Shown in pieces: positions 1-64,000 of a DNA stretch of 64,000 nucleotides. The notes beneath the pieces were generated by a model. That model was not told where the DNA came from. It saw only the letters and a program-made list of their open reading frames with translations, and did no database searches. The DNA lies in contig CM060731.1 of the NCBI GenBank assembly GCA_030704615.1, positions 25,544,001 through 25,608,000 on the forward strand, given 5' to 3'. The stretch is from Takakia lepidozioides (taxonomy: Eukaryota; Plantae; Bryophyta). Positions within the stretch are counted from its first letter, which is position 1. Each line of letters begins with the position of its first letter. A program made the translations under genes and the position numbers.

Positions 1-80
1 TGGAGAAAATGCCTTTCACATCATAACAGGTTCATATGACATGTTCACAAATTTTTGACCTTTCACAGAACCATGTCATA

Positions 81-120
81 TGAAATGAAAAATGAAAAAT
101 GAAAAATGAAAAATGAAAAG
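81..120. repeat. Short tandem repeat (TGAAAAA)n, about 5-6 units
   Basis: tgaaatgaaaaatgaaaaatgaaaaatgaaaaatgaaaag read directly. Confidence 0.9.
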
Positions 121-138
121 AAGTGTGAAGATGCCTCC

Positions 139-544
139 TCAAGCGCTCCCCACAAGATTGAAGGAGGGACCTACCAGCTCGTAAAGAACTAGGGCTGATT
201 TCTCTTTGTAAATTTCTGCGCGTTATCCAGCGTAAGAGCCCGCCCCACGATTACCAGTGCATTACACACTCGTGTAATGCACCGGTGCATTACACGAGTG
301 TGTAATGCACACCTGCAATATTTCCTTACCTTTACCTCCAAGATCTTTTTTCACAGCAAGCTACTGGCGGGGAGAAAGCATAAAGGAAGGATGAAAATCC
401 CATTTCTTTACGCAGTGTAATGCCCCTCGTGCTCCGGCACGCCCGGATTCTGGCCTTCCCCGAGGGCGATGAGGCCCTTAAATCCGGGAATGCCCTCCAC
501 TCAGGGCATTACCCTATACCTTCAATCTTGTGGGGAGCGCTTGA
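139..544. mobile_element. MITE-like non-autonomous DNA transposon with 26-bp TIRs and an internal 54-bp perfect palindrome
   Basis: tcaagcgctccccacaagattgaagg (139-164) is the exact reverse complement of ccttcaatcttgtggggagcgcttga (519-544). No ORF. A direct TSD could not be resolved. Confidence 0.75.
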
Positions 545-1771
545 CTTTGGGAATGCAACTTTTGGGTCGAGACTGTCGGTACTCGTCTTCTAACTTGTGC
601 ACGCGGCAACCCCGCTGCCTCTCATCTGGTTCCTTGAGGTAGCTCACTTCCACGTTCTAAGCTCTCCATCAGCTGAGCAGGCTGGAGACTTCTTGCTCTC
701 CTTTCTGGACCTCCTCTAACTGTTATTCATGACTAAAGGATCGAGAGTCCCCCTTACTCTCATCATCTTTGTGAACACCGGAGGTTATGACCTTGAATCG
801 ACCCTGGCTGTTTCAAATCCTCCACCCCATCGGACTGGAACTCAAACTCTGCGTTTCAGCCTCCTCTTATCAAGGCGATCCTCCAGGAAGCAAAAGTGTG
901 ATTCATATTGTTACGTCTTCAATCTCTCCCCTTTCCACAATTATCGTCAAAATCTCTAAAATTGGAGCCCCAAGGATCTCTCTCATTCGACACCTCTTTC
1001 TCCTCTAGCTTTAATGTTCTGATCCCGTTGTTTCTTTCGAACCAAAGTGTAGCTAGTAGTCGTATTCGCTCACACTCTGCATTCACTCGCTATCGGGACT
1101 AGTGAGTACTAATTATAAGTTGGTGCGAAGTGGACAGTGACGCCCGGGCTCATCTGATCAGTGAACTTGAAAGCAGACCCAACGTCTTCTCAGAGAAGCT
1201 AGATCTCAACACCGATCACAGGATTCTCTGACCAGTCTGTCGTAGTACGGAAGCTAGACTTGATGCTCCAGCACTAGCAGCGCTGGGGACCACGACGTCC
1301 TCCTGCGTGCCTCAGGTGAGCTCATACCCTTGTCAACATTGCGGTTCTTAGTGAGTCGCTGACTTCCATTTTTGCGAATTTGGTTTTGCGAGCCGGGCCT
1401 TTCGTTAATGTTAACCATGTAGATAGCATGCCGAGATATGAAGAAGGCCTTGCACACGCAAAATCCTTTTTCACCTGGCAAGATTTGAAGTCTCCTGGAT
1501 ATGTTAGGTCCAACCCGCGATTATCAACTCCCTCAGAATCTTTGTCATTTACTTCGTTGATGTTGAAACTACCTGTCAGCAGGTTCAAGCTCACTATTTC
1601 AAACCATCAAGAGGAGCCGTACCTAATGAACGGACCTCGATTGTTGATTGATATGCTTCTAGCCGCCCACAGAGAAAGATAGGTGCGGAGAGGGTTCTCC
1701 AAGGTCAATTTCTAGCTGAAATTTAACTTGTACCTAAACCTGACATCGGATTTTGACGTTGGCTTGCGCAG

Positions 1772-3290
1772 TGCGCGGGTCCCTCGATCAATCCTGTGAA
1801 TCAGCTATGGCCAAAGGAAGCTGATGCTGCAGATCCTAAGGACACAAACCTGGATGTGATATTCTTCCATGGACTGCAATTTGGGAATGTCGGACAGAAT
1901 GCTTGGAAAGAGACTTGGTCGCAACGTGGTCATCCAGACGTCTGCTGGCCTGAGAAGTGGCTCCCAGAGGACTTGGGGAGAAAAGTGCGGGTCTTTTCTC
2001 TCCAATATGATGCAGCCGCTCAGATGGTTCAGATGGGAGGAAACAATGAAGATGTGACGGACATTGGCAAGAATTTTCTCGAGAGTCTCGTCAATAGGTA
2101 CCTCCACTTATATGTAGAGTCCAATCTCTTCGAGTGCTCAAATCCTACACAGATGAATTAATGACTTGTTTCAATGCTCAGACATTCATATGGGACTGGA
2201 AGGAGAACTATCAATGTGGAGAGCTTGCAATTCTTGTACTATAAATCTTCAAAAGAGTAGAGAATCTGTCAATGTCCATGGAAAGCCCTCGTGCACTGGC
2301 ATTGGTATCCAGTAAAGGAGAGGTGTCCTAACACCATGCTCAATTCGATCTCGCGTGTCTGTAAGTCTGCAAAATATATATATAGTTATATATATAAACT
2401 TCAACTTCGCCACACATGTACAAGGGAAATTTTACATAATAAACACATTTTTGGACGTCTTCGCATGTATACACAGTTGATATCGGTGGTGCTCTGGAAT
2501 GCTTCGTCGCAGCTCGCCATGGAAGATCGGGCAAGCAAACCCAATCGTCTTGGTTGGCCACAACTTTGGGGGGCTCGTCATCAAGAGCTTGGTTGTGGAA
2601 GCTAATCGCAGCCAATATCGCCATGTGCGAAATGCGCTCGACGGGGAGGCCAAGAAGAGTGCCACAGCTTTTCTTGAGAGTATAAAAGGCATTGTGTTCT
2701 ATGCAGTTCCGCACTCCGGAACCAGCACTATGGAAAAGTTTGTCCTGGGAAAGACCATGGAAAGGTTGGCCAGACATTTCGGCCATGTCCAGGGGTATCC
2801 ACGGATGGCCGGTATCATGAAGAATGTCCGTCCTCTGCAGCGGAATATGGAGCAGCTCTCAATAGACTTCGAGGATGCTCTGGACAATTCTGTCAATGTG
2901 TATGCTTTCGCGGAGGGTCTGCACACAAATGGCGTGGTAAGTGCAGTTGGACACTGTATGATCCGCTTAGAAACTGAATGCAGGGCCAATAGACAGTTGA
3001 AGAGCAGTTGAGCATACCAAAGTTGAGTCAAAACCTAGTGATGGAATGGCAGCTGGTAGGCTGATTTGCTCACAACTTGCAATAATCCAGTCACTTCCTG
3101 TATGCCCGAATTGCAGGGTATTGTGGTGGAGGTCGCATCAGCAATGAGACTCGCACGCTACTCCTATATGAAATTGGAAGACTCAAACCACATGGATGTT
3201 TGCAGGCCACCCACAAAGGGCCATCAGAGCTACCACAAGCTCTTGGAGCTCTTGAAGTTAGTAGTGGGGGAGTCCTCTAGGGGAAAATAA
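1772..3290 (+). CDS. Alpha/beta-hydrolase-fold protein (SERAC1/PGAP1-like; resembles the N-terminal hydrolase domain of bryophyte HNL immune receptors); start codon unresolved, possibly a pseudogene
   Basis: Exons 1772-2097, 2513-2936 and 3117-3290 join in frame across GT-AG introns. Motifs VIFFHGL, WPEKWLPEDL, RVFSLQYDA, PIVLVGHNFGGLVIK, GIVFYAVPHSG, NHMDVCRP. Confidence 0.75.
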
Positions 3291-4742
3291 GGTCTCCTTG
3301 GTCTATACTAGTGAGGTGCTTTCACATGTGGTGTTCTGTTATGATCTCATCTCTGAAGGACCATTCTTTGGTCTTTGAGAGGTTTTCAGAATCATCTGTG
3401 CATTAAAAATTTGTAAATGTGGATATATTTCTCCATCCAGGATCATACTCCATGATGCATCCTTAGGAATCAGCAGCTTTCCATACTTGCTATTATTTCC
3501 TTGCTTCAGCTCTTCATGTGCCAATTTGGTTGCATTCTTTGAGTATTTGTGGGTATTTCACTCAGAACCCACCATAACCTCAACTTGTGTGGCTCTTTGA
3601 CCTGTTTTGTATGTGCATTACTCTTCTGCAAACGTAAAGTTAATGGCTCTATGGGTGTGCTCCATTGGCAAGAATTTGACCAGAGACACTGTCATCTTTG
3701 TTGTTCGGAAGGTTTGGTTCTGCATCTCCCTGCCTTCATTGAGAGCCCCACTAGGGTTTCCTCTTCCTTTCTGTTCTCTTCCATAGCTGAGTTAGACTTC
3801 TCTCTCTAGTTATTGATCTTTACGTCACCCAATTCGCATCCAGTGGTTGTTGTCGTCGTCTTTCAGAAATGCATTTGAAACAAGTTTGTGTAGTCAAACT
3901 GAGATAGTTGTACAATCTCTTATACATATTTTCCTGACTGTCTAGTATGTCTCTGTTACCTAACTTTCCAGCATCTGGTTCATTTCTTACGTCTAATCTC
4001 CTTGGTCTTTCTGATCTATGACGTTTCTTAGTTAGTATTGGACTTTGTTATCTGCCTCAGGATGTGTCAGTCAGATTATTTGTTTTATCACTGGTTCAGA
4101 TCCCATGTACAGTTTATGGCATTTCTCTCAACGAAGAAGAGGACTCCTTCCAAAGCCGGCCTAACTAAGAGCCACTTCACCTTGAGGCTACTGCCCCCTT
4201 TCAGGGAAGGGCCCTGTCTTGGAGATCTTAACAAACAAACATAGAAGACAAACTGGACATTGGTGCATAAATAACCCCCTGTTAGAGGAGTAATAATGTT
4301 AGGAGATATGTTGATGTTCCTCCTTGTGATGCTCCTGGAGACTAGAGACTCCTTCAGTGCTCTATGTCTGGAGTCTGGACAGGGCACAATAGAGGAAGAA
4401 TTGGAGAGAACATTGAACTTGCAATTTCCTGATAAAGTGCAGGGCTTACATAGCAAAGTTCAATGTTCCATTGGTGCACATGAATATTACAGCTGGAGCA
4501 GATCACCTTACTTTGGTTCGATTCAACTAAATGTCACGCCCAATGCAACAATCGGCTCTCACATAATCACTGACCTCCACACCCTTTGGCATTGCACATT
4601 TTTCTGTAGCAGGGGACTTTGCTTGTTGAATCAGTTGTGTAGCCAACAGCTAAAAGAAACTCCTTGCTGGTCCCCTGAGGCTAATTGCTTCAGCACCCAG
4701 AGTGGAGATCTAGAAAGTTCTTGTATCAAGAAGCTTCTATAA

Positions 4743-5147
4743 AGACATAACAAACTGCTAACCTTGTTGTACTTGACCAAGTCTTAAGTCTGCTGCTTGT
4801 ACTGTGCAGGTGACAATTGTTGTTTCAACAGATGGACGAGAAGTGGGAGTCCCAACTCCAGACCTTCTGTGTAGGATTATTGTTTGCAAGTACTCAAGTC
4901 CATTATGTTGGCTAGTAACTAGTAGTTTTTTTTCAAATGATAGAGACATAACAAACTGCTAACCTTGTTGTACTTGACCAAGTCTTAAGTCTGCTGCTTG
5001 TACTGTGCAGGTGACAATTGTTGTTTCTACAGATGGACGAGAAGTGGGAGTCCCAACTCCAGACCTTCTGTGTAGGATTATTGTTTGCAAGTACTCAAGT
5101 CCATTATGTTGGCTAGTAACTAGTAGTTTTTTTTCAAATGATAGAGA
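4743..5147. repeat. 201-bp near-perfect tandem duplication (2 copies)
   Basis: agacataacaaactgctaacc...caaatgatagaga occurs twice. The identical ORF tails at 4758 and 4959 are 201 bp apart. Confidence 0.95.
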
Positions 5148-6121
5148 TTTTATTTGGAGTACTTCCTTGCATGGCTCAAGAGTGGACTCTTTTATTTGGA
5201 TTTGATGTTGTGCCTGTAGACTCAAAAACCAAACAGAAACAATCTCATTCAGTGTCTTCTAGTGCCTGCCTCTGCAATGCGCCGGCTCATAACACGAAGG
5301 GAGGAAGGCTGTGAAGGAAGAGTCTACTCCGAGATACGTCCCAATCTCTCACAGAGGTGCTCTATTACGAGGATGATCTGGAAATACTTAGCAGCATAAT
5401 TATTGAGGCATTGACTCTTAGACAATACCTTGAGCAGTATTGTTTCTGCTTGTGGAGCCCCTCTCTCTTTTCTGTTTCATGCTTTCATTTCATTCCCTTC
5501 GGCAAGGGCGCAGTAATGTGCAAGTCTGAACACTGTAGATGAGTGACGCTGACCGAGATGAGAAATATCACTGTCAAGATAACTTTCCTTATCAGTGCAT
5601 TCCAGCAAGTAACCAATCGAACAAGCTCTACACTAAAACTATGCTTAGGCCCAAAACATACGGGACACAAATGCATGTTGTAGCCAACGAAAGAGAGAGC
5701 GACTAATATTGGGCAAGTCTATTTATGATTGCACGCCTGCACCCTTCTTTATCGCCTCCTCACACCATGTTCTTCATTGCTCTCTACAGCCAGATGCTGA
5801 GAGAGAACGCGACTGGCTCCTCCCGCTCTGGACTTTCTGACGCTTGCAACCGAACCCCAGACTTCGAATCTGAGAAACGGAAGAAAATTGTGAGATGACA
5901 GAGGCGGGGAGAAGCTGCTCTTCAGGTTAGATGTCTGTGGGGGCGAGAGAGAGAGAATAAGAAAATTGTGACGTCGACGGGAACTGCAATGGGTTTGTAG
6001 AAGCTTTGAGAGAGCATAAGGCCGTTGACGTCAGAGCAAGCTGAGGAGGGAGAGGGATCAAGAAACGCCCAAGAGTACAGAGGGAGGTCCTGCATTGCGT
6101 GTAGAGTAAGGGGCGCGCCCG

Positions 6122-7435
6122 ATGGTGAAACCACAATCCACTTCTCCAGGTCGGAAGATATGGAGAGAGGCCAAAAATCTTATGGGCGGAGAGGGCACCA
6201 AATCTTATATTGATATTGAGTCCTCCAACGGTTTTGAAAATGCAGACGTCGAAGCATCAGTTCCAAAAACCTGGGGAAAAGGATGTTCTATCGCTGTTAA
6301 GATGTCAATTGTCCTTCTGGTGGCTGCAGCGGCCGCAGTTTGCATCGTAGTGGGGGTGAATCATCACTCCCACAAGAATGGAGGAGTTGAAAGCGCAACA
6401 TTTGCTCCTCTGGTTGTCAGTGTCAAATCAATGAAGTCACTGTGCGATACTACGTTGTAAGAGAATTCTCCATCTGATCATTTGTAATGCAGGATATATA
6501 ACAAGGTTTTGTTGCACACGAGCTCTCTCTCGCTCGCTTGCTCGGTCGCAGTTGTCTTTTCGGAGGAGATCCTGTAATGCAGCTTACGTCGCACGGGTGC
6601 TTCTGAAATTGTGAAACCAGCACTTGGGATTGAAAGACTTCTTACACTTGTGCCCGCTTACAAAAACTGAGATATAGCCCGGCTTCAACGAGATTGGAGA
6701 CCAAACGATTTTGGATCGTCCCCTTGTGAAGTTGGTTGAATTCAGTTCTATTTAATGACTGGAGTGAATCAGAGGATCCTACACTTTCACACTAGCTGCA
6801 AATATTCTGCCCAGGAACGTGGCCGCTGGGGGCACATACATGTATTGATTCTACCTGTAGTTGAATCATGGGAGCCCAGAGTCAACCATTTGCATTGTTT
6901 TCTGCTTTTCCACACGGATCTTATGAGCTTGGTGTTCCATCCTGTCAGGTACCCAGATGTGTGCAGTCGAACTCTCTCGTCCCCAGGTACCAAGAACGCG
7001 AGCCCTCAAAAACTGGTCCTCATATCCATGGAGGCTGCGATGCAAGCTGTAAATGAGTCACTCTCCTTGTCCTCACATTTGAGAAGCATGCTAACAGGTG
7101 GGAATGGGTCGATGGAAGCTTCAGCTCTGGACACGTGCACAGAGGTCCTGCGTGATTCGTTGGATCAGGTTAACACATCCATTTCCCTGGTGGCCGATGT
7201 GGATTGTAGCACTTTCAGTACTGTGATGGGTGACGTCCAGACATACATGAGTGCAGCACTCACGGACCAGGACACATGTTTGTCGGGCATTCAGGAGTTT
7301 GGTGCAGGATATTGCAGTGGCCAACTCAGTGGGAGGAGAGGGAAGCACGTGACTGCACTGCTAAGCATTTCCCTTGCATTGGTTAATAAATTCACTGCGG
7401 ACTTCAACAAACTGGATCCTTCCTGGCATCCTTGA
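6122..7435 (+). CDS. Type II membrane-anchored PMEI/invertase-inhibitor domain protein (resembles the pro-region of pectin methylesterases)
   Basis: Exons 6122-6456 and 6949-7435 (GT-AG) give SLCDTTL-YPDVC, ALDTCTEVL and VQTYMSAALTDQDTCLSG. N-terminal hydrophobic helix SIVLLVAAAAAVCIVVGV. Confidence 0.88.
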
Positions 7436-8749
7436 TATCTATTGAGTACTGTGGCACATGGTGAATCTCAGTTATTCCCCTCTCAGCCAAGCATTCCCTT
7501 TGCTATGGCAGGAGCCAGCAGCTTTGTTTTGTGCCGCAGGGGAAGTCTCCCTTCGTTGAATTCTTACCCCTGCAAGTGGTTGAGTATGGTATACCATAGC
7601 TTAATGTCAGCTGGTAGTGCTACCACCGCTAGCCCATCTTACTCTTGTAACGATGGTTGGGAAAATATAAAAGAATCGGGCTGAAGTTGATGCAGCTCCA
7701 AATGTCAATGTTTATGTTGGTACTCTGTTTCAGCAGATTTAGATCCATTGGGGATTGGCATAGAACATGATATATGTGGGCATGTCTGCAATGGCTCTCG
7801 AGTTAAAGGTAAACTGTTTGAGAGCAGCTACACCTCTAGCTCTGAAAGACACTCACGGACTTTCATTCCTTGACATACGAAGTGCCGGACACTTGCTAAC
7901 CTATCAGCAGCCAAAGACTAGACAACTGAACTCTTACCAAAAACACTGCAGAAATTTCTTTTGTGAAGGATCGTCAAGTTTTCAAGGAAGATCAGTGCAA
8001 ACCCAATGCAGTGTCTATTAACAGAACTGTTAAAATATAACATTCCGTTCTTAGCAAGCAGAATCTAGTAGTAAATGCGTTTGCTATTCCTAATTCAAAT
8101 GATTCCATTCGTTACTCAATAACGTGGGATTGCAATGTTAATGTCAGCGATGTGCCTGCCTCGTGATTTCAACCCTCTTTCCATGGATTGTTGTGTCCAC
8201 CAACTTACTTCACAAAAGTAAGACATGCCATCACATATTACTTAAAAAAAAATTCCTTGGGCCTTTCCATCTGCTCAAACAACACAAAAAATCATGATTT
8301 TCCTTGGGTCTGCAAGTGCACCTCAAAATTTTGAGAAAATTCCACAGTAGGTCACTTGGTGATTAATGGAAGATAATAGGAATAATGTAAGAACCTAATG
8401 CACACATGCGACCTTTGACATGATGGTGCGCCGGTTTCCGGCATGTCAAATCTTCCCCACCTTCTCTTGAGAGTGACATGGATCTGAAGGAGTGTCAACT
8501 CCAGTGGGGGTTACACTGGGTTACACGATGATGTGAGTAGTTACTCCCCTTGGGGTTAAATCGGGTTACATGACGAGGTGTGTAACTCCACTCGGGTTTA
8601 CACAGAATGGAGTGTAACTCCAGGCGGTGTAACCCACACTTGGTCTCGAAATTTGACTAAGTCCGTGGCTAAGTATAAAATGGACTAACCAGAGTTACAT
8701 GAGAAACCAGGGTTACATAGGGTTACATCAACCGGGGTTACACTTCGAG

Positions 8750-8826
8750 AGCCTCCCATCAAGAATCGAACCCTGAACCTCGCCGCCTGCAAGGCTATCA
8801 CCTCACCATCACACTACCCACCAGTG
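8750..8826 (-). other. Degenerate tRNA-derived segment (SINE-head-like or tRNA pseudogene)
   Basis: Minus strand has an A-box-like TAGTGTGATGG and a B-box GGTTCGATTC at tRNA-like spacing. The acceptor stem does not pair well. Confidence 0.4.
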
Positions 8827-9469
8827 CTAACAACCCACTTGGATTCTTCAGTTACTAGGGCTTCGCGTTGCTCCGCACTACTAGCGACTAATTCTGAGAA
8901 CTATGTTCAATTTTTCACAAAAAAGGGGCGGGTCATCCCCATCGTGTTACATGCAGAGATCCCATGTTTTGTTTTTTCCTCGAAGAAAAATGGCGGATCT
9001 GCATTTCAACATTCAATTTTCACAAGCCACATCAATCAATAACAACATACCCAAATACCCTTACATTCACTGTATGAACTTTCAAGCATCCACCATGGGA
9101 TTGGATCTTGGTGGGTTAAGGCTAGCTTTTGACAACATTCATGCAAGTTCGTCAAGGGCTCCATCCAAAGCCACACCATGAGAAACAAACGTACATGTCC
9201 AAATTTAAGATGCTGAACAAACTTGTGCACAGGGCTGCCCCTCTCATCAAGCTCATTCAAATTCGTAATTCACTTCCATCTTCAAGCTTTGGAGAAGCTC
9301 CACCACCCAAACCCAGAATTAGGACAGGACCAGAATCAGTAAAAAAATCACCCCTTCAGTCAAGTGCAATTGTGGGCTGACTTCCTACCTATGCCGGGTA
9401 GACCCCACTATCAGGAAATGGTGCATGGTCTGAGTAGCTACACAGATCAATGAATGACTTCATTCAGTA

Positions 9470-11400
9470 GGTCAGTGTGGCTGTAGGCAGTGAGAACACA
9501 TATAAAGGTGATACTGTTTGTGTTGGGCGGTAGACCCTTTATTTTGCATTTGTTCATACATCTCAACAGCCTCCCTGCCATACTCATGCGGAGCATATGC
9601 TGCAATCATGGTCCTCCATGAAACCACATCATGTTGTGTCATATTGTCACCTGCCAGATGCGGCGTAGATGTTGGATAGCAGCACATAACCTGCATGGTG
9701 GTTGGGATCGCACTTGAGAAGAGATTTTGCTGCATGTTCTGCTACCTCCACATCCCCATGAATTCTGGCAGCAGCAAGCAAGGTCCCCCAAACCAGAGCA
9801 TCTGGTTCAATTGGCATTTTGTTGATGAACTCTTCTACCTCATCTCATCGGCCTACACGGCCAAGAAGGTCCACAATGCAGCAAAAATGCTCCACTGTAG
9901 GAGTGAGGCCGTGATCTCTACTCATGGAACCAAACAAGTGGTGGCCTTCATCCACCAGGCCTACATGCCTACAAGCAGAGAGAAGAGAAACGAAGGTGAT
10001 ACCATACCATCTCGCTTCAAGCCTTCCTGCTGCATCTGTTCAAATAGTTGGAAGGCCTTTGTACTACACCCATGCTGAGCATATCCTGCAATTATGGCAT
10101 TCCATGTTTGCTAAACCATATTTTCAAACACTTGACGTGCATCGTGAACACTCCCACATTTGGCATACATGTTAACAAGGGCATTGTCCAAGTTAATATA
10201 TGACACAACCCCAGCTTTGTTAATATCAGCATGGACCCGCGTGCCCTTTTCCAGGGTCCCTAGACTGGCACATGCATTGACAACAGAAACGAACGTGACC
10301 CTGTTCGGTGTCATCGCGTCCAGTTCCATTTGCTTGTATCTTGAAAGCCTCTTCAGCATATAGCCATGCTCAGCATAGCCATGCTCAGCATATCCTGTAA
10401 TCATGGCATTCCATGAGACCACATCTCGTTTAGGCATTTTGTCGAAAACCTGACGTGCATCTTTTCCGCTCCCACATTTGGCGTCAAGAAGGCTGTTCTC
10501 CACTTTAATATCCTGCAATCATTGCACTCCATGAGGGCTTCACCACTTCCCCCATCATTTGTTCATAGGTCTCCAAAGCCTCCATCCCGTTCCCCTTCTG
10601 TGCATACCCTGCAAGCATAGCGTTCCACGACACCACATTTCTTTCAACCACAGTGTCGAAAACTCCCTTCGCATCCTCGATCCACCCACATTTGGCATAT
10701 GTCCATCAGGGCAGTGTTCAGGATGAATCTGGTGCAATTCCAGCATTGACGATGTCACCACGGACCTCTTTCTCATTTTCCAGGGCTCCCAGGTTTGCAC
10801 ACACATTGCAACCTTGGTACAATTCTAGCTTTGATGATGTCACCATGCACCCTTTGCCCTTTTCCAGGGCTGCCAGGCTTGCACAAGCATTGCAAACGCA
10901 CACAAACATGATGTGGTCGCACTTCACCCCTTACCCATCATTTGCTCATAGGTCTCCAAGGCTCCATCCCGCGCCCCTGCTGTGCATATCCTGCAAGCAC
11001 GGACCTCTTTCCCCTTTTCCAGAGCTCCCAGGCTTCGCATTGCAAACACAAACAAATGTGATGTGGTTGGGCTTCACCCCTTCGCGCAACATTTGCTCCT
11101 AGATCTCTAAAGCCTCCATCCCGCACCCTTGCTGTGCATATCCTGCAATCATCGTTCAGCCATACTGTCGAACACTCCCTTCATACATGTCCACAAGGGT
11201 ATTGTTCTGAATGACATTTTGTACAATTGCAGGTCTGACAATGCACCCACATTTGGCATACCTGTCCGCCAGGGCAGTGTTCAGAATGACATCTGATACA
11301 ATTCCAGCTTGGACGATGTCACCACGGACCTCTTTCCCCTTTTCCAGAGCTCCCAGGTTTGCACACGCATTGCAAACACAAATGTGATGTGGTCGGGTGA
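9470..11400 (-). pseudogene. Scrambled PLS-class PPR gene fragments (P/L/S motifs and E-region pieces)
   Basis: Motifs DVVSWNAMITGYAEHG, TPNRVTFVSVVNACASLG, NALVNMYAKCGSVHDARQVF, DVVSWRTMIAAYA, with many frameshifts and deletions. 9950-10510 nearly duplicates 13385-13915. Confidence 0.9.
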
Positions 11401-12835
<1,435 letters not shown>

Positions 12836-12984
12836 TCAAGAAAAGTGAACTGGTTTGCCTTGCCAATGAAAACCGTAGGTGATGCTCTCAGAAAACAAGA
12901 ACGGGATCATCATATCCCATCCAAACAAAATCACTGCTTAGGATTCATAGTAACCCTAACTCATGACTGCCCACTTCTGAATCG

Positions 12985-13283
12985 TTTTCTTCAGCGGGTC
13001 AGTTTCGTGCAATCCAGCAGCTGCCTTCATGTAAGAGCTTCCATCAAGAATCCACTCCATGATGACTGCTGCCTCCATCTGACCTGGGTGGTGCTTCAGC
13101 TTGTGAGTTAATGGATCAGCAAACTCTTGCTTTCCTTGCATCACCTCGCAAAAGAGGGCTGAGAACCTCAGCAAGTAGGGCTAACACATTTCTATCGTAA
13201 CAGACCGTTGATGCCAAGCCTGACCCCACTGCCGTCCCATTAACAAGGGTGAGGCCCTCTTTTGGCTGCAGCTCAAAGGGCTT
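12985..13283 (-). pseudogene. PAL: Captured internal fragment of phenylalanine ammonia-lyase
   Basis: [23 protein letters not shown]...[45 protein letters not shown]...HETDPL, with one frameshift. Confidence 0.93.
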
Positions 13284-13310
13284 CACCCCTTCGCGCATCA
13301 TTTGCTCATA

Positions 13311-13388
13311 CGCCTGTACCTCTGTTTACCAACTTTGAAAGTCTCGAGGCTGAGCCAAACGCCCAGCCTAGTTATTGGGCAAACCACC
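13311..13388 (+). mobile_element. About 75-bp piece of the LINE family found at 34518-39437, embedded in a PPR fragment
   Basis: gcctgtacctctgtttaccaactttgaaagtctcgaggctgagcca...cctagttattgggcaaaccac matches 38747-38790 and 39152-39240. Confidence 0.85.
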
Positions 13389-14400
13389 AGGCCTACCTGC
13401 CTACAAGCAGAGAGAAGAGAAACGAAGGTGATACCATCTGGCTTCAAGCCTTCCTGCTGCATCTGTTCAAATAGTTGGAAGGCCTCTGTACTACACCCAT
13501 GCTGAGCATATCCTGCAATTATGGCATTCCATGCTTGCTGAACCATATTTTCAAACACTTGACGTGCATCGTGAACACTCCCACATTTGGCATACATGTT
13601 AACAAGGGCATTGTCCAAGTTAATATATGACACAACCCCAGCTTTGTTACTATCAGCATGGACCCGCGTGCCCTTTTCCAGGGCCCCTAGACTGGCACAT
13701 GCATTGACAACAGAAACGAACGTGACCCTGCTCGGTGTCATCGCGTCCAGTTCCATTTGCTTGTATCTTGAAAGCTCAGCATCGCCATGCTCAACATATC
13801 CTGTAATCATGGCATTCCATGAGACCACATCTCGTTCAGGCATTTTGTCGAAAACCTGACGTGCATCTTTTCCGCTCCCACATTTGGCGTCAAGAAGGCT
13901 GTTCTCCACTTTAATACACGAAGAAATTCCAGCTTTCATTATGTCAACTGGACCTCTTCGGCCTTTCCCAAGTCTCCTACACTGGCACATGCATTGAGAA
14001 TGCAAATGAATGTTATGTTGTTGGGCATAACCCCTTCCTGTTGCATTTGTTCATACATTTTGAAAGCCTCTGTACCAGATCCATGTTGAGCATATCCTGC
14101 ATTGCACTCCATGAGGGCTTCATTTGCTCACACGTCTCCAAAGCCTCCATCCCGCGCCCCTGCTGTGCACACCCTGCCCCTTCATGTTGCATTTGCTCGT
14201 AGGTCTCAAAAACATCCCTGCTGCACCCATGCAGAGCACATCCTGCAATCACTGAACTCCAAGGGGCAAAATTTCATTTTGCCATATTGTTGAAACTTGA
14301 CATGCATAGTTCATGCTCCCACATTCGGCATACATGTCAGCAAGGGCAGACTCCAGTAAGCGCTAATCCAGTTTTAACAAGGTCAGCGTGGATCTCTAAT
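13385..14400 (-). pseudogene. PLS-class PPR gene fragments
   Basis: ORF 13298..14005 contains RDVVSWNAMITGY, AWNAIIAGYAQHG and GLKPDGITFVSLLSAC. Further frameshifted motifs extend to about 14400. Confidence 0.9.
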
Positions 14401-16209
14401 CAGGCAGAGATTGAAACACGGCCTGGCAAGACCAAGCTGACTCTCGCAAGAACCTTGTAAACATCAGGAAGAATACCAAATCATGGTACTAACAGGAGGC
14501 AGAGATTGAAACACAGCCTGGCAATAACCTGTTGTGTGTGCTGCTTGTGTCTGTAGTCAGATAATGTCGGATCGATCTATGAATCTGGACCCACACTCGA
14601 TCCCTGCTCCTTCAGCTATCCATGCATGTGCTTGCATGGTGAACGATGGCGGAAAACGCAGAGCTCCTGCAGTTCAAGAAGATCAAGATCCGGGCATTGC
14701 GGGCAGTTCCAAAAACATTGGCGCGGCGATTTCTATTGGTCTATTTCTCACGGGCCGTTCGGGTAGATTTCAAAGAAATTGACGACGATGATGTGGCGAC
14801 GATGACGTGGCGACGAAACGTGGCGATGATGATGTGGCACTATGGCACCCTATTCCTGCTCTACGCTAAATTAGCTTCCGACCTTCGGTCGTCGCTAGAA
14901 CTAGGGCTTCGCGTTGCTCCGCACTACTAGCGAAAAATTCTGAGAACTTTCACAAAAAGGGCCGGGACATCCGCATGGTGTTACATAGACACATCTGATG
15001 TTTCATTGTTTCACGGAAGAAGAATGGCCGTTCAATCTCAATACTATGAACTAAAAGATAATCCCGTTACCCGCATATAGTGGGGAGGTCTGCACCTCGA
15101 TGTATATTAAGTATGGCTTGGCCGGTTTCCTACAAACAATATAGAGCATGGTGGGCGATGTGGCAGGTCTGCATCCCTTGGTACTTGGACTGGATGAGAA
15201 GAGGTTTAGCCAATCTGATGTGTGATGCACCTGCCTGTCTACCCCAGAATTGAATGGGATGGTGTTGGTTGGGATTGTGGGAAGGTGGTTGTGATAAATC
15301 TGTGAGTGAATTGTCAATCCCATATTGCAGCCACTGCATTGAATGTGTTGGGGAAAACAAGGGAAGCTCTTGAAGTGATGTCTTAGATTGATGCGGCATG
15401 ACAAATTCGAACTTTGACTTCAAACAGATGGGTGCATGACATTAAACCAGATAAAAGTGTAGACATTTTCTTTCTACACCTATTTCTGTCTTCATCTCCT
15501 TCAATCACTAAATTCCTCTGAGACAAATTGTGAGTTGATTGCAGGCCCAGAGCTGCTGCTGACTTCCACATTGACTGGTGACCTCCCAACAGAGTGCTAA
15601 AACCTTGGCTCCTTACTGTCATTTCTATCTGCCTTTCAAATTGTTGGAAAGTTGTGAGCAAAGATAATGGATCCAATGGGAGTGGCAACAGCAACCCAAG
15701 GCAGAGAAGTAACTGGTTTTCTGACATGTTCCTCTTAGACTTTCAAATTCTAACTGGCTTGCATTCCACATCCAATCAGCTGATGCTACCTCTACTTCCA
15801 CACGATTCAGTCTCCTACATGTAAAGAACGCCACTATTCCAATAATACATATGCAACTATGAACAAGATAATAGTTGGAAAGTTAACAGATCAGGGATCG
15901 TTCTCAAATTCGCACACAAAGAAAATGGGGAGAGGTGCAGTATGGCAGGCACAGGATATTATGTGCAAAAGATATGGTATGTATCACTTTTGCAACTTTG
16001 CTCGAGCATCGAAAGGGCCAGGATCAAAGCCTGGAATCACTTCATTATTGGTGAGGTAACCGTATCCATCTTCATGATTAATTAGCTAATGGTATGGCTT
16101 GCATTCTCTACAGTACATGTACCGAGTAATCGATCATTTTTCATTGCCAGACCACGACAGTAGCACACTTTCCTGTATCTTTTTCTCATAATCTCCAACC
16201 ATTATACCA

Positions 16210-16470
16210 ATACCCTGCTCCAAGTAAATATGATATCCAGTTCAGGCATTTTTATACATCCACCTTGGTCTCGCACTTGGCATGCATGTTGACAAGGGTG
16301 TTGAGTAGAGAGTTGTGTGGATTGAATCCCATTTCTGATGATATGGCAGTGCACCAGCTCTCCCTCTGCTGGGCCTTTTATGCTGATGCACTTTTGCAAG
16401 AGACAGGAATAAGTATTCTGCAGCAATGCCTTGAAAGGTTCAAGATGTCCAGCACCTCTGTCAAATGTCT
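16210..16470 (-). pseudogene. N-terminal PPR gene fragment
   Basis: NTYSCLLQKCISIKGPAEGELVHCHIIRNG, followed after a frameshift by LLNTLVNMHAKC. Confidence 0.7.
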
Positions 16471-17054
16471 GCAATGTGTACTCACATCCCCACAAATGCT
16501 GGAAGAGTTGTTGTTGACTCCCTCTCTTGGTCCTCATTCAAAAGCCGTCGAGTGCAGGTGTCCAATCAAGCAACTGTGCCTCATTCAACTAACATTTCTG
16601 TCTGCTTGAGGTGGAACTCTTATATGATCCACTAAACAGTACCCTATCTCCTGTCGGCCTGGGGTTCCATGGTGCACATTGACAGATTGTGATTGATCTT
16701 GTGCCATGGCAGATAAATGACCAACCCTCAATCCAAAGGCCCGCCTGTGTGCCATTCTGAGTCTGGTGATCTTGATCCTCTTCTTGACTGAATTCAGAGC
16801 TTTAACCACCACCTTCTCTGCTTTAATCACAGAAGCTTAAAGCCTCTAAACGGGGAACCCGAAATGCTGCTACCAAGGAAGTCAACCGATACCAAAAGTA
16901 GAAACCGCTTGTAACAAAGAGCAGAATTGTGGTTGATTTTAAGCTACCTGATACAATACTGTTGTCAGCATCACAAACCCTCCCTCACCATCTGCCAGAG
17001 CTGATAGTTTCTCCTTGATAGACCTGTGCACGATTACTGCCCCAACATCAGTAC

Positions 17055-19059
17055 TTAGCCAGCAACTGGTGGCTCTGCTGTGGTGATGGCGCTCTGTCCA
17101 GCAGGTGAATTCGCCAGCCCTCGGGGTGGGGGCATCATCTCCAGCATCTTGCTTGCATGCTCGTAAAAACTTGCCAAGTTGGCCCCCAAGTTCTTGGCAA
17201 TAGAGTCCTGGAGCAAAATCAGGTAGGTGTCATGCGTATCCTGCTGTGTGGCCAGAGTGAGCGCAACCCTAGACTCCATAGCTCCAAGGTCGTTCTTTAT
17301 TTCGTTCTTGATTGAGATAGCATGGGTTGCCAATTTTTGGTCGATTTCGGACATCATTGCCTCGTGCTCTTGCTTGGAGCTGGTGCCTGTCTTGATGTTG
17401 AGAGACTGCACAGTGTCCGCTAAAGCTTGATTAATATTGGCTACCCGCAGCCTCTCCAGAATGCCGGCTGCGGAGGGTGTAGCCCCGCTCAGACTGTTCG
17501 TGTGGGGTTCGAATGTGACATACTTGTCAATGACAAGTATATGAGGCCGATTACACCACTGGGTGTACACAATTGGATTCTTGCAGGTGATTAGATCAAG
17601 ACCTGTGTGCTTGACTTTCTCGGTTCTGGCTAACTTGCCGAAATGAATGTGCTCCAGGTTGTCTTTGCCCATGATGTCGCGAATTGCCACTTCAGTTGCA
17701 GTCTGTGAGTGGAGTGGGTTGAGGGTCTTGAGCACCAACGTGAGGGCGTCCCTCTCTGCTACAATCTCTTGTTGTGATGCAGCTTGTCCCGTCATACTGG
17801 TCCTTCTTGTGCGAACCACTGGCTTGATCAACGTGTGGTTTACTTGCACTCCCTGAATCAGCATCCGCTGCCTTGTGTCTTCTGCAGCCATGTAGATGAA
17901 GTAGAATGATGTGTCTGGGCCCGTTGTAGACATACATGATTTCGTATTCGTCACCGCGGTAGTATGTTTCCACAATGGTATGCATGGTTAGCTTAAAGCT
18001 GGTTGTACCCAGCAGAGCTTCGCTTGACATGTAGAGCGATAGATGATCTGGTGAGGCAGGGAGGTCAAACGCCTTCTCGATTTTACCTCTTCTTGGTACA
18101 CCGGAGGCCATTTCCAATACAAAGGCCCTGTCGCCTCGTAAGAGAGCCAGCCCGTCTGTGTGTGGGTGAAGTAGCTCGACCTTTAGTAGCCCAGACCAAT
18201 TCTTGCTTCCGTGTTTCGTGTACGCAGTAAGGGGTGAGTATAAGATCTTCCCGAGAGGGATGTTCATTGATTCGAATCGCTTCCGTGCTGCTCTGTATAG
18301 GGCCTGCGCTTTGGGCTTATCGAAGTCTTTGTCGAATCGTATCATCATGTGCGGAGGGGATAGCGGTATCCCAGACACCGGATTCAATTGGGTGCCCTTG
18401 GACAGTTATGTAAGTGGGTATAGTTGGCCCTCTCGCCCGTCCGGTCTTGTTGCTGGGAAGAGAAGTTGAGGCACCCTTGGGTAGGAATTGAGGCAGTGTT
18501 GCATATCATAGATTTTTGCATGGTAGAGGCCCAAGCTTTGGAGCTCGAAGCCCGACCGCTCCTCGGTGACATAAGGGGCATTGGAATCTTCCGCGATTTG
18601 TTACAGTGTCGGGTGTCCCATCCATAGTTGAGGGGTGGTGTAGGAGCTTGATGTGTTCCTGACTTGTAGAGGACCGGACTCAGCGAGTCCCCGGGACTTC
18701 TTAGAGTCTGAGTGACTGCTGCCCATGTCACTGTCAAATTTGCTTGAAGTTCGTTTGGTGCGGAGATTGATTGCCTGCATATCTGCCAGTGCGTTGGGTG
18801 CTGTGGGAAGCATGCGCTTGAGTGTACGTGTATATGGTGGTGTGATATCTGCTTGTATGGCATCGGTTTGCTTGTGCCCCCCCTTGGATGGGCTGTGTGT
18901 CGACTGTTCGTGGGCACCGGGCTCGGCGGCAAAGTATTGTTCTTCGGACGGGTGCATATCACTGGCGGCCACTTCTTCCTCGGGAAGGTACTCCATGTCT
19001 TTGTCGTTGTCCATGATGAGCTTCCGTGAGATAACACTATGCAAAGGGGGATTGCACAC
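17055..19059 (-). mobile_element. Frameshifted intronless ORF (about 650 codons), probably ORF1 of a non-LTR retrotransposon; no ORF2 downstream
   Basis: Overlapping ORFs 18601..19059, 17692..18387 and 17055..17975 give an acidic, disordered N-terminus, alternating beta/alpha RRM-like blocks (LTLVLKTLN...IRDIMGKDNLEHIHF...LITC...YVTFEPH) and a C-terminal coiled coil. The family assignment is from recollection of bryophyte repeat ORFs, not a search. Confidence 0.45.
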
Positions 19060-20155
19060 TGGCTTTCTTACTACGGGTCACTATGTGGGATTTGAGACTA
19101 GACTATTTCTGTATGCTGCCTGCACCTTTCAGAGTGCTTCCTAACTTTGAGCTAGACATACGTAAGTGGGTATTGGTGATTGTGAATTGGGGCAGGGTAG
19201 GTAGCTGTGGTGGGAATTAGTCTGACTTGGGGGTGAGGGCGACAGGGTGTAGAGGCTGCGTAGCAAGAGCGGAGACTAGTGCAGCATGAGTAAGGCAAAG
19301 CGAAGTGGGGAGTGTGGGGGCAGTGCATTCTGTTGGGCTATCTGTATGGGTAATATTGGTGTGTTTGAGGTGATTGTGGCATACTTGGTAAGTGTCCCTG
19401 CTCAGATTGTAAATTGGAGCAGGGCCGAGTTTGATGAGAGGAAAAACAGGCTGAAATAGGTCGAAGAAGGTGCCCTCACCACATTGTCCTTGACCATGTG
19501 TCATGACCCATGGAGGATTTGGCCGACCATCAACCAAAAAGGACCTCTTGTGTGTGTTGCTTATGTCTGTAGTCAGGTAATGTTGGATTGGTCTGTGAGA
19601 ACCACCACGGTGCGCATGCAAAGATTGAAACACGGTCTGCGAAGATGGTTTGCAGGATGGACAAACTTCTTCACATCTTACATTAAGTATTAGATAATGT
19701 CAATGTGGAGGAGCATTATCGAGAATAATCCGAGCTGCGGGAGCAGCTAGTTTGCGAGGATTATATGAGATTGCTTTGACGGATGGACATGATCTTACTT
19801 AATATGTCGGTATGGCTATTTGTCATTCAACGATTCATCCAAAACGGGTTTTCATCCAACGTATATGGAGACACCTGCATATGGAGACAATTATCGCTAA
19901 TAATATCATACCTGATTTAGGGAGACTACTATTAAGAAAAGGCACACCTTGCGATTGCGGTTGTCCCACTATCGTGAAAGTACTCATAATCTGTGAACGT
20001 CTCCATCTGCGAATCGCGAGAGATCAGTTGCTGGTATTGTTGAGCAAGGGATCTGCTGTGTGCCACAGACATCAATTTCGCTGCTCAGAGAGGGAGAGGT
20101 GCTTCTGGGTTTGCTCTAGGCTTGCTCTAGGCTGGAAACTAGTAGGCACCAGGTC

Positions 20156-20466
20156 CTGTAGCAAGAAAGGCTCGAAATAATAACCTGAACACAACGTCTG
20201 TTTGGCAGACTGATTGGCTCAGAAATCCGTATGCGAGGCTGCTGCAATATTTTCAATCTATAAATCCAGTGGATCTTGCCTTGAGTTTTTGATGCCCAAT
20301 GTGCAATGAATTCAGTAGGTAGTTTGACTGCTAGGAACATTATCTGGTGTGGCAGGTATGAGCCCATGTGGTACATGCTGGGGAGCCAGTACTTTTTGCA
20401 TGCATATGGCCCAATTTATGCTGTGTCTTCCGTGGTGGCAGGTCTGTCAGTTGCTAGAAATGACAG
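20156..20466 (+). pseudogene. Second copy of a GT31 galactosyltransferase intron plus exon
   Basis: Exon 20356-20466 YEPMWYMLGSQYFLHAYGPIYAVS...ARND with AG/GT borders. 20156-20382 matches 24119-24372. Confidence 0.8.
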
Positions 20467-21921
20467 GTATTGTTGTCATGAAGCTCCTAGTTTATTAAAA
20501 GTCTCATTGTATACTCTACTTGTGGGAATCAGGCCATAATCTGTGACTACACTTTACTGTCACGACTTGATTTTGAGGTGCAATGAGTGAACATTTCAGT
20601 ATTACTGACTGAGTGGGAGTGTCCTTTGAGCTCGAAGGTGGAAATGTCTCCAGGACCTGTACCTCATCTGAGATGAATAAAATCTGTGTAGAATTTCTAA
20701 ACTACGCAGAGGAAAGGTGATTGAATCAACTTGGAGAGGTCATATCTCAAGCTGTGATTGTTTGTAAGTTTAAAAGAAGGTCCGAGACCTTCTTTTAAGG
20801 GCAGGTCAAGGGTTTAAAAGTTCACGAAGGTCCGCCCTCCAATTCGGAAATGGGCATGTTTGGAGACTCAACCTCTGGATCTTCCTGAAAATTTTCTGAC
20901 ATATCTAGGAAGTGCCTGCCTAATTCAAAGGTGAAATTCTCGCTTGGATGAGAGAGGGGGTCTAATGTGCATAGTGGGCCTGTTTATCAGAGTTTCTCAA
21001 AATGCTGGAGGCAGTTAGGGTCAAGACTATTTGAAATTGTTGACAATGGAGATCGACTCATAACAAATCTGAACCTCGGGGTAGAAAAGCTCGCTGGCAA
21101 AAAGTGTACATAATATTATTTTGCCAGGAGTGCGCTTATACAACAGTTGAGAATTAGGTTGTGCAAGCATACCTACTAAAACAAGTGTTCCGCAACAATT
21201 GATATAAAGGATCACGTTAGTACTGTGCATCTGGTGGTCTTTACCATACATGAGATATGAGTTTGGGAGCCCCACTGAAGTCCTAAATGATTAGACACCA
21301 TAGGATCCGTTCTTCAACAAAATCCACTGGCAAACATTACAAATATAGGAAGGGAGGTCTAATGTCAGCAAGCAATTTGTTCTCTAATCCTGCGTTGGAA
21401 ATTACATCAAGAGGGGGGGAAGGCCCTGTAACTCATATTAGAGTGGTGTCCTGGGAAAAATAACCAGGCATACATGGTAAACAATCGGGTAATACCCAGA
21501 CAAGTTAGGAGCCTCGAAGGGCAAGCTAGTCTATATCCTCAGACCACGGCTCACTGTGGGACAGCTAGCTACTAGCCGCGGTTGTTCTGAACAAATACAC
21601 TGCGAGCACTTAGAGCGCGCAGAGACCACCTTCATCTCGAGCAGCGAGAAAACTGAAGGATGTACCAGAGATGAAGCCATGTCTTAATTAAGGCAGCCAA
21701 CTATAAGACCTGAAAACAGGCCTGAGTCCAACTAGCTAATCATCAGTTTCCAACAATAAGCTTGCGCGGCCTGATCCCAGTACACAGCCAGAATTGAAAC
21801 CATCGTGACTGATCCATTGTCAAGGCAGGGGCAGAGATGACGATAAGTCTTCAGCGCTTCTGCCTGAGTGCCTCAAAATTCAGATGTGAAAAATTCAGAT
21901 GCAGCATGTCAAGAGTATATG

Positions 21922-22593
21922 TTAAGTGGTGAGGCCCTGCAGAAAGGGACGTTGATCCAGAATATGAGGTAGCATCTGGTAGAATGACAATGGTCTGGAA
22001 CAGACACCATATTGAGCGTTCCTGCACCTTGCGTCCTTTTCAGCCTGCAAGTAGTTGATAGCTTTGAAGAAATCATCTGTGAAGGCGGGCACATGCTCAA
22101 CGGGCACACGATCAGCTCGATCGACTGTTCGTCTCTTCCGCAATTTTCCTCCCAGTGTGAATTTGAACTTGATCTTCCCATCAGGGCTGTCGCAGAGCCC
22201 ACTTCTACATTCACAACGCGGCTGGCCTTTGGTGATGGATCCGTTGTTCCAATAGAGGAACTTAATCTTGTCAGACAGACAGCGAGGACACTTCTTCTCC
22301 AATGGATGAAGCTCCAGAAAACGCTCAAGCTCGGCCGTGTCTCCTGCCTCACCTCTTTTTCTTTTCTTGGTTGTTGCTTGCTCAGAATCGGCCGCCATTC
22401 GTTCAACTTCCTGCAGAGCAAGGTCTTGCGTTGCCTGAATGTCAGGGATCTCTCCACCATAGATCTTTGGTGCAAGTTCACCAGGTTGTTGCTGTTGCAG
22501 TGGTCCAATCTCACCATCGGGACCTTTGACGAAATCCTCTAGAAACTGCATCCAATCTGTCTCATCAGTGTAAGTTTCTGCAAATTCCCCCAT
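21922..22593 (-). CDS. Intronless 223-aa ORF with a divergent Dof-like zinc finger and a basic NLS-like motif
   Basis: KKCPRCLSDKIKFLYWNNGSITKGQPRCECRSGLC versus the Dof consensus CPRCxSxxTKFCYYNNYxxxQPRxFCxxC. KKRKR upstream, acidic N-terminus, uninterrupted frame. Confidence 0.6.
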   Translation of the reverse strand: MGEFAETYTDETDWMQFLEDFVKGPDGEIGPLQQQQPGELAPKIYGGEIPDIQATQDLALQEVERMAADSEQATTKKRKRGEAGDTAELERFLELHPLEKKCPRCLSDKIKFLYWNNGSITKGQPRCECRSGLCDSPDGKIKFKFTLGGKLRKRRTVDRADRVPVEHVPAFTDDFFKAINYLQAEKDARCRNAQYGVCSRPLSFYQMLPHILDQRPFLQGLTT

Positions 22594-22915
22594 GAAGCGC
22601 GCAACGACGAGCCGATGCACACACACATGCGCCACCCCTCAGCACCAAAGTCTCAGGCGTAATGAGGATAGCAGTGTGGATCATACCCGCGCACAAGTAT
22701 GATTTGGAGTGTTTCCTTTGAAGGACAATAGGCCACATTTCCTAGTTAAGACACTGAGCTGTCGAGAAACGGGCCCTCGTCTTTCCCAGGTGTTTTCCCA
22801 GGTTAAAAGTTTCACATCAGTTTACACTTTTCACTTTTCACTTTTCAATTAACACTTTTCACTTTTCACCTGGGCAGGGAACTCATGTTGGATGTTTTGT
22901 GGGAGATGTATGCAG

Positions 22916-24372
22916 CCTTGAGAAAGCCACAGGACTAGCGTTCAGATTTGTATAGGGCATACTAGTGACTCCAGGAAAATGAGGGCACTGGAGGAGGAGA
23001 TTGCAACGACTTCATTCGCATTGATGTTGATGAAAACTGCCACAAGCTTACGCTCAAACGTATCCCTCTCTCTCTCTCTCTCTCTCTAACTAAATTTCAG
23101 CAGTGCTCGCATGAACTGTTTAGAGGCTGTGGGACTTACTTGGTGGGACCCCCTTTCACTTATCTCTTCAGTCGAAGAGTAAAGCCTTTTCCTACATCAG
23201 CCTCTCCTACCCTCTCCCTATCCCTGGAAGCTCTGGGGCCTCTTCTGTAGGCCACCCCTTCATTATTTGGTTCTGATGTGAATATTGTATATGTCTGAAA
23301 TCTTCCAAACACATTGCTATGACTGTGGGCTATTCAATCAATTGATTTACCCTAATCTTTAATCGAGGAGCCATAATTCCAATAGCACCCTGATGTACCT
23401 GCTGAGATGGAGTGTGATGGATGGCAATGCAGGTTGGCTTTTTTCAAAGCAGTGTACATGCTCTTTGCCGCTGACTTCTATGTCAAGGCAGACGATGACA
23501 TATATTTGCGGCCAGGTACTATGCTGACATGGCCCATTCGAAAACGAACAAGACAATAGGGGGGGAAAAGTGTTCGCCCTTTACAGCCACATTGAGTAGG
23601 GTGCTGCTTCTGATGGGTTTCCTTTGATAAACTATTAGCTCCTTGGATTGCAATGACAGTAAGATCAAACTTTCTTCAGGTGCAGCTGTGCACAAGTTTT
23701 TTGGGATGGCTTCATTGGCTCACTGCACTGGATGTGTCAAAGCAATCAACTGTATCATGGTAGCATTCTAGTATAGTATATGTGCAGATCGGTTGGCTAC
23801 TTTGTTGGCCAAGGAACGACCGAGTCGTAGGACATATCTGGGATGCATGAAAAAAGGCCCTGTTATCACAGATCCGGGCCTCAAATGGTATGTTTACCCT
23901 GTATGCAAGAGAATATATCAATAATGTGAACATTTGCTCATGATGGTCAATCAGATGGCTTGCTCTTGCCTGGGGCTTTTAAACTTCCCAGTGCTTGCTG
24001 TTGCATGCTTCGCTCAGAATTTTTGCATCATTGTGAACCCTCTTCTCCATTATGCTGACATCATCAACATTATCATGTCTCTCCCACTCAGATTCCCTGC
24101 AATGATGGTGCCTTCAGGCTGTAGCAAGAAAGGCTCGAAATAATAACCTCAACACAGCGTCTGTTTGGAAGACTGATTGGCTCAGAAATCCGTATGCTCT
24201 CGCTAAGTCCAAGTCTAGTCTCAGCAAATTAAGAGGCTGCTACAATATTTTCAATTTACAAATCCAGTGGATCTTGCCTTGAGTTTTTGATGCCCAATGA
24301 ATTCAGTCGGTTGTTTGACTGCTAGGAACATTATCTGGTGTGGCAGGTATGAGCCCATGTGGTACATGCTGG
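22916..24372 (+). pseudogene. Captured multi-exon fragment of a GT31 beta-1,3-galactosyltransferase
   Basis: Exons ~22916-23059 (LEKATGLAFRFV..., frameshifted), 23433-23515 ([27 protein letters not shown]), 23788-23887 ([34 protein letters not shown]) and 24347-24372 (YEPMWYML, truncated). Confidence 0.88.
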
Positions 24373-24529
24373 AGAATGATCGCCTTGATAAAAAATAATT
24401 GTCTTGATATTGATATCTGTTTTCAATGTTTTACACAGTCTGTTCAAATATTTACCAAACTATGGTTTTAATTGGTATTTTCTACGTGTAAAGCACATCT
24501 TGGCAGGATCTCCTGATTACTGAATGCTC

Positions 24530-25525
24530 AAGCTTCTCACATTCATGTTCATTTCTCATTATAGTGCCTCCTCCACATCATGCCATACAAAGCACATGTC
24601 AGGCACATACCCAGTCCTTGGACAAGTTCTTCAGCTTCGCATGAATTTCCTCCATTTGTGGATGCAGCATGTCTTCTGCTATGAATTTTTGCACCTGGTC
24701 GTCTACCTCAATGCAGCTATGCCCAGGCTCCTTCTGTCACACCTGCCCCCAAATCATTGTTCTCACCTTTGCTGCATACCTGCCAGCCACTGCATATATG
24801 CTTGATAGTAGCATGTAAGTTGCAGCTGATAGTGGATCCAACTAGAGAAGGGATGTGCTGCACATTCTGCTAGCTCTACATTGCCAATTCTGCAGGCAGC
24901 AAGCAAGGCCCCACAAAGTGAAGCATCTGGTTCCATTGGCATGTCATCAATGAAGTCATCGACATCATCCAATTGCCCTGCACGGCCAAGAAGATCCACC
25001 ATGCAGCCAAAATCCTCCACTCCAGGAGTAAGGCCATGATCTTGACTCATGCAATCGAAGTAGTGGCGGCCTTCATCCACCAGGCCCGCCTGGCTACAAG
25101 CAGAGAGAAGACAGAGAAAGGTGATACTGTCCGGTTTCAACCCTTCCTGTTGCATTTGTTCAAATAGTCCGAGGGCCTCCCGACCACACCCATGCTGGGC
25201 ATATCCTGCCATCATGGTGCTCCATGAGACCACGTGTTGACATATCGTTGAGCCATATCGTTGAACACTTGACGTGCACTCTTTAAGCTCCTGCATTGGC
25301 AAACATGTTGACAAGGGCAGTCTCGAGGATATAATCAGGCACAATCCCAGCTTTGAGGACGTCAGCATGTACCTCTGTGCCTTTTTCAAGAGCTGCCAGG
25401 CTGGCACAGGCCTTGCGAACACAAATGTACGTGACCTCATGGGGGTCACCCCTGTCTGTATCATTTGGTCATACATGTTGACAGCCTCCTTACCCCACCC
25501 ATTCGCCGCATATCCTGCAGTCATG
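24530..25525 (-). pseudogene. C-terminal PLS-E-(DYW) PPR fragment with a PG box and truncated DYW start
   Basis: VVSWSTMMAGYAQHG, LLSACSQAGLVDEG, CMVDLLGRAGQL, ALLAACRIGNVELAE, then PGHSCIEVDDQVQKF and GYVPD..FVWHDVEE with stops and frameshifts. Confidence 0.88.
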
Positions 25526-25580
25526 GACTTGAGAAAAAGACAGAATTCACAACAGGTTGCTGCAATGTATATCCAAAGAC

Positions 25581-26640
25581 CTGTTTGGCGTCCCTGCAGC
25601 AATATTGACGCGCTCTTCTAAGGCAGTCACCTGAAAAACACAGAAAAATCCATATGTGAACCCCAGGTGAAAATCAACTTCTACTAAGGCTGCCAGGTAT
25701 CAGCTGCAAGGAGATTTGAAGCTGATTACTGCTACACATGGTTATAAACCTGAAAATGTTGCACACATGACTTGGCATATCCACCAGTGTGGCCTCCAAC
25801 AGATTTCTCACATCCTGTCAGCTCTTTGAGGCTCTGCTTGCAGGAGTTCAGCGATCCAGAGTCTGGTACATATGTGTGGCTCTAGGAACGCAGTATGTAA
25901 CTCAGAAATTTGAAGGATGTAGCATGCCACTAAGCTTGATCAACAATCAGACTAGAACACAAAGCCAGCACCACAGTATCCATTGTCGAGCTCTCAAGTG
26001 ATGTTCTATGCACCTGCTCCTCCACCTTGATATGCTTGGCAAATAGCTTGACAGGTTTACACTTGCCTGTGAACACCTTCAATCCCCTGTTCATAAAACC
26101 ACGGGAGTCTCCCTGTCAGCTGCCACAAACCCACTTTCACCATCATCACCCCTTCAAGAAAACTTATTGAATGTGGTGCTTTGTGCTCGTCATGGACGGA
26201 TTAAGTCATTTCAGGTTTTCTCTAAAACAGGCTCTTTTGCCTTGAAACTCTAGCCCATGGGGCAAGAATTCACGTTGTTGGAACAAACAAGCAAATTAAA
26301 AGTGACAAATTAGAACAAACAGAATGCCTTAGCGACCCCAGAGTGTGATATATACACATATATATAAATATATATCTCACCTCAGAAGCTCAACACATCA
26401 TATAGCAGAGCTGCAGAGGACCAGAACAACTGGGCTGCCAGCTTCACTTGCCACTCCAGCCTTGTCTTCTCCACAAAGGATATCCTTCCACGTGGGCCCA
26501 ATCATTGTTTTCACATGTGCCCCTAAACTCTCCACACTGTGATCTCTTTCTTCTGAGATCTGAACTACTCTGTCTTCTGCTCGAAACCACCGAGAACAAG
26601 TCTTAAATAACCTCCTCATTCTCTGAAACACTCCCTCCCG
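25581..26640 (-). pseudogene. CMS1: Captured 3-exon fragment of CMS1/CMSS1 (U3-associated pre-ribosomal, helicase-like protein)
   Basis: Exons ~26640-26381 (GSPVVLVLCSSAI*CVELLR, premature TGA), 26086-26014 (GLKVFTGKCKPVKLFAKHIKVEEQ) and 25630-25581 (VTALEERVNIAAGTPN), all with GT-AG borders. Confidence 0.8.
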
Positions 26641-27295
26641 CACTCTTGTGTATAGGAATCAACGTCCACCACGACTACGAGTATGCTTTCAACAGGATCT
26701 CATCATCAACATGAAACGAGTGCATCTCAATAACTCCCTCACACAAACGACCTGCCAAAAATGTAAATCATGAAGTTGTAAGCCGTCATAAAGCAACCAC
26801 CGAAAATTATAGGTCTAAAAGCAACCAAAACTTCGATTGACAGTCACTATAAGAACAATCAGTAGGGTGGAGCTCTGTAAGATCATTACCCACTGTACAC
26901 TGGACACAAGATTTTCTCCATCAACGTTGCCACTGGGTAATAGGGTAACCTCCGATTGGGCTTCAGATTCCACTACATTAAGGCTTCACTCATCAGTTGG
27001 TGTTGTCCATGGACTCTGTGAAGGAGGGCAGGCACTTGGTGGTCAATGGACTGGAGACAGTCCTGATAACATTAACCTTTCTGTCTCAATTACTGACACC
27101 TTCAGCATACTCGAGACAAAAGCATTTGGATAGAAGTAGTAAGTGGCTAGAGTATGTTTGACAATTTCAAACATTTCAATGACAAGGCAATGAGCCATAC
27201 CAGAGTGAGGTCTGCTCCTGACCTGGACAGTCGCATTGAGAAGATGAGGGACAATGTTCTGAAAATGAACTCCACGCTTCTTTCACGAAAAGCAT

Positions 27296-27400
27296 TCACC
27301 TTTATGTCTCCATTGTCCCACCATTGTCTGGGGTCGGGAAAGTGTTCATTCCAAAGCTTCTCCTCTGTTATCTGTTTTTGGATACTTTCCTGCTGCCACA
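27296..27400 (-). pseudogene. Fragment with the first half of an OSB-type PDF ssDNA-binding motif
   Basis: EEKLWNEHFPDPRQWWDNGDIKVN resembles the motif LW..FF.NP..WWDNR..K.N. Truncated before PDFKHK. Confidence 0.6.
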
Positions 27401-29865
27401 TCGGCAGTAACTTGTCAAAGTCACTCCAAACCACCACAGATCCACCCAACGAGCTAACTTACAGAATTCAATATGATAAATATGATGAAGAGGGAAAATG
27501 AGAGGGAAAATATCTCAAATGAGATGCAAATATCTCATTTATATCTCAGAATTCAATATGATGAAGAGGGCAAAACAGGCAGAAATAGGTGGAAGAAGAA
27601 GGTGCCCTCACCACATTGTCCTCGAGACCTTGTCTCATGACCCATGGAAGATTTGACCGACCATCAACCCAAAAAGACCTCTTGTGTGTTGAGTCTGTAG
27701 TCAGGTAATGTCGGATTGGTCAGTGAGAACCACCACGGTGCAGCTGAGCAGGCAGAGATTGAAACACGGTCTGCTAAGACCAAGCCGACTCTCCCAAGAA
27801 CCTTGTAAACATAAGGAAGAATACCAAATCGTGGTGCTAACAGGAGCCAAGTGCTAATACTCTTCATTTCAGAGCTTATCCTCGTCTATGTTATATTCTG
27901 TGAAAAATGTTGTGCAGCATCCACCAGGATCGACCGGTGTGTGAAACTCCTCCGCGCATGGCATCGTCGTCCCTTCCCCGCGCTGCAAGACAGTTACTTT
28001 TGGGCAGTTCGGGCAGATATAAAACATTTGACGACGATGACATGGCTACGAACGTGGCGACGATGACATGGTGACGACAATGACATGGTGACGATGATGA
28101 GGCACGATGGCACCCTATTCCTGCTCTATGCTAAACTAGCTTCTGACCTTCGGTCGTCGCTACAATGAGGCAAACAGCGGATTTCGTCAGCAAAATAAAT
28201 CAAGGTATCGGGTTTCACCAACGAAATTTCAAGGTATCGTTGCGTAGGTCATTATCCAAGGGTTTCGTGGGCGAAACAAAATGAGTTGTGTTTGATTATG
28301 CGTATGAGGAACGACGTGAGATTGGTTTATTTCGCTAACGAATTGTTACATGCTTATTGCGGTAGGTCATTCCCCATGCTTTCATGGGCGAACAAAGAGA
28401 ATTTCGCATATTAGTGATTGCTACGAATGTCAACTGCACATGATTAAATATGCAACTATTAATCAACGAAAATTGCACAAATTTCACGTTTTTAAAGCAT
28501 TTTCCAAGAATATTCTTGGAATATGTTGCATATGCTCTTCTGCTCATGTGAGCGCAGTCGCACATAGGCTCTCCCCAACCTCCTTGGAAGTGGTTGTGGG
28601 TTGAATCCACTGATTGGTGTCACAAGGTAGTCGACCTACGTGCCGGAAGGCAATAGCCCTTGGGGGCAAGAGATACCATAATTTGCGCTTCCTTATGGAT
28701 GCATCATGTATTATTATTACAAAGGAATCAGGGGGTTTAAGAACCCAAAAGTTCACCAGAAAACGTGAGTAGTTGATATTAGGAACCTGATTTTGCCTAC
28801 GTGAGCCTGTTAGAACGTGCCACCTGTTACATATCCACTTTTCTATCCTGCCACCTCATATTCTGGCCACATGGTTGTTGGGTGGAATTTACATGTGGCC
28901 CATGTGAAAAATGGAAAAAAAAACACTAGTTAGGATGACCATCCTACTTGACTGAAAACGGTGGGACACCCAGTTTTCCAAACAACACACCCAAGTTTTT
29001 CCCAAAACCAAACGGGCAGCACAGTGCAGTTCGCAAATCACTATAAAGGAAGTATACCCGTTATCTTATCAAATAATCTGAAAACTTAAGAGAAGGTGAC
29101 CAATATTATGGGGCGTGTTCCCAAGCCGTTTAGGCATTTTGAACAGATTTGTGAATTTGTTTCTTACTCAGATTGTAGAGACTTTTTCATGCTCAATACA
29201 AAATACAGAGAAGATTCAAATGCCTGCAGCAAACTGCTATGAAATTTTAGATGCCCCTGAGCTAGCCATCTTTCCCACAACATAAACAGTAGTATGTACA
29301 ATTGAGAGAGTACACTACAATAAAAACAATGTCAATATTATTAATAGTACACGGGCCATGTTCAGCCATGCATGCTTTCATTTAGAAGGTTAACTATAGT
29401 CCACAATTGCAGCAGACCAAGTTTATTCCTACACAGACCAATCTAATTCAGGAAGGGCTCATATCCCTCACCGAATTGATGTCACAATGCAATACTCCTA
29501 GTCCTGCTGGAGCAGTGGATGAAAGAGGCATAGGCCACAGCATAACAATGCAAAACTGAGAGAGTACAGGAAGCTATCTAGTCCATTGACTTAAGGGCTT
29601 AGTTGTGATACTTCAGCATTGATGTCCTGCAAAATGTTGTCAGCGGGAGACACTGACATGCCAAATGTCAACCAAATGACACATGAGAGACCACTTTCAA
29701 GAAATCACCAACTTGTGATGTGCATGTCCGTTTTAACTACATTGACATTTCCCCTTCCAAGCTACCCAGGAGAGATGCACTCCCGGTAAATTCAGCTGAA
29801 GTCAGTTTATGTCAAAATCAATAACTTGATAAATCAAATGCAATCGCGAAATCAAATTTAGGGCA

Positions 29866-32800
29866 TCAATACAGTTTGCAAAGCTGCGGTCTGCTGCAAA
29901 AGAGGCGTCCACTCTTACGCACCAATGTTGCAAGACCTGCTGTAAATCCTGCTAATACTATGGCATAAACATACTGGTACACATCCGTGCCCGCTGCACC
30001 CACCCAACCCATACGCAGATGTGAGAAATGGATGCTTTACATGTGTGTCCACTTTGAATATAACTATCACTTGACCTGAAGGGCAGGGTTTCCTGTTGGA
30101 TACTAACCCTCCTTCAGGCAGTAATGTGAGTTCTCCACCTACCAGAGCACCCAACTCAGCTCGACCTGAAGGGCAGGGTTTCCTGTTGGATACTAACCCT
30201 CCTTCAGGCAGTAATGTGAGTTCTCCACCTACCAGAGCACCCAACTCAGCTCGACCTGAAGGGCAGGGTTTCCTGTTGGATACTAACCCTCCTTCAGGCA
30301 GTAATGTGAGTTCTCCACCTACCAGAGTACCCAACTCAGCTCAAATTGACTCTGTTGTCAATGATCCTTTTGTGCATAAGCTACTGCATACCCTTGAGGC
30401 TGCATCCCCACCAGATGCTCTCAAAACGGGCTACTGTATCCACTTACCAACCTACTAAATTGCACCCCATACTGCAGGTTCAGATGACTAAGAGAGAGAG
30501 AGAACACACGCGACTGCTTGCTAATACGGTCCAAAGGATACCTTGGCGAATGGAGAGAGAGGTTAAAGTAACACCCGTCACAATCAAAGCTGAAGCCACC
30601 GGGAGGTACTGCATCATCCACCAATTGTCAGAATCTGCCTCAAAGTGGAAACAAAAGAAAGACTATACAATAGACTATGAGAAGGAAGTAAACTTCTGTG
30701 AAAAGGGACCAAGAAAACAGAGGAGGAGACTCACTGCAGATGCATCCAACTGAAAAGGCATCAAGAAAAAAGAGGAGGAGACTCACTGCATATGCATCCA
30801 ACCCAGTCAACTGAAATGGAGAGGGACTGCCACGGCTCACTGTATAGTGCCCTGCTACAAGATCCATAGCATCCTGGCAAAACCAAGAACTTCCTCATAC
30901 AAATCTCTTTTCGAACCTGTACAGCTTATATCCACACAAGCATCACCAGAACCAAGTCCATTCTGCCCTCACTGGTGGGAAAAGTAAGAGGTCACTCTTG
31001 CTTCGATATTTACATAATGAGCTTTCTGGACTACATAAACAGTGGTCCACAATGAAGTTTCAATATAACGACACCCATTATACTCCCTAATTGGACTAAA
31101 GCAAGACATTTGTCATGAGGACAGTTATCATAATCACTTTCAAGAAAGGCTATAGCAAGTGAGGCATCAGATCAAGGCTTGGACAACAACAGGACTCTGC
31201 CCTGAACACAAAGAGCAATTGGGGTTCTGATTGGTGACTTGCAACATGTAAGGCCATGTGGTGTCTTCATAGCATTGTCTGTAATGACACGACCAACAAA
31301 CCAGGATACTTGTTCTTTAGAGAGGGATTCACAGAAACAAATGGCAAGCTGCTGCTGATGGAATACCTGTCTGACACCATCTTGGAAGTTGTTATAGTAG
31401 TAACGGGCCAGTGAATTGATCCCGTCCTGAATGAGTCCATGCAGAGTCCGCCTCCCGAACCTTTCAACGTCAACAAACCAACCCCATAAGCATGAGAGAT
31501 TCCCATACCGATGCTCAGTTTCAAAAGTCAAAATCATCAATCCAGACCTGCTTGTCTACCAACCTCACCCCAGAAGAGACATCCAAAGCACAGTTTTTAT
31601 CTTGCTAGAATCTGTCAGAAATAGGATACCTCACAAAGTCGCCCTTGAGAGCCTGAGTGCCGGAGTACTGAATGCTTATTTCATCTCCGTGATCAGCCCA
31701 CACTGTTCACAAAGATGTAGAATCCACAATCACCATAATGCTCAATGGTCACAACACATGAGCCAGTGAATTCCAATGACAAATAGAAATCCCAACCAAC
31801 TCAAATGGCACAAATAAATTGATAGCCGGGTGCCCTAATTCATGACGTGATTTGAAGAATCGCAAAGTAGCAGGGAAACCAATAATATTTCACAGAAACA
31901 AGCCCTATTTTCCAAAGAAGGACAGAAACAAGGAAGAGAAAAAGAGAAAAGATGATGAAGATGTACTTAACAAACTTAAAAGTTTGCCATAGCACTGTGG
32001 CCATGGATTACAGAGAGAGAATGTACTCAAAGACAGTGTTTGCCGTAGCCTTGTGGCCATAGACCCTGCCCCCAGTTTGTGCAGGGATAGACACTGTCTT
32101 TGTGAGCGGCTCACTCTGGTAGTGGGACTTACCTATATAAACGTTAGTTCGAGCTTTACAGATATCCTCTAGAAAGCTCTTCACACAAGCATCATCTGCT
32201 GTGTGTGAGCAACAAGAGAGACTGTACTCATGCCATTGTCTGCGAACATTCTTGCCATAGCCTTACGGCCGTTGACCTGCGGGAAACTAACCCTCCAGGA
32301 GCCTTTTGTGGGGTTCACACCCACCAGGGTTTACCTTATCCCTGCAGTTCAGCAGCAGGTATAAACTTATTTTCCCACAACTGCCTTAGGGGGTTCACAG
32401 AGGCACTTGTCTGCATGCAAACTCGAGAGCCTGGTTGCAGAGTTATTGATATTAGTTTTACAGCCCTGCGTTTCCCATAGAAATGACATGCTTGGGGACA
32501 TGCGGGGCACAGGTTTCCGCCTGTCACTCTGGGCAGGGCAACTCAAGAGAGAGAGAGAGAGAGAGACTTTGGAAGACAATACAAACAGTTTTGTAGGGAG
32601 ATTATGCAATCATTGCACATAACTTACAAATTTTAAACTTCTCATCAAAATCCAAATGTTGAAAGAGAGTCTCAGAGGCCTCGAAAAGGCCAATTCGCTT
32701 TAGTTGTGTCTCCAAAGCCTTCCGCCCTATCAAGCTCTGGGTGACCACAACCCTCCTGATGTAAGAAAAACTCATGCCACCAATTTGATGCTCATTACTG

Positions 32801-34480
32801 TGCTTAATGTCCACAAAACCTAGTTGCAAATATGTCATAACATGGGGGAGGAGGTTGAATCACAAGGGTAATATAGCACTGGAGCTGAGAAGGGCTTCCC
32901 TATGTGATGGGGACCTAAGATCTCCCCCTAATTCCTGTTTTGGAAGTCCATACTAACTAACATGGAGTCATGCCCGCTGTTCAATGAGGAATGTCCCTTC
33001 TTACCTCTTCCTTTTTCTGATACCCTCTACCCCACGAAGAAAGTATTACCTGGGTAACATTCGTGCGGTCTAGACAGTCAATACAATTTGTTCTAACCAC
33101 GCCCTTCTGCTCTTCCAGCTTCCTCCCCTCAGAATCTACCAAAAAATAGCTGCCACCAAACACAAACCGTGAATAAAAGACATGAAGTCGGCATGTATCT
33201 GAAGCAAAGGTGGGCTCAGAAGCAATAAAAAGCGAAATTGTAACAGAAACATCAGTACTTTTTGTGAATAAGAACAACACATGCAAAGGGCAAACAAGAC
33301 ATCACAATAATTACCCTACAATAACCAGAAGATACTCATGAACCGGGGCAAAAAAGGCATTACCATTGCTTGCTCAAAGGCTCCTTTATGTCATCATACA
33401 AAGCTGATAGGCGTTCAAAGTGAATGTGGCCGCAGATGCGATGGAAATCAAAAGGGACATACCTAGAGTGAATCATTTGTGCCAAGTTGGTCAATATAGG
33501 AAATCAACCCACACATGAGCATGGGAGTTACCCCTTTCATTCACTCAGCATATTTAAGAAACAGCCAACCAAGGCCAACCCTATGTCATTGTGTGGTTAA
33601 AATTCAATTGGATAATTTTGTGGTAAAGCTATCGTGTACTTTTCAGTACTTTTCAGAACATGTACAGCAGCGCAGCCTTTGCAGCCCGCAGAATCAAACA
33701 AATCATGACCATACGTATGAGAGGCTTGCATAGTAGCTACACCAAAGGTGTGGAGCTTCTTGAATACAACCAAAAAAGATGTGCAACCACAGGCATATCA
33801 TACACACCTTATGGAGTCACTTATGAGCTTTTGCATGGCGTTGCCATATTCAACACTCAAGACTGCTTCGCTCCCTTGCTGCAATCAATATGAACGTTTA
33901 AGCTTCTCAGATGCGACAGGATCTCTTTGGCTCCCAATCAGTTCAAACAGGCAGAGGTATTTTGCTGTCTAAGTTACAAGAGTAACAGAAGGCAGTAGCC
34001 CTTTGGGGTGACGTGACACCATAAGTTACAACAATGTAGGCAGAACTCCAATAGTACATCTTGCCCAACTTCAAGATAGTCGAACTGTACTGTCACACAA
34101 CAATGGGTGCAGAAGTCACCTGGTTAATGAGGTCAATGGCCATAACATCACCATAGCGCTGTGACAGATCCTTGAAGTGCCGCTCCACCACCTTGGTCTG
34201 CATTTCTTGCACACAGCCAGTCTTTAATCAGCAATAGCTTCATCTGTCAGCTTGTGCTGCAGCTATAAGCGTTTTCACTATTGCATCCAATATGAGGCCC
34301 TATATGACTTGACCCTTGGAATCCTGCTTAAAGTTCTCCAAATACCCCATGCAGCTGCGATACAACGCAAATGTTTGATGACTTGGTCAATTTTCGGCCT
34401 GAATTACTTGATGGGCTAGGAGAGGCATGGACGCGGTTAACACTGCCCTCAATCCAGCCTAGAAACAAAGTGTGTCTTGG

Positions 34481-34518
<38 letters not shown>

Positions 34519-37500
34519 AAATTGGGCAGTCGTATGCTCTGTCTAGCATACTCGGCACTTGGGCTCGGGTTGGTTCCCGTGCTTAAACTTATGGCCTGCG
34601 AAAACAATAAATTTTTTAGCTCCTATCAACATCAACACTCCTCAGGGTGATCCCTGGGAATTGGTTACTTATGCCAAATCTAGGGCTTCATGTGTAGTTT
34701 TCGGGGTGAATCCCAGGATGGACGATGTGTCCTTTAAAACTACATGCTCTAGCTTAGGCTTGGATTTCATGGCTAATGGTACCATCTCGAGACTTGATAA
34801 CAGGGGTACGTTGAAGGTTGCAATGACCAAAAGGGCTTCTAATAGAGTCCCGCATCAATTCAATCTCAAAGAAGTTCGTCCCTTGACTGGCTGGAGAGCG
34901 GTCTTAGACATTGGTGATTCAATGGGGCGCTCTAGGAAGACAACCAAGGGCAACAACTTCAACTTGAGAGTTTCTAATCGGTTTGATGCTCTGGATGAGG
35001 TTGAATCCAAACAGCCAGAAGGACAAGATGCCCCTAAGTGTACGGAACCTGAACGTCCTGAATCTGAAGGATTTGGTACTCTGAATGGTTTACCAATCCT
35101 CAAGGTTTACACAAGACGAACAAATTCTATACACGGGGTAATTGTCCCCAAGCCGTCAGATGGACAATCTGTCCCTAAGTGTGCAGAGCCTGAACGTCGT
35201 GTAACTGAAGGATTTGGTACTCTAAATGGTTTACCAATCCTCAAAGTCTACACAAGACGAGCAAAATCGATACACGGGGTAATTGTCCCCAAGCAGTCTG
35301 ACGGACAATCTGCCCCTATGTGTGCGGAGCCTGTGCGTCGTGTAACTGAAAGATTTGGTACCCTGAATGGTTTACCAATTCTCAAAGTTTACACAAGACG
35401 AGCAAAATCTACACATGGGGTAACTGTCCCCCCTTTGCAGAACGGTTGGCCGTCCAGGAGCAATCACAAGCTACCTAGACGACAAACAATTCACACGCAA
35501 AGGGCTGGCTTGCGGCTGGCCACTTTCAACTTCTCAGGGTTGATCAACCAAAGGAAACAACTTGAAGTGGGACAAGTTCTTCGGACTAATGATATTCATA
35601 TCTGTGCTGGGCAAGAAACATGGGAAACGTCGGATAAACTGGTTGGAGATGTCATTGGTGACAGGTAAGATGTGTACTCTCAAGGCAGCCTCTGCCAAAC
35701 GCGGTCAAAAAGGGGTCGGATTCTTTGTCCGTGATTTCTTGTTTGACAATTGTGAAATTATCAACAAGGGTTTGAGGTACGAGCATAGTATCTGGCTAAA
35801 ACTGAATTTGAAGGGCGGCATGAGTACAAAGGACCTCTTTGTTGGTTGTGTTTACATGCCCACAGAGGGGACCCTTAGTGCTGACGCAGACAAGGCCTTC
35901 GAAGATGTAAAGCTGGACTGTGCTTCGTTCCTTGCCAAAGGTCAGGTGGTACTATTGGGGGACGTCAATGCCCAGGTGGGCAAAGGGATCCATCAGGACG
36001 ATATCATTGGACCTTTTGGTGAGGACGAGCTGAATTCTAATGGCAGACGGTTAATTAACTGTCTAGAAGAGCTTCAGCTTTTGACCTTGAATAACAGGAC
36101 AAGAGGTGACCAAGTGCAGTGGACTCGTGAGAAACCCCAAACTGGGGAACGTTCCATTGTGGACTATATCATAATGGACAAAATTTTGTTCCCCCAGTGT
36201 GCCAATGTGTTGATCGACAGAACTGATATTGGTACCTCTGACCACTTCCTGGTTTGGACTGAGATCAAAAGGTGTTTTCCCACCACCAAGAGATCTGTGA
36301 AACGTTCGATTCGGAAGTGGCGCATAGAAAAATTCCACAATGAGGAGGTCAAGGCTGAGTACGTCCAGGCCTTGCAAGAGGCTCTCCCTCATTTTGTCCA
36401 AAGAGCAGTGGACTCTTGGGAGAGTTTAGTTTCCTCCGTGGCTGACAAGATCATTGGGAGGAAACTAATTGTCTGCGGTAGAGCAGTTAATTGGTGGACT
36501 AATGAGATTAAACTCAAGATAGCTGAGAGTGCTGCAATTTGGAAACCAACAGAGAATTGTGGGCGAGGTACTACCAGCTCCGTAAAGATATCAATCAGCT
36601 TGTTAGGTCTCAGAAGAAAGTATACTGGGACAAGTTATACAGTGAAATAAACTCAAACCACCATGGTGGTAATGACAAGAAATTCTGGTTGGCCCTTCAA
36701 CGTTTGTACAAGCCGAAAAACGGTCAGCAAGTACAAGCGCTGAAGACTACTAAAGGTGCAGTGGTGACTTCATCGGTTGACATTGTCAAAACCTTTGAAA
36801 CTCACTACAGTATCCTTGGCCGAACTTCTAGGTCTAACAGCGAGGGGTCTTCTGCTGAATGGAGGGACACAGTTGGAAAAACTGTCCCTATGATTCAAAA
36901 CAGCCCTGATGAACTGGAGTATATTTCAATGGCTTATAATGCTCCCATTAGTTCTTCTGAGATTGTGGAAGCAATTGAACATTTAAATGGATATAAAGCT
37001 GGTGGACCTGATGGTATTGTCAATGAGCTTATCAAGCACGGTGGCGATCCCATGATAGAGGCCCTAGTTCTCCACTTTAACCTTATCTGGAAGACTGAAA
37101 TGATCCCCTTTCGCTGGCGACAGGGGGTCATTGTCAATCTATACAAGAAGGGTGACAGAGAAGAACCGGGGAACTACCGTGGCATCACGCTCCTCAATGC
37201 TGTTGGCAAGATTTTCTGCAGAGTTATAAGTACTCGTCTCAAGGTTGATCTGGAGTCTAGAGGTTGTTTCCACGAAGGCCAAGCTGGCTTTCGGCGAAAC
37301 AGGGGCTGTATGGATCATATCTTCACTCTAAGCCAGATTATCCAGGGAAGGAAAAAAGAAGGGAAACCCACTTATGTCTTTTTCCTCGATGTCAAAAAGG
37401 CTTATGACACAGTGTGGAGAGATGGCCTATGGTTCCGCCTCTGGTCTTGTGGGATCAAGGGAAAGATGTGGAGAGTTGTCCACAACTTGTATGCTCACAC

Positions 37501-40500
37501 CAAAAGCTGTATCACTGTTAACGGACAGAAGTCCAACTTCTTTGACATAGACCAAGGTGTAGCTCAAGGTTGTACTCTCTCCCCTCTGCTCTTCAAAGGT
37601 TTTCATCAATCAACTCCTCGAGGATGTGGAAAGTGAGGGATTTGGGTTAAGGGTGGGTGATACCACCATACCAGCCCTTATGTCTGCGGATGACTTCGCA
37701 GGCATAGGGGAGACTCCAACCAATCTCCAGGAGTTGATTGATTGCGCGAAGAGATACTTTGATCTTTGGGGGCTAGAGGCTAATGTCAGCAAATGTGCAG
37801 TGGTAGCATTCAACGACAGAGGAGAGGGAGGAAGTGATCTTAAGTGGCAGTGGGGTAGCCAAGAGATCCCGGTCCTCCCTTCCTACACTTACCTGGGCGT
37901 TGAGTTCTCCTCCAATTGTAATTGGGATGCACATATCCGGAAAATTGTTCAAACTGGCAAGGGCAAAGCTCTGGGGCTCACTAAATTTTTCCACTGCAGA
38001 GGGGTCAACTCTGAGGTTAAGAAAACCATGCTTTGTCGCGTTATTAGACCTGCCTTGGAGTACGGATCTGCAATATGGGTTGATAACTCCAACCAGGCTA
38101 AGTCTCTAGAATCCATTCAAGTGGGGGTGCTTAAGGAGTGTATGTCAGCATGCTCCAAAACAGCCAATGTGGCTGTTCGGGGTGAGTTTGGCATTCCGTC
38201 CTTAAGCTCCCGACGAGATGAATTCAAGGTCAGATGGTGGGGTCAGCTGCAACATATGCCCAACACCAGATATCCTAAGTTAATCGACTCTATATCTTGG
38301 AAACAGGACCGCCCTGTCAAACAGGCTAAGTCCTGGCAGAAGAGAGTAGAAGAGATTCTCAAGGACCTGGACCTGGATCCGCAAGTCTTGACCCTGCTGG
38401 ATAAATCTGACTTAGAGGCTGTAGTGTCCTCAGCCATGTCTGTTGCCATGAGATTGTCTGATGAAAATGAAGTTAGGCAGAAAACTTCCCTGAACTTGTT
38501 TCCAGTCAGTGACATGGGGGAGGACATCTTGGATGACCTCAAGGGTCTACCCACTCTCGGCACTAGACTGAAATTTAAACTCAGGGCAGGAAGCCTACCT
38601 TTGAACAGCAAACAGAAGCAGAGAGGAAAGGGAGAGTGCAATTGCCCGTTGTGTGGGCAATCTGAAGAGAGTATTCATTTTCTGATACACTGTCCGGGGT
38701 TCTCTCACCAAAGAGACGCTCTCTTCAAATCTATCAAGGGAATTGTGCCTGTACCCCTGTTTACCAACTTTGAAAGTCTCGAGGCTGAGCCAAAAGCCCA
38801 GGCCCTCCTGAGGCCTGGTTTTTGGGCAAATCACACACAGCAGATTGATGCTTGTGTGAAGGGATTTCTAGAGGATATCTGGAAAACCCGGATTAATTCT
38901 ATATATCAAGGTAAGTCTTACTACCAACGTCAGCCCCTGACAGAGGTAGGTTCTGTCCCTTTTGTTCCCGCTCAAACTGGGCGCGGGGTCAATGGCCACA
39001 AGGCTACGGCAAACAACGTCTTATGAGTACAATCTCTCTCTCTCTCTCTTGAGAGAGGAAACAAAACCAGAACCAGAATATTCATTTTCTGATTCACTGT
39101 CCGGGGTACTCTCATCAGAGACGCTCTCCTCCAATCTATCAAGAGAATTGTGCCTGTACCTATGTTTACCAACTTTGAAAGTCTCAAGGCTGAGCCAGAA
39201 GCCCAGGCCCTTCCAGGGCCTAGTTACTGGGCAAACCACACACAGCAGATTGATGCTTGTGTGAAGGGATTTCTAGAGGATATCTGGAAAACCTGAATCA
39301 ATGTTCTTTATCAAGGTAGGTCTTACTACCGACATCAGCCAAGAGGTAAGTTCTGTCCCTTTGTGTTCCGCTCAAACTGGGCGCGGGGTCAATGGCCACA
39401 AGGCTACGGCAAACAACGTCTTATGAGTACAATCTCTGCTAAGGAAAATAGAAGGAACAAGACCAATGCACATGTTGTTAGCCCTCGCGCTATAAACCAC
39501 AGAAGGCACTCAACATGAGCACAAGTCAATCTTGGGACCACTTTGTATACTTTTGTGCAATCTCATACCGTTTCTTCAAAATTTGTGGCTTTGATCTTAG
39601 GCTTATAAGTAAGGTCCACGATTTGCTCCCACAGAACTGGAATCGACCCCCGCACCTGCATCCAGGCCATTAGAGCACTATATGATTAGTAATGCCACAC
39701 ACTGTAAGGGGAATTTGGATATCAGTGCAATACTCTCTGCAGACATTAACTAAATAGTGTGTAGTTCTTGGCATTGATACCTCTGTGAGGTTGCACACCT
39801 CCCCTCCCCCGATCAAATAAGCGCAGTGGCTAAACCCAAATCTATTCCGATCGTTGTTTTAACTCTCTCAATGCCCGAGCCTTTGAACAAGGGTGAAGCT
39901 AGCAAGGTTCTGCAGCTTAGAAAACAAGCCAGATAAAGTGGTGAAATGATGGGCACCTGGACATAAGAAGAAACAAAACCGTCTGTCTCAAGCACTTGTT
40001 CTGTTTCGACAAAATTGGCAACAGAGCCTTCCATGTTTGCTCCCCTTCGCCACATACGTGTCCCTGGAAACAGCATCAGGCCATAGTGGCGGAGCTATCA
40101 ATCTGCCCTTACGTGTATAATAAAACCAATATTTTTTCACTTTTGTTACACAATCCACAATATGACCCTTCAAAGTACCACACTGTTGGCCATAACCAAA
40201 CAACAAGGAAATTGCAATAACCACAGACTAAGAATCTGTGGCACAATGGACAAATTACCTTTCAACAATATATGAGAATGACTGTGATGTGAATGACAGC
40301 AGGTGCCTGGTGCATATGTAAAAGGATGAACTCGAGAGAGAATGTACAGTAGCCTTGTGGCCATAGACCCCGCGCCCAGTTTGGATGGAAACAGAGGGGT
40401 AAACACTACCTTAGTGAGGGGCTTGCTCCAGTAGTGGGACTTACCTTGATATAAACAATTAGTTCGGGCTTTCCAGATATCCTCTAGGAAAGCCTTCACA

Positions 40501-43500
40501 CAAGCATCAACTGCTGTGTGTGAGAAGCCCAAAAAGTTAGAACCCAACAGGGCCAGGGCTTTAGGCTAAGCTTCGAGATTTTGAAAGTTAGTAGTGAACC
40601 GAGGTACAGGAACAATGTTCTTGATGTTTCTGACGAGGGTCACTCTCTGGTGAGGATACCCCGGAAAATGTATCAGCAAATGGATAGTCTTCAGGTTGCA
40701 ATCTCCTTTTCCTCTCTGCATCTGTTTATTGTTAGAAGGTAGGCTCCCTGCCCCGAGCTTAAAGTTCAGTCTAGTACCAAGGGTAGGTAGGCCATCCAGA
40801 CCTATGTCACAGACTGGAAAGAGAGAGAGAGAATGTTTTCATGAGACGTTGTTTGCCGTAGCCTTGTGGCCATAGACCCCGCGCCCAGTTTGGCGAACAA
40901 AAAGGGGCCAGAAACTACCTTTGTGAGGGGCTCACTCCAGTAGTGTGAGAGAGAAGAGAGATTGTACTCAGAAGACGTTGTTTGCCGTAGCCTTGTGGCC
41001 ATTGACCCAGCGCCCAGTTTGAGCGGGTGAGAACAAAAGGGACAGAACCTACCTCTGTCAGGGGCTGACGTTGGTAGTAAGACTTACCTGGATATATAGA
41101 ATTAATCCGGGTTTTCCAGATATCCTCTAGAAATCCCTTCACACAAGCATCAATCTGCTGTGTGTGATTTGCCCAAAAACCAGGCTCAGGAGGGCCTGGG
41201 CTTTTGCTCAGCCTCGAGACTTTCAAAGTGGTAAACAGGGGTACAGGCACAATTCCCTTGATAGATTTGAAGAGAGCGTCTCTTTGGTGAGAGAACCCCG
41301 GACAGTGTATCAGAAAATGAATACTCTCTTCAGATTGCCCACACAACGGGCAATTGCACTCTCCCTTTCCTCTCTGCTTCTGTTTGCTGTTCAAAGGTAG
41401 GCTTCCTGCCCTGAGTTTAAATTTCAGTCTAGTGCCGAGAGTGGGTAGACCCTTGAGGTCATCCAAGAGGTCCTCCCCCATGTCACTGAGGAAACAAGTT
41501 CAGGGAAGTTTTCTGCCAACTTCATTTTATCAGACAATCTCATGGCAACAGACATGGCTGAGGACACTACAGCTCTAAGTCAGATTTATCCAGCAGGGTC
41601 AAGACTTGCGGATCCAGGTCAGGGTCCTTGAGGATCTCTTCTACTCTCTTCTGCCAGGACTTAGCCTGTTTGACAGGCAGTCCTGTTTCCAAGATATAGA
41701 GTCGATTCACTTAGGATATCTGGTGTTGGGCATATGTTGCAGTGACCCCCACCATCTGACCTTGAATTCATCTCGTCGGGAGCTTAAGGACGGAATGCCA
41801 AAACTCACCCCGAACAGCCACATTGGCTGTTTTGGAGCATGCTGACATACACTCCTTACGCACCCCACTTGAATGGATTCTAGAAAACTTAGCCTGGTTG
41901 GAGTTATCAACCCATATAGCAGATCCGTACTCCAAGGCAGGTCTAATAACGCGACAAAGCATGGTTTTCTTAACCTCAGAGTTGACCCCTCTGCAGTGAA
42001 AAAATTTAGTGAGCCCCAGAGCTTTGCCCTTGCCAGTTTGAACAACTTTCCGGATATGTGCATCCCAATTACAATTGGAGGAGAACTCAACGCCCAGGTA
42101 AGTGTAGGAAGGGAGGACCGGGATCTCTTGGATACCCACTGCCCACTTAAGATCACTTCCTCCCTCTCCTCTGTCGTTGAATGCTACCACTGCACATTTG
42201 CTGACATTAGCCTCTAGCCCCCAGATCAAAGTATCTCTTCGCGAATCAATCAACTCCTGGAGATTGGTTGGAGTCTCCCCTATGGAGATTGGTTGGAGTC
42301 TCCCCTATGCCTGAGAAGTCATCGCAAACATAAAGGGCCTGGTATGGTGGTATCACCACCCTTAACCCAAATCCCTCACTTTCCAAATCCTCGAGGAGTG
42401 ATTGATGAAACATTGAAGAGCAGAGGGGAGAGAGTACATCCTTGAGCTACACCTTGGTCTATAGTTGGACTTCTGTCCGTTAACAGTGACACAGCTTTTG
42501 GTGTGAGCATACAAGTTGTGGACAACTCTCCACATCTTTCCCTTGATCCCACAAGACCAGAGGCGGAACCATAGGCCATCTCTCCACACTGTGTCATAAG
42601 CCTTTTTGACATCCAGGAAAAAGACATAAGTGAGAGAGAAGAGAGAGAGAGAGAGAAGGATGCCCCTTACCAATGCGCCTCATACAGCGCCTTGCAATCA
42701 ACGTGATGTTCACCTCTTGGCCTTTCACCACAGTTTGGATGGTCTGGAAACGTGCTTCTGAGTCAAGGAGTCATATGCAAGACTCACAAATCCATGGAAG
42801 TTCCCCACACAGAGAGAGAGCACAGTGGAGCATAATGTGCTAATGCCCTTATAGCCGATCAAAACCAAGCTTACATCAATAGTTGCTGTAGGAGACATGC
42901 AGAAGGTGCCTACATCCTTGTTATCATGAAAAGGATATTGCCTTGTATTATAGGAAGAATGTATGATTCGCACTGCACCCAAAGTCACCAAAACATGCAA
43001 CCACAATTACAAACATTCTGGGAACCAAAGGACAGCAATTCAACTGGATGCGCCTGCAAACAACTAGTAGAATTAATGAAATGTGTGTGAAGGACATTGC
43101 TGTCAAACCTCAGACCAAATTGACTTTCATGATCTGGCCATGACCTTCATAGATGGGTTCCACGAGTAGTCAAAAAAACAAGAATTCATATCGCTTACCT
43201 TGCTTTCTATCAACACCTCCAGTAGATGCTTGTTCCACAAAAACCTTACATCAGCCTGGGGAGACACACAACAACAATACATGCTATCAGCCTTTCCAAT
43301 CACCCCTTTCGTCACACCAGAGAACCTCTGTGTAACCAAATAGAATGTACCCTGACATGTAGATGCACAGGTCTAACATGAGCCCCTGCTCTTGCAATCA
43401 TAGTCTCTTTCATCCCTGGGAATGATTTATGGTACTCAACAAAGATTGGTATGAACAATCCTGACTGAAGTCGTACATTGGCACATGCACTATCTCAACA

Positions 43501-46500
43501 CACTTGACCTGCCACACTTGAACCTGCTGCCATCGGTTCAAGAGCTCTATCTACCCTCTAATATGTGTTACCCTGAGAAAGGCTTGCACCGTTCTGGCCT
43601 CCCAGTAAATCATGGATCTAACTATAGATGTATTCATAAAGCTCAGGCGCGAACTCTTGCTATTTTAAAGATTTCTAAGCTCTTTGTTGTCTGTTTCTTG
43701 GTCCTTTAACTCCATTTTGTAGATATGACCTAATACAAGTTACCGAGTCATGACGAGAAAGATGGGAGCATTTCAATCTGATTTCTTCTAGTGCTTAACA
43801 TGACAATCAATTGGAAATTGGCACCCAAACTCTCAACCTGTTTCCAAAGAGGCTGAGAAGTCTGCAATAGTCCCAGCTCAAGCATTTTTTGTGCACTGCA
43901 ATGCAACACCAAACCCTCCTTTAAGCTTTTTGACTTTAGAAGTATCATTCTGGAATGCACTCTGAACACACCCTCTCCATGTCTTGTTGGATGCACTGCG
44001 GCTGGATTTTTGTTCAGTGTGCACACAAGTTGTGGCATTATTGGTGTCATACCTTGGTAGGATTAAACCCCTGAGTCAAATAAGGAGGGTCAGTATTCTG
44101 CAGATACTAACCCACAAAGGCACAGTTATGTCACATCAGATGTTCCCATGGAGGGAAAGACTAACAAAGTGCCATCATCACCTCAACAATGTACTTAAAA
44201 GTACGCCTACAAAAAAATTGACAGCGCAACCATCCTATCAACCCAAGGGACATACTAACCAGTGCGAATTGATACTGAATTTTACCTCCCCATGGTCAGG
44301 TGTGGTGTCTCTCATTAATTTAGTTTGTATAGGTTACTGCTCCTGGGAAAGTCCCCCTTTTCTGGCCAGTCAAGCTTCTTGCCTTGTCTGGCTCTCTTTG
44401 CTCCCTTTTGCACTGCCTGGTTGTTCTCTGGCTTTGCATGGCCGGGTAAAGTGATGACCTTCAGTTTGATCTATCAGCTCTTTAGTTGGGGCCTTAGGTT
44501 CTTTTGGCCACTGGCCTTCAGTTCTTGCTGGCACTAACAAGTGGGTTGTGTGTCTTCTCTTTGGAATTTTCCATCCATATACTGGGTTTTGGCCTCTTCT
44601 GCAAAACCCTGGATTTTCTTATCAATACAGCATCCGCTCTGTCCAATTTTATAGGTACTTAAAATTCTGCTATTTTCGTCGACCATGGCAGCTCAAATAA
44701 GATGCCTCCATTAAGCACAATGCCCTGAAGTTATAAGCCATAGAGTGGCGTCAGCCTAATTGTGTAGCACTTCTCAGATCTGAAATGGAATGTGACAACA
44801 TGAGCTGGAAGACCACTAGTAGGTTACCATAGAAAGAGGACAGGAAGCTGTTTTAACATTACACATATGGTGTTTACTCAATTTCTAGGGTCAATGACTT
44901 TACGCTGCAGTCGGAAAGGACAAGGAAATAGTGAGAACCCATGTACTGTTATCAACTCAAGCTGGTTCCTGAACTTCAACACTTATCTAAGATTTTTGAG
45001 TGGGAACTTGATTCGCACATAGTGCTTCTCCTTGATCTGCGGCACCAACTCTAGTCTGTACACTCACTTTCTCCAATAAATAACACATCCAATGTGGCCC
45101 TCTAAGTAACCGTCACCATTGACATGACCCTGTGTAAATTACCTGAGTGTCAGATCAGCTTCATACGAGAAGTAAAGACCTGGGGTTGTCTCCACAGATT
45201 TCAGGAGACTGAAAAATTGTGCCTCATCCTTTTTCTGTAACAATCCAACCATCAACTGAGAAGTTGCCTGAACGTCTGCAGTAAGTGGCCACACTATAGT
45301 GCACCATTTGCTTAGGACACTGAAGACTCCTTTGCTCCACCTAATATGGCAGATGAACAATATGTGGGTGACACATCACATCCTATGTAAACAACCAGAA
45401 CCAGAATCTGTAAGCCCTTGCCATACAAATTGGGTAATTGCAATGGTAAGTGCAATTTGACTGCAGCCCACATATAGTGAACCACAGGATTGTCGCATTG
45501 TGAACATGCTGTACCTAAAAGAAATTGAACTATCAATTTTCAGTACAAACCTCCTCTGCGGTGGAGGCCTGCAAGCTGGAGTTGCAAGAAAGAAACTTCA
45601 TCGAAGTGACACGAAAGATGGGTGACCCACGGTAGAACCCCGCCTGCTCCCTTGCGGTTATAACAAGGGCATAAGTCCCTGAAAAGACCAACCATCCATT
45701 AGAGCACCAAGTTACACCAAGTACCTGCCATAAAAATACAAAATACCATATCCCTTAAGTGACTGGCACCACTACGGAATGCATAACTCAAAATTCTCTT
45801 TCATTCTCTTATTCTTTCTTTTTCTTCATCTCTCTCTTCATCTCCTCTCTCTCTCTTCTCTCCCTGAACTTGTTTCCAGTCTGTAACATGGGGGAGGCAA
45901 TCATGGATGACCTCAAGGGTTTACCCACTCTCGGAACTAGACTGAATGGGCAAATCACACACAGCAGATTGAGGCTTGTGTAAAGGGATTTCTAGAGGGT
46001 ATCTGGAAAACTCGGATTAGTGGTCTGTTCCAAGGTAAGTCATACTACCGCCGTCAGCCCCTGACAAAGGTAAGGTAGTTTCTGTCCCTCTTTTTCCGCT
46101 CAAACTGGGCGCAGGATCAATGGCCACAAGACTACGGCAAACAACGTCGTATGAGTACATTCCCTCTCTCTCCCTCTCTTGCACACACACACACACCTTC
46201 ACCCTATGTATCATCATTCATGGAAAGCCCAGAGACTTGCCTGTCAGCAGATGGACAATGCCCACCAATCCAAAAACGACTTTTGCATGAGGCACTTGCT
46301 CAGTCGCTGAACCAGGTAGCTGACCTGCATCACGTTACAAAGATGAATTTCATCAATCATTATTAAGCCTAGATTTCTTGGGGGTGCCACCGAATTTTCG
46401 AGGTCTTTGGACCTTCCAGCCTTGCAATTGGGAGTATTCTCTTTGAAATCCTCCAACCGGATTCCTGTCTGGACTTGGGAAACTATTGCAACCCATTATA

Positions 46501-46750
46501 AATATATCCGCGCCACTGCAAGTCATTCGAGTCCCGCGTGTCGCCGGCCTTCAAAGGTGGAAGGGAAAGGGATGGAAGAACTTGGAGGATAAAGGGTGAG
46601 CTTACTGATTGTCCGTAAATCGCCATTGGAACGATCTATGGAGAGAAGCGGAGAGGTGACCGAATCCATGGGCTCCAGTACAAATTGGTCAGGAAGCTCC
46701 CATAGCCGCATGCGGCTACACAGATTATGATCTCCGCTCAACTCCCCCAT
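29866..46750 (-). CDS. SAC8: SAC1-family phosphoinositide phosphatase (SAC8-like), 20 coding exons, C-terminal transmembrane helices
   Basis: Exons (borders read by eye, +/- a few nt): 46750-46606, 46324-46241, 45678-45551, 45234-45143, 43895-43838, 43255-43199, 42972-42939, 42751-42671, 40063-39957, 39655-39569, 34197-34120, 33878-33808, 33462-33364, 33149-33049, 32736-32628, 31701-31629, 31460-31367, 30873-30787, 30608-30542, 29993-29866. Motifs [40 protein letters not shown], catalytic [27 protein letters not shown]. Confidence 0.93.
30073..30342. repeat. Intronic minisatellite, 90 bp x 3, nearly identical
   Basis: gacctgaagggcaggg... starts at 30073, 30163 and 30253. Confidence 0.97.
32010..32280 (-). 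mobile_element. Two degenerate 3'-end fragments of the (TC)n-tailed LINE
   Basis: Reverse complement of the family 3' motif (tttgccgtagccttgtggccatagaccc) next to a GA tract. A second weaker copy lies at about 32215-32280. Confidence 0.8.
34518..39050 (+). mobile_element. Near-full-length non-LTR retrotransposon (APE-RT-Zn finger; RTE-X-like), 3 frameshifts, flanked by (TC)n on both sides, in a SAC intron
   Basis: APE motifs [43 protein letters not shown] motifs [56 protein letters not shown]-terminal CPLC...HFLIHC. (CT)n at 34481-34517 and 39033-39050. Confidence 0.95.
35021..35430 (+). repeat. 141-bp (47-aa) x 3 coding tandem repeat in the LINE N-terminal region
   Basis: ggacaa at 35021, 35162 and 35303. 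Peptide unit PKC.EPER...[26 protein letters not shown]. Confidence 0.93.
39075..39437 (+). mobile_element. 3' fragment of the same LINE, in tandem with the full copy
   Basis: Homologous to 38670-39038. Ends ttatgagtacaatctct. Confidence 0.92.
40335..40945 (-). mobile_element. Two chained 3' fragments of the LINE (40335-40820 and 40820-40945)
   Basis: Each begins on + with a GA tract followed by the reverse complement of the 3' motif. Confidence 0.88.
40948..42655 (-). mobile_element. 5'-truncated 1.7-kb LINE copy, inverted relative to 37370-39050, bounded by GA tracts
   Basis: ORFs 42362..42673, 41768..42253 and 40915..41481 give peptides almost identical to those of the + copy. Confidence 0.95.
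42752..42938 (-). other. U12-type (minor spliceosome) AT-AC intron in the SAC gene
   Basis: 5' site ATATCCTTT at 42938, branch TCCTTGAC at 42769-42762, 3' CAC at 42752. Removal restores ILPIIQG-SFQT. Confidence 0.92.
45860..46180 (+). mobile_element. Internally deleted 3' LINE fragment between TC tracts in SAC intron 2
   Basis: Matches 38488-38570 and 38823-39040. Ends atgagtacattccctctctctc. Confidence 0.9.
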
Positions 46751-47067
46751 CTCCCTCTCGTGCGAAGCCAGGATGGTAAACTTGACAAACCTGCAGCATA
46801 ACTAAGATCACGCGATGTGACACCTATGAAATCAGCCCCTATTGGTCCATATTTTCACTCATCTTTCAATCCCTGCACCAATGACGATCGAATGCATATC
46901 GCCACGCAGAATTTGACCAACGGCAAGAAATGCAGGGAGTCGGCGGTAGGTGAAGACTAAGGCGCAAACACCATTGCAACGCATTGTACGTTTACACACT
47001 TTACTGAGCTATGATGCAAAGGCTTCAATATTTCAGACCAAACCCAAGCTGTAAGAATTCTCCCATC

Positions 47068-47106
<39 letters not shown>

Positions 47107-48615
47107 AAGCACATTTTTGCGAGAACTGTCACGGAGCAATTGCAGTTCTATAGAGAGATTTCCACTCACCAGAGTACAGTGCCTTCCTAATCCACGTCGA
47201 TCACATATTCTTACGTATCAAACATCCACAAAAAGGACGATCCAAACTAGTACAGCCACTCCAAGGCAGATCAAAGCTTTCAGAATATGAGGAAAGACCC
47301 AAAGAACATGTTACAAACCCAACAACCGAAACGAGATCTTTCGAAGTAGAAGAACAAGTGGTGGCGTGAGGGGGTGATACACACGCTCAGATCCCAACGC
47401 GGTTGGAGTTGTGTGGAAGAAGAAAGAGTGTTGTTTCTTTGAAAGGGCAGCAACGCTTCCACACACCAGCAACGTGGATGATTGATGCATGAATATTCTA
47501 GAATTGGACAGAATATCCCAATCATGTACTGAAAAAGGCTGTAGGGAATCTTTCTCAACTGAATTGAGAGGTGATTGGAGGCATGATAAATACTTCACTT
47601 CATGAGTCCAGTTGCTTGACTTGTGTGTTGGCGAATTGGTCTTTCAACTTTCAACCCACATCTCAGTTTAGTGATTGACAGTGCTATTTTTTCTTCAGAT
47701 CCGTATTGCAGTAAAGAGGACTGATGGCAATCAGGATTTCTGGTATGTTGTATGTTGCGCGATGCTTGCCTTAAAAGTCAAGGCACATCAACCCTGCAAC
47801 AGAAACAATGGCTGATCCAAGTGCTAGAGCGATTCCATTGAGTAAACCCCCCCAAGCATCTCAATATCGCAGTGGCAAAGTACAGGTCACAACGAACAAA
47901 CAACAAACATCCCTTCAAGTGTCAACCTCAAGAGGCCCTTTTCATGGATATCACTCAATACTAGAAAGTACAAACCAAGGTAGGTCACAGCTGAATGCAA
48001 TAATACACGAACTAATAAATTGCAATGTACACTTCAAGTACTAAAAAACGCGCCACAAGGCCCATTTGCAAGACACTTTTGTGGCTTGTCCAGTAAATCA
48101 AACTTCACAGAATGAACTGTTATTCTTGCTTCGTAAAACAAAAAAGCATGGAGCTTTCTTTAATACTCCAGAGGCACTGGTACTAAAGAACTATAATCTA
48201 CTGACCTATCACAGGGGGAAGGAAGGACCTCCAAATGTTGTTACTCTACAGACACTTGCAAGTACAAGCTCTGTGAATCCAGAATGAACCACCATCTCTC
48301 AGTAAGACCTTGAATGGCTGATTCAACATCATCAGAGCTCAAAATTCACCCTTCACTACCATCCTCTTCTCATCTTAACATGGTGTAGTAAGACACCACA
48401 CATCAATGTCCAAATCCACTGCACAAAAGGGCAGAAAGCTACTCATACTGTGCTGCAAGGCTCAGACAATATAAGCTACCACTCAACTTTATTCTCTCTG
48501 TGGGCAATTTCCCCAGTTAGCAAGCTCTTTTCTCTCTACAGCTTAACTCGCTGCTAGCTTTCATTAAAACCAATGGCAACTCTTACCGTCGACTCTAGTT
48601 TCAGGGGAGGATGAT

Positions 48616-51600
48616 TTAAAAGGGACTGACTTTACGGGCTAGCTGCAAAAGAAACTCAGGCACAAGGCGGCGGCCCATCATAGCCACAGCATCTTCAGCT
48701 TTGGCCTCTTCATCATCGGCATGAACCACAGCCAGAATGTCGCTCATCAACTGATCTCGTCCGCCTCGCATTGGATCCTACAGGAAAGTGAGAGTGTAGG
48801 TGAAGATTGGATAAAGAATAAAGTGTGACATATTCAATGTTTTTAAAGAATATAGAGCAAAAAAGGATGCGATATTGTTGCAGATTCCAATGACTTCCCC
48901 CACTCACATTGTGACAAGGGCCAAACCAAGACATCCATTCATTTGTTTGCCATCTGATTACCACGGTGGTCTGACTCCCACTGACGGCAGAGTCTAACTT
49001 AATGACCAAATTCCTTTGCAGATGATGTTTTTCCTTGATCAAGTAGAAACCATTAGCACGGCAAGCACCTTCCATATGAAATTATTAGGGAGCAAGAGGT
49101 ACAGAGAGAGGAGAGAATGTATTCATTAATCATCGCTATTAAGTCCTCCCATATCCTTTCTTGTTCTGCCCAAACTGGGTGCAGGGTCTATGGCCGCAAG
49201 GCTACCGCCCACAACCTCTTACGACTACATTCTCTCTCATAAAAGAAGGCCCATCCTTATTGTTATTACTGTAGTGAGCCTCACAAGGTAGTGTCTGGTC
49301 CCTCTTGTTCCGCCCAAAGTGGGTGCAGGGTCTATGGCCACAGAAAAAACATCTTATGCATACATTCTCTTTAAATTCTTGTTGTCCATATTCAGCATCT
49401 GCGATACTTTGGTCAAGTACAAGATACCTGTAAAAACAAATCCGTATGGGTCTTGTCAGGATAGAGGTGTGTTGTCACCGTTACGCCCACAGATCGTAGA
49501 GCATCCCCAAATGTGACACTGTAACAGACAAGCCCTTGCACTCCAAATGTCAAACCCTTGGGAGATGTTCAAGTCAGCCTCACATGCGTGAGCAAAATGC
49601 CTGACTGAACTCAAAGAAAATTTATGGTTAATACAGGGTTATCATACCTGGCATCATAGGGAATAGAGTTGTCAGCAGTGCCGTGAAATAATGTAATTGG
49701 TGGTAGCAACGGCGCTGCTTGCTGGAAAGCTGGGCTTCTAACCAGCAATTCTGGGGAAAATAACGGTAATGATGCCTCCCCCTCCATCACACTGCCAACT
49801 CACACAGACAGGGAGCAACACTTCAGCACCCGATTACGTCATATAGGTGCCTGTTGAAACTCTATGCTGACCGTGCAGTGGGTCACACGTTAGCTAACAA
49901 ATCGATTTACAAACTAGTATGTCTAGAGGGACTGAATTACATCTGGTCCCTTTTTTCAAACACCTTCCAATCGTAGCCCCTCACCATACCAGAGTATAAA
50001 AAACAATCTGGCTACCGTGATTAGTACATATGTTTTCCATCTGATCAGGGATTGCACGGTAAAAGAAACACTCCAAATGCACCTTGGGCATTCACCTAGC
50101 CCGCATAACTCATCTGTCAAGAATGGATAAGGTCAGTTTATCCCACCTCAGGAAAATTGACCGATAGAGGCCCCGATGATGGAAATGATCCACCAGCTTT
50201 AGTAAATTGTACCTGCTCCAAAACCAGCCCAGACCACTTGTGAACAATTGTCACTTGTACAATATCTCCTTGGTCATACCTCACATTTGAACTGCAATAG
50301 AAAAATAAATAAATAAATTATGACATTGAGATGGGGCCCCAAGGGCCCAACCAAGAGAGGCACAAAGAAAGAAATGAAGGAACTTACTACATGCAAGGGA
50401 GGCCTGAAGGGCCCAAAGGATTCTAGCTAGAGAATGTTTTCATAGGACGTAGTTTGCCATAGCCTTGTGGCCATTGACCCCGCGCCCGGTTTTGAGCGGA
50501 ACACAAAGGTGTCGAACAGCCATGTTAGCTATTTTAGAGCTGACATGATCTCTTTGAGCACCACAACCTGAATGGATTCTAGAGGTTAAGCATGGTTGAA
50601 GTTGTCAACCCACGTGGCAGATGCATACTCCAAGGCAGGCCTAATAGTGAGAGAGAGAGAGAGAGGCTCCTACGCAAAACAGTCTGTGAGACAACGGATA
50701 CCCATGAGCCTGAAGAGAGAAACTCGCTAATGTCTACCTTCACATAATCTCTGGGGTTGCTTACGGCGATGGATAAGAATATACACATACGGAAAAATCA
50801 CTCACCCTCCAGATATGCCCAAAAAAGCTTTAAACTGGGATGTCCTCCATGGAGCCAATGTGGCATCCTCAACGAGCTCCCTCTTGGCTTGCATCACCAG
50901 TGCACATGCTGCAAGATGGGAACCAGCTGATTGGCCTGCAAGAAACAACCTGTGCACATCTTCCACAGACTATGAGAATGAGAAAACAATGAGGGGATTA
51001 GGCAGTGAGGCAGCATGCAACAGGTCACATGTATTCTCTCCATCTTACCTGTCTGGATCACCGCCAAAGTGTGCAATATTGTTACACACGTATCCAATTC
51101 CAGTAGAGACATCCGACACCATGTCACTGATACAGCCCTGTGGAAAATTCCTGCACCCTCCAATACAAACATTAGCCAACTTCATAACCTGGTGGTGCCT
51201 ACAGATTTCAGGACCAATCCAAAATCAGCCTGTTTTAAAAAAAAAGCAACTCTCAGACATGTTGGGGATGTCAGCAATCCATGCAATGCTTCTGTATTGG
51301 TGTCTGGCTCCCTTTTGTTCCACCCAAACTGGCGTGGGGTCTATGGCCACAAGGCTACAGTCTGAAGAGTGCATTCTCTCTCTCCTCTCAAGTACGCGCT
51401 TTAAGGAATAACAAGGGTGCAGTGGTGACTTCTATGGTTGAGATTGAAAATCTTTGAGACGCACTCCAGCCTTCTTCGGATTTCTAAAGAACTAGAGGAT
51501 ACAGTAGAAAGAACTGATCCTATGATCCTAGACTGACCTCATGAACTGGAGTGTATCACAGAGAGACACTACGCACCCACTAGTTCTTCTCAGATAGTTG

Positions 51601-54600
51601 AAGCAATTGAACATGTGAAGGGCTAAAAAGCCAGTGGACGTGATAGTAATGTCAACAAGCTAATAAGGCATGGTGGCAATCCTATGGTAGAAGCCCTTGC
51701 CCTCCTCTTTTTTACCTTCTTTGGAAGACTGAAATGATACCCTTTCACTGGAGAGAGGGTATCATTATCAATCTGTATAAGAAAGCGACAGAGAGGAGCC
51801 TGGGAACTGTGTGGCATTAAACTTCTTAGTGCAGTTGGCTGTGGTCAATAGCCAGAGGTCTAATTTATTTGACACTGACCAAGGTGTTAGCTCATCAAGG
51901 TTGTACCCTCTCCGCACTGCTCTTCAGTGTTTTGCATTAATCAGCTGCTTGAAGATGTGGAAAGCGAGGGATTTGAGTTAAAGGTGGCCACCATACCATC
52001 TCTTATGTTTGCAGATGACTTCCCAGGCCTAGGGGATACCCCATCCAATCTTCAGGAGTTGATTGACGGTGTGAAGAGGTACTTTGACTTGTGGAGGCTA
52101 GAAGACAATGTTAGTAAATGTGCGGTGGTGGCCTTCAATGACCGTGGGGAGGGAGGAGGGGATCCCAAATGGACATGGGGCAGCGAAGAGATCCTGTGTT
52201 CCCTCCGTATCTTGGTGGCGGGTTTTCCTCCTGTTGTAACTGGAATGTGCACATGCGAAGAAGTGGTTCAAACAGCTGAACTCAAAGCTCTCACTCAATT
52301 TTCCACTGCAGAGGGATAAATACGCAAGTTCCAACCATGCTAAAACTTTAGAATCCACTCAGCTTTCGGTGCTCAAGGGAGAGCATGTCAGCGTGCTCTA
52401 GAACAGCTAACGTGGCTGTTCCGAGCGGGTTTGGCCTACCACCCTTGAGCTCTCAATGTGATGAGTTCGAGGTCAGATGGTGGGGTCTATTGAATCGCAT
52501 GCTTAATACCAGATACCTTAAGATGATCGACTCTATTTCTTTATTTCTTGGAAGTAAGACCGCCTGTTAAACAGGCTAGTCCTGGCGGAAAAAGGGTAGA
52601 GGAGATTTTCAAGTACCTGAATTTTAGGCTGAAAGAACTGACCCTGCTAGATGAAACTGAGTTGGAGGCTGAGGTGTCTAAGGCCATGTCAGAAGCACGA
52701 CGAATGTCCAAACAAAACGAAGTAGGGATAAAACTTCCCTGAACTTGTTTCCAGTTTGTGACACGGGAGAGGACCTTAAGGATGATCTGAAGGGCCAACC
52801 TACCCTCGGCACTAGAGTGATAATTTTACTGAAGGTGGGGAGTATACCTTTGAACAATAAACAGATGCAGAGACAAAAGGGAGATTGCCAATGCCCGATG
52901 TGCGGGTGGCCTGAAGACAATATCAATTTTCTGATAGTGTCCGGGGTACAGTCATCCTAAACCCTAAACCCTAAACCCTCTTCAGGACCATCAAGAACAT
53001 AGTCCCTGCACCTCTGTTCACCACTCTCGAGGCTACACCTCAAGCCCTGGCCCTGTTGGGTCTAATTGCTACACCCAGCAGGTTGATGCTTGTGTGGAGG
53101 GATTTCTAGAGGAAACCTGGAAAACCCGAACAAATAGTTTATTTAAGTCCTACTACTGGGCGCTGGGTCTATGTCTACAAGTCTATAGCATTCTCTCACT
53201 CTTTGTCACAAAGACACAACACACATGACCGCTTTCATTTTGTTTGCCAAGGTCAAGTGGAAGAAGGGAACTCAAAGAGGTAAAGGGCACACCTGTAATC
53301 AATACACGCAACAATGATGCCACGATCAACCATCTGCTGGCCTAATAAAGAGCCCCATGCCTTGTACCTGCCAACCGCGACCCCAACTTCGCTTTCAGAA
53401 GTCCTCAGTGAAATCAACTCGATATAGAGGCATATGTACATACAGCAGGGAACAGACTCCCATATGACAACATGCAGAAAGAGTCTCACCCAATGATCCA
53501 GGCACCACCCGTCACAAAAATCACCACGGGCTTTGGTTTGTCATTGTTCACTGGTAAATACAAGTCCAATCTGCCCACCATCCCGCATTTTGCATGGGTC
53601 ACAAATGTGTAAGAGAGATGAACTCACTGACCACTCACTGTGGATGTCATCTCTGGCACCTGTGAGAACCTAGACTCCCGGATCCAGTCATGGGGTACTT
53701 TAGCTAGACTATTCTCAGAATTTGTGCAGAGCTGAAAACAATCTAATTACAAGGCTTTCAAATTATACCATACTAAAGAGCACAAGGCTGAGACCAATGC
53801 TTACTGTAGCCTGTATCCTAACACAAATGTAACAAACGGCAGCATGTTTTCTGAGATCAGAACTAGAGATAATTAACTTGTAAACTTCCCTTCCCTTACC
53901 CTGGGGCCAGACCTTGTGCCCGGTATATTCAAAGGGAGTGAGGACAGAGGAGGACATGATGTATGCAACATAATACCTGTTGCGGGGTTGGTCCCCATAA
54001 ACGATGCTGCGATGGACACACTTTGAGAAATAATAGTAGAACCCCACTGAAACAGTTGCAAGTGTACTGCATTAGAACCCACTGAAACTGTTCAAAGCAC
54101 AAGTTTTGGAATCTTTTGTTTGCTGGACCATATCAATCAGCCGAACCATTCTCCCATTGAATGATGATAAACTGGAATAAAATATATATACACCATGTGC
54201 ATGGGGCATGTGATTCCACCACATGACAACTATCTGGTTACTATCGAACATTCACAATCAAGTTCGCCTGTTCAAGCCTCACTTATCCTCCTCAACATAT
54301 CCAAATTCTTTCACGTCAATCTGAACACATTGCTTTACAAGGCCATCTCTTATGGCTACGGCAGATTTTCCAACTTTGAAAGTCTCGAGGCTGAGCCAAA
54401 AGCCCAGGCCCTCCTGAGGCCTAGTTTTTGGGCAAATCACACACCGCAGATTGATGCTTGTGTGAAGGGATTTCTAGAGGATATCTGGAAAACCCGGATT
54501 AATTCTATATATGGAGGTAAGTCTTACTACCAACGTCACCCCTGACAGAGGTAGGTTCTGTCCCTTTTGTTCCTGCTCAATCTGGGCACGGGGTCAATGG

Positions 54601-56982
54601 CCACAAGGCTACGGCAAACAACGTCTTATGTGTACAATCTTATGGCTACGGCAAACAATGTCTCATGAGTACATTCTGATGACATCTTATTTGCCTGCCA
54701 ATCTAAGGAACGAATGAACTTACTCCTTGAGTAGCCACAAGTTTTCGCCAACCCAATATGCTGAAATACCACACATGATGTGAAAAGCAAGGGGATGTAT
54801 TTTCACCCTGAATGAAGCCAGGCATCAGGAACAGTGCGTAGAGAGCAAGAGCCGCAAATTTAATTATCCATCGGTATCCAAGTCTGGTAATTCAACCAAA
54901 CACACAGTTATGTACACTGCAACATTTCCATCCTTATGCACTTCTTTAAAGCAAACCATGGTTAATGACTAGAACACATATAGAAATTAGGGTACTCATA
55001 CCAGCCTTAATGTATCAAAAGCTACAGCAATCATGGTGGATCTGCTGCACCTTGGGACCAAAAAACACGGGCTAGACATAATCAATGATGGCAACATTAC
55101 TCAGACACAATATAGCTGCAGCTATGGCTGCTCAACTGAATAGACACTCAGGTTCAGGTTGAATGGAAAGCCTCTATACCTCCAGTGAAAGTTTTGCCTA
55201 ACCGTAGATGTAGGTTCTCTAATCGAAGCTTGAGAATTTGTCGTCGAAAATGATAAAAGGTTACAGAGGGCAACTACACTGTACTCTGAGCTGATCTGTT
55301 AGATGGTAAACCCCACACATAGGCTGCATTTCATTTTTGAATCTTGGTGAGATTGTGAAATCATGAGCTTGACATCGCAGACAGTCATAGGTTACCGGGT
55401 TGATTTTCTGTGTTTTTGGGGCTACCACTGGATGCAAATGCGATTCCACGACCACTAACGTAACCACATAACAGTGCCAGTCACATAGTAGCAAGTTGGT
55501 TAGTGAGCCACCTATTGGAAGTCCAGCACACAAGGATGTGAGACAGAAGCACATATCAAAAGATGCTCTAGGAAAGGGAACCTTACCCAAGGTATCTTAG
55601 GAGCGTTAAGGTAAGTCGCGAGATCAAGTAGGTTTCAGTGGCAGCGTGGTGCATGTCATTCCGAAACTCCGATAACGAATTTTGACGAGGAGGCCTACTG
55701 AGGAGGCCTGATGGATCAGACATAGTTCTGCGTCGCCGTTGCTCGCCCCCGAGAAGAGGTTTGTACTGAGTCACAGTCCAATCAAATGCCACAGCTTACC
55801 AAAATTGAAACACAAAATTAGAAATTGGTCTCGACATTGGAACCGAGAAAATGTCCTGAAAAGTACAAGATCCTGAAGTGGATGGGAAGAAGAGGGCAGC
55901 AAGAAGGGCTTTTGCTTTTATTGGCATGCCTCCACTGCCAGTCCCTTTCGAGAATGCAGCATCGTATACAACAGTGTGCTATTTTACCAACCTAGGAAAC
56001 AAAGAGGTGAGTTTCAACATACGCGGCGAGGATGTGTTTTGACCTCAGTTGTACTCTCTGACAACAAGTGTGACAGACTGCCACTGCTTGACCAGCGCTC
56101 AGAATCTCCAAAAGAACTTCCATCTCCATCCGACAGCACCTTCAGGTTCACTGTTGTATCGACTTCAATTTCAGAGCTTTCACTAATTGTTACAGGGTAA
56201 GGCCGCGGGGGCGTAGAATGCACACTGTCCAGAGTTACATCTACATGACTTGTTCGAGATGGTACCACTGTGCTTCTGTACACTTCATCTATGCTCAGCA
56301 TCTTCACTGTGCCCTTGCAGGAGCCAGTATCCTTCCCTGTTTGCACTTTGAGATCCAAGGTTTTGGTTTTCGGAGTGCCCCGACCTGTAACCTCCTCTTC
56401 TTTGCTGGAAACACTTTCTGCAATACTCGTATCTTTGACTCTTTGCCTTTCTGGGTAGTGCTTGTCGTACTCTGTTGCAATTCCAGAATTTGAAAAATGC
56501 CTTCCCAGATGACCAGATTGTTTCCAATATACGCTTTCAGGCACCATAAACTGTACCTTCCAGATATCTGAATAAGCTCTATAGGATACCTGATTGTGCT
56601 GGGGGCTTTTCTCGGCACCAAATACCTTCCAGATATCTGAATAAGCTCTATAGGATACCTGATTGTGCTGGGGGCTTTTCTTGGCACCACATACCTTCCA
56701 GATATCTGAATAAGCTCTATAGGATACCTGATTGTGGGGGTTTTTCTCGGCACCAAATACTGGAAAGTCTCTTCCTTTGCTCTTCCAGCCGTGAAAACGT
56801 CTACCAATGTGCTCAGTGTATTTGGCTGCTGAGACTCTGGATCTACTCCAGCACTTGTTGACAAACATACAGCAATGCCTGCCAGATACTGCAATTGAAC
56901 ACCACACATGGTGGGAGAGTAGCTCACTGTAAACATCCCTTGCTGGGTGGGTGAAGTCTAATGAAGTTAAAAGTAAGTGCAT
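48616..56982 (-). CDS. ICME: Isoprenylcysteine alpha-carbonyl methylesterase (ICME/PCME family), probably with a long N-terminal extension exon
   Basis: Approximate exons: 56982-56023 (less certain), 55765-55586, 54885-54807, 54047-53976, 53570-53490, 53367-53291, 51152-51048, 50945-50806, 50212-50146, 49790-49648, 49518-49428, 48776-48616. Motifs [90 protein letters not shown]. Confidence 0.92.
49150..49372 (+). mobile_element. Two short 3'-end LINE fragments in the last ICME intron
   Basis: aaactgggtgcagggtctatggcc...tacattctctctc occurs twice. Confidence 0.8.
50428..50665 (-). mobile_element. LINE 3' end joined to an internal LINE piece, ending at a GA tract
   Basis: tttgccatagccttgtggccattgaccccgcgcc, followed by sequence resembling 38045-38170 in reverse. 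Confidence 0.8.
51305..53200 (+). mobile_element. Short 3' fragment plus an older, heavily degenerate 1.8-kb copy of the LINE
   Basis: Peptides [43 protein letters not shown], with many indels. Confidence 0.9.
52956..52979. repeat. Interstitial telomere-like repeat (CCCTAAA), about 3 units
   Basis: cctaaaccctaaaccctaaaccct read directly. Confidence 0.85.
54350..54680 (+). mobile_element. Young 3' LINE fragment with reiterated terminal motif
   Basis: 54370-54640 closely matches 38765-39035. tatggctacggca occurs before (54351) and after (54641) the copy. Confidence 0.9.
56554..56760 (-). repeat. 69-bp (23-aa) x 3 in-frame tandem repeat
   Basis: taccttccagatatctgaataagc at 56554, 56623 and 56692. 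Unit V(F/C)GA(E/K)[18 protein letters not shown]. Confidence 0.95.
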
Positions 56983-59900
56983 CCAGAGAGTTCCTTGTTG
57001 GATTACATCTCCCTAATAGTGAAATGAGAAAGGCTGACCGGTGGACAGTATGAGGCAACTTGCTGCTTCATAATGCCCACGAGTACCACCTTCTAAACTT
57101 TCTTTGATTTGTAGATGTCTTTTACTGTCATACCACTAACAAAATGCTGCTGACCTGGTGAAAAATGAGCTAGACGACTGACTTGACCTCCCATGACTTC
57201 CTTACAAAGCATATATGCCTAGCTGATTTGTGGCTTTCATTATTTCACTGAATCAGTGTGGCTTCATTGGCCATGGAAATGGTGGCGAGAGATTAAACCT
57301 GGAAGTATTCGGTCAAATTGTACCAACAATGAGCCAATCAATATGCCTGAGTTTAACGCCAGAATCTTAAACTCTGCACTTCAAACCCGAGTAAATTCTG
57401 CATGTGCATACGCAGCAACTTCCTGTCAGTATGATATTGACCAAATGTATGTTACTACTACAGCCTTTGAAATCAAAGCCTCCACACAGAACCAACCCTG
57501 ACAGAGGGATGTGAATGTACTAGTTGGTCGCTTTGAACAGCAGGTGGACTCTAATACTCTGGCCTCAGTAGGGCCACAAAACATCCTTTAAAGACAATTG
57601 AGAAAATTCAGGGCATTGACACGGTGAAAGTAAGTGATGGATCAAAGACAGTCAGAAGGTGGTTCAAAGCAGTGGTCCCTTGAGAGAGCATATAGAAAGG
57701 TTTCATTTGGAGCTCAAGCGACACCAGTTAGAAGTGTCAAAGAGATTTTTTTTTGCAGTGCCATTGCTGTAGGGGATTTACTTTCAGGCTGCCATTACTC
57801 TCAAGTGCACATTTCTATCCAGTGCAACTAGACCTCGAAACTGATATGTTCATACTGGGCAGAATCGATGGGACAAGTCAAATGATCCATAGATAAAATG
57901 GGACCCAGGTGGTTGAGCCACAACTGAGGACTGATTGAAGGGTTAGTGACTACAACCCTGAGAAGTAGATGCAATCTCGTGAACGAAGCTTTCTGGAAAG
58001 TGAAGTGGTGAAACTCTAACTTTCCGCAATGATATTCTAACAATTGGACTCAGAATTCAGCGTCCTCCCGTCCCCGTCCCTCATCTCCCAACCCTTTCAA
58101 GCCAGGCGTGGAACTACAGCCACATGGCTACTGCAGACACACGTTAATGAGCACTCGGCACTCTAGTGGGATGACGGTGCGATTGTGTGGGACAGACACA
58201 GACGGAGAGAGAACGCCCCGCAAACAGCCAATCAATATGACAATGGGGAATGACAAGTAAAATGGAATCCAGCGAATAAGTGTGGCCAGCCTGAAACTCT
58301 CTGTAACTGTATCCCACAAGTGGAGTGTAGGTTTGGCAATGGCCATCTGCTCTGCTCTCCTCCGATCCCCCTCCCTCCTCTCCCTCCCCCCCAACCCAGA
58401 CGTAGACCTACAGCCACACGGCTACCGCAGACACAGCGTACTGAGCAATCGTCATTCTAATGAATATGCGATTGTGCGAGACAGCCGGAATTGGCTTGCA
58501 TAAAACACATCATAGATGAGTCTGATCAAGGTCCCCAATTATGAAATTTTCACATATAAAAATGAGGCACTTAATCTACAAGATTCCTCATCTGGTTGGA
58601 AGCCCAATACCGTTGCAACTTCCTGTCTCTGTCTCTCTCTCCATCATAGCAACCATGCCATTCTTGATTCATTTGAAGAATTATGCGTCACGGGATCAAC
58701 ACATTCCTATGAACCCCGCAGTAAATTTCCTTACACAACTTCCTGTTCAGCAAGAGCCCACGATCTACTCTAAAACCAGTAGCAGCTCAAAATTTCTTAG
58801 AGAGACTCGCAAGATCTTGAGCAGAAAGACTCACCTGGAAGAAAATCATCAAGTGTGTTGTCAGCAAATTACAAAGGCAATGTGCAACTCCCAGCTCCAC
58901 AACGCCTGCTCTCTTCTCCTCACTATCTACCACGCCCCCGCCATCGCCTTTTCGGTCGAGCGTGCCAACACTCAACCCTTATAAGCACGCCTCACCGCCG
59001 TAGCCCGGTCCACCTGATACACGCTGTGGCTACCTCCCTACAGGTACTTCCTAAAGTAAATTGTAATTGGTTTTGCGTGGGAAGCGCCTAGAAAGCACCC
59101 GAGAATTTCAGAGGGAAAAACAAAAAAAAAAAAAAAAAAAAAAACGATGCATCGATCGGCGTTCGGGATCCATCGTTTTTTTGGTGTTTGATGTTTATGA
59201 AGTGGAAAAAAGATTCCGATTACCTGCAGGGAGGTAGTGTTCCACCTTCGGGGGCCTCTGCAGCATTTGCTTAGGTATTTGTTTTGTTAATTATCCTACT
59301 TAAGTCGGAAAATTCCGAGTAAGTCGGGTCAGGTGAGAAAATACTAAAAATATCTTGCTTTTAAGAGAGAATATTCCACGGAGCTACCCGTCACGTCACC
59401 GGGTATAATGATCCGGGCGAGACACATGGCTGCCACCGCGCGGTGTATCTGCCCGGGCCCGGGGCATCAGCGGGTGGAGGGTGATCTCTGTCGTCATTCA
59501 TCCACTTGTCCAATTTCTGGGGTTTGGCATCAACACTTGGCACCAGCATGTCCGGTCACTGCTGCTAGACTGACCGGGTCTCCTAAGACCGGGAGCGGGT
59601 AACGGCAGGTTACCATCCCCCTCCACGTATGTATTGGCGAGCTGGTCTCTCGACCAGAACTTGAGATATGTAGTTGCAAGTGTACTGAGTGGCCCGCAGG
59701 GCGATAGGAACGAGCTGCCAACAGTACAATCTCTGACGAGATGATCTTGGAAAGAAAAGTCTGATTGCACTTGGAGGCTTGGCATTGCTTGGTTTGCAGG
59801 AGCCAAATAGATACGGAGATGCTTTCAAGTGTAGAGCGCACGAAGGATATGTGCTGCGTACTGGATGTAGCCTAGCCTTGCAAATGTTCTGAACGTATGC

Positions 59901-60167
59901 TCAGATCGCAGTGCACAGCCATGATATGTAGGTATTTCTTTACGCATTTCACTTCCTCTTGCCTACACCATGCATCACTTGATCCTAAACTGCCTGACAC
60001 GAGATATAGATAGGGCTAGGCTTCTAAGCCCTGAGAGAACTATGCCTGGTTCAGTTATCGCGATTTACAATGTCCTAACCTCGTATTAGTAGAGCAGAGG
60101 CACAGGTTTCAATTTGTTTCGCAGAAACCTTGTGGCGACGGATACCTCAAGCAGAGGTCTGCATTAA

Positions 60168-61244
60168 CCCTTCAAGGACGAGCCTGTTTTTGGTGGGCCC
60201 CGTCTAAAACCAGCCATACCCTCACGGATGAGGGTGTATCTCCCATTGGACAAACATCCGAGGGGATGAACCGTTCCAAAGTCATCCTACCTACTTCATG
60301 CACCTCAAGTAAAAATTTCAGGAGAATTAACCGTCTAAAGTGGAAGATTATAAAAAAAATTCTAGGGTTTTTTTTTTGTTGGATATATTTTCAACATGAA
60401 AATTTGGTTTGACCAAGCAGATTGCCAACCTTTTTTATTTTTCATTGATACAGCCTACCCAGATTCAGATTATATGGCACCCACAGCAAAGCCTCCCAAA
60501 ATTCCAGAGCCAAATTCCAAAAATGCATAATGGTTGCTTTGTATGGGAAAACAGGGGAGTCAAAATGCCAATTTCTCTCATGGGAAAAACACATCCCCCC
60601 AAATGTGGGGCAATTTGTGAGGGAATCCAAATTCCTCTCGTCATGTTGTTGTTTGCCTACCTACCGAGTACCCTGGAAAAAACATTCCACATTCTAAGCT
60701 GTTTGTAGCCAAAGATTGCCAAAAAACCGAATCCCTACTTGAATCCCAGCTCCGGCAAAGAATCACCGGAGCCAGTGAATATTACCGGCCAAAAAATCCG
60801 GCCACGTCATCACAAACCAAGGAAGTCACGGGCCCTCCACCCTGCGTTTCAGCGCTCTCCCTCCATGACCTGCCAACGGCCACCTGATTGGGCCACGTGC
60901 CTGGCGTTTCGCGCGTGCCGGGGGTCCGCCGCTGTCCGCACGGGCGGACATGCAGCCACCCGCTGTCACCCGCTGCCGGCAAACGCCCACCCCCCCAATC
61001 CTGCCTGCCACGTCTGCCAGTCAACCTGCTGACGGGCCCAAAACCACAGGATTTTGGGTACCCCTCCAGATTCCAAAAAATCTGACGGCGGGGGATTAGA
61101 TTTTTTAGGGTGCGATCAACACAGGGGGCCGTAAATATTTATGGGCTACACTTTTCGTTCAGGAATCGTTTTCATCCGACATGATCTGCGCATTTATCAT
61201 CCAATCGAATTTTGACCGATACGGGTCGCCTCGTCCTTGAAGGG
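60168..61244. mobile_element. piggyBac-type non-autonomous element (MITE), 1077 bp
   Basis: TTAA|CCCTTCAAGGACGAG ... CTCGTCCTTGAAGGG|TTAA: a perfect 15-bp TIR beginning CCC and TTAA on both sides (60164-60167, 61245-61248). No transposase ORF. Confidence 0.85.
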
Positions 61245-62015
61245 TTAACCCCTAAAGCCCCCTACAGCTCCTTTCACCCTTGCTTGAAAAATCGGCACCT
61301 CTAGCTAAGTTATCTTTTTACTTCAGACCTAAACACGTGCTAAGATCCACACACCTTCACCGTCACTCATGTTCCTAACGACATTCCTTACCTTCAACAT
61401 GGCAATCTGCCGTCGATATTGGAATCTGTTAACTTTTCTGTAACATCAACAGTTTCTGCATCCTCTGGACTTGGAGTCCGATGCACGGATGAGACGAGAC
61501 CGCTACGGTAGGGAAAAATTCATAAATCTGTTGGAAATTCCTAAACGGATAAGCCTCTTGTCTGGCAGCCTAGGAATCTCCTTCTTCATTATGGCTGTCA
61601 GTGGGCCCATCCCCCTCTTAGTAGAAGACCGGGTTATACTCTAGGTTGGATATGCCCTCCTTCATGGTCATGCTACCTTTAGTTGGCGCTAACTTCTAAG
61701 GTCTAAGATTAGATTAGTCCCAACTCTGGCAAGAGGGTCCACTGTCCATTCTTGGATTTGCGTACAGATTTGTGCTTAGATGCATGATCTCTTGCATTTT
61801 AGTTCACAATTTCTCTGTGTGTACCTTTGGCTCTGCATGCGAAACTGTTCTCTACCCTTCGACATTAATTAATTCACTTTAAGAGAGAACGAATATTTTA
61901 AAATTCTGCCTTGGTAAGTAGACGAAATATGGGAATATCTTCATTTAAAAAGATGAACTTTGAAAACAAAAGGTGGCAATATGGTAGTGAAAATGTCAAG
62001 TTTGAAAACAAAAGA

Positions 62016-62349
62016 AAATACAGAGTTTAAACATTTTTACCACTAACCATGACTATGATTTGCCAAAGAGTTATGGTTAACCATAACTATGACCTGTGAC
62101 AAAGAATATCAACTCTACGGGAATTTGACATGGCCCACCTAATTTAATGAGAAGTACCCATGAGTGGGGAATTCCTCAAAAATTGGATGAAGCGGAAAAC
62201 AAAATACAAAGTTTAAACATTTTTACCACTAGCCATGACTATGGCTTGCCAGAGAGTTATGGATACATAACTATAATCTATGATAGAGAATGTCAACTCT
62301 ACGTGAATCTTGACATGGCCCACCTAATTTAATGAAGTACCCATGAGTG
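62016..62349. repeat. Diverged direct repeat, about 150 bp x 2 (period about 185 bp)
   Basis: gtttaaacatttttaccacta...gacatggcccacctaatttaatga...gtacccatgagtg at 62016-62167 and 62201-62349. Confidence 0.9.
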
Positions 62350-63420
62350 CCCAATATTGTGAGTAAGCTTGCGGAACCTGGCGACCTACATGTATTTAAT
62401 GATTCTGGCAGGGCGAAATAGAGGGGCCACTACGGTACACTCCCAATTTCTTTGATCTAGCCATGGAGGCCATCAAGCTCTGTGGACAACCTCCTTTGTA
62501 GTAATCCATAGGTGCACAACTGAATTTTCTGCACTTTGCCACCGAGCTTTTTGGTTTAGGAGCAGATTTGTCGAGGTTTTTGGTCCGTCCCAATGTCATG
62601 AATGAAGGTCTACTAAATGTTTGACTGAATCTGTCCGCTGAAATCCCCTCAGATGGGTTTCCCTTATTGTTTCTCAGGGCTTATTCAATGGGCTACCCCT
62701 CTGAGGATGGAGCCAGCCTGCATTCATAGATGGCCGTGCAGAGGGTGGGACCCACCCCTCCGCTCCCTCCATCCTCAATTTCGACCGGCGTGCCATCTAG
62801 GGGAACTCCGCACCAAGGTTCGGGCAGCAGGGAAGGCAAATCTGCCCGCATGTCCGATTTGCGCCGCGAGAATCGCCATAACAGTTTGCCATGTGCGGCA
62901 ATGGTCCCGGGGCAGGAGTCATTGGAAAGCGCTCGTTGGCCGTTACACTTTAGCTGCTTACTGCGTGTCAATCGGACTCCAATCCAGAAAGATATGGGGG
63001 CGGTAGAACGAAGGCCTTGGAGGGTTAACACGTTAACATCCAGTCTTCAGAAGGAGCTCATCGGCACGTCAACTCAACTGAAAGATGAGAACGAGAATAA
63101 CAAATAAATGGATTGCTTAACAGGCTGTTCATGCCACTACCTCCTGTGCATTTTCAAAGGCCAGTAACGGTGGGCAGCCAGGCTCCAATTCTCTACTCAG
63201 TAGACATGCAATATGCAGAAGAATGTACGGACCAGTGGGTTACGATCATAGACCGGCAATTCGGAAGGGTACCTGTGGAACTTCCATTACTAGTAGTCTA
63301 CTGAGGTCATTATAACGACGACTCAGAAAAGGTAATTTTTTCATGGTTGAATGTGAGATGGTTGGCAGATTGACAGCCAATGTACTATGTTTTAGTCACC
63401 CCCGGAACTACCAATAATCT

Positions 63421-64000
63421 CTACAATTTACTTGATACTTCGGCATCCAAGGCCTTCGCTCTCTCCCGCAGTACAAACTTTTGAATCTTTCCTGTTGAAG
63501 TCTTAGGGAGCTCACAGAACACTACTGTCCGGGGGACAGCAAATCTGGGAAGATGCTTTCTGCAGTAGGATATAATACTCTCAGGGGACAACACCTTCCC
63601 AGACCCCTTCAATGTGACAAATGCACAGGGTGTCTCACCCCAGTACGAGTGGGGCCGTGCCACCACTGCAGCTTCAAAGATGTCAGGGTGCTGATACAGC
63701 ACAGACTCAACCTCAACTGAACTTATATTTTCACCCCCAGAGATAATGATGTCCTTCGACCTGTCCTTGACCTCAATATACCCATCTGGGTGCATTACTG
63801 CCAAGTCCCCTGTGTGAAACCAACCTCCCTCAAACGCGAGTCTTGTTGCTTCCTCGTCTTTTAAGTAGCCCTTCATGATTGTGCTTCCCTTCGCCATAAT
63901 CTCACCAACTGTGCTCCCATCTCGTGGAACTGGAGCCATAGTGGACGGATCCAACACATCAACTGCTTGAAGGCCAAGGTGGAGAACCCCTTGTCGGGCT
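63421..64000 (-). CDS. Peroxisomal acyl-activating enzyme (AAE clade I, short-chain acyl-CoA synthetase-like), 3' part; continues beyond the window
   Basis: [61 protein letters not shown], and C-terminal PTS1 SKL. Confidence 0.95.

Follow-up and report, generated by a model that had tools for sequence, protein, structure and literature searches.

Two abutting units with common ends

The window analysed here (the whole 64,000-nt stretch of DNA) contains two units that share their ends, differ in their flanks, and are both read as non-autonomous rolling-circle elements on the minus strand. Unit 1 (8855-14900) is 6,046 bp and unit 2 (14901-28165) is 13,265 bp. Along the minus strand, unit 2 (28165-14901) comes first and unit 1 (14900-8855) adjoins it without a gap, giving a head-to-tail order. 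The junction at 14900/14901 reads ...GGTCGTCGCTAGAA|CTAGGGC... on the plus strand and ...GCCCTAG|TTCTAGCGAC... on the minus strand, as described in the first-pass annotation, which had proposed two units with common termini that meet at this position. The window contains exactly two copies of a 33-nt left-end sequence, which start at 8855 and 14901 and differ at 0 positions, and exactly two of a 26-nt right-end sequence (at 14872 and 28137); in each case 0 matches are expected by chance. In an alignment of the element ends that took in two copies, those of unit 1 and unit 2, the left ends match over ~150 bp (96% over the first 48 bp and 78% beyond), and the right ends match over ~110-150 bp at 87%. 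Homology between the units stops at the proposed termini, and the outer flanks are unrelated. The first-pass annotation had held that homology running past the ends would count against it, and none is seen between unit 1 and unit 2. Likewise, there is no TSD around the pair (flanks ...CAGTTA and TGAGGC...), as had been claimed, and no paralogous empty site for these flanks within the window. A PMEI gene neighbours the pair. Rfam and tRNA scans of the window gave no matches.

In sequencing runs of the same organism, the summed contig depth is 68,000-134,000 across 14364-14954, which covers the ends, versus ~100-230 in unique cargo; by 14955 it is down to 592. The ends are therefore several-hundred-fold above unique depth in the reads, not single- or low-copy, and belong to a very abundant, high-copy family. 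Multi-copy ends, sharp boundaries, and unrelated flanks, the general marks of a transposon family, are all present. A metagenome scan with a 20-mer from the 3' end returned four matches, all in bacterial contigs, attributable to chance and without extended homology.

Each end has a defined architecture. The 5' end of unit 1 (14872-14900, minus strand) begins with TT, followed by the inverted repeat CTAGCGAC(G), which starts at nt 3 (2 nt in from the end) and makes up the 5' arm of a nested hairpin (TAGC-GA-CGACC-GAA-GGTCG-GAA-GCTA). The 3' end (8855-8887, minus strand) contains the matching repeat GTCGCTAG at 8880-8887, which ends 26 nt from the 3' terminus; downstream of it are the small hairpins GCG..CGC and GCGAAGC, then CCTAG. 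Unit 2 has a 3' end (14901-14933, minus strand) identical to that of unit 1 at 33/33 positions. Its 5' end (28137-28165, minus strand) starts with TTG in place of TTC, and a mutated stem base reduces the hairpin to a 4-bp stem. The units thus start (T)TC and (T)TG, respectively; both finish CTAG, with T as the next base. CTAG, which is 4 bp and palindromic, is present at both ends of unit 1, and the 5' end of unit 2 has GTAG. The asymmetric inverted repeat CTAGCGAC/GTCGCTAG spans 8 bp in unit 1; in unit 2, where it has decayed to TCGCTAG, it measures 6-7 bp. At positions 14934-14935, the unit 2 copy has AA and the family majority, among the contigs listed, has CG (C at 14934 in at least 58 contigs, 47,900/48,235 of the summed depth; G at 14935 in at least 50 contigs, 47,400/48,235). 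Read from these contigs, the inverted repeat of the family majority is ~9-10 bp. An inverted repeat of 8 bp would arise by chance with a frequency of 0.6%, and one of ~9-10 bp with a frequency of 0.13-0.035%.

The hairpins at the ends fold no better than shuffled sequence under standard DNA parameters (z -0.06 to -0.76). Those at the 3' ends have stems of only 2-3 bp (z -0.06 and -0.23), a 5-bp stem with a 3-nt loop is found in 2.5% of random 30-mers drawn from the window, and there is no compensatory change in the hairpins between unit 1 and unit 2. The nested 5' palindrome and the 3' set of subterminal repeat copy, weak GC hairpin, and CTAG, all noted earlier, are indeed present in the sequence, but their folding energy is not above that of shuffles. 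Near the 5' end of each unit there is also a short tandem repeat on the minus strand: in unit 1 at 14783-14838 (period 14, 4.1 copies), 63-118 nt from the 5' end and with a CGTCGC core common with the inverted repeat, and in unit 2 at the equivalent 28054-28100 (period 17, 2.8 copies).

Gene-fragment cargo

The cargo confirmed in the two units is of five kinds, all on the element (minus) strand. The first-pass annotation had counted at least six unrelated captured genes; extensive co-oriented host fragments are present, but the number falls to five. In unit 1, the upstream block of PLS-type PPR repeats (13301-14360; Pfam PPR_2 4e-29, PPR 6e-27) has broken frames. It is followed by a fragment of phenylalanine ammonia-lyase (PAL) at 13158-13290 (Pfam Lyase_aromatic 1e-10), which shares a reading frame with an adjoining PPR snippet across a breakpoint at ~13278; among the contigs listed, at least 82 run on into PPR sequence at 13278. 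A thioredoxin-reductase-like (Pyr_redox_2) fragment spans 11405-12805 (Pfam 6.8e-15 and 5.8e-9) and consists of three exons (~12590-12805, 12099-12205, and 11405-11662; searched singly) with the introns retained. A contig from two possible RNA runs omits 12206-12589, which has GT..AG borders on the minus strand. The last reductase exon is joined in frame to PPR sequence within an ORF at 11159-11761. The downstream block of PPR repeats (9475-11400) includes an E motif (E_motif 3.9e-9 at 9650-9844), and its positions 9952-10510 are a direct duplicate of 13384-13916, also in unit 1, at 93.6%.

Unit 2 also contains PPR repeats (24766-25617; Pfam PPR 1.9e-24), which are ~75% identical to the unit 1 modules, together with an ORF containing a Dof-like zinc ribbon (21925-22638; Pfam Zn_ribbon_Dof 3e-8, 34.1 bits versus a cut-off of 26.6). 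A LINE ORF1-like fragment at 17058-19077 comprises frameshifted ORFs without an RT downstream and has 38% identity to P0001, a protein that in its own contigs is encoded upstream of Exo_endo_phos_2 and RVT_1 genes. A protein search with an unassigned ORF of unit 2 gave two matches only, at 37-38%. Assignment of the ORFs at 17-19 kb to the LINE that the window contains at 34.5-39 kb was rejected, as there is no tblastx similarity. A high-copy, PPR-like fragment at 16137-16727 reaches a depth peak of 21,152 and has no Pfam match; contigs join 13863/13867 to 16257/16274. A copy of the 5' region at 19432-19645 was considered as a third, truncated element within unit 2 and rejected, since there are no end sequences nearby.

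The interiors had been described as almost entirely different, which is an overstatement because PPR modules are common to both units: PPR-coding modules totalling ~1.2 kb can be aligned between them at 72-80%, and identity reaches 86-92% in two segments close to the 5' end. The putative chimeric PPR reading frames are fragmented.

Classification of the family

Canonical Helitrons (HLE1) start with TC, end with CTRR, and insert at A|T; they contain a 16-20-nt palindrome ~10-12 nt from the 3' end, without a 5' hairpin or a terminal inverted repeat. A Helentron in the strict sense requires an endonuclease-bearing RepHel, and the autonomous partner of Helitron2/HLE2 elements encodes an HLE2-clade RepHel with the DUF6570 marker. 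As reported at first pass, no Rep/helicase domain is present in any ORF of at least 90 aa in unit 1 or unit 2; nor is Rep/Hel found elsewhere in the window. Since no transposase partner is seen, the subclass is assigned from structure.

The asymmetric terminal inverted repeat of Helitron2 is 8-15 bp; its 5' copy lies 0-2 nt from the end as part of a 5' hairpin, the feature that separates Helitron2 from Helitron1, and its 3' copy lies ~20-30 nt from the end, directly upstream of a hairpin (PMC3627910). For HLE2, a repeat of 12-16 nt has been reported (PMC11417382). Helitron2/HLE2 elements insert between T and T. In the elements described here, the 5' repeat (2 nt from the end, in a hairpin arm with an energy not above shuffles) and the 3' repeat (26 nt from the end and ahead of a hairpin that is weak by standard parameters) are placed as in Helitron2, and the T start is also the same. 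The repeat length (8 bp, or ~9-10 bp in the majority) falls within the 2013 range of 8-15 bp and below the 2024 range of 12-16 nt. The units are probably two diverged members of one abundant, non-autonomous rolling-circle family with Helitron2/HLE2 end architecture, arranged head to tail. The family is new, but the kind of element is already known. Against Helitron2 stand the features typical of HLE1 (a TC start in unit 1 and a T after the terminal CTAG), the shortness of the inverted repeat, which is near the lower limit of published lengths and measures 6-7 bp in unit 2, hairpin energies no better than those of shuffles, the lack of a compensatory change between unit 1 and unit 2, and a target dinucleotide that fits both A|T and T|T.

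The first-pass label of a Helentron-like pair is apt for the asymmetric-repeat architecture, which matches that of Helitron2 (PMC3627910); in the strict sense it would be a tentative label, as the window contains no endonuclease-bearing RepHel. Its broader proposal of a non-autonomous, host-DNA-capturing family of rolling-circle type is supported by the co-oriented fragments and the head-to-tail order. The hybrid character it ascribed to the termini, with TC/CTAG on Helitron2 architecture, is real but has a precedent in the proto-Helentron of Phytophthora, which also has mixed features, HLE1-like ends with an HLE2-clade transposase; unlike the elements here, the proto-Helentron is an autonomous oomycete element in which the stem-loop of the 5' end is far upstream of the left repeat (PMC11417382). 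The novelty of such elements in plants was overstated: Helitron-5_SMo was named as a land-plant Helitron2 in 2013 (PMC3627910), and HLE2 was found in 13 land-plant species in 2024 (PMC11417382).

Non-autonomous Helitron2/HLE2 elements, including Helitron-5_SMo and HelenSM92, resemble those described here, as judged from end structure alone, in the asymmetric inverted repeat, the 5'-hairpin arm, and the placement of the 3' repeat, and share the T start, the absence of a TSD, numerous non-coding derivatives, and a land-plant host (PMC3627910, PMC11417382). They differ from the present elements, which have a CTAG 3' end, a TC 5' end, and a short repeat (8-10 bp), and whose 6- and 13-kb cargo, dominated by PPR modules, contrasts with a published mean of ~2 kb for non-autonomous HLEs. 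FoHeli1 and FoHeli2 of Fusarium oxysporum have a T(T)C start with the same TC versus TTC ambiguity, a 5' hairpin with a GAA loop (TCAGCC GAA GGCTG versus CGACC GAA GGTCG here), and a 5' arm that recurs inverted tens of bp ahead of the 3' end (PMC5148889). However, they terminate in ATTTT, with a repeat of 12 bp at 38-51 bp from the end, and are 5-6-kb autonomous elements that insert at TNAT|A (PMC5148889). They have no sequence homology with the elements here. The HINE/DINE-1 and oyster Helentron-derived elements likewise have subterminal inverted repeats and a 3' stem-loop, contain short tandem repeats internally, are present in high copy number, and often form arrays, but are short, with 12-15-bp repeats, T-run ends, and little gene cargo, and are tied to endonuclease-bearing Helentrons (PMC4067079, PMC7492417).

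An assignment to HLE1, in which the 8-bp inverted repeat would be incidental or a quirk of the lineage, is unlikely. The terminal nucleotides fit in part: unit 1 reads (T)TC...CTAG and unit 2 (T)TG...CTAG, each followed by T, although a TG start in unit 2 is not the TC of HLE1. The base that flanks the 5' end is T if the elements start with TC/TG and A if they start with TTC/TTG. With the latter start, each 5' junction is either A|T or G|T. The empty site around the pair would then read CCTCA|TAACTG and be of the A|T type; the outer flanks still fit either A|T or T|T, the two targets that had been put forward. A host A and the T of the element would rebuild an A|T target, which explains tandem insertion under HLE1. 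The gene-capturing HLE1 Helitrons of maize and rice are also similar in their 5' TC, their 3' CTAG followed by T, their lack of a TSD, and their multi-kb, non-autonomous structure, filled with pieces of several genes that lie in one orientation and keep introns. Reports of tandem insertion exist for canonical gene-capturing plant Helitrons too. Furthermore, HLE1 elements make up the majority of land-plant Helitrons (PMC11417382). Unlike the maize and rice elements, however, those described here combine a 5' hairpin with an asymmetric inverted repeat, which sets Helitron2 apart (PMC3627910), and the 16-20-nt GC-rich palindrome expected ~11 nt from the 3' end is missing, with 2-3-bp stems only (z ~0) in its place. 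In addition, the family majority, among the contigs listed, has a longer inverted repeat than unit 1 or unit 2, which argues for selection on the repeat.

It is very unlikely that the units instead depend, as non-autonomous elements, on a different Rep-type transposon, for example a Replitron (Y1 Rep, without a helicase), a type common in non-seed plants. Replitrons are present in liverworts, mosses, lycophytes, and ferns in up to ~1,300 copies and move by copy-and-paste, with terminal motifs and palindromes (PMC10288648), and each end of unit 1 has CTAG as a short repeat. Yet the described Replitron ends are short direct repeats of ~6 bp, for example TAAAGG, with no asymmetric inverted repeat or 5' hairpin (PMC10288648); CTAG is only 4 bp and palindromic and is replaced by GTAG at the 5' end of unit 2; and the arrangement of repeats and hairpins agrees with Helitron2 on every point. 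If a PPR gene cluster had simply undergone segmental or tandem duplication, this could account for PPR modules in both units and for the 93.6% internal duplication in unit 1, but such an origin is highly improbable given that the ends (87-96%) are more alike than the PPR cargo (72-80%), that homology halts exactly at the ends with unrelated flanks, that the ends are several-hundred-fold over unique read depth, and that the units differ greatly in size and content. DDE/TIR, LTR, and LINE/SINE readings of the units were rejected, as true terminal repeats, TSD, LTRs, and poly-A are all lacking.

Possible route of capture and consequences for PPR genes

For a Helitron2-type family, analogy with Helitron biology suggests that a RepHel encoded elsewhere would nick the T-start 5' end and would then unwind and displace the strand in the 5' to 3' direction, halting at a 3' signal. 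This signal would be composed of the 3' inverted repeat, the small hairpin, and CTAG; the 5' and 3' inverted repeats may pair, possibly marking the end point, as proposed for Helitron2 (PMC3627910). The cargo was taken up as DNA, as the introns kept in the reductase fragment show, and the sharp breakpoints, some of them in-frame, fit capture by end-bypass or template-switch. The tandem most likely came from insertion of one element exactly at the boundary of the other, since the flank and the 5' T together form a new A|T or T|T target at the junction. The two could later move together, as a composite.

A tentative extension, less likely than not, is that this Helitron2-type family may be a main means by which PLS-class PPR modules (the RNA-editing-factor type) are copied, shuffled, and fused in this non-seed land plant; it would then have contributed materially to the very large PPR family of this lineage and would occasionally yield new expressed chimeras such as PPR-PAL or reductase-PPR. 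In the literature searched, no paper was found on Helitron2-type carriage of PPR modules as a driver of RNA-editing-factor gene expansion. Should a large share of the PPR modules of the genome lie within this family, it would provide a DNA-level mechanism for the expansion and domain shuffling of RNA-editing-factor genes in early lineages of land plants.

To our knowledge, Helitron2/HLE2 elements were long believed to be absent from land plants, and structure-based Helitron finders miss them. A high-copy family with exact ends would aid genome annotation, in that hundreds of transposon-borne PPR fragments would no longer be called as genes. Finally, TC/CTAG ends on Helitron2 architecture bear on the relationship between the two Helitron groups.

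Boundaries of the two units and repetition of their ends

The array consists of two head-to-tail, non-autonomous rolling-circle elements, unit 1 (8855-14900) and unit 2 (14901-28165), given in plus-strand coordinates; the minus strand is taken as the sense of both, and their left and right ends on the plus strand are their 3' and 5' ends, respectively. All three boundaries, read directly, lie where the first-pass annotation had placed them, and a target-site duplication is lacking, as it had stated. The left 33 nt (CTAGGGCTTCGCGTTGCTCCGCACTACTAGCGA) are common to both units; the 64-kb window contains this string at exactly two places, where chance predicts none; a 26-nt block at the right end, differing at one Y position, is likewise present exactly twice. 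When these two copies are aligned, the left ends are homologous for ~150 bp (96% for the terminal 48 bp and 78% beyond) and the right ends for 110-150 bp (87%). The alignment halts at the proposed ends, and the outer flanks resemble neither each other nor what adjoins the inner junction. In minus-strand orientation, both units start with TT(C/G)-TAGCGACGACC-GAA-GGTC and finish with GTCGCTAG-TAGTGCGGAGCAACGCGAAGCC-CTAG, followed by T, and unit 2 abuts unit 1 as CCCTAG/TTCTAGCGAC (here and below, a slash marks the junction).

Four public runs of the same organism supplied contigs, which were placed on positions 12000-17900 at 80% likeness. Summed contig depth, which does not equal copy number, is ~100-230 over unique cargo (captured gene fragments), for example at 12000-12984 and 15152-16136. 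In the three bins over 14364-14954, which comprise the 5'-end region of unit 1 and the first 54 nt of the unit 2 3' end, it reaches 134,068, 86,707, and 68,387, and it is 592 in the following bin. This contrast of several hundred-fold shows that the ends are part of a large family; single-copy termini were the main finding that would have spoken against the original proposal. The conserved 3' part of the family is short (~55-90 nt) and the conserved 5' part is long (~500 nt). Among the contigs listed, position 14934 is C in 58 and position 14935 is G in 50 (depths of 47,900 and 47,400 out of 48,235); unit 2 has AA at these positions. The family majority on the plus strand is thus CTAGCGACG(A), and in most copies the repeat inverted relative to the 5' end (TTCTAGCGACGACC) is longer, at ~9-10 bp.

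Terminal structure and class of element

Helitron2 (HLE2) elements are defined by four structural parts [Bao & Jurka 2013; PMC3627910]. The first is a pair of asymmetric terminal inverted repeats, each 8-15 bp long (PMC3627910); unit 1 has 8 bp of repeat, unit 2 has 6-7 bp, and most family copies have ~9-10 bp. Of random draws from the window, 0.6% give 8 matching bp between a 14-mer and a 50-mer; for the longer repeat of the family majority, the figure is 0.13-0.035%. The second part is a 5' repeat located 0-2 bp from the 5' end, within a 5' hairpin (PMC3627910); here it directly follows TT and forms the 5' arm of the nested hairpin. The third, a 3' repeat 20-30 bp from the 3' end and immediately before a hairpin (PMC3627910), is matched by a repeat that finishes 26 nt from the 3' end, with GCG..CGC and GCGAAGC coming next. 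The fourth, T as first base (PMC3627910), is also present. A 5' stem with a GAA loop is shared with the Fusarium Helitron2 elements FoHeli1/2 (PMC5148889). The 5' hairpin shares its C-GAA-G core with the GCGAAGC at the 3' end, a heptamer that forms a DNA mini-hairpin of unusual stability. Standard energy parameters miss this stability; with such parameters the hairpins fold no better than shuffled sequences (z -0.06 to -0.76), which the missed stability may explain, and the caveat of the weak folds remains. Short tandem repeats (period 14-17, 3-4 copies) at 14783-14838 in unit 1 and 28054-28100 in unit 2 sit 60-120 nt from the 5' end, and their CGTCGC core is identical to that of the terminal inverted repeat; by analogy with rolling-circle plasmids, one may speculate that they serve as an iteron-like binding array for Rep.

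A canonical Helitron (HLE1) would account for the TC at the 5' end of unit 1 and for the CTAG followed by T at the 3' ends of both units. However, both lack the canonical 3' palindrome of 16-20 nt, and their terminal inverted repeat is combined with a 5' hairpin, the very combination that sets Helitron2 apart from canonical Helitrons. The HLE1 assignment is unlikely; the proto-Helentron provides a precedent for mixed features (PMC11417382). That the units are partners of a Replitron is considerably less probable, since Replitron ends are short direct repeats without an asymmetric inverted repeat (PMC10288648). Plain segmental duplication, contradicted by the high-copy ends and sharp boundaries, is hardly credible. 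Within the Helitron2 assignment, which is the probable one, taking the plus strand as sense would give an "HLE2-reverse" arrangement; the minus strand is favoured because of the cargo orientation and the T(T)C...CTAG/T reading. No ORF of at least 90 aa in either unit matches a Rep or helicase family, nor was one found in the remainder of the window, bearing out the earlier statement that both are lacking.

Target site and origin of the tandem

The base after the 3' end is T in both units, and the base on the 5' side depends on the assumed element start. The target subclass had been left undecided, correctly, as three models of the empty site fit the data: CCTCA/TAACTG, an insertion between A and T of elements that start with TTC/TTG and abut directly; CCTCATT/TAACTG, two successive insertions between T and T of elements that start with TC/TG, with one host T between them; or a variable count of terminal Ts, as described for Helentrons. 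No paralogous empty site for the flanks is present within the window. Since the units differ in size and cargo and their ends diverge by 4-22%, they are two family members and not a concatemer of one element. In the simplest origin, one element would have inserted exactly at the boundary of the other, and this boundary restores the preferred target dinucleotide; the composite could possibly have been mobile later by bypass of the inner 3' end. Tandem insertions of Helitrons and Helentrons have been documented in several organisms.

Captured cargo and surroundings

Helitrons are classically known both for capturing genes and for forming tandem arrays. A land-plant Helitron2 was named in 2013 (Helitron-5_SMo; PMC3627910), and a 2024 study reported HLE2 from 13 species of land plants (PMC11417382). 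Thus, the family is new and the kind of element is already known. The size of the cargo and the dominance of PPR modules in it are less familiar; a literature search found no paper tying Helitrons to PPR or DYW cargo.

Every recognisable cargo piece lies on the minus strand, the orientation of the elements. These are PLS-type PPR repeats with an E motif (13301-14360, 9475-11400, and 24766-25617); a phenylalanine ammonia-lyase (PAL) fragment (~13158-13290; Lyase_aromatic, 1e-10); three exons of a thioredoxin reductase (Pyr_redox_2); a Dof-like zinc ribbon (21925-22638); and frameshifted LINE ORF1-like ORFs (17058-19077), whose sole relatives (37-38% identity) are, in the contigs that carry them, followed downstream by endonuclease and RT genes. 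Of the at least six source genes initially proposed, five kinds of source sequence are therefore confirmed and a sixth is plausible only. An ORF of unit 2 at 27150-27458 (minus strand), with no Pfam match, could be this sixth kind; it contains DPRQWWDN, which resembles the PDF motif of the organellar ssDNA-binding (OSB) proteins of plants.

The reductase fragment retains introns; thus, the cargo was taken up as DNA and not via retroposition. A 1,170-nt contig from two runs guessed to be RNA (X5 and X7) matches the reductase exons (12099-12805) with 4 mismatches and omits 12206-12589, which has GT..AG borders on the minus strand. Its source could be the parent gene or a transcribed captured copy; its G variant at 12128 is also present in the DNA run, which makes another copy no less likely an origin than the unit 1 locus. 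Cargo junctions are sharp and some are in frame: ORF 11159-11761 runs from reductase into PPR without a break, and at 13278, where unit 1 switches to PAL, 82 contigs among those listed carry on as PPR. The PPR frames are heavily fragmented and lack a DYW domain, and there is no indication of a working editing factor in either unit.

The interiors, first described as almost entirely different, share ~1.2 kb of PPR modules, alignable at 72-80%, and two segments near the 5' end, alignable at 86-92%. A direct duplication within unit 1 (93.6%; 9952-10510 and 13384-13916) flanks the PAL and reductase insert on both sides. Within unit 2, a segment normally found 390-600 bp from the 5' end has an internal copy (85%; 19432-19645 versus 27559-27779), and a second direct repeat (92%; 20235-20381 versus 24233-24372) is separated by 4 kb; these repeats may have been left by rearrangement within the unit or by a composite structure of earlier date.

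The left flank (8455-8854) is repeat-like: GGGTTACA and TGTAACTCC motifs occur there many times, in either orientation, and next comes a tRNA-like segment with a GGTTCGATTC box on the minus strand, possibly a SINE; ARAGORN detects no tRNA in this flank. The edge of this element may be where the array inserted. An intact 226-aa ORF at 6755-7432 (plus strand), 1.4 kb away from the array, encodes a plant invertase/pectin methylesterase inhibitor domain (PMEI; 3e-25) and probably represents a host gene. On the other side lies a LINE (34559-39026, plus strand; Exo_endo_phos_2 and RVT_1 in four frameshifted ORFs) with a partial inverted copy (95%) 2 kb downstream (40947-42632, minus strand), further diverged copies, including 51497-52947, and short LINE-tail fragments scattered over 39-55 kb. 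Local tandem duplications at 4739-5147 and 30067-30342 (97-99% identity; periods of ~200 nt and 90 nt) have no relationship to the elements.
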